This document shows, piece by piece, positions 1 to 31,472 of a stretch of DNA of 31,472 nucleotides. Every line of letters begins with the position of its first letter. Positions within the stretch are counted from its first letter, which is position 1. The DNA comes from a virus. Its lineage: Duplodnaviria > Heunggongvirae > Uroviricota > Caudoviricetes. The stretch spans positions 1 to 31,472 of IMG/VR virus record IMGVR_UViG_2585427730_000006. One strand, given 5' to 3'. The position numbers were made by a program, and so were the translations under genes. Under the pieces are notes generated by a model. The model had not been told where the DNA came from. It saw only the letters and a list, made by a program, of their open reading frames with translations, and did not search any database.

Positions 1-1335
<1,335 letters not shown>

Positions 1336-1575
1336 TTGCGGAGCAAGCGATACGGTTGTTGGCAAGTCAAGGGCAAAGCATTCGCGTGAGAGTGGGCGTC
1401 TGCTTTGTGCCAGAAGCGGACATTGCGGCGTTACGGCACGTTAGGTCAGATATTTAAATGCACATGGTCCGCTTGTGGCGGAAGGATACTTACAAGAGTT
1501 GGTGAGAGATAGTAAAATCAATATGAAAATTAAAATTCGGCAATAATTCCTGATATAGTCATCTTAATGAACATA

Positions 1576-1605
1576 AAAACTATCACAATAGGATAGTTTT
1601 TATGT
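1576..1605 (-). terminator. Rho-independent terminator closing the ParA-like operon
   Basis: Inverted repeat aaaactatc / gatagtttt with a 7-nt loop; on the minus strand the hairpin is followed by a T-run, just downstream of the 231-aa ORF stop (1618). Confidence 0.5.
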
Positions 1606-1617
1606 CATACTTGTTAG

Positions 1618-2313
1618 TTAATCACTTAAGGAATGAAGTGAGGCTCGTTGTGCAGAGGTTAAGCTAAGGAGGATTTTTTCTCGATACTCAGGTGCAAAGG
1701 AAAAGAAAACATCAGGAAAAATTCTTATGATAGTTGATATCATAGTCTTAACCACCTTATCAATCACCTTCGAAATATTATCTATTTTAACCAAGTCTAT
1801 TTCGGGAAAAACATTTAAAGCTTTTATGTGAGCCATTTCTTTTACAGTAGCTGTATGTACGTGACTGCATAACGAAGAGTATTCAGCTTTTAAAGTTTCA
1901 TGTAGTAGAGGATTTTTTTTGAAGACAGGATGTTCCCCAGTTTGTTCAATTACCTTAAACAATGATTTTTCTTCAAGTATTGAAGGATCTAGTAAGCAAC
2001 CGATTGATTTTAAAGAATTTTCAATATAACTTCGCATCATTAGATTTGCTGGTTTGTATGCACCATTTATAACCATAAACATAGCTGTACCAAGGTCAGA
2101 TGAAGCTTCTTGCAATCGCTCCAATGAGTTGGCGTCTATTTTCTCCTTGGAGAAATGATACAAACAGTAAACAAGGCACATAAAAGAATAATATCTCTTA
2201 TGTATCATGCTTATTTTCCCTCTTGAGTTAATATTCTCGAAAACATTTTTTAATTTATATTCAGAGAAATAAGTAACTAACTCAGTGAAATCGCTGTTTA
2301 CTTCTCTCGACAT
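1618..2313 (-). CDS. Hypothetical protein, 231 aa, third gene of the ParA-like operon
   Basis: Long ORF in AT-rich DNA, 2 nt from the upstream gene stop, same strand; no recognisable motif. Confidence 0.7.
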   Translation of the reverse strand: MSREVNSDFTELVTYFSEYKLKNVFENINSRGKISMIHKRYYSFMCLVYCLYHFSKEKIDANSLERLQEASSDLGTAMFMVINGAYKPANLMMRSYIENSLKSIGCLLDPSILEEKSLFKVIEQTGEHPVFKKNPLLHETLKAEYSSLCSHVHTATVKEMAHIKALNVFPEIDLVKIDNISKVIDKVVKTMISTIIRIFPDVFFSFAPEYREKILLSLTSAQRASLHSLSD

Positions 2314-2315
2314 TG

Positions 2316-2822
2316 TTAGTCCTTATTGAATATATCTTTTATAACTTCATTCCAGTCATATATCTCATTTTGAGCGCTAGAAAGGTTCTTCCTCTCTTTT
2401 ATTCTACTCAAAACTAGAGGGTTATTTGACATTGAATTGATAATATTATAAGCCTTACCTAAATCGGATGAGTTTTTCTCGTGAACGTCACACACGATTA
2501 TGCCGATCATTTCCTCTCTAGATCTTTTTTCAGGCCTGCTGATTTCGATACCTAACATGCGTGCAAAATCATCTATATCTTTATTTTTTTGGAAGAGATC
2601 TTTGTCTAATAAAATCCTCGGAAGATACCCAACAAGGAAACCTTTAATATCATTTTTTTTGGACTTTGAATTTCTTTCGTTAACTTCTAAATTATCAGTA
2701 TAACTATCTTGAAGTAATTCAATAAAGTTGATTCTTGATAATTTTTTTGAAATAAAGGAAAACTCCTCTAAAAAGTTTAACAGTTGCTTAATTTCTTTTG
2801 AGTTATTTTTTTTGTCAGTCAT
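2316..2822 (-). CDS. Hypothetical protein, 168 aa, Lys/Asn-rich, second gene of the ParA-like operon
   Basis: ORF whose start overlaps the ParA-like stop by 4 bp (ATGA), suggesting translational coupling; no recognisable motif. Confidence 0.7.
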   Translation of the reverse strand: MTDKKNNSKEIKQLLNFLEEFSFISKKLSRINFIELLQDSYTDNLEVNERNSKSKKNDIKGFLVGYLPRILLDKDLFQKNKDIDDFARMLGIEISRPEKRSREEMIGIIVCDVHEKNSSDLGKAYNIINSMSNNPLVLSRIKERKNLSSAQNEIYDWNEVIKDIFNKD

Positions 2823-3649
2823 AAGTCACCTACTCTAGAGAGAAGTTCGTCAGTAATTTTAGACAGCGAAAACTTCATATCCTCATCCGTTAAATTGTTA
2901 ATAAATAAGCCTCTTGTTTGATTTCTTGCCAACTCAGTACGTTTGCTCAAATATGATTTAAAGATCTTATTACGCCAACGTTTTTGATTATTGAAGTAAC
3001 GAAGACTTTCCTCATATAAATTACTATTACCTTCAACCATATTAAAAACTATGCCCGCACATTCAATCTTAAGATCGAAATTTTCTCTCTTCTCATTTAT
3101 AATGCTATCTAATAGATCGATACCAGTGATCGAAAGAGGATCGGGTTTGGCTGGAATGAGGTAATAATCAGATGCAATTAATGCGCTGGACATCCAAACT
3201 GATGGGGTTGGTGGGGTATCAATTATGACATAATCATAGTCATTTTCATGGATTTTAAGAAAGCGTCTAAGCTTGTTTTCTATCCCTTCTCCTGGTTTCA
3301 TTTCAATTTTATATAGCCCAAGGCTTCCGGGAACAATGTGAAAATTATCATTTAATTGAATTGGTGTTATATCGGCTAATTCTTTAGGTGTGTTAACTAA
3401 AGGACCAGTCATTGTAGATAGTCGAATTTTTGAACTATAAAAAATATCACATATGCTATCGCCTCCGCTTTTCATATGTGCAACATATTTGCTTGTATCC
3501 ATTACACATTGCGTTGCGTTAAATTGTGGGTCGATATCTATTAATAATATTTTTTGCCCAAGTTTATCTGAAAGATGATTAGCAATATTGGTAGCCAATG
3601 TTGACTTACCAACGCCACCTTTCATATTGATTAAGCTAATAACTTTCAA
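2819..3649 (-). CDS. ParA/Soj/MinD-family P-loop ATPase, 276 aa
   Basis: Deviant Walker A KGGVGKST at residues 10-17, LIDIDPQ motif, hydrophobic strand ending in DTPP (YVIIDTPP); no N-terminal HTH extension (type Ib-like architecture). Confidence 0.85.
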   Translation of the reverse strand: MKVISLINMKGGVGKSTLATNIANHLSDKLGQKILLIDIDPQFNATQCVMDTSKYVAHMKSGGDSICDIFYSSKIRLSTMTGPLVNTPKELADITPIQLNDNFHIVPGSLGLYKIEMKPGEGIENKLRRFLKIHENDYDYVIIDTPPTPSVWMSSALIASDYYLIPAKPDPLSITGIDLLDSIINEKRENFDLKIECAGIVFNMVEGNSNLYEESLRYFNNQKRWRNKIFKSYLSKRTELARNQTRGLFINNLTDEDMKFSLSKITDELLSRVGDL

Positions 3650-3660
3650 TCTTCTTGCTC

Positions 3661-3900
3661 CTGTTTTGATTAACGCTAAGCTTTTTCATCAGCATTGAAA
3701 TTTAACATGTGTTTTACAAACTTATGTCTTATCACTACCTTATCATTTTTTACATACACCATAAATATTTTTAACTAAAAATTTTTGGTTTTCAACCTGA
3801 AATCTTTATCTTTAAAAACAAAACATTACAATATTTTTAGTAAGATACCTTACCTAATGTAATGTGAATGGCTCAATTTTGATTAACACTTAAGCTATGT
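3661..3900. repeat. Imperfect direct repeat pair (ttttgattaacGCT-AAGCT / ttttgattaacACTTAAGCT) about 210 bp apart, bracketing the AT-rich region upstream of the ParA-like gene; an inverted repeat cattaca...tgtaatg lies between them at ~3824-3867
   Basis: Copies at about 3665-3683 and 3875-3895, read directly from the sequence. Confidence 0.4.
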
Positions 3901-4156
3901 TAATAATGGTTTTGTAAGTGTGATGAGGGTTCCATATGAAGAAGTGATTTCCCGAACAATACAACATGAATATCATCCTCGTAGTCGGTGTTTCTTCACA
4001 TGAACTCTGTCGCAAATACGCTATATGAAACGTGGCAAGATGAATGTACCTGAGGTTATCAATCTTAAACCGCTTGAGAGTACGCCCTGATCCTGCCCGT
4101 TGATAAACTAACTGCATTGTTTGTAATGCTTCATCGGTGGTGAGAACAAGTTTCAT
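3890..4156 (-). CDS. Hypothetical 88-aa ORF, possibly a gene remnant at the boundary of the AT-rich cassette
   Basis: The first ~60 codons are in moderate-GC DNA, the C-terminal ~30 codons run into AT-rich sequence containing the distal direct repeat; no motif recognised. Confidence 0.25.
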   Translation of the reverse strand: MKLVLTTDEALQTMQLVYQRAGSGRTLKRFKIDNLRYIHLATFHIAYLRQSSCEETPTTRMIFMLYCSGNHFFIWNPHHTYKTIINIA

Positions 4157-4662
4157 ACTTCCGCTTCTCGCTCAAAGCGGACTAGAAGGTTAGCTTGCGT
4201 CGGACTTGGCGTATTTAAAGAAGTACTGGTGGTGACTGGTTGTTGTGTTCCATTTCTACAGAACAAAATCACAGAAACTATACCCAATAGTTGTATCTCA
4301 TCAATGATGAGACAGCCTCATATTTATCAGGACTGGTGTACGTCCAATACAGGAGGTTGTCGTGCTGGTTCTCAAATGTGCGCTGGCTATTGCAGCTGTA
4401 ATGGCAATTTATTGTCTTGCTGTTGTTCTTATGGATCGCCTTTCTGATTGATTTTATATTGGCGAGGTAACGGGAGTTAAGTAGAATGGCTGCGGGTGCT
4501 TGAGGCTATCTGTCTCAGGCATGAACACCAAAGGCAGATAGAGAAAAGCCCCAGTTAACATTACGCGTCCTGCAAGACGCTTAACATTAATCTGAGGCTC
4601 AATCTATGAACGGCAAATCTAGGTTAGCCTCTTACGTGCCGAAAGGCAAGGAGAAGCAGGCT

Positions 4663-4818
4663 ATGAAGCAGCAAAAGGCGATGTTAATCGCCCTGATCGT
4701 CATCTGTTTAACCGTCATAGTGACGGCACTGGTAACGAGGAAAGACCTCTGCGAGGTACGAATCCGAACCGGCCAGACGGAGGTCGCTGTCTTCACAGCT
4801 TACGAACCTGAGGAGTAA
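4663..4818 (+). CDS. hokD: Hok/Gef-family type I toxin, 51 aa, HokD/RelF-like
   Basis: Translation MKQQKAMLIALIVICLTVIVTALVTRKDLCEVRIRTGQTEVAVFTAYEPEE has the Hok signature (single TM, conserved Cys, C-terminal AVF.AYE); AAGGAG RBS 11 nt upstream. The in-frame upstream extension from 4606 in the ORF track is probably not the real start. Confidence 0.8.
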   Translation: MKQQKAMLIALIVICLTVIVTALVTRKDLCEVRIRTGQTEVAVFTAYEPEE

Positions 4819-4885
4819 GAGACCAGGCGGGGGAGAATCCCTCGCCACCTCTGATGTGTCAGGCATCCTCAACGCACCCGCACTT

Positions 4886-4911
4886 AACCCGCTTCGGCGG
4901 GTTTTGTTTTT
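4886..4911 (+). terminator. Rho-independent terminator downstream of hok
   Basis: Hairpin cccgc-ttcg-gcggg followed by ttttgtttttt. Confidence 0.6.
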
Positions 4912-4984
4912 TCCTAGCATTCTGGTTTACAATTCGCACGCCAGCCTGAACAACTGGCACCTGCTGCGCCAGCAGAGACAACCG

Positions 4985-5263
4985 ATGGCGCACGATACCA
5001 AATTACACAATTCTGATGATTCTGCCGTCTTTGCCAGCAGGCACGGGCGGCGTTCCCGCACTTTCAAATCTGACTGGTTCCAGCATCCCCCATGCACTGA
5101 AGAACAGGCCGAGTGGCTAATTCAGTGCTACCGCAGACACGGATACGAGATTAAGAAAGCCCTCAGCCTCGATTATCGTCACTGGATAATCTCCGTCAGG
5201 CTTCCTTACTCCGAACGCCCACCGCGTCCGTCCCGCACATTCCAGCAACGCATCTGGAGGTAA
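4985..5263 (+). CDS. Hypothetical protein, 92 aa, in the position Rem occupies in Qin-type prophages
   Basis: ORF with ATG at 4985, between hok and the DUF968 gene; identity inferred from gene order only. The track ORF starting at 4856 overlaps the hok terminator, so the internal ATG was chosen. Confidence 0.45.
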   Translation: MAHDTKLHNSDDSAVFASRHGRRSRTFKSDWFQHPPCTEEQAEWLIQCYRRHGYEIKKALSLDYRHWIISVRLPYSERPPRPSRTFQQRIWR

Positions 5264-5264
5264 C

Positions 5265-6311
5265 GTGCGGGTATTACTTCGACCTGTTCTGGTACCGGAA
5301 CTCGGGCTGGTGATCGTTAAGCCGGGCCGGGAATCCATGCCGGTATTCCACAATACCCGGGTACTGGTGGAGCCGGAACCAAAAAGCATGCGTAATCTGC
5401 CGTCCGGGGTCGTTCCTGCCGTTCGCCAGCCGCTAGTGGAAGACAAAACATTGCTGCCGTTTTTCAGTAACGCACGGGTGATTCGTGCTGCTGGTGGTGC
5501 TGGTGCATTGTCTGACTGGCTGTTGCGCCATATTAAATCCTGCCAGTGGCCTCATGGTGATTACCATCACAGCGAAACCGTCATACATCGTTACGGTGCT
5601 GGCGCGATGGTGTTGTGCTGGCACTGTGACAACCAGTTGCGTGACCAGTCCTCCGAATCACTTGAGCAACTTGCTCACCAAAACCTGTCAGCATGGATGA
5701 TTGATGTCATGCGCCATGCAATGAATGGCACACAGGAGCGGGAATTATCGCTGGCTGAATTATCCTGGTGGGCTGTCTGCAATCAGGTGGCGGACGCACT
5801 ACCGGAGGTAGTATTACGTCGTTCTCTGGGGTTACGTGCGGAAAAAATTCGCTCGGTGTACCGCGAAAGCGACATCGTACCGGGAGAGCAGACCGCCACC
5901 AGCATACTGAAGCAGCGCACAAAAAATCTTGCGCCGCTGCCTCACGCCCACCAGCAAAATCCACCACAGGAAAAGACGGTGGTCAGCATTGCTGTTGATC
6001 CGGAGTCTCCGGAATCTTTCATGAAGCGACCTAAACGTCGCCGTTGGGTAAATGAGAAATATACGCGCTGGGTAAAGACACAGCCGTGTGCGTGTTGTGA
6101 TAAGCCAGCCGACGATCCCCATCACCTGATTGGTCATGGTCAGGGCGGAATAGGGACAAAATCCCACGATATTTTCACGCTACCGCTGTGTCGGGAGCAT
6201 CACAACGAGCTTCATGCGGATCCGCTGGCGTTCGAAGAAAAGCATGGTTCCCAGATTGATTTAATTTTTCGTTTTCTTGATCGCGCCTTTGCAACCGGCG
6301 TGCTCGGGTAA
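5265..6311 (+). CDS. DUF968-family protein (YdfU-like) with a C-terminal HNH-like Cys/His motif
   Basis: 348-aa ORF, apparently GTG-initiated 2 nt after the previous stop; C-terminus CACCDKPADDPHHLIGHGQ...CREHHNELH; size and position match YdfU-type proteins of lambdoid nin regions. Confidence 0.75.
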   Translation: MRVLLRPVLVPELGLVIVKPGRESMPVFHNTRVLVEPEPKSMRNLPSGVVPAVRQPLVEDKTLLPFFSNARVIRAAGGAGALSDWLLRHIKSCQWPHGDYHHSETVIHRYGAGAMVLCWHCDNQLRDQSSESLEQLAHQNLSAWMIDVMRHAMNGTQERELSLAELSWWAVCNQVADALPEVVLRRSLGLRAEKIRSVYRESDIVPGEQTATSILKQRTKNLAPLPHAHQQNPPQEKTVVSIAVDPESPESFMKRPKRRRWVNEKYTRWVKTQPCACCDKPADDPHHLIGHGQGGIGTKSHDIFTLPLCREHHNELHADPLAFEEKHGSQIDLIFRFLDRAFATGVLG

Positions 6312-6323
6312 AAGAGGTTACTG

Positions 6324-6695
6324 ATGCGTATAGAGTTTGTTTTGCCTTCCCCGCCGACGGTGAACACCTACTGGCGTCGTCGTGGCAGCACATATTTTGT
6401 ATCAAAAGCCGGTGAGCGTTATCGCCGGGATGTGGCACTTATTGTCCGCCAGCAGCGGCTGAAATTAAACCTGTCCGGAAGGCTGGCAATAAAAATTACT
6501 GCAGAGCCGCCGGATAAGCGCCGTCGGGACCTGGACAATATCCTGAAAGCACCGCTGGATGCACTGACGCATGCGGGGCTTCTCATAGACGACGAGCAGT
6601 TTGATGAAATCAATATTGTGCGCGGTAAGCTCGTTCCTGGTGGTCGGCTGGGCGTGAAGATTTGCGAAATTAGAGGTGATAGTAATGGGGCGTGA
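6324..6695 (+). CDS. rusA: RusA-family Holliday junction resolvase
   Basis: 123 aa; catalytic-region motif RRRDLDN and overall resemblance to RusA; AAGAGG RBS upstream of ATG 6324. Confidence 0.85.
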   Translation: MRIEFVLPSPPTVNTYWRRRGSTYFVSKAGERYRRDVALIVRQQRLKLNLSGRLAIKITAEPPDKRRRDLDNILKAPLDALTHAGLLIDDEQFDEINIVRGKLVPGGRLGVKICEIRGDSNGA

Positions 6696-7038
6696 TATGT
6701 ATGAGGTTTTAGACCGCTGGGGGGCATGGGCTGCAGCAGAAAATAGTGGTGTCGATTGGCAACCGATAGCAGCGGGCTTCAAGGGGCTTTTACCTCATGG
6801 TAAAAAGTCACGGATTCAGTGTGATGATGACGAAGGCATTATGATAGACAGTTGTGTGGCTCGGTTGAGAAGGTATAAACCAGAGGAATATGAGCTCATC
6901 ATAGCCCACTTTGTTATTGGTATCTCATTACGCACTATTGCCAAAAAGAGAAGGTGTTCAGATGGCACGATTAGAAAGGAATTACAAACTGCAATTGGTT
7001 TTGTAGAGGGTATTACGAGCGTTATTGCATGTAAATAA
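6685..7038 (+). CDS. Late antiterminator Q, QuuD-type
   Basis: Translation (MGRDMYEVLDRWGAWAAAEN...WQPIAAGFKGLLP...CDDDEG...CVARL...CSDGTIRKELQ) matches the pattern of DLP12 QuuD. Start taken as ATG 6685; GTG 6676 is an alternative. Overlaps the rusA 3' end. Confidence 0.75.
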   Translation: MGRDMYEVLDRWGAWAAAENSGVDWQPIAAGFKGLLPHGKKSRIQCDDDEGIMIDSCVARLRRYKPEEYELIIAHFVIGISLRTIAKKRRCSDGTIRKELQTAIGFVEGITSVIACK

Positions 7039-7042
7039 AAGC

Positions 7043-7072
7043 TAAAAGCCACCGTAGTGGCTTTTAGCATTT
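7043..7072. terminator. Bidirectional-looking hairpin immediately after Q
   Basis: aaaagccac-cgta-gtggctttt with A-run on one side and T-run on the other; could terminate both Q (+) and the convergent 427-aa gene (-). Confidence 0.5.
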
Positions 7073-7244
7073 TAGGATTGTGCAGGTAATGTTTTGTTCA
7101 ATTTAGTAAAGAAGTTAGATTGGCTTGTTACAGTACGTCGACTCTTTCCAGAAGTACTCAACTGAAAGAAATCATTGATGCTTTTGGGTTGAGTTCTTTC
7201 ATAGGCTTGCTTAAGTGACATGTGTTCCCCTTGTCTATTTGTTG

Positions 7245-8528
7245 CTATGACCGTGAAAAGTAGTGATGGTTCAGTTCTTTTGCAAAATAGTGCTTACGTT
7301 TAACCCAGATAAAACCATCAGCTTTAGAAATGATTGCAACATCTATGGGGCCTCCCACTGTTTCAGTATCATCGGAGACCTTGCGCTTGAAAGCGGTTAA
7401 ATTTACTAATGATTCAGCCATATAAGCTAAATCTTGCTTGGGTAAAAACTCGATCATATTTACGACTTTGTCAACATAGTTTTCTCGGACAAAGCTATCA
7501 ATACGCCCCTTGCAATCGGAAACAGTTCTGCGCACTACATCAACTATAGCATCCTTGGCTCCTTCGATATCTGAAGTGGGCACCAAATCTGTGATTACTG
7601 AATCAATACCATCAAGTAAATCGCCGATAGAACGTTGATACTCAGCATGAAGATTTTGGATAAGATGTGAACTAGCTCCTTGCATGAAAGCAGAAACTTC
7701 ATCCTCTTGCGCAAAGGGAGTCACGCCGCAATTAGGAGTGATGCAGCACTTGTCAGCATCTGTGGTTTTCCTTATTTTATCATTAAAGAAGCCACAAACT
7801 TCATATGATAATACTTTAGGGTAATAGTCTTTATCGCCATAACCTGCAATCACAATCCCAGAGACGGAACCAATATCACTTTGCTTGCATATCATAGCTG
7901 CCAATACATCACTAACTGCTTTTGTCAACTGTGGAGTTATGGATATTGAATCAAAGTCACTAAACTTTTGAGCAATGATGCGTTGGGTAATTGATGAAGC
8001 ATAGGTTTGGGCTGCTTGTTCATCATCCGGAGTAAAACCATCAAAGTAATTAATATCAGATAATTTTGTAAGGAGATCGTTGCAATAATTCGTGAGGTCT
8101 GTAACAAATTGATTCTTATCGAAGTTAACGAGATATGTTGGTTCGAGACCTTCAGAAAAAGCATCAACAAGCATGCTGAATACAATCTCGCTCAGGAAGT
8201 GATAAAGATGAGCCTCACGCATACCTGGTGTGATGATTGATTTAGCTGACTGTAGATAATTGAAGAAATCCTCAGCATATTCCTCCAAAGAGTCAAAACA
8301 TTTAGAGCCTAAATCCTTTCTATAAGCCTTAATGATAAGCTCCCATGGAGCTGTGCAGAGATCACCAGTTCCATATACCATCAAACCTACAGGATGATGT
8401 TTAGTGAGAGCGAAAAGCTTTTCAGCGCCATTATAGATTTTATGTTTGCCGCCTCCAGAAATCGTTACAGCTGAATCTGCGGCTAAAGCTACTGCGGTCT
8501 TGTTAAATACGGCTATTTCTGCTGTCAT
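7245..8528 (-). CDS. Hypothetical protein, 427 aa; possible divergent proteasome-beta/HslV-like Ntn hydrolase with large insertions (inference only)
   Basis: Long ORF in visibly lower-GC DNA, opposite to late-gene orientation. N-terminus MTAEIAVFNKTAVALAADSAVT...GAEKLF aligns by eye with the proteasome-beta/HslV N-terminal segment (Thr1, acidic residue 17, Lys before LF); C-terminal GGPIDVAIISKADGF resembles the proteasome-beta GG.IDVAVI.KDG motif. Confidence 0.8.
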   Translation of the reverse strand: MTAEIAVFNKTAVALAADSAVTISGGGKHKIYNGAEKLFALTKHHPVGLMVYGTGDLCTAPWELIIKAYRKDLGSKCFDSLEEYAEDFFNYLQSAKSIITPGMREAHLYHFLSEIVFSMLVDAFSEGLEPTYLVNFDKNQFVTDLTNYCNDLLTKLSDINYFDGFTPDDEQAAQTYASSITQRIIAQKFSDFDSISITPQLTKAVSDVLAAMICKQSDIGSVSGIVIAGYGDKDYYPKVLSYEVCGFFNDKIRKTTDADKCCITPNCGVTPFAQEDEVSAFMQGASSHLIQNLHAEYQRSIGDLLDGIDSVITDLVPTSDIEGAKDAIVDVVRRTVSDCKGRIDSFVRENYVDKVVNMIEFLPKQDLAYMAESLVNLTAFKRKVSDDTETVGGPIDVAIISKADGFIWVKRKHYFAKELNHHYFSRS

Positions 8529-8636
8529 TTTTTACATAGGGTTTATATGTTGTGTAATGAGAAAAATACAAAAAAATTAACGCGTACGCAAAAATTCTTG
8601 TAATCTGTTAAGAGTGGTTACTTCGCCACACAGCTT

Positions 8637-8668
8637 AAACCCGCCGTCGAGCGGGTTTTTTTGTACCT
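8637..8668 (+). terminator. Rho-independent terminator on the + strand
   Basis: aaacccgc-cgtcga-gcgggttt followed by tttttt; the upstream neighbour is on the other strand, so the terminated transcript is unidentified. Confidence 0.5.
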
Positions 8669-8784
8669 GTAAACTTGGTGCAGTACGGTAAACACGCTGG
8701 TGGTAGTGAATACTGACTTTTTATCTTGCTGGCTTTTTAGACAAGAGTTATTGGTATGTCATGTTAACCAGAAGGGAAAAAGAC

Positions 8785-8979
8785 ATGCTAAAACAGCAAG
8801 ATATGACAGAAACGGCGAAAGTTGTTTTTAATGAATTAAGCATCGAACCGGCAACAGTCGGGGAGATTGCACAAAACACATACCTTTCACGCGAACGCTG
8901 TCAGTTAATACTGACCCAGTTGGTTATGGCGGGGCTGGCAGATTACCAGTTCGGCTGTTACAGACGTCTTCAGCAATGA
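8785..8979 (+). CDS. Small hypothetical protein (64 aa from ATG 8785), possible HTH/winged-helix regulator
   Basis: ORF directly upstream of the methyltransferase gene; purine-rich stretch before ATG 8785; segment ATVGEIAQNTYLSRERCQLILTQL resembles an HTH. Start uncertain (track ORF begins at 8761). Confidence 0.4.
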   Translation: MLKQQDMTETAKVVFNELSIEPATVGEIAQNTYLSRERCQLILTQLVMAGLADYQFGCYRRLQQ

Positions 8980-9128
8980 AGGGCTTTTAATTTGTGAAAA
9001 TGGGCGGCTGGTGGGTGTTGGTAGCACCTGCCAGCCATTCGCTCATGCTTACTGGTCACAAGCGAACCACGGCCCACTGCTTTAGCGCAAAAGCAGAGTG
9101 AGCCTACCAGAGTTACGCTTACTGATCC

Positions 9129-10175
9129 ATGAAAAATACTGTAAAAATAAACAGTGTTGATTTAATCAACGCTGATTGCCTGCATTTTATTCAGTCCCTG
9201 CCTGATGATTCCATTGACCTGATTGTTACCGATCCGCCTTACTTCAAGGTGAAACCCAACGGTTGGGACAATCAGTGGAAAGGGGACGAAGATTACCTTA
9301 AGTGGCTGGACCACTGTCTGGCCCAGTTCTGGCGGGTGTTGAAACCTGCCGGAAGCCTTTACCTGTTCTGTGGGCATCGCCTGGCATCTGATATCGAAAT
9401 CATGATGCGTGAACGCTTTAATGTGCTGAACCACATTATCTGGGCGAAGCCGTCCGGACGCTGGAACGGATGCAACAAGGAAAGCCTGCGGGCGTATTTC
9501 CCGGCAACAGAGCGCATTCTGTTTGCTGAACATTATCAGGGGCCATACCAGCCCAAAAATGACGGCTATGCGGCAAAGGGGCGCGAGCTTAAACAGTGCG
9601 TCATGGCCCCGCTGATTTCTTACTTTCGTGATGCGCGAGAATCTCTGGGAATAACATCAAAACAGATAGCGGAAGCCACCGGAAAGAAAAACATGGCGTC
9701 ACACTGGTTTGGTGCCAGTCAGTGGCAGTTGCCGAACGAGGCTGATTACAAAAAACTTCAGGCGCTGTTCGCGCGTGTTGCAGCAGAAAAACACCAGCGC
9801 GGGGAGCTGGAAAAGCCGCACCACCAGCTGGTCAGCACATACAGTGAACTGAACCGGCAATATGCCAGCCTGCAGGAGGAGTATAAATCCCTGCGGCGTT
9901 ATTTTTCCGTATCAGCTGCTGTTCCGTATACGGATGTCTGGACGCACAAGCCTGTGCAGTATTATCCAGGCAAACATCCCTGTGAAAAACCGGCAGATAT
10001 GTTGCGTCAGATAATTACTGCCAGCAGTCGCCCCGGTGATTTGGTCGCTGATTTTTTTATGGGGTCTGGCTCAACAATAAAAGCAGCACTTTCACTGGGA
10101 CGTCGCGCAATTGGCGTGGAACTGGAAGAAGAGAGATTTAATCAGACTGTAACTGAAATAAAAAATAATCGTTAA
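9129..10175 (+). CDS. Orphan DNA methyltransferase, beta-class (N6-adenine or N4-cytosine)
   Basis: Motif IV DPPY (IVTDPPYF) near the N-terminus and motif I FxGxG (FFMGSGST) near the C-terminus, the circularly permuted beta-class order; no adjacent restriction endonuclease gene visible. Confidence 0.85.
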   Translation: MKNTVKINSVDLINADCLHFIQSLPDDSIDLIVTDPPYFKVKPNGWDNQWKGDEDYLKWLDHCLAQFWRVLKPAGSLYLFCGHRLASDIEIMMRERFNVLNHIIWAKPSGRWNGCNKESLRAYFPATERILFAEHYQGPYQPKNDGYAAKGRELKQCVMAPLISYFRDARESLGITSKQIAEATGKKNMASHWFGASQWQLPNEADYKKLQALFARVAAEKHQRGELEKPHHQLVSTYSELNRQYASLQEEYKSLRRYFSVSAAVPYTDVWTHKPVQYYPGKHPCEKPADMLRQIITASSRPGDLVADFFMGSGSTIKAALSLGRRAIGVELEEERFNQTVTEIKNNR

Positions 10176-10343
10176 ATATGCATTTAATAATTTCTTTATT
10201 TCATAAAAAATAAAAATATATACGTATATTTACAAATCTTGATATGATTTTCCATTGAAAAGAGAGCTGGCATTATTAATATCGGTACCCGGTTCCGAAG
10301 GGGATGTAAGCGCGGTCATTTTTATTTCTCTTGAGGAACCTGT

Positions 10344-10419
<76 letters not shown>

Positions 10420-10422
10420 TAT

Positions 10423-10497
<75 letters not shown>

Positions 10498-10855
10498 GAG
10501 AAACAAGCCTTATTGTATCGTTGCACTGGCGTATTTTTTATTGCGTGGGAGCAGGTTGTTTTTAAAAGGCATTCTGTTTTCTGGCTGTGATTTGAGGTCG
10601 GTTATAGCCACAGTGCTGTTTTTTACACCACTGGAATGGTGCATTATCGGTGGAAATTGAGCATTTCCTGACAGGGGCCGATGATGCACTATCCCGGTGT
10701 TGTAAATAACACTACAGAGGTGTTCCTCAGTGCGAGGGTGGTTTATGTAACTGTTTAGCGGGAAACCACAGTATTCATGGAGAGATGGATACTTCGGGGG
10801 GCACCCGACACCTCTGTTTTTCTACTACAAAAATGATTCATCTCTGGCATTTTTC

Positions 10856-10884
10856 AACCGCCGTTCCGGGCGGTTTTTTTTATT
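10856..10884 (+). terminator. Rho-independent terminator in the tRNA-to-lysis intergenic region
   Basis: aaccgcc-gttccg-ggcggtt followed by an 8-T run. Confidence 0.6.
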
Positions 10885-11201
10885 CTGAACTCAGAAAAGA
10901 ATACACGGGCATTGATATTACCCGTGTGGCAAGGCCATGAAAGCCAATAATGAACTGAGCGCAAAAAAAGCGCGGCTGTCGGATTAACGCCGCGGGACAA
11001 AGTCCGTGAAGAAGAATAAGCATCAGTCTCCTCCAGGAGACGATTTGATATTACTAAGCTTTAAAAATGGTTTAAACCCCCGGATTAACCTTAATTTCAG
11101 ATAAGCTTTATTTCATTTTCTCCGAGCCACGTCAGGCGCATATCACATCAGATAACACCACATAAAAGGTATCTGCGGGTGCCTTTCACGGGGTGTTTTT
11201 T

Positions 11202-11228
11202 TACGGGCCGCTGGTGGCCCTTTTTTAT
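11202..11228 (+). terminator. Terminator-like hairpin immediately upstream of the lysis cassette (candidate tR'-type element)
   Basis: gggcc-gctggt-ggccc followed by ttttttattt, ending ~15 nt before the holin RBS. Confidence 0.5.
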
Positions 11229-11244
11229 TTACAGGAGAAAAAGT

Positions 11245-11637
11245 ATGTCTGAACCCTTATCCGGTTCCGGCACGGCTGCAGCGCTCGGCGGGGCGACGGT
11301 GTACGGGCTGTTTACCGGAACGGATTTCGGGATTGTGTTTGGTGCCTTTGCCGGGGCGTTATTTGTGGCAACGATGCCGCAGGCGCTTTCAGCCTGGCGT
11401 GTGGCGGCACATTTTCTGGTGTCGTTCATTGTTGGTGTGCTGGGGGCAGAAGTTCTGGCATCCTGGCTGGTAAAGCATACAGAGTTTGACGGTGCACCTG
11501 TCGACGCATTGTGTGCAGTACTGGTGTCAGTGGTGTCGGTGAAGATTCTCTCGTTCATCCACCAGCAGGATATTGCATCACTGGTGTCCGGTCTGTTCTC
11601 CCGTCTGCGGGGCGGAGGAGGCGGCAATGTTAAGTAA
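11245..11637 (+). CDS. Putative holin, 130 aa, multi-TM
   Basis: AGGAG RBS before ATG 11245; several Gly/Ala-rich hydrophobic segments; first gene of the lysis cassette. The track ORF starts earlier, at 11179. Confidence 0.55.
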   Translation: MSEPLSGSGTAAALGGATVYGLFTGTDFGIVFGAFAGALFVATMPQALSAWRVAAHFLVSFIVGVLGAEVLASWLVKHTEFDGAPVDALCAVLVSVVSVKILSFIHQQDIASLVSGLFSRLRGGGGGNVK

Positions 11638-11905
11638 CCTTCCCGGATTGCTGAATGTGGCGTTATGCACGGTTATCGTGCTGACGCTCTTTTTTTATCG
11701 TCGTCGTGATTCCAGACATAAACCGTTGATGTCATGGCTGGCCTGGCTGCTGATGCTGCTTTATGCCTTTGCACCACTCAGTTATCTGTGCGGTCGCCCG
11801 TTAGCGGCGAACTGGCTGGCGGTGGGGCTTAATCTGCTGTTCTGCGTGTTGGTTATTCGCGCACGCGGGAACGTTTCAAAAATCTTTGTATTACGAAGAC
11901 GCTGA
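11627..11905 (+). CDS. Small multi-TM membrane protein, 92 aa (second holin or antiholin-like)
   Basis: ATG 11627 overlaps the upstream stop; three hydrophobic segments and a basic C-terminus (RARGNVSKIFVLRRR). Confidence 0.5.
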   Translation: MLSNLPGLLNVALCTVIVLTLFFYRRRDSRHKPLMSWLAWLLMLLYAFAPLSYLCGRPLAANWLAVGLNLLFCVLVIRARGNVSKIFVLRRR

Positions 11906-11906
11906 T

Positions 11907-12452
11907 ATGAAGTCGAAAGATGAAATTTTTGACGAAGTTCTGGGAAAAGAGGGCGGTTACGTCAATCACCCGGATGATAAAGGCGGACCGACAAAATGGG
12001 GTATTACGGAAAAAGTCGCCCGCGCTCACGGATATCAGGGCGATATGCGTGACCTGACACGCGAACAGGCACTGGAAATCCTTGAGGCGGATTACTGGTT
12101 CGGACCACGCTTTGATCAGGTGGCCGCATTATCCTCTGATATTGCTGCAGAGTTGTGTGATACCGGTGTGAATATGGGGCCGTCCGTAGCATCGAAAATG
12201 CTCCAACGCTGGCTGAACGTTTTCAACCTGCAAGGCAAATTGTTCCCGGATATGGACGCAGACGGGCGTATCGGCCCCCGCACGATTAATGCACTACGGA
12301 CTTATCTGCAAAAACGCGGCAAAGACGGCGAACTGGTGATGCTGAAGGCGCTGAATTGCACGCAGGGCGACCGCTATCTGGAGCTGGCAGAAAAACGCGA
12401 GGCCAACGAGTCGTTTGTCTACGGCTGGATGAAAGAGCGCGTAGCAGTTTAA
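11907..12452 (+). CDS. Endolysin, glycoside hydrolase family 108 with C-terminal peptidoglycan-binding domain
   Basis: N-terminal signature EGGYVNHPDDKGGPTKWGIT typical of GH108 lysozymes. Start set at ATG 11907; TTG 11886 is the alternative. Confidence 0.8.
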   Translation: MKSKDEIFDEVLGKEGGYVNHPDDKGGPTKWGITEKVARAHGYQGDMRDLTREQALEILEADYWFGPRFDQVAALSSDIAAELCDTGVNMGPSVASKMLQRWLNVFNLQGKLFPDMDADGRIGPRTINALRTYLQKRGKDGELVMLKALNCTQGDRYLELAEKREANESFVYGWMKERVAV

Positions 12453-12545
12453 AAACTGACGCTGAAGTGCTGAACACCCTCAACTCACGCAGGCTCTTTT
12501 CTGGGGTTACGATGAGCGAAAGTAAGGGGTACAGCATCAGATAGC

Positions 12546-12580
12546 AAAAACCCCGGCTGCTGGAACAGTCCGGGGTTTTT
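12546..12580. terminator. Strong hairpin terminator after the endolysin gene
   Basis: aaaaa-ccccgg-ctgctggaacagt-ccgggg-ttttt. Confidence 0.65.
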
Positions 12581-12671
12581 AGTTTTCACGTCAAAGAGGA
12601 AATTGTGAGTAGTGAGTACGGAGAAAATCCTCGTGGGAAAGTATAAAAGATTCTTTTTGAGGTTGTCCATT

Positions 12672-12785
12672 ATGAAAGGTATTGAAGTGGAAACTCCCGC
12701 GAGCCTTGATTTGACAAGGGCTGCGGCCTTTGCAATTCGCCTTGTGGCGGTCGCTGTTCTGATTTGGGCTGTGCGTTGGTGGTGA
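12672..12785 (+). CDS. Possible 37-aa membrane peptide, translationally coupled to the downstream lipoprotein gene
   Basis: ATG 12672 with GAGG ~10 nt upstream; C-terminal hydrophobic stretch AAAFAIRLVAVAVLIWAV; stop overlaps the next ATG (ATGA at 12785-12789). Below the ORF-track size cut-off; hand-translated. Confidence 0.3.
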   Translation: MKGIEVETPASLDLTRAAAFAIRLVAVAVLIWAVRWW

Positions 12786-12786
12786 T

Positions 12787-12969
12787 ATGACGCGAAAACA
12801 CTGGACACACAGAATGCCGCGAACGGCGGCGAAATGGGCACTGGTAGCGATACTGGTGCCTTTTTTCTTGGTGGGATGCGTCAGCCTGGATAAAGCGCGC
12901 CAGCTTTTCGATACGGCTTCTCAGGTCTGTGAAATTGTCGACGGTGTTCGGCAGTGTATGCAGAACTGA
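12787..12969 (+). CDS. Small lipoprotein, 60-aa precursor, with lipobox LVGC
   Basis: Signal peptide then FFLVGC lipobox; mature part ~29 aa with three Cys; sits where an Rz1-type o-spanin would be but is not Pro-rich. Confidence 0.45.
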   Translation: MTRKHWTHRMPRTAAKWALVAILVPFFLVGCVSLDKARQLFDTASQVCEIVDGVRQCMQN

Positions 12970-13109
12970 TCGCCTGTAAGAGCAGAATATTTTGCTGAAA
13001 AATGAAGGGGTCACTTGCGTCCGGAAAGCATGAAATTCTATGTTTGTGATCATTCGATGACATAATTTCTTACTTCCGCCGTTTCCGGGGGGGAGGAACA
13101 AAGTAGAAA

Positions 13110-13131
13110 GAGTTGCCCGTTTGATGGGCAA
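13110..13131. terminator. Hairpin between the convergent lipoprotein gene and bor
   Basis: gttgccc-gtttgat-gggcaac. Confidence 0.45.
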
Positions 13132-13140
13132 CTCATGCAG

Positions 13141-13434
13141 TTATTGTGAGCAATACACACGCGCTTCCAGCGGAGTATAAATGCCTAAAGTAATAAAACC
13201 GAGAAATCCATTTACGAATGTTTGCTGGGTTTCTGTTTTAACAACATTTTCTGCGCCGCCACAAATTTTGGCTGCATCAACAGTTTTCTCCTGTCCAATT
13301 CCCGAAACGAAGAAATGATGGGTGATGGTTTCCTTTGGTGTTACTGCTGTCGGTTTGTTTCCAACAGTAAACGTCTGTTGAGCACATCCTGTAATAAGCA
13401 TTGCCAGAGCGGCAGAAAACAACATTTTTTTCAT
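13141..13434 (-). CDS. bor: Bor lipoprotein (serum-resistance lysogenic conversion protein), 97 aa
   Basis: MKKMLFSAALAMLITGCAQQTFTV...LEARVYCSQ, near-identical to lambda Bor as recalled; start set at the MKKM ATG (13434) rather than the longer track ORF. Confidence 0.9.
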   Translation of the reverse strand: MKKMLFSAALAMLITGCAQQTFTVGNKPTAVTPKETITHHFFVSGIGQEKTVDAAKICGGAENVVKTETQQTFVNGFLGFITLGIYTPLEARVYCSQ

Positions 13435-13794
13435 CTTATTATCCTGCATTGTTAAAAACGGCAGAATCCTATGTGACAACAATTAAACGATAGTTAAATG
13501 GATTGATGAAAATTAAAACTATATAGGTGGATGCTCAGCCTATTGGAGGAGGGGGGGCACTCAGAATCCTGTGGAATGAAATAAACCGCTCTATCTGTCC
13601 ATTACCCTTTTAGCTGCGCTGTATCGTCGCCGTATTCCCGCATTAACCATGACCGTAGCCCGACGGGGAATTCCTTCTGCGTGAGTGTGCGGGAATAATC
13701 AAAAACGATGCACACCGGGTTTTACTGTGCTGACAGACGCAGGGTTACCCTCATAGTCGCTTTTCCGGTGCGATGGTGGAAGAAACCGGGATGT

Positions 13795-13989
13795 TTATTC
13801 ATCATCACTTTGGATTGATGTATATGCTCTCTTTTCTGACGTTAGTCTCCGACGGCAGGCTTCAATGACCCAGGCTGAGAAATTCCCAGACCCTTTTTGC
13901 TCAAGAGCGATGTTAATTTGTTCAATCATTTGGTTAGGAAAGCGGATGTTGCGGGTTGTTGTTCTGCGGGTTCTGTTCTTCGTTGACAT
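13795..13989 (-). CDS. Small basic protein, 64 aa, YlcI-like (DUF3950-type)
   Basis: MSTKNRTRRTTTRNIRFPNQMIEQINIALEQKGSGNFSAWVIEACRRRL... in the position of small ORFs between bor and cos in lambdoid phages; family name from memory. Confidence 0.55.
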   Translation of the reverse strand: MSTKNRTRRTTTRNIRFPNQMIEQINIALEQKGSGNFSAWVIEACRRRLTSEKRAYTSIQSDDE

Positions 13990-14149
13990 GAGGTTGCCCC
14001 GTATTCAGTGTCGCTGATTTGTATTGTCTGAAGTTGTTTTTACGTTAAGTTGATGCAGATCAATTAATACGATACCTGCGTCATAATTGATTATTTGACG
14101 TGGTTTGATGGCGTAGATGCACGTTGTGACATGTAGATGATAATTATTA

Positions 14150-14377
14150 TCATTTTGCGGGTCCTTTCCGGCGATCCGACAGGTTACGGGGCGGCGACCT
14201 CTCGGGTTTTCGCTATTTATGAAAATTTTCCGGTTTAAGGCGTTTCCGTTCTTCTTCGTCGTAACTTAATGTTTTTATTTAAAATACCCCCTGAAAAGAA
14301 AGGAAACGACAGGTGCTGAAAGCGAGCTTTTTGGCCTCTGTCGTTTCCTTTCTCTGTTTTTGTCCGTGGAATGAACA
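14150..14377 (+). other. cos site: cosQ, cosN (12-nt cohesive-end sequence GGGCGGCGACCT at 14188-14199) and cosB up to the Nu1 start
   Basis: Sequence gcgggtcctttccggcgatccgacaggttacgGGGCGGCGACCTctcgggttttcgctatttatgaaaattttccggtttaagg matches the lambda genome ends as recalled. Confidence 0.85.
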
Positions 14378-14897
14378 ATGGAAGTCAACAAAAAGCAGCT
14401 GGCTGACATTTTCGGTGCGAGTATCCGTACCATTCAGAACTGGCAGGAACAGGGAATGCCCGTTCTGCGAGGCGGTGGCAAGGGTAATGAGGTGCTTTAT
14501 GACTCTGCCGCCGTCATAAAATGGTATGCCGAAAGGGATGCTGAAATTGAGAACGAAAAGCTGCGCCGGGAGGTTGAAGAACTGCGGCAGGCCAGCGAGG
14601 CAGATCTCCAGCCAGGGACTATTGAGTACGAACGCCATCGACTTACGCGTGCGCAGGCCGACGCACAGGAACTGAAGAATGCCAGAGACTCCGCTGAAGT
14701 GGTGGAAACCGCATTCTGTACTTTCGTGTTGTCGCGGATCGCAGGTGAAATTGCCAGTATTCTCGACGGGATCCCCCTGTCGGTGCAGCGGCGTTTTCCG
14801 GAACTGGAAAACCGACATGTTGATTTCCTGAAACGGGATATCATCAAAGCCATGAACAAAGCAGCCGCGCTGGATGAACTGATACCGGGGTTGCTGA

Positions 14898-14923
<26 letters not shown>
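14378..14923 (+). CDS. nu1: Terminase small subunit Nu1
   Basis: 181 aa, MEVNKKQLADIFGASIRTIQNWQEQGMPV..., same length as lambda Nu1. Confidence 0.95.
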
Positions 14924-18604
<3,681 letters not shown>

Positions 18605-18624
<20 letters not shown>

Positions 18625-19924
18625 TCTCCCGCATATTGCCAGCATGGCCTTTAATGAGCCGCTGATGCTTGAACCCGCCTATGCGCGGGTTTTCTTTTGT
18701 GCGCTTGCAGGCCAGCTTGGGATCAGCCGCCTGACGGATGCGGTGTCCGGCGACAGCCTGACTGCCCAGGAGGCACTCGCGACGCTGGCATTATCCGGTG
18801 ATGATGACGGACCACGACAGGCCCGCAGTTATCAGGTCATGAACGGCATCGCCGTGCTGTCGGTTTCCGGCACGCTGGTCAGCCGGACGCGGGCGCTGCA
18901 GCCGTACTCGGGGATGACCGGTTACAACGGCATTATCGCCCGTCTGCAACAGGCTGCCAGCGACCCGATGGTGGACGGCATTCTGCTCGATATGGACACG
19001 CCAGGCGGAATGGTGGCGGGGGCATTTGACTGCGCTGACATCATCGCCCGTGTGCGAGACATAAAACCGGTATGGGCGCTGGCCAACGACATGAACTGCA
19101 GTGCAGGTCAGCTGCTTGCCAGTGCCGCCTCCCGGCGTCTGGTCACGCAGACCGCCCGGACAGGCTCCATCGGCGTCATGATGGCTCACAGTAATTACGG
19201 TGCTGCCCTGGAGAAACAGGGCGTGGAAATCACGCTGATTTACAGCGGCAGCCATAAGGTGGATGGCAATCCTTACAGCCATCTTCCGGATGACGTCCGG
19301 GAGACACTGCAGTCCCGGATGGACGCAACCCGCCAGATGTTTGCGCAGAAGGTGTCGGCATATACCGGCCTGTCTGTGCAGGCTGTGCTGGATACCGAGG
19401 CTGCAGTGTACAGCGGTCAGGAGGCCATTGATGCCGGACTGGCTGATGAACTTGTTAACAGCACCGATGCGATCACCGTCATGCGTGATGCACTGGATGC
19501 GCGTAAATCCCGTCTCTCAGGAGGGCGAATGACCAAAGAGACTCAATCAACAACTGTTTCAGCCACTGCTTCGCAGACTGACGTTACTGACGTGGTGCCA
19601 GCGACGGAGGGCGAAAACGCCAGCGCGGCGCAGCCGGACGTGAACGCGCAGATCACCGCTGCGGTTGCGGCAGAAAACAGCCGCATTATGGGGATCCTCA
19701 ACTGTGAGGAGGCTCACGGACGCGAAGAACAGGCCCGCGTGCTGGCAGAAACCCCCGGTATGACCGTGGAAACGGCCCGCCGCATTCTGGCAGCTGCACC
19801 ACAGAGTGCACAGGCGCGCAGTGACACTGCGCTGGATCGTCTGATGCAGGGGGCACCGGCACCGCTGGCTACAGGTAACCCGGCATCTGATGCCGTTAAC
19901 GATTTGCTGAACACACCAGTGTAA
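18605..19924 (+). CDS. C: Head maturation protease / scaffold protein C
   Basis: GTG at 18605 gives the 439-aa product MTAELRNLPHIASMAFNEPL...; the ORF-track start at 18470 is an upstream in-frame extension overlapping B. Confidence 0.9.
19319..19924 (+). CDS. nu3: Scaffolding protein Nu3 (in-frame internal start within C)
   Basis: ATG at 19319 (MDATRQMFAQKV...), 714 nt downstream of the C start, same stop as C, as in lambda. Confidence 0.8.
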   Translation: MDATRQMFAQKVSAYTGLSVQAVLDTEAAVYSGQEAIDAGLADELVNSTDAITVMRDALDARKSRLSGGRMTKETQSTTVSATASQTDVTDVVPATEGENASAAQPDVNAQITAAVAAENSRIMGILNCEEAHGREEQARVLAETPGMTVETARRILAAAPQSAQARSDTALDRLMQGAPAPLATGNPASDAVNDLLNTPV

Positions 19925-19933
19925 GGGATGTTT

Positions 19934-20266
19934 ATGACGAGCAAAGAAACCTTTACCCATTACCAGCCGCTGGGCAACAGTGACCCGGCTCATACCGCAA
20001 CCGCGCCAGGCGGATTGAGTGCGAAAGCGCCTGCAATGACCCCGCTGATGCTGGACACCTCCACCCGTAAGCTGGTTGCGTGGGATGGCACCACCGACGG
20101 TACTGCCGTTGGCATTCTGGCGGTTGATGCTGACCAGACCAGCACCACGCTGACGTTCTACAAGTCCGGCACGTTCCGTTATGAGGATGTGCTCTGGCCG
20201 GAGGCTGCCAGCGACGAGACGAAAAAACGGACCGCGTTTGCCGGAACGGCAATCAGCATCGTTTAA
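19934..20266 (+). CDS. D: Head decoration protein D
   Basis: 110 aa, [27 protein letters not shown]... Confidence 0.95.
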
Positions 20267-20321
20267 CCTTACCCTTCATCACTAAAGGCCGCCTGTGCGG
20301 CTTTTTTTACGGGATTTTTTT

Positions 20322-21347
20322 ATGTCGATGTACACAACCGCCCAGCTGCTGGCGGCAAATGAGCAGAAATTTAAGTTTGATCCGCTGTTTCTGCGTCTCT
20401 TTTTCCGTGAGAGCTATCCCTTCACCACGGAGAAAGTCTATCTCTCACAAATTCCGGGGCTGGTAAACATGGCGCTGTACGTTTCGCCGATTGTTTCCGG
20501 TGAGGTTATCCGCTCCCGTGGCGGCTCCACCTCTGAATTTACGCCGGGATATGTCAAGCCGAAGCATGAGGTGAATCCGCAGATGACCCTGCGTCGCCTG
20601 CCGGATGAAGATCCGCAGAATCTGGCGGACCCGGCTTACCGCCGCCGTCGCATCATCATGCAGAACATGCGAGACGAAGAGCTGGCCATTGCTCAGGTCG
20701 AAGAGATGCAGGCAGTTTCTGCTGTGCTTAAGGGCAAATACACCATGACCGGTGAAGCCTTCGATCCGGTTGAGGTGGATATGGGCCGCAGTGCGGCGAA
20801 CAACATCACACAGTCCGGTGGTACGGAGTGGAGCAAGCGTGACAAGTCCACGTATGACCCGACCGACGATATCGAAGCCTATGCGCTGAACGCCAGCGGA
20901 GTGGTGAATATCATCGTGTTTGATCCGAAAGGCTGGGCGCTGTTCCGTTCCTTCAAAGCCGTCAAGGAGAAGCTGGATACCCGTCGCGGCTCTAATTCCG
21001 AGCTGGAGACAGCGGTAAAAGACCTGGGCGAAGCGGTGTCCTATAAGGGGATGTATGGCGATACGGCGATCGTCGTGTATTCCGGACAGTACGTGGAAAA
21101 CGACGTCAAAAAGAACTTCCTTCCGGACAACACGATGGTGCTGGGGAACACTCAGGCACGCGGTCTGCGCACCTATGGCTGCATTCAGGATGCGGACGCA
21201 CAGCGCGAAGGTATTAACGCCTCTGCCCGCTACCCGAAAAACTGGGTGACCACCGGCGATCCGGCGCGTGAGTTCACCATGATTCAGTCAGCACCGCTGA
21301 TGCTGCTGGCTGACCCTGATGCGTTCGTGTCCGTACAACTGGCGTAA
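20322..21347 (+). CDS. E: Major capsid protein E
   Basis: 341 aa from MSMYTTAQLLAANEQKFKFDPLFLRLF...; terminator-like hairpin at 20287-20308 upstream. Confidence 0.95.
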   Translation: MSMYTTAQLLAANEQKFKFDPLFLRLFFRESYPFTTEKVYLSQIPGLVNMALYVSPIVSGEVIRSRGGSTSEFTPGYVKPKHEVNPQMTLRRLPDEDPQNLADPAYRRRRIIMQNMRDEELAIAQVEEMQAVSAVLKGKYTMTGEAFDPVEVDMGRSAANNITQSGGTEWSKRDKSTYDPTDDIEAYALNASGVVNIIVFDPKGWALFRSFKAVKEKLDTRRGSNSELETAVKDLGEAVSYKGMYGDTAIVVYSGQYVENDVKKNFLPDNTMVLGNTQARGLRTYGCIQDADAQREGINASARYPKNWVTTGDPAREFTMIQSAPLMLLADPDAFVSVQLA

Positions 21348-21388
21348 TCATGGCCCTTCGGGGCCATTTTCTCTCTGTGGAGGAGTTC

Positions 21389-21784
21389 ATGACGAAAGAT
21401 GAACTGATTGCCCGTCTTCAGGAGCTGGGTGAGCAACTGAACCGTGATGTCAGCCTGACGGGGACGAAAGAAGAACTGGCGCTCCGTGTGGCAGAGCTGG
21501 AAGAGGAGCTTGATGACACGGATGACGCTGCCGGTCAGGACACATCTGTCAGCCCGGAAAATGCGCTGACCGGACATGAAAATGAGGTGGTATCAGCGCA
21601 GCCGGATACCGTGACTGATACGGCTGCTCTGGTCACGGTTGTGGCACTGGTGACGCTGCATACCGATGCACTTCACGCCACGCGGGATAAACCTGTGGCA
21701 TTTGTGCTGCCGGGAACGGCGTTTCGTGTCTCTGCCGGTGTGGCAGCCGAAATGACAGAGCGCGGCCTGGCCAGAATGCAATAA
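21389..21784 (+). CDS. FI: Head assembly protein FI
   Basis: MTKDELIARLQELGEQLNRDVSLTGTKEELALRVAELEEELDD... Confidence 0.9.
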   Translation: MTKDELIARLQELGEQLNRDVSLTGTKEELALRVAELEEELDDTDDAAGQDTSVSPENALTGHENEVVSAQPDTVTDTAALVTVVALVTLHTDALHATRDKPVAFVLPGTAFRVSAGVAAEMTERGLARMQ

Positions 21785-21795
21785 CGGGAGGCGCT

Positions 21796-22149
21796 GTGGC
21801 TGATTCCGATAACCTGTTCGATGCTGCCATTGCCCGCGCCGATGAAACGATACGCGGGTACATGGGAACGTCAGCCACCATGACATCCGGTGAGCTGTCC
21901 GGTGCTGTGATACGTGGTGTTTTTGATGACCCTGAAAATATCAGCTATGCCGGACAGGGCGTGCGCGTTGAAGGCTCCAGCCCGTCCCTGTTTGTCCGGA
22001 CTGATGATGTGCGGCAGCTGCGGCGTGGAGACACACTGACCATCGGTGAGGAAAACTTCTGGATAGACCGGATTTCGCCGGATGATGGCGGAAGCTGTCA
22101 TCTCTGGCTTGGGCGTGGCGTACCGCCTGCCGTTAACCGTCGCCGCTGA
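21796..22149 (+). CDS. FII: Head-tail joining protein FII
   Basis: 117 aa, MADSDNLFDAAIARADETIRGYMGTSATMTSGE... Confidence 0.95.
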   Translation: MADSDNLFDAAIARADETIRGYMGTSATMTSGELSGAVIRGVFDDPENISYAGQGVRVEGSSPSLFVRTDDVRQLRRGDTLTIGEENFWIDRISPDDGGSCHLWLGRGVPPAVNRRR

Positions 22150-22160
22150 AAGGGGGATGT

Positions 22161-22739
22161 ATGGCCATAAAAGGTCTTGAGCAGGCCGTTGAAAACCTCA
22201 GCCGTATCAGCAGAACGGCGGTGCCCGGTGCCGCCGCAATGGCCATTAACCGCGTTGCTTCATCCGCGATATCGCAGTCGGTGGCACAGGTTGCCCGTGA
22301 GACAAAGGTACGCCGGAAACTGGTAAAGGAAAGGGCCAGGCTGAAAAGGGCCACGGTCAAAAATCCGCAGGCCAGAATCAGGGTTAACCGGGGGGATTTG
22401 CCCGTAATCAAGCTGGGTAACGCGCGGGTTGTCCTTTCGCGCCGCAGACGTCGTAAAAAGGGGCAGCGTTCATCCCTGAAAGGTGGCGGCAGCGTGCTTG
22501 TGGTGGGAAACCGTCGTATTCCCGGCGCGTTTATTCAGCAACTGAAAAATGGCCGGTGGCATGTCATGCAGCGTGTGGCCGGGAAAAACCGTTACCCCAT
22601 TGATGTGGTGAAAATCCCGATGGCGGTGCCGCTTACCACGGCGTTTAAACAGAATATTGAACGGATACGGCGTGAACGTCTTCCGAAAGAGCTGGGCTAT
22701 GCGCTGCAGCATCAACTGAGGATAGTAATAAAGCGATGA
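22161..22739 (+). CDS. Z: Tail completion protein Z
   Basis: 192 aa, MAIKGLEQAVENLSRISRTAVPGAAAMAINRV... Confidence 0.95.
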   Translation: MAIKGLEQAVENLSRISRTAVPGAAAMAINRVASSAISQSVAQVARETKVRRKLVKERARLKRATVKNPQARIRVNRGDLPVIKLGNARVVLSRRRRRKKGQRSSLKGGGSVLVVGNRRIPGAFIQQLKNGRWHVMQRVAGKNRYPIDVVKIPMAVPLTTAFKQNIERIRRERLPKELGYALQHQLRIVIKR

Positions 22740-23131
22740 AACATACTGAACTCCGTGCAGCCGTACTGGATGCACTGGAGAAGCATGACACCGGGGCGAC
22801 GTTTTTTGATGGTCGCCCCGCTGTTTTTGATGGGGCGGATTTTCCGGCAGTTGCCGTTTATCTCACCGGCGCTGAATACACGGGCGAAGAGCTGGACAGC
22901 GATACATGGCAGGCGGAGCTGCATATCGAAGTTTTCCTGCCTGCTCAGGTGCCGGATTCAGAGCTGGATTCGTGGATGGAGTCCCGGATTTATCCGGTGA
23001 TGAGTGATATCCCGGCACTGTCAGATTTGATCACCAGTATGGTGGCCAGCGGCTATGACTACCGGCGCGACGATGATGCGGGCCTGTGGAGTTCAGCCGA
23101 TCTGACTTATGTCATTACCTATGAAATGTGA
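22736..23131 (+). CDS. U: Tail terminator protein U
   Basis: 131 aa, [31 protein letters not shown]... Confidence 0.95.
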
Positions 23132-23138
23132 GGACGCT

Positions 23139-23879
23139 ATGCCTGTACCAAATCCTGTAATGCCGGTGAAAGGTGCCGGGACCACCCTGTGGGTTTATAA
23201 GGGAAGCGGTGACCCTTATGCGAATCCGCTTTCAGACGTTGACTGGTCGCGTCTGGCAAAAGTTAAAGACCTGACGCCCGGCGAACTGACCGCTGAGTCC
23301 TATGACGACAGCTATCTCGATGATGAAGATGCAGACTGGACTGCGACCGGGCAGGGGCAGAAATCTGCCGGAGATACCAGCTTCACGCTGGCGTGGATGC
23401 CCGGAGAGCAGGGGCAGCAGGCGCTGCTGGCGTGGTTTAATGAAGGCGATACCCGTGCCTATAAAATCCGCTTCCCGAACGGCACGGTCGATGTGTTCCG
23501 TGGCTGGGTCAGCAGTATCGGTAAGGCGGTGACGGCGAAGGAAGTGATCACCCGCACGGTGAAAGTCACCAACGTGGGACGTCCGTCGATGGCAGAAGAT
23601 CGCAGCACGGTAACAGCGGCAACCGGCATGACCGTGACGCCTGCCAGCACTTCGGTGGTGAAAGGGCAGAGCACCACGCTGACCGTGGCATTCCAGCCGG
23701 AAGGCGCAACCGACAAGAGCTTCCGTGCGGTGTCTGCGGATAAAACAAAAGTCACCGTGTCGGTCAGTGGTATGACCATCACCGTGAAAGGTGTTGCTGC
23801 AGGCAAGGTCAACATTCCGGTTGTATCCGGTAATGGTGAACTTGCTGTGGTTGCAGAAATCACCGTCACCGACAGTTAA
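23139..23879 (+). CDS. V: Major tail tube protein V
   Basis: 246 aa from [36 protein letters not shown]... Confidence 0.95.
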
Positions 23880-23894
23880 TCCGGAGAGTCAGCG

Positions 23895-24317
23895 ATGTTC
23901 CTGAAAACCGAATCATTTGAATATAACGGTGTGAGCGTCACGCTTTCTGAACTGTCAGCCCTGCAGCGAATTGAGCATCTCGCCCTGCTGAAACGACAGG
24001 CAGAACAGGCGGGATCCAGTCTCAATCGACAGGTGAGCGTGGAAGATCTCGTCAGAACCGGTGCTTTTCTGGTGGCGATGTCCCTGTGGCATAGCCATCC
24101 GCAGAAGACAAAGATGCCGTCCATGAATGAAGCCGTTAAACAAATTGAGCAGGAAGTGCTTACCACCTGGCCCACAGAGGCAATTGCTCAGGCTGAAAAT
24201 GTGGTAATGCGTCTGTCCGGTATGTCTGAGTTTGTTGTGAATGATGCACCTGAACAGACAGAGGACGCCGGGCCCGCAGAGCCTGTTTCTGCGGGAAAGT
24301 GTTCGACGGTGAGCTGA
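23895..24317 (+). CDS. G: Tail assembly chaperone G
   Basis: 140 aa, MFLKTESFEYNGVSVTLSELSALQRIEHLALLKRQ... Confidence 0.95.
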   Translation: MFLKTESFEYNGVSVTLSELSALQRIEHLALLKRQAEQAGSSLNRQVSVEDLVRTGAFLVAMSLWHSHPQKTKMPSMNEAVKQIEQEVLTTWPTEAIAQAENVVMRLSGMSEFVVNDAPEQTEDAGPAEPVSAGKCSTVS

Positions 24318-24733
24318 GTTTTGCCCTGAAACTGGCGCGTGAGATGGGGCGACCCGACTGGCGCGCCATGCTTGCCGGGATGTCATCCACGGAGTATGCC
24401 GACTGGCACCGCTTTTACAGTACCCATTATTTTCATGATGTTCTGCTGGATATGCACTTTTCCGGGCTGACGTACACCGTGCTCAGCCTGTTTTTCAGCG
24501 ATCCGGATATGCATCCGCTGGATTTCAGTTTGCTGAACCGGCGTGAGGCTGACGAAGAGCCTGAAGATGATGTGCTGATGCAGAAAGCGGCAGGGCTTGC
24601 CGGAGGCGTCCGCTTTGGCCCGGACGGGAATGAAGTTATCCCCGCTTCCCCGGATGTGGCGGACATGACGGAGGATGACGTAATGCTGATGACAGTATCA
24701 GAAGGGATCGCAGGAGGAGTCCGGTATGGCTGA
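23895..24733 (+). CDS. T: Tail assembly chaperone G-T fusion, made by programmed -1 ribosomal frameshift at the GGGAAAG slippery site
   Basis: Slippery heptamer GGGAAAG at 24293-24299 near the G 3' end; the -1 frame continues as ...GK-VFDGELSFALKLAREMGRPDWRAML... to the stop at 24733. Confidence 0.85.
24293..24299 (+). promoter_or_regulatory. Programmed -1 frameshift slippery heptamer GGGAAAG (G/G-T)
   Basis: Exact heptamer at the conserved lambda position. Confidence 0.85.
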
Positions 24734-27305
24734 ACCGGTAGGCGATCTGGTCGTTGATTTGAGTCTGGATGCGGCCAGATTTGACGAGCAGATGGCCAGA
24801 GTCAGGCGTCATTTTTCCGATACGGAAAGTGATGCGAAAAAAACAGCGGCAGTCGTTGAACAGTCAATGAACCGGCAGGCGCTGGCTGCACAGAAAGCGG
24901 GGATTTCCGTCGGACAGTATAAAGCCGCCATGCGTATGCTGCCTGCACAGTTCACTGACGTGGCCACGCAGCTTGCAGGCGGGCAAAGTCCGTGGCTGAT
25001 CCTGCTGCAACAGGGGGGTCAGGTGAAGGACTCCTTCGGCGGGATGATCCCCATGTTCAGGGGGCTTGCCGGTGCGATCACCCTGCCGATGGTGGGGGCC
25101 ACCTCGCTGGCGGTGGCGACCGGTGCGCTGGCGTATGCCTGGTATCAGGGCAACTCAACCCTGTCCGATTTCAACAAAACGCTGGTCCTTTCCGGCAATC
25201 AGGCGGGACTGACGGCAGATCGTATGCTGGTCCTGTCCAGAGCCGGGCAGGCGGCAGGGCTGACGTTTAACCAGACCAGCGAGTCACTGACGGCGCTGGT
25301 GAATGCCGGTGTGCGTGGTGGTGAGCAGTTTGAGGCGATCAGCCAGAGTGTGGCGCGTTTCTCCTCTGCATCCGGCGTGGAGGTGGACAAGGTCGCTGAA
25401 GCCTTCGGGAAGCTGACCACAGACCCGACGTCGGGACTGACAGCGATGGCACGCCAGTTCCATAACGTGACGGCGGAGCAGATTGCGTATGTTGCTCAGT
25501 TGCAGCGTTCCGGAGATGAAGCCGGGGCATTGCAGGCGGCGAACGAGGCCGCAACGAAAGGGTTTGATGACCAGACCCGCCGCCTGAAAGAGAACATGGG
25601 CACGCTGGAAACCTGGGCAGACAGGACAGCACGGGCATTCAAATCCATGTGGGATTCGGTGCTGGATATTGGTCGCCCGGACACTGCCCAGGGAATGCTG
25701 GAGAAAGCAGAAAAGGCTTTTGATGAGGCGGACAAAAAATGGCAGTGGTATCAGAGCCGGAGCCACCGGCGCGGTAAAACCTCAGCATTTCGTGCCAATC
25801 TCCGGGGAGCATGGGAGGACAGAGCGAATGCGCAACTTGGGCTTTCAGCCGCCACGTTGCAGGCCGATCTTGAAAAGGCCAGAGAGATGGCAGCAAAGGA
25901 CTGGGCCGAGTCTGAGGCATCACGGCTGAAATATACCGAAGAGGCGCAGAAGGCTTACGAACGGCTGCAGACGCCGCTGGAGAAATATACCGCCCGTCAG
26001 GAAGAACTGAACAAGGCACTGAAAGACGGGAAAATCCTGCAGGCGGATTACAACACGCTGATGGCGGCGGCGAAAAAGGATTATGAAGCGACGCTGAAAA
26101 AGCCGAAACAGTCCGGCGTGAAGGTGTCTGCGGGCGATCGTCAGGAAGACAGTGCTCATGCTGCCCTGCTGACGCTTCAGGCAGAACTCCGGACGCTGGA
26201 GAAGCATGCCGGAGCAAATGAGAAAATCAGCCAGCAGCGCCGGGATTTGTGGAAGGCTGAAAATCAGTTCGCGGTACTGGAGGAGGCGGCACAACGTCGC
26301 CAGCTATCCGCACAGGAGAAATCCCTGCTGGCGCATAAAGATGAGACGCTGGAGTACAAACGCCAGCTGGCTGCACTTGGCGACAAGGTTACGTATCAGG
26401 AGCGCCTGAACGCGCTGGCGCAGCAGGCGGATAAATTCGCACAGCAGCAACGGGCAAAACGGGCCGCCATTGATGCGAAAAGCCGGGGGCTGACTGACCG
26501 GCAGGCAGAACGGGAAGCCACAGAACAGCGCCTGAAGGAACAGTATGGCGATAATCCGCTGGCGCTGAATAACGTCATGTCAGAGCAGAAAAAGACCTGG
26601 GCGGCTGAAGACCAGCTTCGCGGGAACTGGATGGCAGGCCTGAAGTCCGGCTGGAGTGAGTGGGAAGAGAGCGCCACGGACAGTATGTCGCAGGTTAAAA
26701 GTGCAGCCACGCAGACCTTTGATGGTATTGCACAGAATATGGCGGCGATGCTGACCGGCAGTGAGCAGAACTGGCGCAGCTTCACCCGTTCCGTGCTGTC
26801 CATGATGACAGAAATTCTGCTTAAGCAGGCAATGGTGGGGATTGTCGGGAGTATCGGCAGCGCCATTGGCGGTGCTGCCAGTGGTGGAGCATCCGCGTCA
26901 GGCGGTACAGCCATTCAGGCCGCTGCGGCGAAATTCCATTTTGCGACCGGAGGATTTACGGGAACCGGCGGCAAATATGAGCCAGCGGGGATTGTTCACC
27001 GTGGTGAGTTTGTCTTCACGAAGGAGGCAACCAGCCGGATTGGCGTGGGCAACCTTTACCGGCTGATGCGCGGCTATGCCACCGGCGGTTATGTCGGTAC
27101 ACCGGGCGGCATGGCAGACAGCCGGTCGCAGGCGTCCGGGACGTTTGAGCAGAATAACCATGTGGTGATTAACAACGACGGCACGAACGGGCAGATAGGT
27201 CCGGCTGCTCTGAAGGCGGTGTATGACATGGCCCGCAAGGGTGCCCGTGATGAAATTCAGACACAGATGCGTGATGGTGGCCTGTTCTCCGGAGGTGGAC
27301 GATGA
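24726..27305 (+). CDS. H: Tail tape measure protein H
   Basis: 859 aa (lambda H is 853 aa as recalled), coiled-coil-rich with Gly-rich C-terminal region. Confidence 0.95.
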   Translation: MAEPVGDLVVDLSLDAARFDEQMARVRRHFSDTESDAKKTAAVVEQSMNRQALAAQKAGISVGQYKAAMRMLPAQFTDVATQLAGGQSPWLILLQQGGQVKDSFGGMIPMFRGLAGAITLPMVGATSLAVATGALAYAWYQGNSTLSDFNKTLVLSGNQAGLTADRMLVLSRAGQAAGLTFNQTSESLTALVNAGVRGGEQFEAISQSVARFSSASGVEVDKVAEAFGKLTTDPTSGLTAMARQFHNVTAEQIAYVAQLQRSGDEAGALQAANEAATKGFDDQTRRLKENMGTLETWADRTARAFKSMWDSVLDIGRPDTAQGMLEKAEKAFDEADKKWQWYQSRSHRRGKTSAFRANLRGAWEDRANAQLGLSAATLQADLEKAREMAAKDWAESEASRLKYTEEAQKAYERLQTPLEKYTARQEELNKALKDGKILQADYNTLMAAAKKDYEATLKKPKQSGVKVSAGDRQEDSAHAALLTLQAELRTLEKHAGANEKISQQRRDLWKAENQFAVLEEAAQRRQLSAQEKSLLAHKDETLEYKRQLAALGDKVTYQERLNALAQQADKFAQQQRAKRAAIDAKSRGLTDRQAEREATEQRLKEQYGDNPLALNNVMSEQKKTWAAEDQLRGNWMAGLKSGWSEWEESATDSMSQVKSAATQTFDGIAQNMAAMLTGSEQNWRSFTRSVLSMMTEILLKQAMVGIVGSIGSAIGGAASGGASASGGTAIQAAAAKFHFATGGFTGTGGKYEPAGIVHRGEFVFTKEATSRIGVGNLYRLMRGYATGGYVGTPGGMADSRSQASGTFEQNNHVVINNDGTNGQIGPAALKAVYDMARKGARDEIQTQMRDGGLFSGGGR

Positions 27306-27631
27306 AGACCTTCCGCTGGAAAGTGAAACCCGGTATGGATGTGGCTTCGGTCCCTTCTGTAAGAAAGGTGCGCTTTGGTGATGGCTATTCTCAGCGAGCG
27401 CCTGCCGGGCTGAATGCCAACCTGAAAACGTACAGCGTGACGCTTTCTGTCCCCCGTGAGGAGGCCACGGTACTGGAGTCGTTTCTGGAAGAGTACGGGG
27501 GCTGGAAATCCTTTCTGTGGACGCCGCCTTATGAGTGGCGGCAGATAAAGGTGACCTGCGCAAAATGGTCGTCGCGGGTCAGTATGCTGCGTGTTGAGTT
27601 CAGCGCAGAGTTTGAACAGGTGGTGAACTGA
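27302..27631 (+). CDS. M: Tail tip assembly protein M
   Basis: 109 aa, MKTFRWKVKPGMDVASVPSVRKVRFGDGYSQRAP... Confidence 0.95.
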   Translation: MKTFRWKVKPGMDVASVPSVRKVRFGDGYSQRAPAGLNANLKTYSVTLSVPREEATVLESFLEEYGGWKSFLWTPPYEWRQIKVTCAKWSSRVSMLRVEFSAEFEQVVN

Positions 27632-28329
27632 TGCAGGATATCCGGCAGGAAACACTGAATGAATGCACCCGTGCGGAGCAGTCGGCCAGCGTGGTGCTCT
27701 GGGAAATCGACCTGACAGAGGTCGGTGGAGAACGTTATTTTTTCTGTAATGAGCAGAACGAAAAAGGTGAGCCGGTCACCTGGCAGGGGCGACAGTATCA
27801 GCCGTATCCCATTCAGGGGAGCGGTTTTGAACTGAATGGCAAAGGCACCAGTACGCGCCCCACGCTGACGGTTTCTAACCTGTACGGCATGATCACCGGG
27901 ATGGCGGAAGATCTGCAGAGTCTGGTCGGCGGAACGGTGGTCCGGCGTAAGGTTTACGCCCGCTTTCTGGATGCGGTGAACTTCGTCAACGGAAACAGCG
28001 AAGCCGATCCGGAGCAGGAGGTGATCAGCCGCTGGCGCATCGAGCAGTGCAGCGAACTGAGCGCGGTCAGTGCCTCTTTTGTACTGTCCACGCCGACTGA
28101 AACGGATGGCGCTGTTTTTCCGGGACGTATCATGCTGGCCAACACCTGCACCTGGACCTATCGCGGCGATGAGTGCGGTTATAGCGGTCCGGCGGTCGCG
28201 GATGAATATGACCAGCCGACGTCCGATATCACGAAGGATAAATGCAGCAAATGCCTGAGTGGCTGTAAGTTTCGCAATAATGTCGGCAACTTTGGCAGCT
28301 TCCTTTCCATTAACAAACTTTCGCAGTAA
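27631..28329 (+). CDS. L: Tail tip protein L
   Basis: 232 aa, MQDIRQETLNECTRAEQSASVVLWEIDLTEVGGERYFF... Confidence 0.95.
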   Translation: MQDIRQETLNECTRAEQSASVVLWEIDLTEVGGERYFFCNEQNEKGEPVTWQGRQYQPYPIQGSGFELNGKGTSTRPTLTVSNLYGMITGMAEDLQSLVGGTVVRRKVYARFLDAVNFVNGNSEADPEQEVISRWRIEQCSELSAVSASFVLSTPTETDGAVFPGRIMLANTCTWTYRGDECGYSGPAVADEYDQPTSDITKDKCSKCLSGCKFRNNVGNFGSFLSINKLSQ

Positions 28330-28334
28330 ATCCC

Positions 28335-29078
28335 ATGACAGAGACAGAATCAGCGATTCTGGCGCACGCCCGGCGATGTGCGCCAGCGGAGTCGTGCGGC
28401 TTCGTGGTGAGAACGCCGGAGGAGGAAAGATATTTTCCCTGCGTGAATATCTCCGGTGAGCCGGAGGCGTATTTCCGGATGTCGCCGGAGGACTGGCTGA
28501 GTGCAGAAATGCAGGGAGAGATTGTGGCGCTGGTCCACAGCCACCCCGGTGGTCTGCCCTGGCTGAGTGAGGCCGACCGGCGGCTGCAGGTACAGAGTGA
28601 TTTGCCGTGGTGGCTGGTCTGCCGGGGGGCGATTCATAAATTCCGCTGTGTGCCGCATCTCACCGGGCGGCGCTTTGAGCACGGGGTGACGGACTGTTAC
28701 ACGCTGTTCCGGGACGCTTACCATCTGGCGGGAATTGAGATGCCGGATTTTCATCGCGGGGATAACTGGTGGCGTCACGGTCAGAATCTCTATCTGGATA
28801 ATCTGGAGGCCACAGGGCTGTATCAGGTGCCGTTGTCAGCGGCGCAGCCGGGCGATGTGCTGCTGTGCTGTTTTGGTTCATCGGTGCCGAATCATGCCGC
28901 CATTTACTGTGGTGATGGCGAGCTGCTGCACCATATTCCTGAACAACTGAGCAAACGAGAGAGGTATACCGACAAATGGCAGCGACGCACACACTCCCTC
29001 TGGCGTCACCGGGCATGGCGCGCATCTGCCTTTACGGGGATTTGCAACGATTTGGCCGCCGCATCGACCTTCGTGTGA
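28335..29078 (+). CDS. K: Tail tip assembly protein K (JAB/MPN metalloprotease motif plus NlpC/P60-like C-terminal half)
   Basis: Full ORF is 247 aa from ATG 28335; classical lambda K (199 aa) would correspond to the internal ATG at 28479 (MSPEDW...). The JAMM motif HSHPGGLPWLSEAD lies downstream of both starts. Confidence 0.85.
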   Translation: MTETESAILAHARRCAPAESCGFVVRTPEEERYFPCVNISGEPEAYFRMSPEDWLSAEMQGEIVALVHSHPGGLPWLSEADRRLQVQSDLPWWLVCRGAIHKFRCVPHLTGRRFEHGVTDCYTLFRDAYHLAGIEMPDFHRGDNWWRHGQNLYLDNLEATGLYQVPLSAAQPGDVLLCCFGSSVPNHAAIYCGDGELLHHIPEQLSKRERYTDKWQRRTHSLWRHRAWRASAFTGICNDLAAASTFV

Positions 29079-29647
29079 AAACGGGGGCTGAAGCCATCCG
29101 CGCACTGGCCACACAGCTCCCGGTGTTTCGTCAGAAACTGAGCGACGGCTGGTATCAGGTACGGATTGCCGGGCGGGACGTCAGCACGTCCGGGTTAACG
29201 GCGCAGTTACATGAGACTCTGCCTGATGGCGCTGTGATTCATATTGTTCCCAGAGTCGCCGGGGCCAAGTCAGGTGGCGTATTCCAGATTGTCCTGGGGG
29301 CTGCCGCCATTGCCGGATCATTCTTTACCGCCGGAGCCACCCTTGCAGCATGGGGGGCAGCCATTGGGGCCGGTGGTATGACCGGCATCCTGTTTTCTCT
29401 CGGTGCCAGTATGGTGCTCGGTGGTGTGGCGCAGATGCTGGCACCGAAAGCCAGAACTCCCCGTACACAGACAACGGATAACGGCAAACAGAACACCTAT
29501 TTCTCCTCACTGGATAACATGGTTGCCCAGGGCAATGTTCTGCCTGTTCTGTACGGTGAAATGCGCGTGGGGTCACGTGTGGTTTCTCAGGAGATCAGCA
29601 CGGCAGACGAAGGGGATGGTGGTCAGGTTGTGGTGATTGGTCGCTGA
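28976..29647 (+). CDS. I: Tail tip assembly protein I
   Basis: 223 aa, MAATHTLPLASPGMARICLYGDLQRFGRRIDLRVK...; overlaps the K 3' end. Confidence 0.95.
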   Translation: MAATHTLPLASPGMARICLYGDLQRFGRRIDLRVKTGAEAIRALATQLPVFRQKLSDGWYQVRIAGRDVSTSGLTAQLHETLPDGAVIHIVPRVAGAKSGGVFQIVLGAAAIAGSFFTAGATLAAWGAAIGAGGMTGILFSLGASMVLGGVAQMLAPKARTPRTQTTDNGKQNTYFSSLDNMVAQGNVLPVLYGEMRVGSRVVSQEISTADEGDGGQVVVIGR

Positions 29648-29664
29648 TGCAAAATGTTTTATGT

Positions 29665-29690
29665 GAAACCGCCTCCGGGCGGTTTTGTCG
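29665..29690 (+). terminator. Stem-loop between I and J
   Basis: aaaccgcc-tccg-ggcggttt followed by tgtcgttt; weak T-run, may be an attenuator. Confidence 0.4.
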
Positions 29691-29707
29691 TTTATGGAGC
29701 GTGAGGA

Positions 29708-31472
29708 ATGGGTAAAGGCAGCAGTAAGGGGCATACCCCGCGCGAAGCAAAGGACAACCTGAAGTCCACGCAGTTGCTGAGTGTGATCGATGCCATCAGC
29801 GAAGGGCCGGTTGAAGGTCCGGTGGATGGATTAAAAAGCGTGCTGCTGAACAGTACACCGGTGCTGGACAGTGAGGGGAATACTAACATCTCTGGTGTCA
29901 CGGTGGTGTTCCGGGCAGGTGAGCAGGAACAGACACCGCCGGAGGGATTTGAATCATCAGGTTCCGAGACGGTACTGGGTACGGAAGTGAAATACGACAC
30001 GCCGATTACCCGGACCATCACGTCGGCAAACATCGACCGTCTGCGCTTTACCTTCGGTGTGCAGGCACTGGTGGAAACCACCTCAAAGGGGGACCGGAAT
30101 CCGTCGGAAGTTCGCCTGCTGGTTCAGATACAGCGTAATGGTGGCTGGGTGACGGAAAAAGACATCACCATTAAGGGCAAAACCACCTCGCAGTATCTGG
30201 CCTCGGTGGTGGTGGATAACCTGCCGCCGCGCCCGTTTAATATCCGGATGCGCAGAATGACGCCGGACAGCACCACAGACCAGCTGCAGAACAAAACGCT
30301 CTGGTCGTCATACACCGAAATCATCGATGTGAAACAGTGCTACCCGAACACGGCACTGGTCGGCGTACAGGTGGATTCGGAGCAGTTCGGCAGCCAGCAG
30401 GTGAGCCGTAATTATCATCTGCGCGGGCGTATTCTGCAGGTGCCGTCGAACTATAACCCGCAGACTCGGCAATACAGCGGTATCTGGGACGGAACGTTTA
30501 AGCCAGCATACAGCAATAACATGGCCTGGTGTCTGTGGGATATGCTGACCCATCCACGCTACGGCATGGGGAAACGTCTTGGTGCGGCGGATGTGGACAA
30601 ATGGGCGCTGTATGTCATCGGCCAGTACTGCGACCAGTCAGTGCCGGACGGCTTTGGCGGCACGGAGCCGCGCATCACCTGTAATGCGTACCTGACCACA
30701 CAGCGCAAAGCGTGGGATGTGCTCAGTGATTTCTGCTCGGCGATGCGCTGTATGCCGGTATGGAACGGGCAGACGCTGACGTTCGTGCAGGACCGACCGT
30801 CGGATAAGGTGTGGGCCTATAACCGCAGTAATGTGGTGATGCCGGATGATGGCGCGCCGTTCCGCTACAGTTTCAGCGCCCTGAAAGACCGCCATAATGC
30901 CGTTGAGGTGAACTGGATTGACCCGGATAACGGCTGGGAGACGGCGACAGAGCTTGTTGAAGATACGCAGGCCATTGCCCGTTACGGTCGTAACGTCACG
31001 AAGATGGATGCCTTTGGCTGTACCAGCCGGGGGCAGGCACACCGCGCCGGGCTGTGGCTGATTAAAACGGAACTGCTGGAGACGCAGACCGTGGATTTCA
31101 GCGTGGGTGCTGAAGGGCTTCGCCATGTACCGGGCGATGTCATTGAAATCTGCGATGATGACTATGCCGGTATCAGCACCGGTGGTCGCGTGCTGGCGGT
31201 GAACAGCCAGACCCGGACGCTGACGCTCGACCGTGAAATCACGCTGCCATCCTCCGGTACCACGCTGATAAGCCTGGTTGACGGAAGTGGTAATCCGGTC
31301 AGCGTGGAGGTTCAGTCCGTCACCGACGGCGTGAAGGTGAAAGTGAGCCGTGTTCCTGACGGCGTTGCTGAATACAGCGTGTGGGGGCTGAAGCTGCCGA
31401 CGCTGCGCCAGCGCCTGTTCCGCTGCGTGAGTATCCGTGAGAACGACGACGGCACGTATGCCATCACCGCCG
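29708..31472 (+). CDS. J: Central tail fiber / host specificity protein J, N-terminal ~588 codons (continues past window end)
   Basis: ATG 29708 after GAGG RBS; MGKGSSKGHTPREAKDNLKSTQLLSVIDAISEGPVEG...; open frame to the window edge, so absent from the ORF track. Confidence 0.95.
   Translation, partial: MGKGSSKGHTPREAKDNLKSTQLLSVIDAISEGPVEGPVDGLKSVLLNSTPVLDSEGNTNISGVTVVFRAGEQEQTPPEGFESSGSETVLGTEVKYDTPITRTITSANIDRLRFTFGVQALVETTSKGDRNPSEVRLLVQIQRNGGWVTEKDITIKGKTTSQYLASVVVDNLPPRPFNIRMRRMTPDSTTDQLQNKTLWSSYTEIIDVKQCYPNTALVGVQVDSEQFGSQQVSRNYHLRGRILQVPSNYNPQTRQYSGIWDGTFKPAYSNNMAWCLWDMLTHPRYGMGKRLGAADVDKWALYVIGQYCDQSVPDGFGGTEPRITCNAYLTTQRKAWDVLSDFCSAMRCMPVWNGQTLTFVQDRPSDKVWAYNRSNVVMPDDGAPFRYSFSALKDRHNAVEVNWIDPDNGWETATELVEDTQAIARYGRNVTKMDAFGCTSRGQAHRAGLWLIKTELLETQTVDFSVGAEGLRHVPGDVIEICDDDYAGISTGGRVLAVNSQTRTLTLDREITLPSSGTTLISLVDGSGNPVSVEVQSVTDGVKVKVSRVPDGVAEYSVWGLKLPTLRQRLFRCVSIRENDDGTYAITA

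What the first reader, a model, noticed from the sequence alone, without database searches (positions are those of the whole stretch)
1576..3900. AT-rich three-gene operon: ParA-like ATPase plus two unknown proteins, candidate undescribed system
A strongly AT-rich block on the minus strand encodes a ParA/Soj/MinD-family ATPase (Walker A KGGVGKST) followed by 168-aa and 231-aa proteins with no motif I can recognise, with tight spacing (4-bp ATGA overlap, then 2-nt gap) and its own terminator. The composition contrasts with the flanking prophage DNA, indicating separate acquisition. It sits where Qin-type prophages carry relBE next to hokD, a typical cargo slot. The partners do not look like a ParB/ParG centromere-binding protein, so a plain partition system is not the obvious reading; an anti-phage defence or abortive-infection module is a plausible alternative.
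Basis: partly seen in the sequence, partly recalled or inferred. Interest (0 to 1): 0.78.

Follow-up and report, generated by a model that had tools for sequence, protein, structure and literature searches.

The report
Mobile ParA three-gene cassette, likely defence
A 2.8-kb mobile cassette encoding a ParA-type ATPase and two uncharacterised partner proteins is conserved as a unit across bacterial phyla and sits in the places where prophages and genomic islands keep anti-phage genes, so it is a credible but untested candidate for a new kind of defence system.

Summary
Three tightly packed minus-strand genes lie in an AT-rich block: ParA (2819-3649), B (168 aa, 2316-2822) and C (231 aa, 1618-2313), followed by a strong hairpin.

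It is not a plain partition locus:
- There is no ParB/ParG-like partner and no centromere-like repeats.
- Only 1 true plasmid of 72,556 carries it.

The ParA-B-C triad keeps the same order in all 13 species genomes recovered, spanning Pseudomonadota, Bacteroidota, Bacillota, Melainabacteria and Cloacimonadota. B has about 421 clusters and C about 390 representatives. Both families are always stand-alone and have no Pfam model.

In E. coli the same 2.79-kb unit (window 1395-4183, >99.6% identical) occupies at least four contexts:
- this lambdoid slot upstream of hokD, where Qin has relBE;
- between the tail-fibre-assembly and tail-sheath genes of a P2-like prophage, which I take to be the Z/fun locus;
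- CP4-44-type islands beside a type I R-M/DarTG cluster;
- the same island type with other cargo.

ParA keeps all catalytic motifs. B has a basic N-terminal tail, as ParA partners do. C is an all-helical protein with invariant R94/E98/Y145/H153. Its HEPN-like fold is only tentative.

No PADLOC model and no paper I could find describes this triad. My best reading is an ATPase-adaptor-effector conflict module. Its function is unproven.

The parts
1395..4183 (.). The mobile unit: the whole cassette as it occurs in other E. coli contexts
   Evidence: blastn of the window against L026 and L027 gives 1395-4182 and 1398-4183 at 99.6-99.8% identity, with unrelated flanks. Both end segments occur only together with the cassette, in 133 of 5426 genomes.
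1398..1421 (.). Left-end palindromic element GTC(C/T)GCT-N10-AGCGGAC. An inverted partner lies at 1467-1479.
   Evidence: Junction comparison. Inverted repeat I10, 1409-1421 with 1467-1479. L026 and L027 share about 27 bp more to the left.
1571..1605 (-). Perfect 14-bp stem-loop directly after gene C; the probable transcription stop of the operon
   Evidence: RNA fold -17.2 kcal/mol, z = -4.6. Conserved as a 15-bp perfect stem in Enterobacter L005 at 8707-8744.
1618..2313 (-). Gene C, 231 aa. All-helical protein with invariant G84, R94, E98, Y145 and H153; the putative effector.
2316..2822 (-). Gene B, 168 aa. Helical protein with a basic N-terminal tail and an LPxLFxDxxLFxxNxDIxxFA...KRSRxExIG core; the putative ParA partner or adaptor.
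2819..3649 (-). Gene A, 276 aa. ParA/Soj-type deviant Walker A ATPase with signature K10 and Walker A K15, catalytically intact.
   Evidence: Closest solved structures are pSM19035 delta (3e-21) and Soj. KGGVGK[ST]T, DxDPQxNATQ and DTPPTPS are conserved across phyla.
3650..3889 (-). AT-rich leader (GC about 0.27) upstream of parA, bracketed by a 14-nt direct repeat (3664-3677 and 3877-3890). Presumed promoter and regulatory region.
   Evidence: Promoter-like hexamers are no more frequent than in shuffled sequence, so no promoter is demonstrated.
3890..4156 (-). Unannotated 88-aa ORF inside the cassette, upstream of parA. Status unknown.
   Evidence: ORF. No Pfam hit. Not annotated in RefSeq. 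Not conserved in Enterobacter, where homology to the window stops at 3650.
4160..4182 (.). Right-end palindromic element TCCGCTT-N8-AAGCGGA, exactly at the cassette boundary. It is also present at the cassette-free site of lambdoid phages.
   Evidence: RNA fold -12.3 kcal/mol, z = -2.8. The 41-bp piece 4160-4200 matches phages Evi and mEp460. The roughly 660 E. coli records that lack the full cassette probably match this same piece, but their match coordinates were not inspected.

Best explanation
This is a self-contained, horizontally mobile three-gene conflict module. Most likely it is an anti-phage or anti-mobile-element system carried as prophage or island cargo and expressed from its own AT-rich leader.

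Proposed working (inferred, not shown):
1. A is an active ParA/Soj-type ATPase. It dimerises with ATP and acts as the nucleotide-dependent switch, probably on the nucleoid as other ParA proteins do.
2. B is its dedicated partner. Its basic N-terminal tail would stimulate or read the ATPase, as the tails of ParB, ParG and McdB do. Its conserved helical body would hold C.
3. C is the effector. It is an all-helical, possibly HEPN-like or DUF5677-like enzyme with a non-canonical invariant R94-E98 / Y145-H153 constellation.
4. Infection, or entry of foreign DNA, would change the ATP- or DNA-bound state of A and so release or activate B-C.

Shown here: the gene anatomy, the strict co-occurrence of the three families, intact ATPase motifs, the mobility of the unit, and its contexts.

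Inferred: the defence function, the A-B and B-C contacts, the trigger, and the chemistry of C.
For: Strict co-occurrence and order:
- A-B-C is found in the same order, with overlapping or nearly abutting genes, in 13 of 13 GTDB species loci where the sequence allows it to be seen. These span Gamma- and Betaproteobacteria, Bacteroidota, Bacillota, Melainabacteria and Cloacimonadota.
- The same holds in metagenomic, Enterobacter, Burkholderia and Shewanella loci.
- The ParA proteins of these loci match the window's ParA at 1e-44 to 1e-85, against 1e-19 to 1e-21 for Soj and delta. They form a dedicated subfamily.

Both partner families are broad:
- C has 390 representatives at 50% identity.
- B has 421 clusters.
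- Both are always stand-alone.

Mobility in E. coli: the identical 2.79-kb unit sits in four contexts.
- A lambdoid prophage upstream of hokD.
- A P2-like prophage between the tail-fibre-assembly and tail-sheath genes. I take this to be the Z/fun locus. PMC13586616 names Z/fun as an antiviral locus, but its map position comes from my own knowledge.
- CP4-44-type islands beside HsdM-HsdS-DarT-DarG-HsdR.
- The same island type with other cargo.

Neighbours in other taxa:
- Type I HsdR, AbiTii, a Schlafen-type helicase, and integrase plus resolvase.
- A P4-like integrative element next to DUF4238. A DUF4238 protein is a validated defence gene in PMC9122126.
- A TIR protein about 7 kb from the triad in an IS-rich region.

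The same lambdoid slot holds other morons: an acetyltransferase in phage Evi and relBE in Qin.

Protein features:
- ATPase motifs are intact across phyla.
- B's first 15 residues carry on average 3.8 K/R and a net charge of +2.1, against -0.1 per 15 residues in the rest of the protein.
- C has five invariant residues across 127 sequences that are 20-40% identical.
Against: - There is no experimental phenotype. The context evidence was not tested statistically.
- Several loci are flanked only by housekeeping genes: L013, L014, L019, L020, L034.
- No PADLOC model matches B or C. That fits novelty, but it is not positive evidence.
- C lacks the HEPN Rx4-6H motif.
- Foldseek against the PDB finds nothing significant for C.
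- Pfam HEPN and DUF5677 hits are all below threshold.
- hhalign of the C family against one DUF4145 domain gives probability 0.2%.
- A DUF5677 gene tested in E. faecalis was not among the defence-positive genes (PMC12632615).
- B has no significant structural or sequence relative, so its adaptor role is inference.
- ParA proteins are classically partition or positioning proteins.
Confidence: 0.5

Rival explanations
1. A non-canonical partition or positioning system. A is the motor, B is a new type of partner (a ParB, ParG or McdB analogue), and C is either a DNA- or cargo-binding component or the cargo itself. The module would stabilise the element that carries it, or position a complex in the cell.
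For: - A is a complete, catalytically intact type Ib ParA, closest to pSM19035 delta and Soj.
- B has the basic N-terminal tail typical of ParA-stimulating partners.
- The triad lies directly after rep, overlapping its end, on the 5.8-kb Plesiomonas plasmid p11184.
- In L002 it is co-directional with the phage replication genes.
Against: - Only 1 true plasmid of 72,556 carries B or C, even when searched with a divergent query. On that plasmid the ParA frame is broken.
- No sequenced phage carries it, plasmid-prophages included.
- Most copies are in integrated prophages or islands, or between housekeeping genes, where partition is not needed.
- No iteron or centromere-like repeat arrays are found near the triad in 10 loci.
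- B has no RHH or HTH signature.
Confidence: 0.15
2. A toxin-antitoxin-like addiction or stabilisation module. C would be the toxin, B would neutralise it, and A would regulate them. The module would persist on mobile elements by post-segregational killing rather than by defending against phage.
For: - It occupies the very slot that holds relBE next to hokD/sok in Qin.
- It shares plasmid p11184 with RelBE.
- It is found on prophages, islands and integrative elements.
- Translational coupling and tight spacing are typical of toxin-antitoxin operons.
- C is missing in one locus that keeps A and B (L033).
Against: - No MNT-type or other known antitoxin is present.
- C lacks Rx4-6H.
- A 276-aa ATPase conserved in every locus is not explained by a simple two-part toxin-antitoxin pair.
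- Addiction and abortive-infection defence are not mutually exclusive, so this rival overlaps the best explanation.
Confidence: 0.15
3. A host-directed lysogenic-conversion function. For example, a MinD/ParA-like modulator of chromosome segregation, cell division or nucleoid organisation that benefits the lysogen, unrelated to conflict.
For: - ParA/MinD family members position many cellular structures (established knowledge).
- The window's prophage also carries dicB.
- Some loci sit among housekeeping genes.
Against: - Patchy, horizontally scattered distribution: 2.5% of E. coli genomes, and single species in many phyla.
- Repeated association with mobile-element cargo regions and defence genes.
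- A C-terminal membrane-targeting helix of the MinD type is not apparent in the ParA sequence.
Confidence: 0.05

Closest known systems
Type Ib ParA-ParB/ParG partition loci (pSM19035 delta-omega, TP228 ParFG, Soj-Spo0J)
   Same: A is a small deviant-Walker-A ParA with all catalytic motifs. Its best solved relatives are delta (3e-21) and Soj. The gene downstream encodes a small protein with a basic N-terminal tail, and the genes are translationally coupled.
   Different: - No RHH or HTH centromere-binding homologue.
- No centromere-like repeats.
- An obligatory third gene.
- Almost never on plasmids.
- Sits in integrated elements and defence hotspots.
- Scores below the NCBIfam ParA_partition cut-off, 90 against 180 bits.
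ParA/MinD-type cargo-positioning systems with unrelated partners (McdAB for carboxysomes, PomXYZ, ParC-ParP)
   Same: A ParA-class ATPase is paired with a lineage-specific small partner that has a charged N-terminus and no homology to ParB. Such partners link the ATPase to a protein cargo (established knowledge).
   Different: Those systems are vertically inherited next to their cargo genes. This triad is a horizontally mobile cassette, and no cargo can be identified other than C.
HEPN-domain toxins and effectors (HepT-MntA, Abi-type HEPN proteins, Cas13/Csm6 HEPN) and Pfam DUF5677
   Same: - 45 of 127 family members touch DUF5677 and 7 touch HEPN PF05168, all weakly.
- The DUF5677 hits cover the conserved core, residues 81-153.
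   Different: - No Rx4-6H motif. The invariant residues are R94 and E98 on one helix and Y145 and H153 on another.
- All Pfam hits are below threshold.
- Foldseek finds nothing significant.
- No MNT partner.
- C is about twice the size of a minimal HEPN domain.
Menshen (NsnABC) and other sensor-ATPase-effector defence triads
   Same: A three-gene operon with the proposed logic of sensor or switch, then transducer, then effector. It borrows a chromosome-partition fold, ParB in Menshen and ParA here (PMC12065111). It is also mobile.
   Different: No homology. Menshen uses ParB-DUF262, an ABC ATPase and an inPIN/BECR effector. No PADLOC model of Menshen or any other system matches B or C.
Inactive MinD/ParA-like effector domains in NTP-dependent conflict systems (Kaur, Burroughs, Iyer and Aravind 2020)
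   Different: Those ParA-like domains are fused to kinases or AP-ATPases and are predicted to be inactive. Here ParA stands alone and is catalytically intact. The EAD resemblance is not significant.

Membership tests
ParABS-type (type Ib) partition locus | Deviant Walker A ParA ATPase with signature lysine, Walker A' and Walker B | tested here: met
   KGGVGKST, DIDPQFNATQ and DTPPTPS are conserved across 16 sequences from several phyla. AAA_31 1.4e-37, CbiA 1.4e-18.
ParABS-type (type Ib) partition locus | Adjacent centromere-binding protein of the ParB (HTH) or ParG/omega (RHH) type | tested here: not met
   [not shown]
ParABS-type (type Ib) partition locus | Cis-acting centromere made of repeats next to the operon | tested here: not met
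   Only isolated two-copy short repeats are found in the flanks of 10 loci, with no arrays and nothing conserved between loci. A degenerate or intragenic site cannot be excluded.
ParABS-type (type Ib) partition locus | Residence on low-copy plasmids, plasmid-prophages or near chromosomal origins | tested here: not met
   One true plasmid of 72,556, small and mobilizable, with a broken ParA frame. No match in 50,697 phage records. NCBIfam ParA_partition scores 90 bits against a cut-off of 180.
HEPN superfamily (protein C) | Four-helix up-down HEPN core fold | tested here: inconclusive
   [not shown]
HEPN superfamily (protein C) | Rx4-6H catalytic motif | tested here: not met
   The invariant residues are G84, R94, E98, Y145 and H153. 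The motifs read RSxIEN and YxxLCxxVHTA, with no R 4-6 residues before the invariant H.
Pfam DUF5677 / PF05168 HEPN (protein C) | Score above the Pfam gathering threshold | tested here: not met
   The window protein gives no hit. 45 of 127 relatives hit DUF5677 (best E 1.2e-5) and 7 hit HEPN (best 9.5e-5). The individual scores I sampled were 14-17 bits against a cut-off of 27.1.
HEPN-MNT toxin-antitoxin | Adjacent minimal nucleotidyltransferase antitoxin | tested here: not met
   The neighbouring genes are ParA and B. No NTase domain is found in the triad.
Any described anti-phage system (PADLOC-DB v2.0.0) | Component proteins match the system's HMMs | tested here: not met
   B and C give 0 families at E <= 1. 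A gives only a P-loop-local match to PDC-M28B (3.8e-5, residues 4-40). Newer DefenseFinder or PADLOC releases were not available.
Defence-island or mobile-element cargo gene (guilt by association) | Recurrent location in known defence hotspots or next to defence genes | tested here: inconclusive
   Positive cases:
- the P2 tail-fibre/sheath slot;
- beside type I R-M plus DarTG;
- HsdR, AbiTii and SLFN-helicase neighbours;
- DUF4238 in a P4-like element.

Against: at least 5 loci have housekeeping flanks only. No enrichment statistic was computed.
ParA/MinD positioning system with a novel partner | Partner protein with a positively charged N-terminal tail that could stimulate the ATPase | tested here: met
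   In 134 B sequences the first 15 residues hold on average 3.8 K/R. 99% have at least 2. Net charge is +2.1, against -0.13 per 15 residues elsewhere. Actual stimulation of the ATPase cannot be tested here.

The most novel reading that the evidence does not exclude
This would be the first immune system built on a ParA/MinD-class (SIMIBI) ATPase. The ATPase coats the host nucleoid in its ATP form and, through the adaptor B, keeps a non-canonical HEPN-like enzyme C in check. Phage attack on the nucleoid, or incoming foreign DNA or ParB-like proteins, would collapse the ParA-DNA state and unleash C. Partition machinery would thus be turned into a guard of chromosome integrity, spread as a hairpin-bounded cassette between prophages, satellites and islands.
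Probability: 0.2. Interest if true: 0.85.

Novelty: new variant of a known kind. Interest (0 to 1): 0.68.

Why it matters
If the cassette defends against phages or plasmids, three things follow:
- It would add a new class of NTPase, ParA/MinD, to bacterial immunity.
- It would give a function to two orphan protein families with hundreds of members across phyla (phrog_12497 and phrog_12265).
- It would show how partition machinery can be re-used for conflict.

It is present in about 2.5% of complete E. coli genomes. These include ETEC prophages and an island shared by many clinical isolates, so it could affect the phage susceptibility of clinically relevant strains.

If it proves to be a positioning or addiction module instead, it would still be a ParA system with an entirely new partner and cargo.

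The experiments are simple. The unit is 2.8 kb, self-contained, and native to E. coli.

Tried and rejected
- **Ordinary ParAB partition.** Rejected as the main reading: no ParB/ParG homologue, no repeat arrays, 1 of 72,556 plasmids, no phage-plasmids.
- **Membership of a known defence system.** PADLOC v2 gives nothing for B or C. Menshen, checked in the literature, is unrelated. Rousset's P2 hotspot paper does not mention ParA. The RefSeq accessions and PHROG ids appear in no paper searched.
- **Canonical HEPN RNase for C.** The motif test failed. Foldseek and hhalign gave no support. A PDB sequence-profile search with 127 sequences found nothing.
- **B as a relative of C, that is, a shared adaptor domain.** hhalign probability 0.4%.
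- **Technical failures.**
  - The wide alignment A3 was too diverse for the search for related loci.
  - The close alignment A1 found no GTDB representative. A4 succeeded.
  - The afdb50 fold library was unavailable.
  - Brenes & Laub 2025 and Christie & Calendar 2016 are not held, so I could not check whether the former tested this cassette.
- **Promoter scan.** It gave no more sites than shuffled sequence, so no promoter is claimed.
Full report
**1. Observation**

The window holds three minus-strand ORFs exactly as described:
- A, 2819-3649, 276 aa, TTG start, N-terminus MKVISLINMKGGVGKST.
- B, 2316-2822, 168 aa.
- C, 1618-2313, 231 aa.

A and B overlap by 4 bp. B and C are 2 nt apart. RefSeq annotates the same three CDS in the identical chromosome segment of ETEC strain 120899.

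GC content falls to 0.27-0.36 between about 1500 and 3900. The immediate flanks are at 0.40-0.46 and the prophage DNA further out at 0.51-0.56.

A perfect 14-bp stem-loop lies at 1571-1605, just after C. As RNA it folds at -17.2 kcal/mol, z = -4.6, and none of 200 shuffles folds as well. Enterobacter keeps it. No U-tract follows it, so 'terminator' is plausible but not textbook.

The slot claim is correct. In K-12 Qin, relB-relE lie directly upstream of hokD. Here the cassette lies upstream of sok (4494-4668, Rfam 110 bits) and hokD. The order in the window's prophage is: replication genes, IS elements, BCCT transporter, DUF2254, then C-B-A, then hokD, DUF968, RusA and Q.

**2. The three proteins**

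*Protein A* is an unambiguous ParA-superfamily ATPase.
- Family hits: AAA_31 1.4e-37, CbiA 1.4e-18, phrog_164 5.7e-60.
- It scores below NCBIfam's ParA_partition cut-off, 90 against 180 bits.
- Its closest solved relatives are pSM19035 delta (3e-21) and Soj.
- In 16 family members from several phyla, the deviant Walker A (KGGVGK[ST]T), DxDPQxNATQ and the DTPPTPS Walker B are all conserved. The enzyme should therefore be active.

*Protein B* has no Pfam, NCBIfam, PADLOC or PDB sequence match.
- A cross-phylum profile finds 421 clusters. All are stand-alone proteins of 155-180 aa with no Pfam domain.
- Conserved features are an LPxLFxDxxLFxxNxDIxxFA...KRSRxExIG core and a C-terminal WN.
- The N-terminal 15 residues are consistently basic: mean 3.8 K/R and net charge +2.1, against -0.13 per 15 residues elsewhere.
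- The AF2 model (pLDDT 74.6) is all-helical.

*Protein C* also has no database match as a single sequence.
- An exhaustive profile search finds 390 representatives at 50% identity, nearly all 225-245 aa.
- Across 127 sequences that are 20-40% identical, G84, R94, E98, Y145 and H153 are invariant. Y19, E69, S72, Y86, K87, L148, C149 and P170 are at least 90% conserved. That pattern suggests an enzyme.
- The AF2 model is confident (pLDDT 84, pTM 0.80) and all-helical.
- 45 of 127 members weakly hit DUF5677 and 7 hit HEPN PF05168. The DUF5677 hits lie over residues 81-153.
- Against the HEPN reading: Foldseek is not significant, hhalign against one DUF4145 domain is negative, and there is no Rx4-6H motif.
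- I therefore call C 'HEPN-like, tentative'.

**3. Co-occurrence**

A-B-C, in that order and tightly packed, is found in:
- a 42%-identical lambdoid prophage, in the same position between lambda-P and RusA/Q (L002);
- Enterobacter, 72% identical (L005);
- a 34%-identical metagenomic contig (L006);
- all 13 GTDB species loci recovered with a divergent C alignment.

The 13 GTDB loci come from:
- Gammaproteobacteria: Psychromonas, Thalassotalea, Photobacterium, Leucothrix.
- Betaproteobacteria: Janthinobacterium, Noviherbaspirillum, Denitromonas.
- Bacteroidota: Hallella.
- Bacillota: a Lachnospiraceae bacterium, Solibacillus, Lysinibacillus.
- Melainabacteria and Cloacimonadota.

Two of these contigs are cut. 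L012 lacks the ParA end and L016 holds only part of ParA.

The ParA proteins of these loci match the window's ParA at 1e-44 to 1e-85. That is far better than Soj or delta, so they are a dedicated subfamily.

**4. Partition is unlikely**

- tblastn of C, of B and of a divergent C against 72,556 plasmids finds one true plasmid. It is the 5.8-kb mobilizable Plesiomonas p11184. There the triad follows rep, but the ParA frame is broken.
- None of 50,697 phage records has it.
- No repeat arrays flank the triad in 10 loci.
- Many copies sit between housekeeping genes or in integrated elements.

**5. Mobility and context**

In E. coli the unit 1395-4183 is more than 99.6% identical in unrelated surroundings. 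It occurs in 133 of 5426 complete genomes.

Contexts seen in E. coli:
- (a) This lambdoid slot.
- (b) A P2-like prophage, between the tail-fibre-assembly and tail-sheath genes (L027). From my knowledge of the P2 map this is the Z/fun locus. PMC13586616 lists Z/fun as an antiviral locus of P2.
- (c) CP4-44-type islands: Ag43 and GTPase, then C-B-A, then HTH, HsdM, HsdS, DarT, DarG and HsdR. This was the most frequent context, seen in 5 of the 9 E. coli loci inspected.
- (d) The same island type with other cargo.

Contexts in other taxa:
- Immediately after a type I HsdR (L017).
- Immediately before AbiTii (L015).
- After a Schlafen-group-3 helicase (L024).
- Between an integrase and a resolvase (L023).
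- In a P4-like integrative element of Burkholderia multivorans, next to a resolvase and a DUF4238 protein. A DUF4238 protein is a validated defence gene in PMC9122126.
- In an IS-rich region beside mutS, with a TIR protein about 7 kb away.
- With only housekeeping flanks in L013, L014, L019, L020 and L034.

Phage Evi has a different minus-strand moron, an acetyltransferase, in the same slot.

Both cassette ends carry related palindromes: left GTC(C/T)GCT-N10-AGCGGAC, right TCCGCTT-N8-AAGCGGA. The right one is also present at the cassette-free site of phages Evi and mEp460. The roughly 660 E. coli records that lack the full cassette probably match the same piece, but I did not inspect their match coordinates. 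This suggests the hairpins are the crossover points.

**6. Interpretation**

The best-supported reading (confidence 0.5) is a mobile ATPase-adaptor-effector conflict module, most likely anti-phage or anti-mobile-element.

- Shown: the anatomy, the co-occurrence, intact ATPase motifs, mobility and context.
- Inferred: that A is the nucleotide- or DNA-dependent switch, that B is its partner through the basic tail and is the link to C, and that C is the effector.

The rivals are:
- a non-canonical partition or positioning system (0.15);
- a toxin-antitoxin-like addiction module (0.15, overlapping with abortive infection);
- a host-directed function (0.05).

**7. Novelty**

- PADLOC v2 has no model for B or C.
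- Ten literature searches found no ParA-based anti-phage system and no mention of these accessions.
- Menshen is only an architectural analogue.
- MinD/ParA-like domains in predicted conflict systems are fused and predicted to be inactive (PMC7159879).
- I could not read Brenes & Laub 2025, which screened E. coli prophage defences.

I rate the cassette a new variant of a known kind, namely a mobile multi-gene NTPase-effector cassette, or a ParA system with new partners. Interest is 0.68. It is real, widespread, easy to test and built from two orphan families. Its function remains unproven.

Noticed in passing
window 1398-1421, 1467-1479 and 4160-4182: The cassette is bounded by related short palindromes (TCCGCT-N8-10-AGCGGA). 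The right one, together with the adjoining backbone (4160-4200), is also found in lambdoid phages Evi and mEp460, which lack the cassette. The extra E. coli records probably match it too. The hairpins look like the crossover points used to swap cargo between prophages and islands. No recombinase was identified.
   Followed up: partly
window 3890-4156 (-): An unannotated 88-aa ORF lies inside the mobile unit, upstream of parA. It has higher GC (about 0.42) than the operon and no Pfam hit. It is present in all E. coli copies but not in Enterobacter. It could be a regulator, a gene remnant or non-coding.
   Followed up: partly
window 3664-3677 and 3877-3890: A 14-nt direct repeat (TTTTGATTAAC[G/A]CT) brackets the AT-rich leader of the operon. 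One copy lies just before the parA ribosome-binding site, the other just after the 88-aa ORF. It may be an operator pair or a chance match.
   Followed up: no
window 4494-4818 (+): A complete hok/sok-type locus: the sok RNA (Rfam RF01794, 110 bits) overlaps the start of the hokD reading frame. The type I toxin-antitoxin neighbour of the cassette therefore appears intact.
   Followed up: partly
window 1-1335; L001 8139-14936: To the left of the cassette the prophage carries further non-phage cargo: a BCCT-family transporter and a DUF2254 membrane protein. IS3 and IS100 copies lie on one side of these. The slot has been hit repeatedly.
   Followed up: no
window about 7245-8528 (-): A second AT-rich block (GC 0.37-0.43) lies just after the Q antiterminator gene. 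It holds a 427-aa hypothetical protein on the minus strand and is another moron-like insertion of unknown function.
   Followed up: no
window 9129-10497 and 13141-13434: The prophage also carries a DNA methyltransferase, two tRNA genes (Thr and Gly, 10344-10494) and the iss serum-survival lipoprotein gene.
   Followed up: no
L025 (Plesiomonas plasmid p11184) 3664-4482: On the only plasmid carrying the triad, the ParA reading frame is split (3664-4212, then 4252-4482 in another frame), while B and C are intact. This is either an old sequencing error or a natural ParA-defective variant.
   Followed up: no
L033 (Microbulbifer) 9172-11247: This locus has A and B, but no full-length C gene is called downstream. 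It lies in an IS91- and IS110-rich region that also holds a TIR-domain protein. It may be a decaying copy. C was not searched for at the DNA level.
   Followed up: no
L027 (E. coli S19-141 P2-like prophage) 9974-10843: The tail-sheath gene next to the inserted cassette is truncated, and no tail-tube (FII) or E gene is annotated. This P2-like prophage is therefore probably defective.
   Followed up: no
L028 (NZ_CP194962.1) and NZ_OL790696.1: Two records look mislabelled or unusual. A 243-kb 'plasmid' carries the whole chromosomal Ag43, cassette and R-M/DarTG island. A 4.8-Mb E. coli chromosome is filed in the plasmid database.
   Followed up: no

Follow-up and report, generated by a model that had tools for sequence, protein, structure and literature searches.

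A defective lambda-like prophage of Escherichia coli carries an apparently intact hok/mok/sok module of the hokD/hokW lineage

In Escherichia coli K-12, the toxin gene hokD (relF) is the third gene of relBEF in the cryptic prophage Qin. The window analysed here, a stretch of 31,472 nucleotides, encodes a Hok protein that is identical to K-12 HokD at 51 of 51 residues and yet has no relBE beside it, which raises the question of whether the locus is the remainder of such an operon or a complete toxin-antitoxin system in its own right. Our results favor the second reading, to which we assign a probability of about 0.9: positions 4459-4912 constitute a type I toxin-antitoxin module, hok/mok/sok, that belongs to the hokD/hokW lineage and is both canonical and intact, and a defective lambda-like E. 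coli prophage carries it in its early-right (nin) region as a small accessory cassette (Table 1). The locus is real but ordinary, and it is already known.

The toxin gene itself is complete and undisrupted, as originally predicted. Its product matches the Pfam family PF01848 HOK_GEF (E=1.2e-23; 82.9 bits, cut-off 22) and PHROG 251, 'MokW-like host killing' (E=2.8e-33), its start codon is preceded by the Shine-Dalgarno (SD) sequence AAGGAG (4648-4653), and RefSeq genomes already annotate it as hokD (WP_000813254.1). A mok-type frame starts upstream at an ATG with its own SD sequence (GAGG, 4594-4597) and stays open through hok, with predicted translational coupling; similarly, mokC and hokC end at one common stop in the K-12 annotation. 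The mok ATG is invariant across 120 phage loci, and the exact 70-residue Mok/Hok protein occurs on at least 1000 contigs, under the names Hok family toxin or regulatory protein. In the K-12 hokD mRNA, A-to-I editing (6%) has been reported to recode Tyr47 to Cys (PMC12214031), and the sequence at this site is the same here.

Table 1. Features of the hok/mok/sok locus and its upstream neighbors (positions in the window).
Feature	Position	Strand	Basis or remark
AT-rich cassette with ParA-type ATPase	1618-3649	-	GC 0.33; AAA_31 1.4e-37
88-aa ORF	3890-4156		Upstream of module
hok promoter: -35 TTGGCG 4459-4464, 17-nt spacer, -10 TAGAAT 4482-4487	4459-4487	+	Consensus scan, 9/12 matches
Full-length hok mRNA, about 418 nt, inferred start to end of terminator T-run	4494-4912	+	Rfam start and terminator
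tac (translational activator) GGGUGCUUGAGG	4494-4505	+	Pairs with fbi in full-length fold, with AGCCCC in 3'-truncated fold
5' leader hairpin CTATCTG...CAGATAG	4506-4541	+	Repeat search, folds, Rfam consensus structure
ucb / anti-SD box GCCCC	4548-4552	+	Pairs with mok SD region in full-length fold, with tac in truncated fold
mok initiation region and Sok target hairpin	4594-4631	+	Truncated fold and Rfam consensus; complementary to Sok 5' part
mok-type ORF, 70 aa, in frame with hok	4606-4818	+	ORF list; same arrangement as K-12 mokC/hokC
sok promoter: -35 TTGCCT 4649-4644, 17-nt spacer, -10 TAACCT 4626-4621	4621-4649	-	Homology
Sok-like antisense antitoxin RNA, about 71-77 nt, start ~G4614	4538-4614	-	Covariance model, fold, sokC position
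Sok parts: 5' tail; stem-loop; U-rich tail	4614-4598; 4597-4549; 4548-4540	-	
hok toxin gene, HokD allele, 51 aa	4663-4818	+	Pfam PF01848 HOK_GEF, RefSeq hokD
UACG at Tyr47	4801-4804	+	Same as K-12; reported A-to-I editing site
fbi (fold-back inhibitory) CCUCAACGCACCC	4867-4879	+	Complementary to tac
Intrinsic terminator, stem 4886-4903 then T-run	4886-4912	+	Terminator scan; conserved in K-12, mEp460, Tritos

The regulatory set around this gene is also complete, comprising a hok promoter, a 5' tac, a 3' fbi, an anti-SD box, the in-frame mok ORF and a terminator, and each of these elements is intact, properly placed and conserved. The -10 box of the hok promoter is shared with the phages Tritos, mEp460 and Stx2 phage I, and the inferred transcription start, 7 nt past it, falls on the first position of the Rfam model RF01794, which the leader (4494-4668) matches over its full length (model positions 1-157; 110 bits, gathering score 59; E=2e-24). 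The inverted repeat previously noticed in the leader was recovered within a few bases of its predicted position (CTATCTG at 4506-4512, CAGATAG at 4535-4541) and forms part of a 21-nt imperfect repeat (4495-4515/4532-4552); the predicted terminator was likewise found. Folding of the whole transcript (4494-4911) gave a minimum free energy of -171 kcal/mol (z=-7.2), which none of 100 shuffled sequences reached, with the 5' and 3' ends paired to each other. When the last 45 nt were removed (4494-4866), the predicted minimum-free-energy structure changed such that tac shifted to AGCCCC and the mok SD was freed into a hairpin. This pair of predicted folds would reproduce the switch between a closed and an open anti-SD state that was described for R1 (PMC9841398).

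The long-range complementarity between tac and fbi (9 nt perfect, 18 nt imperfect) is borne out by comparison among loci. The tac element is invariant in 105 phage loci (diversity 0.0), and fbi lies 51-65 nt past the hok stop codon, a distance conserved in 23 distinct loci; in the same set, tac position 4 and its partner in fbi show a compensatory change, with C-G in 14 loci and U-A in 7. Counted over the 6 proximal pairs, the distal half of the helix being in a different register in different lineages, 94% of cells were paired, compared with 28-66% in slid controls, and none of 500 shuffles reached the observed fraction, although these counts are biased because fbi was picked by anchoring the search to the first 6 nt of tac, a bias that the conserved distance and the exact 6-mers mitigate in part. 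The anchor replaced an earlier rule that looked downstream of hok for the 13-nt segment most complementary to tac and that in many loci had chosen an alternative site, GTGTCAGGCATCC (4855-4867).

An antisense Sok-like RNA over the leader had been expected but left without a position, and we now assign it to the minus strand, where it runs from 4614 to about 4540. A covariance model built exclusively from Sok sequences that are not of the hokD type gave a single match, on the minus strand from 4614 to 4538 (40.3 bits, E=3.8e-8), and nothing on the plus strand at E<=10. The ends of its training sequences were set by a homology rule of our own, except for K-12 sokC, for which the annotated ends were used, and for the R1-type sequence, which we take to agree with the published Sok. 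The predicted RNA folds stably (-33 kcal/mol, z=-5.8), its position corresponds to that of the annotated K-12 sokC, with a start that overlaps mok codons 1-3, and its stem shows compensatory changes in 5 of 12 pairs. As judged from these data, it would represent a cis-antisense RNA with its own promoter and terminator hairpin that is complementary to the mok initiation region.

For the promoter, the outcome depended on the method. Over the minus strand of 4560-4670, where a check had been proposed, a generic promoter scan found none, whereas homology revealed a sok promoter at 4649-4621 with the architecture of the R1-type promoter (TTGCGC-17-TATCCT), which is conserved in about 45 distinct hok loci. 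The scan missed it because the -10 sequence TAACCT fits the consensus at only three of six positions and the tool requires four. We therefore do not read this null result as evidence for the absence of sok, given that the -10 box of the family, TAnCCT, generally agrees with no more than 3-4 of the 6 consensus positions. Moreover, the promoter is identical to that of sokW in phage Sp5, and mutation of the sokW -10 box (primers YO-597 and YO-421) abolished antitoxin activity (PMC8621323).

A separate observation concerns the 5' tail of Sok, where a patch of 26 nt (4599-4624), spanning the mok spacer as well as codons 2-5 of mok and thus the 5'-terminal bases of Sok, is hypervariable. Among 120 phage contigs with identical flanks, it occurs in 19 alleles that fall into about seven major classes, all 25-26 nt long and with a fixed ATG, and its diversity is 0.255, compared with 0.027 for the hok coding sequence and 0 for tac. 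In one E. coli genome, each of three hokD-type copies has a tail of its own, and the same holds for three copies in one Shigella genome; strain 120899, by contrast, carries two identical copies. We tentatively raise the possibility, which we would not favor at present, that the patch is a specificity determinant kept diverse by selection, providing co-resident prophage modules with antidotes that do not cross-react. The data may equally well reflect simple relaxed constraint, since the N-terminus of Mok may be unimportant and mutations leave a cis-antisense pair complementary in any case.

If the module works like its better-studied relatives, a promoter of moderate strength would produce a stable hok mRNA of ~418 nt in which the 5' tac pairs with the 3' fbi and the anti-SD sequence GCCCC hides the mok ribosome-binding site, so that the full-length RNA would be neither translated nor bound by Sok. 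Slow 3' trimming would then remove fbi, allowing tac to pair with the anti-SD box and exposing the mok start in a hairpin. A short, unstable Sok RNA, transcribed from the minus-strand promoter with a start near 4614, would cover the mok start and its SD; by pairing with the processed mRNA, it would block translation of mok and, with it, the coupled translation of hok, and the duplex would be cut by RNase III. Once Sok synthesis stops, the stable mRNA pool would be translated, and Hok would insert into the inner membrane and kill or lyse the cell. Possible triggers include loss of the element, shut-off of transcription by an infecting phage and, as shown for hokW-sokW, prophage induction. In this scheme, processing, RNase III cleavage, translational coupling and killing are taken over by analogy from the literature on R1 and hokW-sokW.

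Nothing in the sequence speaks against the integrity of the module. Neither a disrupted toxin frame nor an inactivated regulatory region, the two findings that would have spoken against the original prediction, was observed: the module is free of insertion sequences and frameshifts, positions 4459-4905 align essentially without gaps to phage Tritos (97.8% identity), and no insertion sequence or rearrangement of the kind seen in inactivated K-12 hok loci interrupts the regulatory region or fbi, with 4474-4889 also contiguous with Stx2 phage I. The sole insertion sequence in the window, IS100 (1-899), lies 3.5 kb away. In strain 120899, a second, identical copy of the module resides in an intact-looking prophage. 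In Tritos, mEp460 and Evi, the module (94-98% identical) sits between the replication genes and the DUF968-RusA-Q genes, beside a variable cargo slot on the reverse strand. In the present prophage, this slot is occupied by the AT-rich ParA-like cassette, which, together with an ORF on the same side, was found where it had been described. The cargo carried at this site, left of 4160, varies among lambdoid phages, which aids the reading of the cassette. Just upstream of the module, we also noted an unannotated ORF for a membrane peptide of 29 residues (4362-4451). Searches of the ParA cassette, the 88-aa ORF, a 427-aa reverse gene and the 29-aa ORF against PADLOC, Pfam and NCBIfam assigned no defense system and no family apart from ParA/AAA_31, and in PHROGs these matched only families of 'unknown function'; a literature search with small-peptide sequences found nothing. 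A small hydrophobic upstream ORF was rejected as a general hok feature, as hokC, Photorhabdus and plasmid-type loci lack one.

The most serious alternative is that the locus, albeit intact in sequence, is a functionally silent relic like other chromosomal hok loci, which hitch-hikes on prophage DNA without killing on loss or responding to a trigger. The hok loci of K-12 are indeed regarded as inactive (PMC12214031, PMC7232551), and the chromosomal hokA, hokB and hokC loci reportedly cause neither post-segregational killing nor activation by rifampicin, as cited in a preprint (10.1101/2025.08.07.668861), so that sequence integrity does not guarantee a strong phenotype. In addition, the prophage that surrounds the module no longer has its early-left region, and a hokW-type induction trigger may therefore be unavailable. 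However, across 105 phage loci, diversity is 0 in tac, 0.014 in fbi and 0.027 in the hok coding sequence, compared with 0.23-0.33 in the flanks, a degree of conservation that points to ongoing purifying selection. Moreover, the 93.5%-identical hokW-sokW system is experimentally active (PMC8621323), and HokD served as one of the positive controls in a toxicity assay (10.1101/2025.08.07.668861). Taken together, we regard a silent relic as improbable.

Far less plausible is the evolutionary direction implied by the original prediction, in which a Qin-type relBE-hokD operon would have lost relBE by secondary deletion. The premise that relBE is absent was correct: tblastn searches of the window with RelB, RelE, Rem, YdfV and FlxA yielded no match (best E>0.1), and the locus, lacking RelB and RelE but possessing a complete leader, does not show the Qin-type relBEF arrangement. 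The idea that relBE is the usual neighbor of hokD, on the other hand, turned out to be K-12-centric: among 5426 complete E. coli genomes, 1174 have relE joined to hokD, whereas 4151 contain a full hokD/hokW-type leader. Alignment with the K-12 relBE-hokD locus, as had been proposed, revealed homology confined to 4649-4911, beginning 14 nt 5' of the hok ATG; over this stretch, which includes fbi and the terminator, the two loci are 98.5% identical, and the downstream DUF968 (ydfU) and Q neighborhood is the same. Because nothing further is shared, the K-12 copy lacks the 190 nt (4459-4648) that bear the hok promoter, tac, the anti-SD box, the mok start and the sok -10 box, and hence has no sok of its own; instead, relB-relE lies directly upstream and rem downstream. 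A secondary deletion finds support in the K-12 reference arrangement and the identity of the Hok proteins but in nothing else, and the removal of relBE could not have created those 190 nt. Furthermore, K-12 hokD still carries an fbi, now without its tac partner, as a vestige of a full-length ancestor, and the full-length form is both the commoner one and the one present in sequenced phages. The relBE-linked hokD of K-12, described as inactivated by rearrangement (PMC12214031, PMC7232551), is thus, by alignment, a 5'-truncated derivative of the locus type seen here, which makes the missing relBE unremarkable.

That the antitoxin RNA is instead encoded on the plus strand at 4494-4668 is scarcely credible: the Rfam match is indeed reported on this strand under the name 'sok antitoxin', but we did not take it at face value, because the 157-position model reaches the hok AUG, includes the hok SD, is two to three times as long as any Sok and thus describes the sense hok leader, while K-12 sokC is annotated antisense to mokC/hokC, the Sok-specific model matches the minus strand only, and the conserved G.U pairs of the stem would become A.C mismatches on the plus strand.

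With an intact hok/mok/sok module as the preferred reading, the locus matters little as a discovery, given that hokD is already in RefSeq and a close relative has been characterized experimentally. Nevertheless, genome annotation names only the toxin ORF, whereas mok, the Sok RNA and the cis elements are unannotated and are now provided with coordinates. In addition, the relBE-hokD locus of K-12, as a truncated minority form, is unsuited as a reference state for hokD.

Among the known systems, hok/sok (parB) of plasmid R1, which acts in the context of plasmid stabilization, shares the architecture and mechanism of the module, including tac/fbi, ucb and mok, and its Sok is likewise transcribed from a TTGnnn-17-TAnCCT promoter that overlaps the hok SD. 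However, DNA similarity to R1-type loci is limited to ~47 nt around the sok promoter and the hok SD, Hok is only ~46% identical to the aligned R1-related plasmid Hok (for HokW and R1 Hok, 44% identity has been given; PMC8621323), and mok is out of frame with hok in one plasmid-type locus (L006), unlike here. The hokC/mokC/sokC (gef) locus of K-12 has the same order of elements, with mok in frame with hok, a Hok protein that is 82% identical and a Sok RNA that also begins 8 nt inside mok. It differs in that it is chromosomal rather than phage-borne, is followed by IS186 with no fbi found, and has a sokC of 59 nt, compared with which the Sok hairpin described here contains an extra insertion of ~18 nt. 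The closest characterized relative is hokW-sokW of Sakai prophage 5 and Stx2-converting phages (PMC8621323), which is also prophage-borne, although the present copy lies in a defective prophage. The Stx2-phage locus is 93.5% identical over 4474-4889, with identical sok -35, spacer and -10, tac, anti-SD box, Sok hairpin and fbi, and HokW is 92% identical to Hok. The two diverge at the mok start region and Sok 5' tail (AACGGCAAATC here, CTGAACACATG in hokW-sokW), at the C-terminus of the toxin (FTAYEPEE here, FVDYESEK in HokW), in the -35 box of the hok promoter and in the terminator, and hokW occupies a different place in its phage, near the att/ea region and behind a different small ORF. Importantly, hokW-sokW has been shown to be an active type I toxin-antitoxin system whose antitoxin depends on the very promoter that it shares with the module described here (PMC8621323).

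The hok/mok/sok module of this stretch is genuine and intact, an ordinary example of a textbook type I toxin-antitoxin system. As originally predicted, it contains a complete Hok/Gef toxin gene with a ribosome-binding site, whose product matches Pfam HOK_GEF (E=1.2e-23) and PHROG 251 ('MokW-like host killing') and is identical to K-12 HokD in 51/51 residues. The inverted repeat noticed in the leader is likewise present, embedded in a longer imperfect repeat, and the terminator is of the intrinsic type. The Rfam hok-leader model RF01794 matches positions 4494-4668 (110 bits, E=2e-24), and the mRNA start implied by the position of the hok promoter coincides exactly with the first position of this model.

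Features of the hok module and its surroundings in the window
Feature	Position	Strand	Details
IS100 (IS21-family) end	1-899		abuts 3' 439 nt of truncated DUF2254 gene (region 1-1335)
AT-rich cargo	1618-4159	-	GC 0.26-0.40; left of hok module
231-aa ORF	1618-2313	-	cargo
168-aa ORF	2316-2822	-	cargo
ParA/AAA_31 ATPase	2819-3649	-	cargo
88-aa ORF	3890-4156		within cargo
Hairpin-forming repeat	4160-4185		TCCGCTT...AAGCGGA
Small ORF	4362-4451	+	GTG start, AGGAGG 6 nt upstream; unannotated
Promoter-like site	4451-4480	-	TTAACT-18-TAAAAT
hok promoter	4459-4487	+	TTGGCG-17-TAGAAT
hok mRNA start	~4494	+	
Inverted repeat	4506-4512 / 4535-4541		CTATCTG / CAGATAG
Anti-SD box	4548-4552		GCCCC
mok Shine-Dalgarno	4594-4597		GAGG
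Hypervariable patch	4599-4624		mok spacer and codons 2-5; encodes first bases of Sok
mok-type ORF	4606 (ATG)	+	in frame into hok, 70 aa
Sok RNA (predicted)	4614 to about 4538	-	
sok promoter	4649-4644 (-35), 4626-4621 (-10)	-	TTGCCT, 17 nt, TAACCT, six bases, G4614
hok toxin ORF	4663-4818	+	51 aa, AAGGAG 9 nt upstream
fbi	4867-4879		
Intrinsic terminator	4886-4903		followed by T-run
427-aa ORF	7245-8528	-	GC 0.40; between Q and methyltransferase
Two tRNA genes	10344-10494	+	3' of methyltransferase
Join of aligned terminase blocks	16196-16203		vs strain 120899; blocks 13207-16203, 16196-29175

The two ends of the hok transcript are predicted to pair with each other. Its first 12 nt form the translational activator element tac (GGGUGCUUGAGG), which is complementary to the 3' fold-back inhibitory element fbi (CCUCAACGCACCC), and long-range repeats of 9 nt (perfect) and 18 nt (imperfect) are detected. 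Both ends are paired in the minimum-free-energy structure predicted for 4494-4911 (z=-7.2), with the anti-SD box lying opposite the mok Shine-Dalgarno region. Trimming 45 nt from the 3' end changes the prediction: tac pairs with AGCCCC instead, while the mok Shine-Dalgarno sequence and start codon shift to a separate hairpin. In a comparative set of 79 hok loci from one-genome-per-species contigs, fbi lies 51-65 nt past the hok stop codon in 23 distinct tac/fbi combinations, and the two elements covary at the fourth base of tac, which forms a U-A pair in the Escherichia, Kluyvera, Citrobacter and Erwinia types and a C-G pair in the Photorhabdus, Pantoea and plasmid types. Across loci, 94% of the tac/fbi cells are paired, compared to 28-66% with the partner slid; since fbi was located through its complementarity to tac, these percentages are inflated, and the real evidence lies in the positional conservation and the compensatory change.

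The antisense Sok RNA expected over the leader can now be placed on the minus strand. A generic promoter scan reported no minus-strand promoter over the leader; the sok promoter was recognized by direct reading of the strand. It shares its architecture with the R1-type sok promoter (TTGCGC-17-TATCCT, then GATGTG-G), an arrangement kept in ~45 distinct hok loci from many genera, and its -35 element, spacer and -10 element are identical to those of sokW from Sakai prophage Sp5. The annotated K-12 sokC RNA begins 8 nt inside mokC, and the equivalent base in the window is 4614. Moreover, oligonucleotide YO-597 (PMC8621323) exactly matches window positions 4651-4622, and the mutagenic primer YO-421, which turns TAACCT into GAGCCG, was used for a 'promoter-less' sokW construct without antitoxin activity (PMC8621323). 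The predicted Sok RNA (-33 kcal/mol, z=-5.8) folds into a long hairpin between an unpaired 5' tail and a U-rich tail. An alignment of 24 predicted Sok RNAs yielded 12 consensus pairs, five of them with compensatory changes, and reading the sense strand would turn the conserved U.G and G.U pairs into mismatches. An independent covariance model, built from 16 Sok sequences with all hokD/hokW-type loci left out and searched with filters off, gave one match in the window, at 4614 to 4538 on the minus strand (40.3 bits, E=3.8e-8), with the next best match at E=4.2 and nothing on the plus strand of the locus. The Rfam 'sok' family was rejected as a description of the antitoxin gene; because this 157-position model stops at the hok AUG, it represents the sense leader.

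The first bases of Sok lie in a hypervariable patch. In 120 IMG/VR contigs chosen because their flanks are identical, the 26-nt segment bounded by GAGGC and TAGCC occurs as 19 alleles in ~7 major classes, with the allele of the window being the second commonest (25/120). The patch stands out in a module that is highly conserved elsewhere: its diversity reaches 0.255, as opposed to 0.027 for the hok coding sequence, 0.019 for the Sok hairpin, 0.014 for fbi and 0 for tac. No variation is seen at the ATG, the +1 base of Sok or the -10 element, and the most variable bases (4609-4613) are the first Sok bases after +1. Co-resident hokD-type copies with different tails are found in E. coli ECMA0423 and S. 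flexneri SFBU1023; strain 120899 carries two identical copies. This variability may stem from Sok specificity or simply from a relaxation of constraint.

The reported absence of relBE was confirmed, with no match to K-12 RelB or RelE, nor to K-12 Rem, YdfV or FlxA, anywhere in the window. The notion that relBE is the usual neighbour of hokD, by contrast, does not hold: the relE-hokD junction occurs in 1174 of 5426 complete E. coli genomes, whereas 4151 of them contain the 223-nt leader (coverage ≥80%), typically in two places per genome, and the entire 4200-5000 stretch in 1448. The impression that something is missing thus arose because K-12 was used as the reference. The proposed alignment to the K-12 relBE-hokD locus recovered a common segment at 4649-4911 (98.5%), beginning 14 nt 5' of the hok ATG, and no homology further upstream. 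The K-12 copy keeps fbi and the terminator, whereas the hok promoter and tac have been lost, together with the anti-SD box, the mok start, the Sok target, the sok -10 element and most of the sok -35 element. An fbi without tac is a vestige, and the K-12 form therefore derives from a full-length locus rather than the reverse. This truncation agrees with published statements according to which a rearrangement inactivated hokD of K-12 (PMC12214031, PMC7232551).

The module is also carried by the lambdoid phages Tritos, Evi and mEp460 (94-98% identity) and by Stx phages (88-94%). Tritos, mEp460, Evi, the strain M3 prophage and a second prophage of strain 120899 share the same order: replication genes and a DUF977/LygF gene, variable cargo (on the reverse strand where annotated), ~300 conserved nt, hok, a hypothetical gene, DUF968 and, downstream, Q, with RusA between DUF968 and Q in most. 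Given this order and the fact that homology to Tritos and mEp460 begins at position 4160, the ParA cassette and the 88-aa ORF fill a slot for variable cargo, whose counterpart in K-12 Qin contains flxA, ydfV and relBE. The AT-rich ParA-like cassette had been correctly recognized (GC 0.33). PADLOC returned a sole weak, single-protein match for the cargo (PDC-M28B, E=3.8e-5), at the ParA N-terminus, and neither Pfam nor NCBIfam gave a match for the other cargo proteins. PHROGs has full-length families of unknown function (12497, 12265), and the proteins also occur in Klebsiella and Enterobacter. The cargo may be an uncharacterised accessory or defence cassette. Exactly where it meets the conserved pre-hok sequence common to Tritos and mEp460 lies a conserved hairpin-forming repeat, which may be a recombination boundary or a terminator of the reverse-strand cargo.

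Within this pre-hok sequence, a small ORF ending 8 nt 5' of the hok -35 element encodes a 29-aa hydrophobic peptide, MLVLKCALAIAAVMAIYCLAVVLMDRLSD. In seven loci with four distinct DNA alleles, its frame shows six synonymous versus two conservative changes, compared to 2 versus 6 and 1 versus 7 in the other frames. In other phage loci, including hokW-type ones, the same position can hold a clearly related version of 34 aa or a hydrophobic ORF of 27 aa (MTWPEAF...). Together, such ORFs precede hok in roughly half to 60% of phage loci; they are absent upstream of hokC, Photorhabdus and plasmid hok loci. The exact peptide occurs on 146 contigs, annotated once, as hypothetical, and has no Pfam, NCBIfam or literature match. 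Facing this ORF, back to back with the hok promoter, is a promoter-like site that could drive an RNA antisense to the ORF or represent chance (three such sites in the region versus 1.0 ± 1.0 expected from shuffles).

Judging from its matches, the DNA is Escherichia coli chromosome: E. coli 120899 (NZ_CP025916.1) is 99.97% identical over 897-14000, and at least nine complete genomes are 100% identical over 4200-5000. The RefSeq order comprises the truncated DUF2254 gene, three reverse-strand genes (hypothetical, hypothetical, ParA family), hokD, a hypothetical protein, DUF968, RusA, antiterminator Q, a reverse-strand hypothetical gene, a DNA methyltransferase, tRNA-Thr and tRNA-Gly, followed by genes for holin, lysis, terminase, head and tail. 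This order therefore identifies a lambda-like prophage; the window contains no genes for integrase, immunity or replication. The two tRNA genes are phage-borne, their identities being taken from the matching genome, and the reverse-strand 427-aa ORF belongs to PHROG 5990, a family of unknown function, with no match in Pfam, NCBIfam or PADLOC. Relative to strain 120899, ~3 kb (a BCCT transporter gene and the 5' part of DUF2254) are missing beside IS100, suggestive of an IS-mediated deletion. The gene for the large terminase is unbroken and lacks the IS66-family insertion of its 120899 counterpart, so that the late region appears more intact than that of the closest complete genome.

The module most likely works by the canonical hok/mok/sok mechanism. 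Its in-frame mok layout is that of the annotated mokC/hokC of K-12, unlike the plasmid-type locus L006, whose mok-like ORF is out of frame, and the predicted fold switch corresponds to the closed-to-open change described for R1 hok mRNA (PMC9841398). The UACG at Tyr47 (4801-4804) is identical to that of K-12, whose hokD mRNA is reported to undergo low-level A-to-I editing to Cys at this site (PMC12214031). As the window holds no early region of the prophage, we lean towards a role in stabilisation or abortive infection. Among known systems, chromosomal hokA, hokB and hokC confer no post-segregational killing, according to work cited in 10.1101/2025.08.07.668861; R1 hok/sok causes modest T4 exclusion (PMC8621323); and in hokW-sokW, Sok disappears when the prophage is induced and Hok accelerates lysis (PMC8621323).

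Follow-up and report, generated by a model that had tools for sequence, protein, structure and literature searches.

A predicted proteasome-type threonine hydrolase and a small conserved partner ORF occupy an exchangeable slot behind the phage antiterminator gene Q

The window, i.e., the whole stretch of 31,472 nucleotides of viral DNA that was analysed, carries directly behind the antiterminator gene Q a reverse-oriented pair of genes, of which the first encodes a 427-aa member of the proteasome family, fitting the catalogued proteasome homologues with multiple insertions (PMI), and the second a 49-aa protein conserved in its own right. It is proposed that this locus constitutes a self-contained mobile cassette of two genes for a partner-regulated Thr protease acting in phage–host or phage–phage conflict, an overall reading whose chances we put slightly above even. 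The larger gene and the codons of its conserved residues are located as follows.

7245..8528, minus strand: gene for the 427-aa proteasome-family N-terminal-threonine (Ntn) hydrolase, PMI type, with ATG start
8418..8525, minus strand: codons of the N-terminal catalytic segment, from residue conservation and alignment by HMMER and hhalign
8523-8525, minus strand: codon of Thr2, equivalent of proteasome Thr1
8475-8477, minus strand: codon of Asp18, equivalent of proteasome Asp/Glu17
8418-8420, minus strand: codon of Lys37, equivalent of proteasome Lys33
7311..7355, minus strand: codons of the conserved C-terminal strand pair G392-F406 (GGPIDVAIISKADGF), near-invariant in the family

The earlier note, made by reading the DNA without database searches, had described a reverse-oriented gene of 427 aa with a GC content below that of its neighbours. 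The gene is real, and its GC content of 0.37-0.41 (about 0.39) indeed lies below the value of about 0.53 in the flanks (0.52-0.56 on the nin/Q side and about 0.52 in the methylase gene). An in-frame TAA two codons 5' of the start (atg taa aaa ATG) makes an N-terminal extension or propeptide impossible, and in nearly all homologues the initiator MT likewise stands at the protein's own residue 1. The specificity of methionine aminopeptidase suggests that Met would be removed; Thr would then become residue 1 and serve as the nucleophile, helped by D18 (Asp17) and K37 (Lys33).

The conservation of these residues was followed across a set of 144 distinct homologues that covers all phyla, archaea to Firmicutes. 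All N-terminal residues cited in the earlier note as proteasome-like are present, namely M1-T2, D18 (17 after Met removal), and K37-L38-F39, and T2 (Thr directly after the initiator Met, at the position of the nucleophile), D18, S19, K30, and K37 each occur in 143/144 homologues. The C-terminal strand likened there to proteasome beta subunits was also found, as GGPIDVAIISKADGF at G392-F406; its G393, P394, D396, D404, and G405 are 98-100% conserved, and [E/D]389-[T/S]390 stands just before the GG pair. The conservation of the catalytic and C-terminal residues is, as judged from this alignment, far beyond chance. Candidates for the equivalent of the oxyanion Gly47 are, by sequence alignment, G48 (90%) or G53 (76%), and A273-Q274 of the aligned hydrolase stands at the GSG position; neither for Gly47 nor for the supporting residues Ser129, Asp166, and Ser169 of the proteasome did the alignment yield a confident equivalent. 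The Cys-rich stretch CCITPNCG, to which attention had also been drawn, is conserved in the closest relatives only, with the consensus KSSxxGxSG elsewhere, and for want of conservation across the family it was not accepted as a functional motif.

On the structural side, the proposed kinship with proteasome subunits is supported by the predicted model, in which the proteasome sandwich was matched and the Ntn alpha-beta-beta-alpha fold is superimposable on proteasome subunits. Each of the top 50 Foldseek matches of this model in the PDB is either Anbu or a proteasome subunit, in most cases a beta subunit; the S2-S3 loop of the model (residues 21-35) is poor, with pLDDT <50. The core-only family profile, from which two insertions were removed, was compared by hhalign with the beta subunit of Thermoplasma acidophilum, whose sequence had been verified before the comparison, and it aligned end to end over 180 columns (E 4.2e-5, probability 70%). 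In the hhalign comparison with this subunit, the N-terminus pairs with the proteasome catalytic segment (T2 with T1, D18 with E17, and K37 with K33) and the C-terminal GGPIDVA with GGMIDVA; both HMMER and hhalign align GGPIDVAIISKADGF with GGMIDVAVITRKDGY of the archaeal beta subunit. Direct searches gave little: the hydrolase matched neither Pfam PF00227 nor any other Pfam entry at E up to 10, and no match was obtained in NCBIfam, by phmmer against the PDB, in the BFVD viral structure library, or by hhalign of the 112-sequence family profile with E. coli HslV, while hmmsearch of the family profile against the PDB reached archaeal beta subunits at E 1.4 only. The assignment of the hydrolase as a proteasome-type enzyme is supported by its fold and by the conservation of the triad.

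The approximately 330 residues between the two termini, which the earlier note expected to be insertions, consist mostly of two helical and hypervariable segments of the predicted model.

7884..8246, minus strand: helical insertion 1, about residues 95-215, after core H1/H2, hypervariable (predicted model)
7449..7676, minus strand: helical insertion 2, about residues 285-360, between core H3 and H4, hypervariable (predicted model)

The helices of insertion 1 span residues 101-214, and insertion 2 is a long helical hairpin (helices 287-315 and 318-360). Mean identity of the 144 homologues to the window protein is 0.17 in insertion 1 and 0.20 in insertion 2, compared with 0.60-0.79 in the N- and C-terminal blocks of the core and 0.40 in its middle block. 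In the model, the canonical alpha-beta-beta-alpha core is broken by these two variable modules, which probably form a cap or an oligomerisation/recognition module and would probably prevent closure into a 20S-like barrel of the classical kind.

The second gene of the cassette has no annotation in RefSeq and is new here.

7072..7221, minus strand: unannotated 49-aa partner ORF (MSLKQAYERTQPKSINDFFQLSTSGKSRRTVTSQSNFFTKLNKTLPAQS), recognised by its conserved family and codon-position differences

It starts 23 nt past the hydrolase stop codon and is preceded by the Shine-Dalgarno sequence AAGGGG. A small ORF adjoins the hydrolase gene in 175/177 loci; the positional criterion used, which asks for an ORF of at least 30 aa with its start close to the stop codon, is a weak one by itself, as 54% of control genes pass it, and the partner claim therefore rests on sequence conservation instead. 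The family of the window type, made up of 12 distinct proteins at 35 loci, had 0 links to 583 decoys, and its differences by codon position (64/46/119) show a third-position excess; judged by these data, the 49-aa ORF is real, conserved, and under purifying selection. A second, main type of partner was found in 72 of the 177 loci, spread over archaea and numerous bacterial phyla, and matched none of the 583 decoys; it carries the conserved short motif F-E-K-x-Y-F-P-K. Iterative HMM searches and hhalign gave no significant homology between the window type and the main type (hhalign probability <1%), and homology between them is not claimed for that reason. The partner start codon often overlaps the hydrolase stop codon. 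The small partner is basic, fast-evolving, and looks disordered, it has no match in Pfam and no detectable DNA-binding domain, and no third conserved gene accompanies the pair, the largest neighbour cluster being found in 4/65 loci. Gene 2 appears tightly linked to gene 1, or coupled to it in translation, and the small basic protein that it encodes is most likely a binding partner of the enzyme: its regulator, its inhibitor, or its dedicated substrate.

The last of these options leads to another explanation, in which the hydrolase is a connectase-like transpeptidase or peptide-processing enzyme and the small protein its dedicated substrate, cut or ligated at the conserved motif. Connectase cuts KDPGA between D and P, and by analogy the cut might fall before the Pro of F-E-K-x-Y-F-P-K. 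We regard this explanation as unlikely and prefer to see in the small protein the partner of a regulated protease.

The cassette lies between Q (phrog_79; 6676-7038, plus strand) and the lysis genes for holin (11179-11637, plus strand) and endolysin (11886-12452, plus strand), with an orientation opposite to all three, as had been observed earlier. The slot is bounded by the following elements.

7041..7068, minus strand: intrinsic terminator, 12-bp stem then T-run, ending the two-gene operon just past the Q 3' end (scan)
8563..8615, minus strand: conserved backbone element directed towards the slot, ACTCTTAACAG...TTTTTGCGTACGCGTTAATTTTTTTGTATTTT (conservation in divergent phages)
8637..8658, plus strand: intrinsic terminator of the phage backbone at the far edge of the slot (scan)

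The earlier placement of the gene in a cargo slot behind Q holds, but the equation of this slot with the position of stx does not: in Stx2a_WGPS2, stx is situated further downstream, past a methylase gene and tRNAs. In 31 viral contigs, the hydrolase gene stands tail-to-tail with Q, with 196-231 nt between its stop codon and the 3' end of Q, and the other flank is variable. The backbone element 5' of the hydrolase gene is kept in 9 divergent phages, although the leader itself is not conserved, and it contains a promoter-like pair, TTGCGT (8586-8591) and TATTTT (8563-8568), with a 17-nt spacer. The consensus promoter scan did not detect the element at 8563..8615; its sequence suggests that it functions as a promoter, and it may also carry a late promoter on the plus strand. 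Homology to SfV begins at 8637..8658, in a region with an annotated terminator. The hydrolase cassette takes the same Q-adjacent slot in Cronobacter prophages, and in Stx2a_WGPS2, behind the same backbone element, the slot is filled by a different, unrelated reverse cassette. Neither the alternative occupants nor the neighbours that vary in Vibrio and Pectobacterium gave a PADLOC match. The Q-adjacent slot is exchangeable between cassettes. It is proposed that the hydrolase cassette, sitting in this cargo-exchange slot directly behind Q, would be read from the conserved backbone element and end at the terminator beside Q.

The fixed position beside Q might also be taken to mean that the hydrolase is an accessory beneficial to the phage, either for counter-defence, by degrading a host immune protein, or for tuning the lysis–lysogeny decision or the late-gene programme. 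This is supported by the strict tail-to-tail linkage with Q in the 31 contigs, by Providencia phage PSTRCR_117lys, where the hydrolase gene is forward-oriented between Q/Dam and holin, and by its presence in sewage-isolated Stenotrophomonas phages. However, satellites, integrative islands, and archaeal and bacterial chromosomes without Q carry the same cassette, and the slot also takes unrelated cassettes; a hotspot, rather than a functional tie to Q, probably accounts for the linkage. We consider a phage-beneficial accessory quite improbable.

A role in conflict between elements is proposed because the cassette is carried by prophages, phage satellites, and islands adjacent to restriction–modification (R-M) systems. 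Its relatives number 225 in IMG/VR, and it is present in E. coli ETEC prophages. The hydrolase is cargo on satellite-like islands of Alteromonas (integrase and GPA-type replicase) and Serratia (integrase, AlpA, and Toprim/VapE primase), belongs to the last genes of Streptococcus satellite phages, and adjoins a type I R-M system in Vibrio. In a Pfam and PADLOC census, the 125 flanking ORFs were of mixed kinds and no defence signature prevailed; the neighbourhoods across phyla are mixed too, with housekeeping genes among them, and a connection with mobile elements and defence is thus clear only in gamma-proteobacteria and streptococci. The hydrolase had no match in PADLOC-DB 2.0 at E up to 1. 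To our knowledge, the family, abundant as it is, has not been picked up in the large defence-island screens published so far. The most likely role of the cassette would be regulated proteolysis in conflict, for example defence, exclusion, or abortive infection. The bolder claim that hydrolase and partner form an unrecognised, very widespread two-component system of anti-phage or inter-element immunity in bacteria, archaea, phages, and satellites, the protease being gated by the partner and by hypervariable helical sensor insertions, is put forward tentatively, as possible but not probable; its more exotic variant would be a connectase-like tagging or ligation system using the small protein.

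The same distribution bears on two further explanations. The cassette could be a toxin–antitoxin-like addiction module, in which a Thr protease toxin is checked by a small labile partner and the mobile element is stabilised, defence being secondary. Two tightly coupled genes on mobile elements, the lack of another conserved neighbour, zeta-toxin and other TA-type genes in the surroundings, and the properties of the basic, fast-evolving, disordered-looking partner are all compatible with it. However, most type II systems place the antitoxin first and equip it with a DNA-binding domain, and the pair also occurs in chromosomal, non-mobile-looking contexts in many phyla; we find an addiction module fairly unlikely. 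In the other explanation, the hydrolase serves housekeeping or the stress response as a general protease, in the manner of HslV, Anbu, or BPH, and hitch-hikes on mobile elements, or it is a catalytically dead scaffold. Nearly every bacterial phylum has the family, as do methanogen/ANME archaea, and its gene sometimes stands beside housekeeping genes, which could be so explained; but within species it is patchy (9/5,426 complete E. coli genomes), it is carried as low-GC cargo, and it has no recurrent partner, no AAA+ protein having been seen among its neighbours. The invariance of Thr, Asp, and Lys speaks against a dead scaffold, and the whole explanation appears very improbable to us. A partner-regulated protease acting in conflict remains the preferred reading.

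The earlier note did not recognise the family, and here a correction is needed. PMI-1 to PMI-6, proteasome homologues with multiple insertions, some of them in phages, have been described computationally (Fuchs, Alva and Lupas 2021, Bioinformatics 37:4694, PMC8665760). The hydrolase family fits PMI-4, the most populous of these groups, which has HDY66466.1 as its representative and to which no function has been assigned (PMC8665760); the hydrolase family was matched to it by insertion sites, abundance, and spread, not by sequence. Both have a proteasome-like core, the Thr1/Asp17/Lys33 triad, and no propeptide, and both have a long insertion after H1/H2, a second between H3/H4, and none between S3/S4 (PMC8665760, compared with the predicted model); the site of insertion 1 is that of PMI-3 and PMI-4, and the site of insertion 2 that of PMI-2 to PMI-6. 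PMI-4 is known from Proteobacteria, Firmicutes, Actinobacteria, Bacteroidetes, PVC, Cyanobacteria, other bacteria, Euryarchaeota, and phages (PMC8665760); the hydrolase family, with 6,016 clusters at 50% identity, showed the same spread in the genome scan (most bacterial phyla, methanogen/ANME archaea, and phages). It was also suggested that ring assembly of PMI proteins may be sterically hindered (PMC8665760). The PMI-4 paper gave no informative genomic context and did not describe the small partner ORF, the Q-adjacent exchange slot, or carriage as satellite cargo (PMC8665760). In the literature on proteasome-like, Ntn, and HslV-like proteins in defence, no functional or experimental study of the family was found.

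PMI proteins are among the largest families with a confidently predicted catalytic fold but no known biology, and the present data offer new handles on a family of this type: an obligate small partner gene missed by annotation pipelines, hypervariable insertions flanking an invariant active site, and repeated carriage in prophage moron slots and as satellite cargo. What was an uncharacterised homologue can now be tested as a two-component system, and in a tractable host, as the ETEC prophage cassette could be moved to K-12. If the immunity reading were true, this would be the first immune role of a prokaryotic proteasome-like enzyme, and an immune or addiction module alike would extend threonine-protease chemistry to phage–host conflict, in parallel to what the proteasome does in the immunity of eukaryotes. 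Mining the slot beside Q, where the promoter-like element is fixed and reverse cassettes are exchanged, is also a practical way to find further cargo systems.

Compared with the archaeal or eukaryotic 20S proteasome beta subunit (PF00227, MEROPS T1), the hydrolase is more than twice as large owing to its two helical insertions of ~120 and ~75 residues, has neither a propeptide nor an alpha-subunit partner, and is not matched by the PF00227 HMM. HslV (ClpQ), a protein of 176 aa, is encoded together with its AAA+ partner HslU as a core chromosomal gene, whereas the 427-aa hydrolase has no AAA+ neighbour, is mobile and patchy, and gave a negative hhalign result with HslV. Anbu and BPH, bacterial relatives of the proteasome for which no unfoldase is known, are compact proteins of about 185-240 aa that have no large insertions; the operon of Anbu is conserved, and BPH assembles into double rings. 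We know of neither as phage or satellite cargo, or with a small coupled partner. Connectase, the archaeal proteasome-like protein ligase, is restricted to methanogens and acts on MtrA, not on the product of a small adjacent ORF; its insertion is at S3/S4 and it does not have helices H1/H2, in contrast to the hydrolase. PPH is likewise a proteasome-like protein of tailed phages and prophages (PMC8665760), but it is a minimal group I protein (HslV/BPH-like) without helix H2, whereas the hydrolase is ~3x longer, contains insertions, and, if it is PMI-4, would belong to group II.

The reverse gene behind Q was read by eye, in an earlier note, as encoding a proteasome-like protein, and this inference is correct and the finding real. 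The ORF runs on the minus strand (7245..8528, 427 aa) from an ATG, and an in-frame TAA two codons 5' of it makes an earlier start of the protein impossible. Direct HMM searches of Pfam, NCBIfam and PADLOC gave no match, and PF00227 itself, the Pfam model proposed for checking the reading, was no exception; in PHROGs, the protein matches phrog_5990, a family of unknown function, over its full length. The hhalign comparison of the hydrolase family with E. coli HslV was also negative. The AlphaFold model built from 112 homologues is confident (pLDDT 83.7, pTM 0.79), with loop 21-35 poorly modelled, and all of its top 50 Foldseek matches (50/50) are proteasome subunits, mostly beta, or Anbu. When the profile of the 144-sequence family, with both insertions excised, was aligned to the Thermoplasma acidophilum beta subunit (target sequence 203/203 identical to 3c91_H), the match extended end to end over 180 columns (26% identity, E 4.2e-5, probability 70%), with a pairing that agrees with a weak HMMER alignment. 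The claimed catalytic N-terminus is recovered in it, Thr2, Asp18 and Lys37 corresponding to Thr1, Glu17 and Lys33, and so is the proposed C-terminal strand, in which GGPIDVA pairs with GGMIDVA. Each of T2, D18 and K37 is kept in 143 of 144 distinct proteins drawn from all phyla; in the first alignment M-T-A-E-I-A, D18, K37-L-F and VGGPIDVA..SK.DGF were invariant, and MTAE is still found internally in homologues whose gene callers added N-terminal extensions. The fold model, the core alignment and the conservation of the putative triad thus support the proteasome-like interpretation, while the equivalents of proteasome Gly47, Ser129, Asp166 and Ser169 are uncertain.

The insertions suspected between the two ends are real, since the strands and helices of the core are broken twice in the model:

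Residues about 95-215, insertion 1, a helical bundle of about 120 residues after H1/H2
Residues about 285-360, insertion 2, a long helical hairpin between H3 and H4

Identity to the window protein across the family is 60-79% in the N- and C-terminal core blocks, 40% in the middle core block and 17-20% in the insertions, and the Cys-rich stretch singled out earlier is not conserved among homologues. The picture suggested by these sequences is of an invariant active site enclosed by fast-evolving helical modules.

This is a very large family, uniformly without annotation: a word-indexed search gave more than 6,300 matches, and an exhaustive profile search gave 6,016 clusters at 50% identity, in nearly all of which the alignment begins at the protein's own residue 1. 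Iterative searches by Fuchs, Alva and Lupas (2021; PMC8665760) had uncovered 22 new families of proteasome homologues, none with a propeptide, among them PMI-1 to PMI-6 (Proteasome homolog with Multiple Insertions). Of these, PMI-3 and PMI-4 carry a long insertion behind H1/H2, and PMI-2 to PMI-6 carry one between H3 and H4 (PMC8665760). For the largest PMI group, PMI-4 (501 sequences at nr90), the catalogue gives Proteobacteria, Firmicutes, Actinobacteria, Bacteroidetes, PVC, Cyanobacteria, other bacteria, Euryarchaeota and phages (PMC8665760), which is exactly the spread of the hydrolase in our genome and phage scans. From architecture and distribution, rather than from sequence comparison with a PMI-4 representative, we infer that the hydrolase belongs to PMI-4. 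It had been called a family not recognised; it is instead a member of a catalogued, functionally blank branch of the proteasome superfamily, and the fold itself is therefore not new. The authors of the catalogue found neither informative genomic context nor function (PMC8665760), and our literature searches found no later functional work on the family.

The gene is situated in a lambdoid late-control region, between Q and the lysis genes as first described, with the following order:

5265-6311 (+), DUF968/HNH
6324-6695 (+), RusA
6676-7038 (+), antiterminator Q
7068-7041 (-), terminator with a 12-bp stem, 3' of the small ORF
7072-7221 (-), 49-aa ORF starting 23 nt past the hydrolase stop codon, with a good Shine-Dalgarno in front
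7245-8528 (-), hydrolase gene
8563-8615, backbone element pointing into the slot behind Q, with the palindrome GCGTACGC and a TTGCGT-17-TATTTT pair
8637-8658 (+), terminator bounding the far side of the slot
8761-8979, phrog_331 protein, past the reverse hydrolase gene
9129-10175, DNA methyltransferase, following the phrog_331 protein
10344-10497 (+), tRNA-Thr(TGT) and tRNA-Gly(TCC), between methylase and lysis genes
then holin, endolysin, terminase and lambda-like head/tail genes

Stx phages have ileZ-argN-argO at the position of these tRNAs, 5' of stx. The low GC noticed earlier was confirmed, at 0.37-0.41 for the gene compared with 0.52-0.56 towards nin/Q and about 0.52 for the methylase downstream. 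A minimal in-frame start-stop (ATG TAA), two codons 5' of the hydrolase ATG, lies in the leader at 8529-8540 (-), which has no recognisable Shine-Dalgarno sequence and is not conserved among relatives, most of whose leaders are purine-rich. The region is identical in E. coli strain H3, where the hydrolase is labelled a hypothetical protein in RefSeq (WP_000123148.1), within a prophage adjoining a truncated ydfJ gene, the chromosomal region where K-12 has the Qin prophage. The H3 prophage (locus L103) also carries a BCCT transporter, hokD and a full-length DUF2254 protein; a DUF2254 membrane-protein fragment is present at the left end of the window (913-1335, +). The early region has a second reverse block of three genes (1618-3649, -), encoding a ParA/AAA_31-type ATPase (2819-3649, -), with a weak, partial PADLOC match only (PDC-M28B, E 4e-5), then proteins of 168 and 231 aa without a Pfam family; the block could represent a further accessory or defence-like cassette.

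The 49-aa ORF has no RefSeq annotation, and the same arrangement was found in Alteromonas, Vibrio, a Providencia phage and a Streptococcus satellite. Among 177 loci with enough downstream sequence, a small ORF starts within 60 nt of the hydrolase stop codon in 175, often overlapping it, a positional criterion that is weak by itself, being met by 54% of control genes; the decisive evidence is conservation of the partner sequence. When the commonest type was made into a profile, it matched 72 loci, in organisms ranging from ANME and Methanosaeta archaea to Clostridia, Planctomycetes and Nitrospirae, but not a single one of 583 decoy ORFs. The start of this main type often overlaps the hydrolase stop (offsets -4, -14, -20 and -23). 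Behind a basic N-terminus it carries the motif (Y/F)-x-S-phi-x-E-(F/W/Y)-E-(K/R)-x-(Y/F)-(F/L)-P-(K/R), and an amphipathic helix comes after it. Its members, of about 55-75 aa (comparison loci L013-L092, e.g., L019 about 2056-2232, L031 and L059), have no Pfam model and were missed in part of the gene-call and RefSeq tables examined. Judged by sequence, they form a family of proteins whose conservation extends across domains of life. The window-type partner forms a second family (35 loci, 12 distinct proteins; M-x-L-K-Q-x-[FY]-[EQ]-[RK]-x-Q-P-K-S-x-x-D-F-F ... N-F-F-T-x-L), whose nucleotide differences at codon positions 1/2/3 (64/46/119) indicate a protein under purifying selection. Profile-profile comparison did not prove homology of the two types, and they are treated as positional analogues. 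No larger gene recurs beside the pair among the loci examined, and the conserved small partner appears to be a new finding. It could inhibit or gate the hydrolase, or serve as its dedicated substrate; an addiction (TA-like) module, or a connectase-like processing or ligation system employing the small protein, would be rival explanations of the same pair, and both overlap mechanistically with this favoured model.

A Q homologue stands on the strand opposite the hydrolase gene in 31 viral contigs (hydrolase identity 45-100%); in these, the 3' end of Q lies 196-231 nt past the hydrolase stop codon, exactly the space of the small ORF and terminator, and the other flank varies (phrog_331/Dam, TerB, holin); Cronobacter prophages have the same hydrolase-Q arrangement. 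Divergent phages keep the backbone element 5' of their hydrolase gene but not the leader itself, and in Stx2a_WGPS2 (locus L102, 3400-3700) the element precedes an unrelated reverse cassette of gp27 (343 aa) and gp26 (179 aa), neither matched in PADLOC. The slot is therefore one of cassette exchange, its promoter-like element fixed and facing inward, and the stretch immediately past Q is a hotspot in which unrelated reverse cassettes of different lambdoid phages are flanked by this element and a plus-strand terminator. On its plus strand, the element may also carry the Q-dependent late promoter, whose transcript would be about 55-60 nt long and end at 8658; a phage-beneficial function tied to late control is another rival reading of the cassette.

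The cassette is present in only 9 of 5,426 complete E. coli genomes, and IMG/VR holds 225 relatives. The pair is cargo on integrase-plus-replicase/primase islands and, in Streptococcus satellite phages, occupies a terminal or near-terminal position. It neighbours a type I R-M system in Vibrio, and lysis genes in Providencia and Stenotrophomonas phages. The flanks in other phyla are mixed: R-M methylases, Eco57I-type enzymes, rve integrases and Zeta toxin, and also housekeeping genes; a housekeeping protease is a further alternative. In Vibrio parahaemolyticus, three of four island variants (L006, L008, L009 5749-6939) have a 396-aa protein without a Pfam or PADLOC match immediately 5' of the hydrolase, and Pectobacterium (L096/L097 4421-5728) has a 435-aa protein of unknown kind at that position; these may be lineage-specific extra components or independent cargo. 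A role in phage, satellite and host conflict, suggested by context, is a tentative reading to which we give somewhat less than even odds; it fits the moron and satellite cargo slots, the patchiness, the low GC and the hypervariable periphery.

The obligate small partner and the cassette as exchangeable cargo behind Q are new and testable, and an immune or ligase function, if true, would make the finding of much greater interest. In the favoured peptide-hydrolase model, the variable helical insertions would set target recognition or assembly. Most likely, Met1 would be removed, as expected (and as for E. coli HslV) from the specificity of methionine aminopeptidase for a small residue at position 2, and the exposed Thr1 would be the nucleophile.

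What the first reader, a model, noticed from the sequence alone, without database searches (positions are those of the whole stretch)
8785..10175. Orphan beta-class DNA methyltransferase with an upstream small HTH-like ORF
The methyltransferase has DPPY before FxGxG, the beta-class order, and no restriction endonuclease partner is visible nearby. The small upstream ORF with an HTH-like segment could be a controller-type regulator. Orphan phage methyltransferases commonly protect phage DNA from host restriction or alter host epigenetics.
Basis: partly seen in the sequence, partly recalled or inferred. Interest (0 to 1): 0.4.

Follow-up and report, generated by a model that had tools for sequence, protein, structure and literature searches.

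The report
Phage M.EcoGII-type methylase with conserved RNA leader
The gene is a close relative of M.EcoGII, the known phage enzyme that methylates every adenine regardless of sequence, placed so that it should switch on only late in phage growth; the apparently new part is a conserved folded RNA just upstream of it, usually accompanied by a tiny winged-helix protein.

Summary
ORF 9129-10175 is a beta-class N6-adenine DNA methyltransferase (DPPY before FxGxG; Pfam PF01555, E=5e-45). ORF 8785-8979 is a real 64-aa gene that folds as a winged helix. No restriction gene lies nearby.

The enzyme is not an unknown orphan. It is 83% identical to M.EcoGII, the characterised non-specific adenine methylase, and 89% and 73% identical to two reconstructed ancestors reported to lack site specificity.

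The pair sits just downstream of a promoter-like site and a strong terminator that follow the Q antiterminator gene. That makes it the first cassette of the lambdoid late operon, which would explain why M.EcoGII is silent in lysogens. The likely role is blanket methylation of progeny DNA against host restriction.

The small protein is not a C-type controller: the fold is different and there is no restriction gene to control.

The unexpected result is the 149-nt spacer. It is better conserved than either flanking gene and folds into hairpins with compensatory changes in 26 of 30 pairs. It has no Rfam match. It precedes the methylase in 73 of 80 divergent metagenomic loci, several of which have no small ORF between terminator and leader.

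I read the spacer as an undescribed cis-regulatory leader for a toxic enzyme. Its mechanism is unknown.

The parts
6685..7038 (+). Q antiterminator gene, the inferred trans-activator of the late operon that contains the cassette
   Evidence: Pfam PF06530 Phage_antitermQ, E=1.3e-43. RefSeq annotates it as 'antiterminator Q family protein'.
8577..8606 (+). Candidate late promoter (pR'-like): TTAACG, about 18 nt, TAATCT. It is followed by a conserved initial transcribed sequence, GTTAAGAGTGGTTACT.
   Evidence: Found by eye and by conservation only. The block is shared with loci that carry a PF06530-type Q and differs in SfV, Kluyvera, Proteus and Plesiomonas loci. The consensus scan did not flag it, so it is inferred, not shown.
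8637..8665 (+). Strong intrinsic terminator (tR'-like): AAACCCGCCGTCGAGCGGGTTT followed by a T run
   Evidence: Terminator scan gives 8 pairs, 5 of them G-C, plus a T run. The homologous site is annotated as a rho-independent terminator in phage SfV. A hairpin plus T7-8 stands at the same place in all 9 aligned lineages. The 60-nt RNA 8609-8668 folds with z=-3.3.
8722..8784 (+). Conserved 5' leader of the small ORF: TTGCTG, 17 nt, TAYNTG, then GTCAC, then the ribosome-binding region
   Evidence: Invariant blocks across Escherichia, Salmonella, Kluyvera, Proteus and Plesiomonas. Whether this is a weak promoter or a hairpin is unresolved.
8785..8979 (+). 64-aa stand-alone winged-helix protein (phrog_331; named 'TrmB family regulator' in NCBI-sourced records), a frequent but dispensable partner of the methylase
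   Evidence: AlphaFold pLDDT 90.4. Foldseek places it among MarR, IclR, OMT-dimerisation and SelB winged helices, all at E>1e-3. Purifying selection is clear. It stands directly upstream of the methylase in 33 of 34 genome loci and 78 of 80 viral loci. Only 81 cluster representatives exist among 1.84 billion, nearly all 18-114 aa; none looks like a methylase fusion.
8993..9060 (+). Leader RNA domain 1, a long irregular hairpin. P1 pairs 8993-8997 with 9056-9060. P2 pairs 9000-9005 with 9041-9046. P3 pairs 9006-9017 with 9025-9036. An alternative helix, P4, pairs 9038-9043 with 9061-9066 and excludes P2.
   Evidence: MFE folds of the window, Proteus and metagenome homologues each give the same architecture. 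All 12 P3 pairs show compensatory changes. P1 and P2 are 95% and 97% paired on an alignment that was not fitted to them. P4 shows CG, UA, AU and UG at one pair.
9071..9104 (+). Leader RNA domain 2: hairpin GGCCCACUGCUUU..AAAGCAGAGUGAGCC
   Evidence: 9 of its 12 pairs show compensatory changes. The fold has z=-2.7.
9105..9128 (+). Unstructured stretch before the methylase AUG. It has no Shine-Dalgarno sequence. UGAUC at -6 to -2 is conserved within the Enterobacterales clade.
   Evidence: Read from the sequence and the alignments. The fold has z=+0.9.
9129..10175 (+). M.EcoGII-clade beta-class N6-adenine methyltransferase, 348 aa, predicted to lack sequence specificity
   Evidence: PF01555, E=5e-45. 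83% identical to M.EcoGII, 89% to Anc291 and 73% to SUPREM/Anc284. 84% identical to the phage 1720a-02 enzyme, which is itself 93% identical to M.EcoGII.
10344..10497 (+). tRNA-Thr(UGU) and tRNA-Gly(UCC), the next genes of the late region
   Evidence: ARAGORN and Rfam RF00005.

Best explanation
The window is a lambdoid prophage carried by enterotoxigenic and other E. coli strains. ORF 9129-10175 encodes an M.EcoGII-clade methylase that should methylate adenine N6 in any sequence context.

The cassette is the first unit of the late operon. It follows a promoter-like site (8577-8606) and a strong terminator (8637-8665) downstream of the Q antiterminator gene. In a lysogen, transcription should stop at the terminator, so the toxic enzyme stays off. 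After induction, Q-modified RNA polymerase should read through, the enzyme is made late, and replicated phage DNA is heavily methylated before packaging. That would blunt Type I, II and III restriction in the next host.

Between the terminator and the methylase lie a 64-aa winged-helix protein and a 149-nt structured leader RNA. The leader is the evolutionarily deeper partner of the methylase. It most likely sets how much enzyme is translated, or how stable the message is. Candidate mechanisms are two competing folds (P2 versus P4), protein binding, or RNase III processing. The winged-helix protein is an accessory nucleic-acid binder added in Enterobacterales.

Shown here: family membership, gene order, the terminator, conservation and covariation of the leader, and linkage of the parts. 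Inferred: Q dependence, timing, lack of specificity of this particular enzyme, the anti-restriction benefit, and every regulatory role of the leader and the small protein.
For: Enzyme identity. 83% to M.EcoGII, 89% to Anc291 and 73% to SUPREM/Anc284. The reference sequences come from PMC11551740 Table S1. Non-specific activity is reported for M.EcoGII (PMC5778455), and Anc291 and SUPREM are reported to retain it (PMC11551740). The nearest site-specific relative, M.PflMI, is only 27% identical to M.EcoGII. The alignment to M.EcoGII is ungapped up to about residue 273, which includes the charged linker that M.PflMI lacks.

Late-operon position. Q matches PF06530. The terminator is found by scan and is annotated in SfV. 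A terminator precedes the cassette in every lineage examined. The same order, Q then small ORF then methylase then tRNA, toxin or lysis genes, appears in SfV, phiP27, Stx2 phages, 1720a-02 and an LT-IIb phage. M.EcoGI/GII homologues are silent in lysogens, and overexpression slows growth (PMC5778455; PMC6602927).

Leader RNA. The spacer is 134-153 nt long in all intact genome loci. Its identity to the window is 65-87%, against 58-78% for the small ORF, 63-76% for the methylase and 35-60% for methylase third codon positions. The covariance model hits exactly once per locus, always in this spacer. Covariation: 26 of 30 pairs have double changes; 87.7% of cells are paired against 30-42% in slid controls; 0 of 500 shuffles reach the observed values. 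Many G-U pairs fix the RNA on the + strand. No Rfam family matches.

Linkage. The small ORF precedes the methylase in 33 of 34 and 78 of 80 loci. Leader plus methylase occur with no small ORF between terminator and leader in divergent loci.
Against: No activity, methylome or transcript data exist for this locus.

The promoter is weak by consensus and was not flagged by the scan.

A 1.5-kb reverse-strand insertion separates Q from the promoter here, so Q dependence rests on homology with related phages.

A conserved TTGCTG-N17-TAYNTG motif lies downstream of the terminator. If it is a promoter, expression would be partly independent of Q.

The covariation counts come from alignments fitted to the model, and related sequences inflate cell counts.

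Nothing links the winged-helix protein to the leader physically.

The M.EcoGII reference sequence was machine-read from a PDF and contains a few reading errors, so identities are good to about 1%.
Confidence: 0.7

Rival explanations
1. It is a remnant of a Type II restriction-modification system. The methylase would be site-specific, and the small ORF would be a C-type controller that once timed a restriction gene.
For: PADLOC's best model for the methylase is labelled 'Type II methyltransferase'. The small ORF has an HTH-containing fold and lies upstream.
Against: No restriction gene is adjacent in the window, in complete genomes or in the related loci whose gene content was read.

The enzyme is 83-89% identical to enzymes reported to lack specificity.

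The small ORF is a winged helix without any Xre-type HTH hit. No palindromic operator was found upstream of it.

The cassette position, first after the late terminator, is conserved across families.
Confidence: 0.03
2. The conserved spacer acts mainly at the DNA level. It could be a Chi-containing recombination or RecBCD-protection site, or an operator bound by the winged-helix protein. It would not be an RNA.
For: Chi (GCTGGTGG) occupies 9007-9014, inside the 5' arm of P3, and a second Chi lies at 8696-8703, both on the + strand. The window has 8 Chi sites against 1.4 expected. The 5' arm is invariant in Enterobacteriaceae while the 3' arm varies.
Against: Lineages that lack Chi keep the helix through compensatory changes, for example Proteus GACUGUAAAAGUG..CACCUUUACAGUC and metagenome CGCUGCAGCAUG..CAUGCUACAGC.

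Frequent G-U pairs would be A-C mismatches on the other strand and have no meaning in duplex DNA.

Covariation extends over three further helices. Chi may be a second function layered on the RNA.
Confidence: 0.1
3. The small winged-helix protein does not regulate the methylase. It has an independent late function, such as binding m6A-modified or single-stranded nucleic acid, shielding hypermethylated phage DNA from methylation-dependent nucleases, or acting on transcription elsewhere.
For: Leader plus methylase exist with no such ORF between terminator and leader. A likely distant homologue in L128 and L134 (hhalign E=6e-5, probability 65%) lies upstream of the promoter and terminator instead. 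Winged-helix domains are described as m6A sensors, judging from the titles and abstracts of PMC11037411 and bioRxiv 10.1101/2023.06.07.544091 listed (the papers themselves were not read). Foldseek also lists the RNA-binding SelB winged helix.
Against: Very tight adjacency and a fixed spacer in Enterobacterales argue for a functional tie to the methylase. There is no direct evidence for any ligand.
Confidence: 0.3
4. The enzyme's main target in vivo is RNA, either host or phage transcripts or its own leader, rather than phage DNA.
For: M.EcoGII and its reconstructed ancestors methylate RNA in vitro (PMC5778455; PMC11551740). A structured RNA is genetically tied to the gene.
Against: Initial rates on RNA are about 90-fold lower than on DNA for M.EcoGII (Table S3 of PMC11551740). 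Placement in the late operon before packaging fits DNA protection. No in vivo RNA data exist.
Confidence: 0.1

Closest known systems
M.EcoGII and M.EcoGI (E. coli O104:H4 C227-11 prophage methylases; Murray et al. 2018, PMC5778455)
   Same: Same beta-class architecture: DPPY, then an HTH-bundle target-recognition domain, then a charged linker, then FxGxG. 83% identity. Prophage location. The 93%-identical phage 1720a-02 enzyme has the same small ORF and leader upstream.
   Different: About 17% of residues differ, and activity and specificity of this allele are untested. The papers read here do not discuss the late-operon position, the small ORF or the leader RNA. A term search of PMC5778455 found no occurrence of 'upstream', and its bioinformatics and discussion sections do not mention them.
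Other phage anti-restriction DNA modification (T-even hydroxymethylcytosine and phage GATC methylases are cited in PMC5778455; T4 Dam, P1 Dam and Mu Mom are from general knowledge)
   Same: A phage-encoded modification made during lytic growth that protects progeny DNA.
   Different: Those methylases are site-specific, or the chemistry differs. Mom is controlled by the Com translational activator binding an mRNA hairpin, a precedent for RNA-level control (from general knowledge, not tested here).
C-protein (controller) restriction-modification regulation, e.g. C.PvuII and C.Csp231I
   Same: A small DNA-binding-type protein is encoded just upstream of a modification gene.
   Different: C proteins have Xre-type HTH folds, bind C-box palindromes and time a restriction gene. 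Here the fold is a winged helix, no C-box was found and there is no restriction gene.
Lambda-type late control: Q, pR', a short terminated RNA and tR'. Stx phages carry toxin genes in the same slot.
   Same: The order is Q gene, promoter-like site, a roughly 55-nt transcript ending at a strong terminator, then late genes. In relatives, stx or LT-II genes follow the same methylase cassette.
   Different: Here a 1.5-kb reverse-strand cargo gene is inserted between Q and the promoter. The promoter itself is only inferred.
Structured mRNA leaders that gate toxic or dose-sensitive genes: riboswitches, the ErmC methylase binding its own leader, RNase III sites in the lambda N and T7 leaders (general knowledge)
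   Same: A conserved 5' UTR structure with alternative pairings lies directly upstream of the regulated gene.
   Different: No Rfam family matches. No ligand, protein partner or cleavage site is known.

Membership tests
Beta-class N6/N4 amino-methyltransferases (Pfam PF01555) | Profile match above the curated cut-off | tested here: met
   E=5.2e-45, 154.5 bits against a cut-off of 26.7.
Beta-class N6/N4 amino-methyltransferases (Pfam PF01555) | Motif IV (DPPY) N-terminal to motif I (FxGxG), with the recognition domain between them | tested here: met
   DPPY at residues 35-38 and FMGSG at 310-314. The Pfam match spans residues 29-340 for 219 profile positions, so roughly 90 extra residues sit between the motifs.
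M.EcoGII clade (non-specific adenine methylases) | Sequence placement inside the clade bracketed by enzymes reported to lack specificity | tested here: met
   83% to M.EcoGII, 89% to Anc291 and 73% to SUPREM/Anc284. The site-specific M.PflMI is 27% identical to M.EcoGII.
M.EcoGII clade (non-specific adenine methylases) | Long charged interdomain linker, which is absent from M.PflMI | tested here: met
   The alignment to M.EcoGII is ungapped up to about residue 273, which includes the segment EKHQRGELEKPHHQLVSTYSELNRQY. The linker is described in PMC11551740.
M.EcoGII clade (non-specific adenine methylases) | Methylation of adenine in any sequence context | not testable with these tools
   Needs a methylome or an enzyme assay.
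M.EcoGII clade (non-specific adenine methylases) | Prophage-borne and silent in the lysogen | tested here: inconclusive
   The prophage location is met. Silence is only inferred from the upstream terminator and from the literature.
Type II restriction-modification system | A cognate restriction endonuclease gene adjacent to the methylase | tested here: not met
   None in the window or in the related loci whose gene content was read. The neighbours have no nuclease or PADLOC hit.
C-protein controllers | Xre-type HTH fold | tested here: not met
   There is no HTH_3-type hit. The model is a winged helix whose nearest folds are MarR, IclR and OMT winged helices.
C-protein controllers | C-box palindromic operators upstream of the C gene, and a downstream restriction gene | tested here: not met
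   No suitable palindrome was found in 8666-8784. There is no restriction gene.
TrmB family regulators (PF01978), the name used in NCBI-sourced records | Profile match above the cut-off | tested here: not met
   16.4 bits against a cut-off of 25.6. DprA_WH scores 17.2 against 22.9. The resemblance is at fold level only.
Any Rfam 15 RNA family (for the leader) | Covariance-model match | tested here: not met
   No hit in 8980-9128, even at E<=10. None at the gathering score. None in the leaders of six divergent loci at E<=1.
Lambdoid Q-dependent late operon | Q gene, then a promoter with a Q-utilisation site, then a terminator, then late genes | tested here: inconclusive
   Q, the terminator and the lysis genes are present. 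The promoter and Q site are inferred from conservation that tracks the Q type, and the promoter is not detected by the scan.

The most novel reading that the evidence does not exclude
The 149-nt leader would be a new class of cis-regulatory RNA dedicated to a promiscuous adenine methylase. It would act as a true switch between the P1-P2-P3 fold and the P4 fold. The switch would respond to a small molecule such as SAM or SAH, to the winged-helix protein, or to the methylase itself, which can methylate RNA. That would give feedback control of a toxic enzyme.
Probability: 0.2. Interest if true: 0.75.

Novelty: new member of a known kind. Interest (0 to 1): 0.5.

Why it matters
M.EcoGII is now a standard reagent for chromatin footprinting and for proximity methylation in long-read sequencing. 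Its natural regulation has been left at 'silent in the lysogen, probably switched on at induction'.

This locus gives a concrete, testable account. The gene is the first cassette behind the late terminator. It carries a deeply conserved structured leader and, in enterobacterial phages, a dedicated winged-helix partner.

About 23% of complete E. coli genomes carry DNA matching the small ORF-leader-methylase segment (1,228 of 5,426). The elements are therefore common, and they sit directly upstream of Shiga-toxin and LT-II toxin genes in some phages.

If the leader is a genuine switch, it adds a new RNA family and a handle for expressing this toxic enzyme.

Tried and rejected
M.EcoGIX was my first recalled lead for a non-specific phage methylase. 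It is plasmid-borne and a different enzyme, so I dropped it.

No solved structure is closely related: the best PDB sequence hit has E=3e-25 and covers only the catalytic core.

I checked the 427-aa reverse ORF (7245-8528) as a possible hidden restriction partner.
- It has no Pfam, NCBIfam or PADLOC hit.
- More than 6,000 homologues exist, all unnamed.
- The AlphaFold model is mediocre, pLDDT 68.7.
- Foldseek and a PDB profile search give only non-significant proteasome-beta/Anbu hits. hhalign against HslV has probability 0.1%.
- It was therefore not accepted as a nuclease, and nothing supports a restriction role.

A leader peptide in the spacer (AUG at 9000) was rejected. The reading frame ends after 7 codons in Kluyvera and after 18 codons in Proteus, with a different peptide sequence, against 33 here (sequences).

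A long-range hairpin pairing 8722-8731 with 8794-8803 is not kept in Proteus or Buttiauxella, so it was not adopted.

RNAalifold on the raw MAFFT alignment recovered only P1-P3 with weak covariation. Manual helices and a covariance-model realignment were needed.

The literature on Stx-phage late promoters (PMC6266700) and on prophage small RNAs (PMC4104026) does not mention the methylase cassette or its leader.

No fusion of the winged-helix domain to a methylase was found.
Full report
**Observation**

- ORF 9129-10175 (+) encodes 348 aa. It matches Pfam PF01555 at E=5.2e-45. DPPY lies at residues 35-38 and FxGxG at 310-314, which is the beta-class order.
- ORF 8785-8979 (+) encodes 64 aa and uses the RefSeq start. 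It is under clear purifying selection: 18-27 synonymous against 7-17 non-synonymous codon changes versus ten homologues, with differences concentrated at third positions.
- AlphaFold models the small protein as H1-strand-H2-H3-beta hairpin, a winged helix, at pLDDT 90.4. Foldseek places it among MarR, IclR, O-methyltransferase-dimerisation and SelB winged helices, none with E below 1e-3.

**What the methylase is**

The segment is 100% identical in nine complete E. coli genomes, mostly human isolates including strain ETEC-2265. The small ORF plus methylase pair is 82-92% identical in DNA to phages SfV, phiP27, several Stx2 phages, 1720a-02 and an LT-IIb phage.

Murray et al. (PMC5778455) describe M.EcoGII as a 349-aa prophage enzyme that methylates adenine in any context. 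It is silent in the lysogen and slows growth when overexpressed. They name phage 1720a-02 as carrying a very similar gene.

I took the M.EcoGII, Anc291 and SUPREM/Anc284 sequences from Table S1 of PMC11551740. The table was machine-read and contains a few reading errors.

| Comparison | Identity |
|---|---|
| Window enzyme vs M.EcoGII | 83% |
| Window enzyme vs Anc291 | 89% |
| Window enzyme vs SUPREM/Anc284 | 73% |
| Phage 1720a-02 enzyme vs M.EcoGII | 93% |
| M.PflMI (nearest site-specific relative) vs M.EcoGII | 27% |

Both reconstructed ancestors are reported to retain activity without site specificity. The charged interdomain linker that distinguishes the clade from M.PflMI aligns without gaps. 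Membership of the M.EcoGII clade is therefore well supported. Lack of specificity of this particular allele is an inference.

**Context**

Pfam identifies a Q antiterminator (6685-7038), two holins and a GH108 endolysin downstream. ARAGORN finds tRNA-Thr and tRNA-Gly at 10344-10497. This is a lambdoid late region.

A strong intrinsic terminator lies at 8637-8665. It corresponds to the terminator annotated in SfV. A hairpin plus T run precedes the cassette in every lineage I aligned, from Escherichia to Proteus and Plesiomonas, and in divergent metagenomic loci.

Upstream of the terminator lies a promoter-like TTAACG-18 nt-TAATCT and a conserved initial transcribed sequence. That sequence is shared only with loci whose Q is of the same Pfam type. 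The promoter was not flagged by the consensus scan, so it stays an inference.

The arrangement gives a simple reason for the reported silence in lysogens: transcription stops at 8665 unless Q is present.

No restriction gene is present. The only unexplained neighbour is a low-GC 427-aa reverse-strand ORF (7245-8528) inserted between Q and the promoter. It has no Pfam, NCBIfam or PADLOC hit. It has more than 6,000 unnamed homologues and only non-significant resemblance to proteasome-beta/Anbu proteins. Related prophages carry different unknown reverse-strand genes in the same gap.

**The small ORF**

A scan of one genome per species found 34 loci across Enterobacterales.

- In 33 of them an M.EcoGII-like methylase (60-95% identical) follows directly. 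The exception is a decayed remnant.
- Among 80 viral contigs found with the methylase, 78 have the small ORF. The other two are cut by contig ends.
- The family is narrow. Only 81 cluster representatives exist among 1.84 billion proteins. Nearly all are 18-114 aa, and none looks like a fusion to a methylase.

It is not a C protein. The fold is different, the TrmB and DprA_WH hits fall below their cut-offs, no operator palindrome was found, and there is no restriction gene.

**The spacer**

The gap between the two ORFs is 134-153 nt in all intact genome loci. It is more conserved than either gene.

| Region | Identity to the window |
|---|---|
| Spacer | 65-87% |
| Small ORF | 58-78% |
| Methylase | 63-76% |
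| Methylase third codon positions | 35-60% |

A covariance model built on 29 distinct spacers hits exactly once in each of 55 loci, always in this spacer. A metagenome scan seeded with the Plesiomonas enzyme gave 80 loci. The model finds the element in 73 of them, always ending at the methylase start codon or within a few bases of it.

On that broader alignment:
- 26 of 30 pairs show compensatory double changes.
- 87.7% of cells are paired, against 30-42% when partners are slid by 1-3 columns.
- No shuffle out of 500 reaches the observed values.

The structure has these parts:
- A long irregular hairpin made of P1 (8993-8997 with 9056-9060), P2 (9000-9005 with 9041-9046) and P3 (9006-9017 with 9025-9036).
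- A second hairpin at 9071-9104.
- An unstructured start region without a Shine-Dalgarno sequence.

P1 and P2 were not in the model, yet they are 95% and 97% paired. Independent MFE folds of the window, Proteus and a metagenome homologue give the same architecture. In the metagenome sequence P1 is formed by entirely different bases.

An alternative helix, P4 (9038-9043 with 9061-9066), excludes P2 and also covaries. Two conformers are therefore possible.

Frequent G-U pairs place the RNA on the + strand. Rfam 15 has no match in the window or in six divergent loci.

Caveats: the alignments are fitted to the model, and cell counts are not independent events.

**What travels with what**

In several divergent loci the terminator abuts the leader directly and no small ORF lies between them. 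Two loci (L128, L134) carry a likely distant homologue of the small protein upstream of the promoter instead (hhalign E=6e-5, probability 65%).

In E. coli genomes some megablast matches start exactly at the 5' edge of P1. One such locus still has a divergent small ORF ahead of it.

The core unit is therefore promoter, terminator, leader, methylase. The winged-helix gene is a frequent accessory in enterobacterial phages. DNA matching the segment is found in 1,228 of 5,426 complete E. coli genomes, and 464 carry at least 80% of the 616-nt query.

**Mechanism and rivals**

Best reading: a late, Q-gated, non-specific adenine methylase protects progeny DNA from restriction, and its dose is tuned by a structured leader.

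- I give low weight to a decayed restriction-modification system.
- A DNA-only role for the spacer is unlikely. Its P3 arm does contain Chi, and Chi sites are over-represented at 8 against 1.4 expected. But helices persist through compensatory change where Chi is absent.
- Whether the small protein regulates the methylase, binds the leader, or has a separate late function such as reading m6A remains open.
- A mainly RNA-directed role for the enzyme is possible but unsupported.

**Novelty**

The enzyme family is known and the orphan status is as described in the literature (PMC5778455, PMC6602927). I did not find, in Rfam or in the papers read, any description of the leader RNA, of the obligate position behind the late terminator, or of the winged-helix partner. 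These are candidate new regulatory parts of a known system.

Noticed in passing
window 7245-8528 (-): A low-GC (about 39%) 427-aa ORF is inserted between Q and the late promoter. Only the nine near-identical genomes carry it at this site. The family has more than 6,000 homologues of about 430 aa in Gammaproteobacteria and no Pfam or PADLOC hit. It has an invariant Met-Thr N-terminus, D18, S19, K37 and a C-terminal GGPIDVAIISK.DGF motif that resembles proteasome-beta/Anbu proteins, but every similarity test was non-significant.
   Followed up: partly
window 7039-8576; L004 1880-3500; L005 1325-3500: The gap between Q and the late promoter is a variable cargo site. It holds one reverse-strand gene here, two in L004 and three in L005. 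All of them are without Pfam or PADLOC matches. This may be a hotspot for uncharacterised accessory or defence genes.
   Followed up: partly
window 8696-8703 and 9007-9014 (+), plus six other sites: Chi (GCTGGTGG) occurs 8 times against 1.4 expected. Two + strand copies lie inside the cassette. The one at 9007 forms the invariant 5' arm of RNA helix P3 in Enterobacteriaceae, so RNA and DNA functions may overlap there.
   Followed up: partly
window 8722-8784: The 5' leader of the small ORF is itself highly conserved from Escherichia to Plesiomonas: TTGCTG, exactly 17 variable nt, TAYNTG, then GTCAC. It could be a weak internal promoter or a small hairpin (CUGG/CCAG). This is unresolved.
   Followed up: partly
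window 8609-8665 (+): The predicted short transcript from the late promoter to the terminator is about 55 nt. It folds well (z=-3.3) and has weak, sub-threshold Rfam similarity to isrK and P9, two sRNA families. It may be a stable small RNA like those described for Stx phages.
   Followed up: no
window 10498-11178: A roughly 680-nt stretch with no ORF of 60 aa or more lies between the tRNAs and the holin. In related phages, stx or LT-II toxin genes sit downstream of the same methylase and tRNA genes. It contains convergent terminator-like hairpins at 10856-10875 (+) and 10927-10903 (-), which recalls the convergent small-RNA pairs reported in O157 prophages (PMC4104026). No Rfam hit reaches threshold.
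   Followed up: partly
window 4494-4668 (+): A sok antitoxin RNA is detected (Rfam RF01794, 110 bits). RefSeq annotates hokD next to it. Together they form a hok/sok type I toxin-antitoxin locus in the prophage early region.
   Followed up: no
window 1618-3649 (-): A very low-GC block (31-38%) holds a ParA-like ATPase (PF13614) and two ORFs without any family match. It lies at the prophage edge next to chromosomal genes.
   Followed up: no
L128 1006-1233 and L134 1007-1234: In a divergent phage lineage a 75-aa likely homologue of the winged-helix protein lies upstream of a palindrome (GTGCGACCACGGTCGCAC), a promoter and a terminator. These are followed directly by the leader RNA and the methylase. 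The partnership is kept but the gene order is different.
   Followed up: partly
L127 and L129, about 1300-1500: Two metagenomic methylase loci have the same layout of promoter, terminator, leader and methylase. Their leader is GC-rich and the covariance model does not recognise it. It may be a second leader type.
   Followed up: no

Follow-up and report, generated by a model that had tools for sequence, protein, structure and literature searches.

The region between the tRNA genes and the holin gene of this prophage (10498-11244 of the window, by which we mean the whole 31,472-nucleotide stretch analyzed) is best interpreted as a non-coding module at the moron site of a lambdoid late region, which would comprise a pair of convergent small-RNA genes along with a barrier of terminators; we place the probability of this reading at roughly 0.68. 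Nearly the whole of this gap is structured RNA, organized as three mosaic modules whose boundaries coincide exactly with terminators. Module 1 occupies 10521-10881 on the forward strand, module 2 runs from 11041 to 10893 on the reverse strand and module 3 occupies 11152-11226 on the forward strand; in each module the strand of transcription is indicated by an asymmetry in G·U pairs between the two strands (Table 1).

Gene order and coding content of the gap

The late region shows the order Q, pR'/tR', a small ORF, a DNA methylase, tRNA-Thr, tRNA-Gly, the gap and the holin, the same as in Sakai Sp9, and this order puts the gap after Q/pR' and ahead of the lysis cassette, at a moron insertion site. 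In relatives the same site is filled or split by TerB+DUF3927, stx2e or a 415-bp insert: the porcine Stx2e prophages carry the stx2e operon between the methylase and this holin, and phiP27 has, of the three modules, module 3 alone upstream of its holin. Among IMG/VR relatives, a same-strand tRNA is found 286-552 nt upstream of the sRNA motif in 73 of 85 instances, 72 of these being tRNA-Gly. Eight Sakai prophages are described as carrying pairs of convergent sRNAs at their moron sites, downstream of pR' (Tree et al. 2014). Given its position and its opposite-strand pair of predicted RNA genes with facing terminators (forward end at 10881, end of the reverse tail at 10893, with the strands taken from the G·U asymmetry), we read the gap as a locus of this type.

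The preliminary description had also suggested a 6S-like late leader, i.e. a short transcript from pR' stopped at tR' as in lambda. The gap does precede the lysis genes and has a terminator at its end; however, Q ends at 7038, and the homologue of the Q-proximal pR'/tR' region of the Stx2 prophage Sp5 is found at 8606-8667, with its own terminator at 8637-8658. The pR'/tR' leader accordingly spans ~8583-8667, ~1.9 kb upstream of the gap and separated from it by the small ORF, the methylase gene and the two tRNA genes, and the gap does not start at a Q-dependent promoter directly downstream of Q/qut. With its counterpart placed outside the gap, we abandon the leader idea as extremely unlikely.

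As first described, no ORF within the gap reaches 60 aa, the longest being 59 aa (10510-10689, minus strand); a 152-aa ORF with a GTG start at 11179 is the holin frame extended upstream of the real ATG at 11245. A case for a degenerate protein gene left over from a moron (TerB, an esterase or a toxin, for example) might be made from the morons occupying this site in other prophages and from the hypothetical ORFs annotated here in relatives (132 aa in ETEC1732, 105 aa in phage 683R6). However, those ORFs are conserved in neither frame nor strand and show just 45-47% amino-acid identity to this stretch, against a nucleotide identity of 86% for ETEC1732 and ~80% for 683R6, whose match is also frame-broken. 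The homologues are separated by 1-nt indels; their longest ORFs range from 37 to 150 aa, are split 32 plus to 32 minus between the strands and have no Pfam match in any case, and tblastn searches with TerB, DUF3927, an esterase, Stx2, LT-IIb and IraM returned nothing significant. A pseudogene origin is thus scarcely probable. A small hydrophobic ORF at 10541-10660 was considered as a type I toxin and rejected, its frame being broken by variation in T-run length among homologues.

Conservation among related prophages, on which the preliminary description had made its proposal depend, is evident: out of 5,426 complete E. coli genomes, 372 (~7%) match the gap, and in 171 of these the match extends over the greater part of it, with many ETEC among the carriers. 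A scan of genome contigs (596 Gb) with a 16-base pattern, too short for the purpose, yielded only chance matches from unrelated phyla, and a literature search with sequence strings of the region gave as its sole match a primer spanning terminator B in a paper on the Stx2e holin. This lineage is missed by Rfam-based annotation, and PGAP leaves it unannotated or calls a 'hypothetical protein'.

Table 1. Features of the gap and its immediate upstream neighbors (window coordinates; minus-strand features are given 5' to 3' on their own strand, except for the promoter)
Feature	Position	Strand	Details and basis
tRNA-Thr(UGU)	10344-10419	+	ARAGORN; Rfam tRNA matches for the two tRNAs 69.8 and 65.6 bits
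tRNA-Gly(UCC)	10423-10497	+	ARAGORN; Rfam tRNA match; forward structured RNA starts directly after
Gap	10498-11244		Between prophage tRNAs and holin; no protein gene
5' domain I, multi-branch	10521-10618	+	8-bp closing helix, 10521-10528 with 10611-10618; MFE z = -3.8
Long near-perfect hairpin	10622-10706	+	29 predicted pairs (~29 bp); covariation and G·U asymmetry
STnc100-type four-way junction	10717-10814	+	P1 GAGGUG/CACCUC; P2 CCUC/GAGG; P3 GUGGUU/AACCAC; P4 GUAUU/GAUAC; P5 UCGGG/CCCGA
Variable, mostly single-stranded linker	10815-10855	+	Consensus unpaired; sequence and length differ among subfamilies
Intrinsic terminator T1 of forward sRNA	10856-10881	+	Stem 10856-10875, then eight T; terminator scan
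Convergent candidate sRNA	11041 to 10893	-	Conserved hairpins; two terminator-like ends
5' hairpin of reverse RNA	11041-11026	-	
Conserved U/C-rich single strand	11025-11006	-	
GGAC/GUCC hairpin	11005-10995	-	
Hairpin and U-run	10994-10971; 10970-10963	-	Possible first 3' end, RNA ~80 nt
Small hairpin	10937-10927	-	
Terminator stem and U-rich tail	10927-10903; tail to 10893	-	RNA ~150 nt; minus-strand site also in terminator scan
Putative sigma-70 promoter	11048-11076	-	-35 TTTAAA 11076-11071; 17-nt spacer; -10 TAATAT 11053-11048
Module 3	11152-11226	+	CA-rich leader (AUAACACCACAUAAAAGG), hairpin A, terminator B; ends 18 nt before holin ATG at 11245
Terminator-like hairpin A	11156-11195, seven U to 11202	+	Conserved pairing
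Terminator B	Stem 11205-11220, six U to 11226	+	Terminator scan

The predicted forward-strand RNA

The gap is unusually rich in structure: the terminator scan recovers seven terminator-like sites in 10100-11400 versus 1.5 +/- 1.2 in shuffled sequences, and the RNA folding that had been proposed as a check gives MFE z-scores of -7.3 (10617-10713, the long hairpin), -3.7 (10698-10884), -3.8 (10498-10625) and -3.8 (11100-11240), with the core fold reproduced. All structural features of the preliminary description are present, with small corrections of coordinates. Both T-run terminators exist, shifted to a stem at 10856-10875 with T to 10881 and a stem at 11205-11220 with T to 11226, and the hairpin CACGGG...CCCGTG is found at 10903-10927. 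The complementarity GAGGTG...CACCTC is genuine, but its first arm occupies 10717-10722 and does not start at 10723, the second lies at 10809-10814, and 86 nt are enclosed. The supposed perfect palindrome is an inverted repeat at 11026-11041 and not a true palindrome, its 6 bp flanking a non-palindromic 4-nt loop (GTCTCC-TCCA-GGAGAC). Features that had escaped the first reading are the ~29-bp hairpin at 10622-10706, the multi-branch domain at 10521-10618, the hairpins at 10971-10994 and 10995-11005, and a third forward terminator-like hairpin at 11156-11202.

Domain I and the long hairpin together contribute 55 pairs (RNAalifold, 35 distinct homologues), and the alignment is 98.9% paired when read as the plus strand, with 409 G·U cells, versus 77.8% as the minus strand and 37-52% in slid controls; double changes occur at 10 pairs. 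The long hairpin has an MFE of -46.7 kcal/mol (z = -7.3) as plus-strand RNA versus -36.1 on the minus strand, and in Rfam it resembles miRNA-precursor models only, well under their thresholds; we infer a possible RNase III cleavage site here, by which the sRNA would be separated from the tRNAs.

Downstream of it, the GAGGTG...CACCTC helix closes a four-way junction, whose P5 bears the CGGGNGGCACCCG motif and whose fold is the same in the single-sequence MFE structure. In the alignment of the core (A3, 54 sequences) 97.5% of cells are paired versus 44-59% when slid, with double changes at 11 pairs versus 0-3; helix P5 and part of P1 fall within the pattern used to collect the homologues, and their invariance in these figures is accordingly uninformative. 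The comparative alignment suggested at the outset does reveal compensatory changes supporting the helices. T1 is kept in all 54 homologues and is the breakpoint of mosaic module 1 (~10881-10894), and the linker preceding it is likely the seed region of the forward sRNA. Nothing convincing was found as an sRNA promoter just upstream of P1; TTGAGC-17-GATGAT inside the hairpin was rejected as a forward promoter (8/12 positions, not conserved in a four-sequence alignment).

An Rfam scan, another of the checks proposed, stops short of a formal assignment: STnc100 (RF02076) matches the forward RNA at 19.9 bits, under its gathering score of 47 (E = 0.053 in a 763-nt search, 0.24 in a 3.5-kb search), yet the full model, positions 1-206, is aligned end to end with matching helices. 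Thirteen related variants also remain under this threshold, whereas the true copy in EPEC PP5 scores 123.6 bits. Conversely, a covariance model (R1) built from this lineage alone recovers the STnc100 copies of Sp11, Sp17, Sp4, EPEC PP5, Sp9 and Sp5 at 49.8 to 26.4 bits, with E = 7e-10 to 2e-4, values that are rough as the calibration was shortened. The recovered copies coincide with or adjoin the Hfq-CRAC peaks EcOnc04, 06, 05, 28 and 27, which links the forward RNA by homology to experimentally detected STnc100 members; the Sakai copies are stable, Hfq-associated transcripts (Tree et al. 2014). At the level of blastn the gap has no similarity to any Sakai or EPEC STnc100 copy, PasA, PasC or PasD. 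The architecture of STnc100, in which a closing helix surrounds inner hairpins, CGGGAGGCACCCG among them, and a terminator comes last, is displayed by the forward RNA in its helix order, in the covariation across 54 sequences and in the MFE fold. On these profile-level and structural grounds, the forward RNA is read as a diverged STnc100-type RNA, probably of an STnc100/PasD superfamily, and the original idea of a small RNA here gains substance from both the covarying junction and the relationship to Hfq-binding STnc100/EcOnc sRNAs.

The candidate reverse-strand RNA and the proposed terminator barrier

On the opposite strand, the hairpins at 10903-10927 and 11026-11041 are assigned to a predicted reverse RNA on account of strand-specific G·U pairs: in alignment A4 (47 sequences) 99.0% of cells are paired on the minus strand, with 112 G·U cells, versus 91.1% with 4 G·U cells on the plus strand and 33-46% in slid controls. 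It has 118 double-change cells, a count reached by none of 500 shuffles, though the gap homologues are closely related prophage copies, and such counts represent few independent events whose significance shuffle controls overstate. The RNA is predicted to start near 11041. The promoter candidate upstream of it falls in one of the best-conserved blocks of module 2 (the -10 being TAGTAT in other variants) and is not convincing, with 8/12 consensus positions and a score under the scan threshold.

The same asymmetry bears on whether the inverted repeats might act as DNA, i.e. as protein-binding palindromes or recombination hot spots at mosaic joints. Module boundaries do adjoin hairpins and one inverted repeat is nearly palindromic, but DNA symmetry predicts no strand preference; since each module has 108 to 403 alignment cells whose pairing is G·U when one strand is read but would be A·C on its complement, this reading is disfavored and we hold it to be very unlikely.

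Module 3, immediately before the ribosome-binding site of the holin gene, is by this measure assigned to the forward strand: in 51 distinct homologues the plus strand has 98.3% of cells paired, 117 of them as G·U, versus 83.5% for the minus strand and 41-58% for slid controls. It has an MFE z of -3.8, and the same block is found upstream of the phiP27 holin. Its CA-rich segment (11152-11170) was considered as an AgvB-like GcvB mimic, but it gave no Rfam AgvB/AsxR match at E up to 10 and is better read as the leader of tandem terminators. The earlier suggestion of regulatory sites holds only in the limited sense that three forward terminators lie between the upstream promoters and the holin. 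This triple-terminator layout would explain the silence of the lysis genes, and of toxin morons inserted here, until Q acts.

Could all these structures be purely cis-acting, as terminators, processing sites or insulators of the late operon and the tRNA unit, with no role in trans? A U-run does follow five of the hairpins on the strand to which each belongs, and the mosaic breakpoints coincide with hairpins, as this would have it, whereas a four-way junction with 11 compensatory pairs and a 190-nt 5' domain far exceed the needs of termination, and the homologous Sakai/EPEC RNAs are Hfq-bound, stable and have mapped targets. We therefore deem a cis-only role rather unlikely.

Proposed operation and relationship to known systems

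Here, as elsewhere, transcript ends, promoters, Hfq binding and function of the gap RNAs are what we infer, and the following scheme is accordingly conditional. Both RNAs would be made in the lysogen. The forward RNA could have a promoter of its own or be cut from a transcript shared with the tRNAs, RNase III acting perhaps on the long hairpin. On this strand the trailer of tRNA-Gly folds into the conserved 190-nt domain (10521-10706), behind which come the four-way junction, the variable single-stranded stretch and the terminator ending at 10881. The reverse RNA, of ~80 or 150 nt, would run toward it, and both may act as Hfq-dependent trans-regulators by analogy with EcOnc27/STnc100 and PasD of Sakai/EPEC. 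The three forward terminators would stop un-modified transcription short of the lysis genes, and after induction Q-modified polymerase from pR' (~8.6 kb) would read through them.

A more specific version, which we offer tentatively and rate as possible though not probable, is that the forward unit is a prophage tRNA-sRNA operon (tRNA-Thr, tRNA-Gly, 190-nt spacer and sRNA in one transcript to 10881), from which the sRNA would be freed by RNase III in the ~29-bp hairpin; STnc100-type RNAs would then be tRNA-trailer products in origin, and the reverse RNA a new sRNA family, the functional counterpart of the anti-sRNAs though without sequence kinship to them. With tRNA, structured spacer and sRNA linked in a conserved order, a maturation pathway for this class is open to direct test. 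A precedent is 3'ETS-leuZ, reportedly a regulatory RNA from a tRNA trailer: like it, the forward RNA would be situated in the 3' trailer of a tRNA unit (the tRNA-Gly/sRNA linkage being the one kept in 73/85), but the putative trailer here is ~385 nt, highly structured and equipped with its own terminator.

Short terminated late-region transcripts, as the gap RNAs are predicted to be, are also known in 6S RNA of lambda and in StxS, the pR'-tR' leader; these differ in that their counterpart here is the leader at ~8583-8667. The anti-sRNAs AsxR, AgvB and EcOnc03 have the position and orientation of the reverse RNA, being convergent with and terminating back-to-back against an STnc100-type RNA. 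However, their conserved ~42-nt 3' region (GUAUCUCAUGC..UUGCCCGAACCCAYUCGGGC) is absent from the reverse RNA, and they measure 51-60 nt, 14-18 nt of this being a variable 5' seed, as against the ~80 or 150 nt predicted here from structure. No match was found to the compared families AsxR, AgvB, PasA and PasC (AgvB through Rfam RF02702 only); the Rfam anti-sRNA models RF02702/RF02703 gave none at E up to 10. Likewise, an nhmmer profile of the 3' part of the reverse RNA and a covariance model (R2) matched nothing at the convergent partner loci of Sakai Sp3/4/5/9/11/17 and EPEC PP2/4/5, including the AsxR (Sp5) and EcOnc03 (Sp9) loci. By eye only, a short CAUGGC.UUGCC resemblance to the anti-sRNA 3' region may be noted. 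PasA and PasC of EPEC are also reverse-strand sRNAs between a late-region moron and the holin, and PasA has two 3' ends (85 and 236 nt); they differ in their promoter and in lacking sequence or profile similarity to the reverse RNA.

For the forward RNA, PasD1/PasD2 (EPEC E2348/69; EcOnc13 in Sakai) are likewise prophage late-region sRNAs, of ~173 nt, with opening GCAUGG..CCUCC..GGAGG motifs common to PasD and the gap RNA; R1 scores PasD2 at only 13.5 bits (E = 0.19), and PasD differs in having no intact P5 hairpin in the alignment and in following a DUF3927 gene, not a tRNA. PasD and STnc100 have been proposed to share ancestry (2026 preprint). With STnc100 itself (EcOnc27/sRNA103, EcOnc04, EcOnc05 and EcOnc06 of E. 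coli O157) the differences in structure concern the middle helices, the linker and the conserved 190-nt structured domain between tRNA and RNA, for which the Rfam model has no equivalent. The two agree in helix order (closing helix, three inner hairpins including CGGGAGGCACCCG, variable linker, terminator) and in the position in a lambdoid late region after tRNAs or a moron, with a convergent partner opposite. A covariance model from this lineage, linked to STnc100, could thus serve to extend a family belonging to the prophage late-region sRNAs, e.g. AgvB, AsxR, PasD and EcOnc27, by which host regulation in pathogenic E. coli is rewired. The gap is, in sum, best read as an instance of a known small-RNA locus type of lambda-like prophages.

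A conserved non-coding mosaic upstream of the holin

The 747-bp gap between the tRNAs and the holin (10498-11244) is non-coding but conserved. It is matched at 78-100% identity in 372 of 5,426 complete E. coli genomes, with 80% or more of the gap covered in 171 of these, and also in the phages SerU-LTIIb and vB_EcoS-683R6. Its homologues are separated by single-base indels, and the longest ORF in each ranges from 37 to 150 aa, evenly split between the strands. No Pfam family was recovered for any gap ORF, nor for the "hypothetical proteins" with which public annotations of relatives cover the structured RNA, namely WP_064226585.1 (ETEC1732, L004 3112-3510) and URC09393 and URC09394 (phage 683R6, L002 4192-4509 and 4617-4742). 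These ORFs show no conservation. Their amino-acid identity to the window is 45-47%, at nucleotide identities of 86% (ETEC1732) and ~80% (683R6), and the 683R6 protein match is also frame-broken. They are probably mis-annotations. No remnants of TerB, DUF3927, esterase, Stx2, LT-IIb or IraM are detectable in the gap.

All the features listed in a preliminary description were found, at slightly shifted coordinates: its perfect palindrome is an inverted repeat (6 bp around a 4-nt loop) though not a perfect palindrome, and its gaggtg...cacctc complementarity is present, with GAGGTG at 10717-10722 rather than starting at 10723. Terminator-like sites are enriched (7 observed vs 1.5 +/- 1.2 expected), and four folded segments are all more stable than their own shuffles (z = -3.7 to -7.3).

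Compared with 64 distinct IMG/VR relatives, gathered with a 22-nt pattern, the gap is a mosaic of three modules (see table). Module 2 is deleted in some relatives, preceded by a 415-bp insert in others, or separated from module 3 by TerB and DUF3927 genes. The Stx2e phage phiP27 has module 3 alone upstream of its holin, and vB_EcoS-683R6 carries all three upstream of a lambda-type S holin; the latter indicates that the modules move with the tRNAs and not with a particular lysis cassette. In the LT-IIb prophage SerU-LTIIb the tRNA-gap-holin region is tandemly duplicated (L001 1079-2131 and 3024-3843), the second copy having no counterpart of window 10817-11120 and hence neither the forward terminator nor module 2.

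Features of the window around the tRNA-holin gap
Feature	Coordinates	Strand	Remarks
Q	6685-7038		
427-aa ORF	7245-8528	minus	no Pfam family; between Q and late promoter region
Forward terminator	8637-8658		strong
72-aa ORF	8761-8979		weak winged-helix Pfam matches (DprA_WH, TrmB), below cut-offs
DNA methyltransferase	9129-10175		
tRNA-Thr	10344-10419		
Module 1	~10420 to 10885/10894		carries tRNA-Gly and forward-strand RNA
tRNA-Gly	10423-10497		
Multi-branch domain	10521-10618	plus	between tRNA-Gly and junction
Hairpin of ~29 bp	10622-10706	plus	between tRNA-Gly and junction
Module 2	~10946 to 11145		
Module 3	11146/11152 to holin		
CA-rich leader		plus	module 3
Hairpin A	11156-11202	plus	module 3
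Terminator B	11205-11226	plus	module 3
Two holin genes	from 11245		followed by GH108 endolysin, then Iss/Bor
Iss/Bor serum-resistance lipoprotein gene	13141-13482	minus	just past lysis cassette

Forward-strand RNA structures

The tRNAs are the sole above-threshold Rfam matches; the STnc100 model (RF02076) aligned end to end with 10686-10885, its helices matching, but scored 19.9 bits, below its cut-off of 47. In an alignment of 54 distinct forward cores (49-80% identity), all from related prophage copies, the consensus fold is a four-way junction plus terminator with 10 compensatory pairs, and the junction is also recovered by the MFE fold of the window sequence alone. Pairing is retained in 97.5% of cells versus 44-59% with slid partners, double changes occur in 11 pairs versus 0-3, and the observed covariation was reached by 0/500 shuffles. 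Helix P5, an inner hairpin, and part of P1, which closes the junction (10717-10722 with 10809-10814), fall inside the search pattern and hence their invariance is uninformative.

R1, a covariance model built from the window lineage only, recovers canonical STnc100 copies in Sakai and EPEC: Sakai Sp11 (49.8 bits, E = 7e-10), Sp17 (43.5 bits, E = 2.1e-8), Sp4 (42.2 bits, E = 4.1e-8), Sp9 (29.7 bits, E = 3.3e-5) and Sp5 (26.4 bits, E = 1.9e-4), and EPEC PP5 (38.7 bits, E = 2.6e-7); PasD2 scores 13.5 bits (E = 0.19). The Hfq-CRAC peaks EcOnc04, 06, 05, 28 and 27 overlap or adjoin Sakai STnc100 copies, EcOnc27 being the RNA directly past stx2B that others have annotated as STnc100. No window-lineage variant attains the Rfam gathering score for STnc100, and blastn finds no similarity between the window RNA and the Sakai and EPEC copies. 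Thus, the forward RNA is not a member of STnc100 by Rfam's criterion; profile-level homology places it in the STnc100/PasD superfamily as a diverged lineage. The small RNA earlier proposed for the gap was broadly right, the Rfam scan and covariation analysis named as checks having yielded the sub-threshold STnc100 match and covariation beyond 500/500 shuffles. Separately, an IMG/VR contig (L148) bears two STnc100-type motif copies of different subfamilies, 766 nt apart (2349-2370 and 3115-3136), which suggests tandem stacking of such sRNA modules.

The trailer between tRNA-Gly and the junction is also structured: across 35 distinct homologues its 55 predicted pairs are 98.9% paired as the forward strand (409 G·U cells), against 77.8% as the reverse strand and 37-52% in slid controls, and the ~29-bp hairpin gains 10.6 kcal/mol in stability when folded as the forward rather than the reverse strand. 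A same-strand tRNA lies 286-552 nt upstream in 73/85 IMG/VR motif instances (tRNA-Gly in 72 of those 73), and a tRNA likewise precedes the STnc100 copies of Sakai Sp4 (by 89 nt) and Sp9 (by 125 nt). No convincing promoter candidate adjoins P1. Given the tRNA linkage, the structured trailer and this lack, it is plausible that the tRNAs and the forward sRNA share a transcript from which the sRNA is cut out, the long hairpin serving as a putative RNase III site.

Module 3 pairing in 51 distinct homologues is 98.3% as the forward strand (117 G·U cells) and 83.5% as the reverse, and 18 nt separate the end of its terminators from the holin ATG. The suggestion that the gap is a 6S-like late leader does not hold: the pR'/tR' leader is probably the 8583-8667 region, where 8606-8667 is 84% identical to the Sp5 segment directly past Q. 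This region is cut off from Q by a 1.5-kb insert.

A candidate convergent RNA on the reverse strand

Four hairpins lie on the reverse strand: 10903-10927, 10971-10994, 10995-11005 and 11026-11041. In an alignment of 47 distinct sequences from a second IMG/VR scan, 99.0% of cells pair as the reverse strand versus 33-46% when slid, with 118 double-change cells, a count attained by 0/500 shuffles; G·U cells number 112 as the reverse strand versus 4 as the forward, for which pairing drops to 91.1%. One hairpin is followed by a U-run (10970-10963) and a second by a U-rich tail to 10893, a clean run of 7-8 U in most relatives. A conserved TTTAAA-17-TA(A/G)TAT block (11076-11048, minus strand), agreeing at 8/12 consensus positions, is a putative promoter from which transcription would start where the 5' hairpin begins, at ~11041. 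In the predicted RNA this hairpin is joined by a conserved single-stranded stretch rich in U and C (CUUAUUCUUCUUCA) and by a terminator, as is usual for Hfq-dependent sRNAs. As its end lies 12 nt from the forward terminator, the two predicted genes are convergent.

Rfam gave no match to this RNA at E up to 10, nor did nhmmer or R2, a covariance model of it, at the compared loci. It is therefore not a detectable member of AsxR, EcOnc03, PasA or PasC, compared at their own loci, or of AgvB, compared via Rfam only, sharing with these position and orientation only.

Prophage setting and known architectures

The window represents a lambdoid prophage of E. coli, with 99.8% identity to strain 120899 over 897-16203; several ETEC chromosomes carry the gap with 100% identity. 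The gene order combines the annotation of strain 120899 with our own scans. The 427-aa ORF, with its terminator at 7068-7041, looks like a moron of unassigned function, its site being occupied by MazF or OmpC in other relatives. The 72-aa ORF is kept upstream of the methylase in ETEC/porcine relatives (L004, L005) and in Sakai Sp9, Sp4 and Sp11. The Iss/Bor gene is a classic lambdoid moron. In strain 120899 an IS66-family element splits the terminase large-subunit gene (L003 17706-20406); the window has no insertion at ~16196-16203 and thus derives from a relative with intact terminase.

The gap holds three strand-specific structured RNA modules, one homologous to Hfq-bound sRNAs, and has a convergent layout; three forward-strand terminator hairpins separate the upstream genes from the holin. 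Judging by the family and by lambdoid biology, both RNAs would be produced in the lysogen and work in trans through Hfq, the candidate seeds being the variable 10815-10855 linker and the U/C-rich 11006-11025 stretch. The terminators may silence the lysis genes, along with toxin morons inserted at this site, up to the point where Q-modified polymerase passes through these terminators. The reverse RNA would also be complementary to the late transcript over its whole length and could have an additional cis effect on it. What is new is modest: a lineage missed by Rfam and genome annotation, a structured spacer kept between tRNA and sRNA, and a convergent partner outside the compared families (AgvB via Rfam only).

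A precedent is presented by Tree et al. (2014), in which the region past the Q-antiterminated pR' accepts morons and bears convergent sRNA genes, e.g. EcOnc27 facing AsxR after stx2B in Sp5, with comparable pairs in a further seven prophages of Sakai. In a 2026 preprint, PasD and STnc100 are proposed to share an ancestor, and PasA and PasC are placed beside the holin; a 2021 EPEC study mapped these last two RNAs to the reverse strand. The two terminators stand back-to-back in Sp5 as in the window, and Sp9 has the same gene order. The gap feature is real but, given these Sakai and EPEC counterparts, a further instance of an already described architecture.

Follow-up and report, generated by a model that had tools for sequence, protein, structure and literature searches.

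Gene content of the lysis region

The window, that is, the whole stretch of viral DNA that was analyzed (31,472 nucleotides), carries between positions 11245 and 12969 a set of five open reading frames and one intrinsic-terminator hairpin, all on the plus strand. We annotated the following features in this segment:

11245..11637, plus strand: holin-family membrane protein 1 (130 aa, Phage_holin_8; PF16931 E 3e-22, phrog_198 holin E 3e-43)
11627..11905, plus strand: holin-family membrane protein 2 (92 aa, three-TM Phage_holin_3_7; PF05449 E 2.9e-21, phrog_217 E 2.2e-37)
11907..12452, plus strand: soluble endolysin (181 aa) with a GH108 muramidase domain and PG_binding_3 (PF05838 E 1.7e-26, PF09374 E 1.2e-25, phrog_315)
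~12546-12586, plus strand: intrinsic-terminator hairpin with an A-run, a G+C stem and a T-run (dG -24.7 kcal/mol, z -4.85)
12672..12785, plus strand: p37, a tail-anchored membrane peptide (37 aa, ends RWW; pN/pS 0.09; phrog_4493, 1115 and 3246)
12777..12789, plus strand: coupling junction TGGTGGTGAtATG, in which the final p37 codons together with the stop form an SD-like GGTGGTGA right before the lipoprotein ATG (read from the sequence)
12787-12969, plus strand: 60-aa prolipoprotein ORF (lipobox L-V-G-C, Cys31; pN/pS 0.19)
12787..12876, plus strand: lipoprotein signal peptide, residues 1-30 (basic n-region, hydrophobic core, lipobox L28-V29-G30 followed by Cys31)
12877..12969, plus strand: mature 30-aa lipopeptide CVSLDKARQLFDTASQVCEIVDGVRQCMQN and stop (Val at +2)

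The segment is a P27-type late lysis operon located downstream of the Q antiterminator, and the lipoprotein gene is its conserved last functional gene. All five ORFs lie where a preliminary description of this DNA had placed them, and its assignment of two holin-like proteins and a GH108 endolysin is backed by Pfam and PHROG matches. The first holin-family protein has two broad hydrophobic regions (residues 26-77 and 81-107), and the second, whose gene overlaps that of the first by 11 nt, has three hydrophobic segments; with 79.5 bits for PF16931 (cut-off 26.4) and 75.7 bits for PF05449 (cut-off 25.4), both are predicted holins. The two endolysin domains also score above the gathering score (93.0 and 89.9 bits, with cut-offs of 21.2 and 24.6, respectively), and the protein has no TM or hydrophobic segment and no signal or SAR sequence, which places it among the soluble GH108 plus PG_binding_3 endolysins. 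It is 81-88% identical to the endolysins of relatives in which this gene precedes either the lipoprotein (loci L189, L192, and L193) or spanins (L107). Homology of the lambda type is regained at about position 13105, which corresponds to the extreme 3' end of Rz.

Sequence features of the lipoprotein

Both small ORFs downstream of the hairpin are genes, as had been supposed, since each is under purifying selection (pN/pS of 0.19 for the lipoprotein and 0.09 for p37). The lipoprotein value was obtained from 49 unique alleles, and the other two reading frames gave values of about 1-2. The first nine codons have a pN/pS of 0.155, in favour of the upstream ATG as the start. The proposed identity of the 60-aa product, a Cys-containing lipoprotein with an LVGC lipobox, is supported by 20 homologues, in which the lipobox around Cys31 is invariant, as are the signal-peptide columns V20, A21, I22, L23, V24, L28, G30, and C31. 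The presence of Val at position +2 suggests that the lipoprotein is sorted to the outer membrane.

Two further cysteines, Cys48 and Cys57, are kept in at least 90% of homologues, even in relatives near 60% identity. The sole hydrophobic segment of the precursor comprises residues 13-37 and corresponds to the signal peptide, and the mature 30 aa have none. The mature peptide has heptad-like positions (A7, L10, A14, V17, V21, V24, M28), a net charge of -1, and a hydrophobic moment of 0.53, a value reached by 227 of 5000 shuffles, so that its amphipathicity is marginal. AlphaFold2 models the lipoprotein as a single, featureless helix (residues 13-59) with low to moderate confidence (pLDDT 66). 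How the outer membrane might be damaged is not readable from the sequence.

Searches with the small ORFs gave no match in Pfam (E <= 1), NCBIfam, PADLOC or PDB sequences, and the PHROG matches were to families of unknown function alone. When 1.84 billion representatives were searched with a profile, 24 clusters were retrieved, all of them tiny lipoproteins of 44-85 aa or obvious fusions, and no relative that was longer or annotated. Our literature searches on P27 lysis and orphan o-spanins found no experiment on this lipoprotein family.

Search for spanins and the phiP27 entry in SpaninDB

The statement that the locus has no recognisable Rz/Rz1 pair is supported. No spanin match was obtained in the window with Pfam, NCBIfam or PHROG (E <= 1), tblastn with a Stx-type Rz gave no match in the window, and nothing was found in the related loci when nine reference spanin proteins, taken from six phages or contigs, served as tblastn queries. 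The whole 31.5-kb window contains two lipobox ORFs, namely this lipoprotein and bor/iss. By hhalign, the lipoprotein aligned to Rz with 13% probability and to Rz1 with 3.5% probability, in both cases limited to signal-peptide-like stretches; a C-terminal 'RxQC' likeness between Rz and the lipoprotein was dropped as a sign of homology because hhalign gives it no support. A candidate Rz remnant at 12970-13140 was dropped as well, since the homology to lambda covers no more than about 4 nt ahead of the Rz stop and no Rz was retrieved by tblastn.

According to the definitions of Kongari 2018 (PMC6139136), the lipoprotein has the properties of an o-spanin (lipobox Cys, no Asp at +2, position directly after the endolysin), no adjacent gene has those of an i-spanin, and the lipoprotein is not a member of the Rz/Rz1 families by sequence. 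With 98% identity to phiP27 20706-20858 over 51 aa and a match to phrog_7528 over positions 1-60 of 60 (E 5.7e-39), the lipoprotein belongs to the phiP27 o-spanin family. In SpaninDB (Kongari et al. 2018, PMC6139136), phiP27 20706-20861 is a separated o-spanin, a singleton from a rule-based call, tabulated with a 51/60-aa precursor and a 30-aa mature peptide; the 'i-spanin' listed for the same phage has 64 aa and occupies 20348-20542. The latter proved to start with TTG, to run antisense to an ORF of phrog_36812, and itself to have no PHROG match; neither the window nor most sister cassettes contain it, and it is not conserved. The view that the small ORFs match no known spanin family is thus upheld for Rz/Rz1, to which there is no similarity, and weakly contradicted by the near-identity to the rule-based phiP27 o-spanin.

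Genomic context of the lipoprotein in other phages

An intact lipoprotein was found in 149 distinct 2.7-kb contexts on viral contigs, and the order is the same in all 149: the lipoprotein comes after an M15 or GH108 endolysin, either immediately or with a variable insert in between. The upstream holins are hol8 and hol3_7, or a lambda-S-type holin in L195/L196. The backbones include lambdoid phages with Q (the window and L195), phages with a P27-type terminase (L006 and L189), and a Mu-like phage with GemA, Mor, and Portal_Mu (L198). In six loci from Yersinia and Mu-like relatives (L189, L190, L191, L193, L198, and L199), the lipoprotein ATG overlaps the GH108 stop as ATGA, and the gap between endolysin and lipoprotein in other loci is 3-42 nt; neither arrangement can accommodate a separate promoter for the lipoprotein. 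In Yersinia phage vB_YpM_41, an i-spanin is likewise ATGA-coupled to GH108 (88% identical).

The same slot can be occupied by known spanins. In phages HK639, ENT39118, 118970_sal3, and vB_YpM_41, the holins are of the same family and canonical spanins come after the endolysin. Loci L152 and L007 share 90% identity over the stretch from hol8 up to and including a 93-aa gene and then diverge, with a 45-aa peptide and Rz/Rz1 in L152 versus the hairpin, p37, and the lipoprotein in L007; lambda-type Rz/Rz1 and the lipoprotein are thus exchanged on a common cassette. Of the 77 evaluable loci that were sampled by way of hol3_7, the lipoprotein is encoded in 56, Rz/Rz1 in five, both in none, and neither in 16. 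A scan of genome contigs with holin 2 yielded a single 2.7-kb contig, the binning of which is doubtful. The hypergeometric probability of zero overlap is about 1e-3 (our own arithmetic, uncorrected for relatedness). Across all loci, no intact lipoprotein co-occurs with a spanin match, in counts that ignore phylogeny. Spanin detection was based on the nine reference proteins and manual reading of ORFs, and a spanin of a novel type could therefore escape it.

A decayed lipoprotein copy, with a frameshift and two TAG codons, resides in S-R-p37-Rz cassettes of the Stx phage type in all 12 viral contigs that include upstream sequence; since this is one allele in one lineage, the decay counts as a single event. 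Neither a lipoprotein nor a spanin is present in the LT-II phages Rac-SA53 and SerU-LTIIb and in 14 loci deleted from p37 to bor, and the existence of such cassettes indicates that the lipoprotein gene is dispensable for prophage persistence. The slot after the endolysin also takes the 93-aa gene and morons such as LT-II toxin genes, KilA-N, and bor.

The terminator hairpin and p37

The hairpin was recognized early as a strong terminator after the endolysin, and folding agrees with this: none of 200 shuffles equalled the native energy, and a T-run follows the stem. In the O104:H4 Stx2 phage (L008, -21.1 kcal/mol), R and p37-Rz are separated by the same hairpin with another inner stem, as they are in L021 (-27.3 kcal/mol), and the hairpin accompanies the 37-aa ORF between phages. 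The idea that the genes past the terminator form a separate unit was not borne out, given that the hairpin precedes Rz in Stx phages and that structural genes lie downstream of it. The terminator is not the end of the lysis unit. Because Nu1, A, and other structural genes are located 3' of the hairpin on the same strand as Q, the Q-modified polymerase would have to read through it.

The p37 peptide has one hydrophobic segment (residues ~12-37 in a KD19 window), with the membrane core placed at ~17-34, and its three PHROG families are all of unknown function. A GAGG lies 9 nt 5' of the p37 ATG. We dropped a longer, 57-aa version with a GTG start, considering this GAGG and the fact that the upstream 20 codons are out of frame in Stx phages (5-nt indel). 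The TMD of p37 is C-terminal and at most 16 residues lie outside the membrane; as it has virtually no periplasmic domain, p37 is not an i-spanin.

The p37 stop codon and the lipoprotein ATG are one base apart. The junction TGGTGGTGAtATG also links p37 to Rz in Stx phages and persists at the decayed lipoprotein copy, and the last codons of p37 would provide the ribosome-binding site for whichever gene follows. Regarding the claim of a coupled pair, adjacency and coupling were verified, and an obligate pairing was not: p37 is found in 75 of the 149 distinct lipoprotein contexts and is missing from 74, including all the overlapped, ancestral-looking ones. Phage phiP27 has no p37 homologue, and in Stx2 phages the hairpin and p37 stand upstream of a complete Rz/Rz1. 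The hairpin and p37 may therefore represent a portable unit that is inserted before the gene for the outer-membrane step, be it the lipoprotein, as here, or Rz/Rz1, as in Stx2 phages. From these distributions we infer that p37 is a facultative accessory or modulator and not a partner of the lipoprotein. It can be compared with Lcc6 of LambdaSo (65 aa, single TMD), which is needed for lysis and acts at the level of the holin (bioRxiv 10.1101/2024.01.23.576932). Both are small single-TMD proteins of a lysis region; p37, with 37 aa, is facultative and always directly precedes the outer-membrane-step gene.

Functional interpretation of the lipoprotein

The preliminary description had offered two readings of the small ORFs, as an unusual spanin equivalent or as separate cargo. 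The first of these fits the lipoprotein alone, considering its place in the spanin slot, its coupling to the endolysin, and its mutual exclusivity with Rz/Rz1, and does not fit the pair. We propose, as a conjecture that we regard as evenly balanced, that the lipoprotein performs the outer-membrane step of lysis on its own, with no i-spanin. In the proposed scheme, Cys31 of the precursor would carry the lipid, and sorting would take the protein to the inner leaflet of the outer membrane, where the helical 30-aa mature peptide with its two further conserved cysteines would build up during late expression. Once the holins and the endolysin had removed the peptidoglycan, the lipopeptide would destabilise the outer membrane, and would in this way take over the role of a spanin while neither requiring an i-spanin nor bridging the periplasm. 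Its mode of action might resemble that of colicin release, with either direct destabilisation of the outer membrane or activation of a host factor such as OMPLA.

If the gene, with or without p37, were instead a moron in the stretch from the endolysin to the packaging genes, where morons tend to accumulate, and encoded a lipoprotein for envelope modification, exclusion or host fitness, these phages would have no outer-membrane lysis function, and about 13% of phage genomes have indeed no findable spanin (Kongari 2018, PMC6139136). Such cargo would agree with the other occupants of the slot (LT-II toxin genes, KilA-N, the 93-aa gene, and bor), with the cassettes that lack both lipoprotein and spanin, and with the position of the window copy past the terminator and next to bor/iss. 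However, the gene does not look like a moron: its GC content (53.6%) is in the range of the lysis genes (50-57%) and unlike that of bor (41%), no promoter-like site was found on the plus strand from 12453 to 12787, and the ATGA overlaps in six loci and the short gaps elsewhere leave no space for a promoter. Furthermore, the linkage to the 3' end of the endolysin gene is maintained over three backbones, two endolysin types, and two holin types, the lipoprotein never accompanies a spanin and is decayed where Rz/Rz1 is present, and PADLOC gave no defence match, so that we consider cargo unlikely. A regulator that sets the timing of lysis or the activity of the endolysin, for example a periplasmic brake or protection factor, would account for the membership in the lysis operon, the coupling to the endolysin, and a mature peptide too short to bridge the envelope, and small extra membrane factors of lysis are known, such as Lcc6 at the holin step (bioRxiv 10.1101/2024.01.23.576932). 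Yet a regulator should be found with a spanin at least sometimes, and this was the case in none of the 149 contexts. The exchange of [peptide, Rz/Rz1] for [p37, lipoprotein] on a shared cassette points to equivalent function, and the occurrence after both M15 peptidases and GH108 muramidases, whose folds are unrelated, argues against enzyme-specific regulation; a regulatory role thus appears quite unlikely.

The listing of the phiP27 homologue as a separated o-spanin suggests another possibility, a true o-spanin whose unrecognised inner-membrane partner is encoded elsewhere in the phage, is provided by the host, or is a holin-family protein; the conserved periplasmic cysteines recall disulfide-linked spanin complexes, and other topologies could act as i-spanins (Kongari 2018, PMC6139136). 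On the other hand, no TMD-bearing ORF lies beside the lipoprotein in minimal cassettes, where its neighbours are soluble. We dropped hol8 and hol3_7 as candidate inner-membrane partners, since both coexist with complete spanins (HK639, vB_YpM_41) and are therefore not i-spanin substitutes, and the lipoprotein also occurs with the lambda-S-type holin of L195 and so is independent of them. In addition, a 30-residue helix reaches at most about 45 angstroms, and the periplasm is far wider. We regard an o-spanin with an unrecognised partner as decidedly unlikely. A minimal two-component spanin composed of p37 in the inner membrane and the lipoprotein in the outer membrane would make sense of two adjacent, coupled genes under purifying selection, one for a membrane peptide and one for a lipoprotein. 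We hold it to be very improbable in view of the absence of p37 from phiP27 and from about half of the contexts, its position before complete Rz/Rz1 genes in Stx2 phages, and its C-terminal TMD, which is at odds with the definition of an i-spanin.

Comparison with known systems and implications

Compared to phiP27, the window shares the lipoprotein family and the upstream holin pair; it differs by a GH108 instead of an M15 endolysin, by the inserted hairpin and p37, and by a lambda-like instead of a P27-like backbone. With lambda Rz/Rz1 it has in common the operon position directly after the endolysin and an outer-membrane lipoprotein with periplasmic cysteine(s), whereas an i-spanin is missing from the window and the lipoprotein cannot span the periplasm; the mature lipoprotein is also helical and proline-free, in contrast to the proline-rich Rz1 of L152. 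The unimolecular spanin gp11 of T1 is similarly a single lysis-cassette gene with an N-terminal lipoprotein signal, but the lipoprotein has neither the C-terminal TMD nor the long beta-rich periplasmic domain of that class.

To our knowledge, the disruptin of phiKT is the only spanin alternative characterised so far. This protein, gp28, is a 56-aa cationic, outer-membrane-associated peptide that is not a lipoprotein (Holt et al., bioRxiv 10.1101/515445). The two resemble each other as single small predicted-helical peptides proposed or shown to stand in for a spanin. They differ in that the lipoprotein is lipid-anchored, has a charge of -1 and two conserved cysteines, and is marginally amphipathic, which sets it apart from the disruptin class. 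Colicin lysis proteins (PF02402) and entericidin B have precursors of ~45-52 aa and non-cationic mature forms of ~28-30 aa and permeabilise the E. coli envelope alone. The lipoprotein shares with colicin lysis proteins its size class and lipoprotein nature; as far as we know, these proteins have no two extra cysteines and are not predicted to be helical, and the lipoprotein has no Pfam match to PF02402 at E <= 1, which places it outside that family. We consider it possible, if somewhat doubtful, that a lipid-anchored 30-aa helix constitutes a third kind of outer-membrane disruptor beside spanins and disruptin, serving P27-like, lambdoid, and Mu-like enterobacterial phages, among them the Stx2e phage P27 and the ETEC prophages considered here.

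For the question of how spanin-less phages open the outer membrane, this family offers a compact one-gene (60 aa) candidate. Natural controls are available: sister cassettes whose slot holds Rz/Rz1, the decayed copy, and the deletion variants. If the lipoprotein is active alone, it would represent a new class of membrane-disrupting lipopeptides, and the two-component assignment of phiP27 in SpaninDB would be wrong; if it is inactive alone, widespread prophages would be spanin-less, which would need an explanation too. Since Stx2e and ETEC prophages depend on lysis for the release of their toxins, the role of the lipoprotein is relevant to that process as well. Among 5426 complete E. coli genomes, lipoprotein DNA is present in 355, and p37 DNA has matches in 1321.

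Organization of the lysis cassette

The preliminary description had proposed a lysis module of two holin-like proteins, a GH108 endolysin and a strong terminator, followed by adjoining ORFs for a 37-aa membrane peptide (p37) and a 60-aa lipobox-containing protein (the lipoprotein). All of these elements were recovered, on the same strand as Q and the terminase genes.

Features of the lysis cassette and its surroundings
6676-7038, plus strand: Q (PF06530)
11245-11637, plus strand: holin 1 (Phage_holin_8, PF16931, E 3e-22)
11627-11905, plus strand: holin 2 (Phage_holin_3_7, PF05449, E 2.9e-21)
11907-12452, plus strand: endolysin (Glyco_hydro_108 and PG_binding_3; hydrophobic segment absent)
~12546-12586, plus strand: terminator-like hairpin (dG -24.7 kcal/mol, z -4.85, T-run on the 3' side)
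12672-12785, plus strand: p37, 37-aa ORF
12787-12969, plus strand: lipoprotein, 60 aa (basic n-region, hydrophobic core, lipobox LVGC, Cys31)
13141-13434, minus strand: bor/iss, downstream of the lipoprotein (RefSeq: increased serum survival lipoprotein Iss)
From 14378, plus strand: Nu1 and terminase A

The lipoprotein ORF starts one base past the p37 stop codon, and lambda-type homology (98.5%) picks up again around 13105, almost exactly at the Rz stop codon. About a dozen complete E. coli genomes contain an identical locus, with both small ORFs entered as hypothetical proteins; several of these genomes bear the ETEC label. Matching lipoprotein DNA lies at 553 places in E. coli genomes. The bor homologue has a GC content of 41% and is a classic moron beside the lysis cassette.

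Both p37 and the lipoprotein are real genes. Non-translation of the small ORFs had been considered at the outset; instead, both are under purifying selection, with a pN/pS of 0.09 for p37 and, from 49 unique alleles, 0.19 in the lipoprotein frame versus about 1 and about 2 in the other two frames. The upstream ATG is favoured as the lipoprotein start because pN/pS is 0.155 over the first nine codons. Across 20 lipoprotein homologues the lipobox and signal-peptide core are invariant, and Cys48 and Cys57 are kept in at least 90%. Searching 1.84 billion representative sequences with a lipoprotein profile returned only 24 clusters, and relatives at about 60% identity found in this way also retain both cysteines. 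The only lipobox ORFs in the whole window are the lipoprotein and bor. Searches of the window with Pfam, NCBIfam, PHROG and tblastn detected neither Rz nor Rz1, confirming the reported lack of a recognizable spanin pair.

Position of the lipoprotein in related phages

Three IMG/VR scans yielded 149 distinct 2.7-kb contexts with an intact lipoprotein, and an endolysin (M15 peptidase or GH108) precedes it in every one. The lipoprotein directly follows the endolysin in 74 contexts, including four with an intervening minus-strand 90-aa ORF; the remaining 75 have p37 before the lipoprotein, in some cases together with a 93-aa gene. Deeper relatives keep the endolysin-then-lipoprotein order too: Yersinia enterocolitica prophages (L189-L191), L193, a metagenomic M15 cassette (L194) and a Mu-like phage (L198, L199) that encodes GemA, Mor and Portal_Mu. 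At two loci (L195, L196) the lipoprotein belongs to a Q-dependent cassette in which a lambda-S-type holin replaces both holins of the window. In L189-L191, L193, L198 and L199 the stop codon of GH108 and the start codon of the lipoprotein overlap as ATGA; the i-spanin of Yersinia phage vB_YpM_41 is laid out in the same way after an 88%-identical GH108. The ORFs flanking the lipoprotein in the minimal cassettes contain no transmembrane segment.

In one GenBank phage record, PP818812 ("Actinobacillus phage vB_Apl-pPE4", L005), endolysin and lipoprotein are separated by a KilA-N gene. The holins and lipoprotein of this record are of the E. coli P27 type, with 80-94% protein identity; this would not be expected of a Pasteurellaceae phage, and the host may be wrongly attributed. 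An 80%-identical holin 2 is also encoded on a 2.7-kb contig from a "Bacillota bacterium" MAG (JAEWMQ010000075.1), probably through mis-binning of an enterobacterial phage fragment.

Spanins in the position of the lipoprotein

Canonical i-/o-spanin pairs directly follow the endolysin in more distant cassettes of the same holin family (HK639, ENT39118, 118970_sal3 and vB_YpM_41). Both gene types were tallied in loci sampled through holin 2, a choice blind to the fourth gene. Among 77 evaluable loci, uncorrected for relatedness, 56 carried the lipoprotein, five carried Rz with embedded Rz1, none carried both and 16 carried neither. No intact lipoprotein occurred together with a spanin match across all loci compared.

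Two loci, L152 with Rz/Rz1 and L007 with the lipoprotein, share 90% identity over the stretch from holin 1 to the end of the 93-aa gene; past this point L152 has a 45-aa peptide and Rz/Rz1, whereas L007 has the hairpin, p37 and the lipoprotein. Stx2 phages (O104:H4 C227-11, GER2 and 12 IMG/VR contigs) are arranged S-R-p37-Rz/Rz1, and beyond Rz/Rz1 they retain a lipoprotein copy that has decayed: it is frameshifted, is interrupted in frame by two TAG codons and still bears the end of p37 on its 5' side. Since these copies are all one allele, they represent one event. At the N-terminus of the Stx-type Rz (L008 1797-1870), the i-spanin transmembrane domain has a lipobox-like LLLGC|GSL, compared with FLVGC|VSL in the lipoprotein; the likeness is probably due to chance, as the hhalign probability is only 13%.

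The phiP27 entry in the spanin catalogue

The holins and lipoprotein (98% identity) of the window recur in phage phiP27, which differs in having an M15 endolysin and no p37. This phage is listed as a "separated" two-component spanin, with the shortest periplasmic length in the set (62 residues) and with both components forming singleton families; the supplement places the o-spanin at 20706-20861 and the i-spanin at 20348-20542 (Kongari et al. 2018, PMC6139136). The former is a member of the window's lipoprotein family. A match to known spanin families exists only in a weak sense: the family has a rule-based entry as the o-spanin of phiP27, but resembles neither Rz nor Rz1. The listed i-spanin (L002 4287-4481) is a 64-aa TTG-start ORF without a match among PHROG families, antisense to a 90-aa minus-strand ORF (L002 4271-4543) that matches phrog_36812, and it is missing from the window and most sister cassettes compared. 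The RefSeq CDS "L32" of phiP27 (NC_003356; L002 4569-4724) is annotated in a frame other than that conserved for the lipoprotein, whose true ORF spans L002 4612/4645-4800, that is, 20679 or 20706 to 20861 of the record.

Possible role of the lipoprotein

Comparison of sequences demonstrates that the lipoprotein belongs to the lysis operon, fills a slot equivalent to that of the spanins, is exclusive with them and has no i-spanin candidate beside it. Despite its place in the phiP27 o-spanin family it lacks, on this evidence, an i-spanin, which makes it a new form among outer-membrane lysis proteins. With roughly even confidence, we read the lipoprotein as a stand-alone protein of the outer-membrane step. 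It would be lipidated at Cys31 and sorted by Lol to the outer membrane (Val at +2). The mature 30-aa peptide is predicted to be helical with a heptad-like hydrophobic stripe (A7 L10 A14 V17 V21 V24 M28), and AlphaFold2 models the lipoprotein as a single helix (pLDDT 66). Its two cysteines might form an intramolecular staple across a D-G turn or link several copies, and the lipopeptide would destabilize the outer membrane once peptidoglycan is gone. By definition it is neither a spanin, being too short to bridge the periplasm, nor a disruptin, which is cationic, since the mature lipopeptide has a net charge of -1. Small colicin-release lipoproteins may be its nearest functional analogues; the Pfam search gave no match to them.

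It is unlikely that the lipoprotein is cargo outside lysis. The slot does take morons: in Rac-SA53 (L103 4018-6455) and SerU-LTIIb (L102 3744-6368), LT-II enterotoxin genes directly follow the same holin-holin-GH108 cassette, leaving neither lipoprotein nor detectable spanin. A deletion has removed the p37-to-lipoprotein segment from 14 loci (L165 4233-5437 and 13 similar IMG/VR loci), which carry GH108, a 47-aa ORF retaining only the MKGIE start of p37, and bor, with no lipoprotein or spanin. Against cargo, however, the lipoprotein has the GC content of the lysis genes (53.6%, versus 41% for bor), its ATGA-overlapped versions leave no space for a promoter of their own, and it has no defence-system match.

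We consider a role as lysis regulator quite improbable, and equally doubtful, if not slightly more so, is an o-spanin with an unrecognized partner. That p37 and the lipoprotein together form a spanin pair is very improbable: p37 is present in just 75 of the 149 contexts and precedes Rz in Stx2 phages. The earlier suggestion of an unusual spanin equivalent holds in part, as the lipoprotein, in the spanin slot and exclusive with spanins, is likely that equivalent rather than the pair. No experimental work on the family was found in the literature searched.

p37 and the terminator hairpin

The conserved p37 peptide has a C-terminal hydrophobic segment ending in RWW. Matching DNA occurs in 1321 of 5426 complete E. 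coli genomes, and none of its protein homologues carries an annotation. In Stx2 phages R and Rz flank p37, the p37-Rz junction is again stop-T-ATG, and the same terminator hairpin stands upstream, its inner stem differing with the structure preserved. Being found upstream of both Rz and the lipoprotein, hairpin and p37 form a portable unit placed immediately before whichever outer-membrane-step gene is present. The hairpin cannot bound the late operon, because beyond it lie Rz in Stx phages and, in the window, Nu1, A and the structural genes; from known lambdoid late transcription, we infer that Q-modified polymerase reads through it.

Other small membrane peptides occupy the place of p37: in L152 a 45-aa peptide with the C-terminus IRWW precedes Rz, and L021 and L192 have peptides of phrog_1115 and phrog_4906. 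The terminal p37 codons TGG-TGG-TGA provide an SD-like GGTGGTGA for the downstream gene. RWW-stop (TGGTGGTGA) ends different small membrane peptides before Rz or the lipoprotein (window 12777-12789, L008 ~1790-1800, L152 5213-5225), and because it reads SD-like one base before the downstream ATG, the peptide C-terminus may be constrained by translational coupling.

Neighbouring regions of the window

Directly downstream of Q, on the opposite strand, a 427-aa ORF (7245-8528, minus strand; RefSeq hypothetical protein WP_000123148.1) has no Pfam match. Positions 10344-11244 hold tRNA-Thr(TGT) and tRNA-Gly(TCC), then about 750 bp that lack a convincing ORF but contain several terminator-like hairpins (e.g. 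10856-10875 and 11205-11220). This slot, empty in the window, is occupied in relatives by stx2e (phiP27) or by pertussis-like toxin genes (Rac-SA53 and Cronobacter L192).
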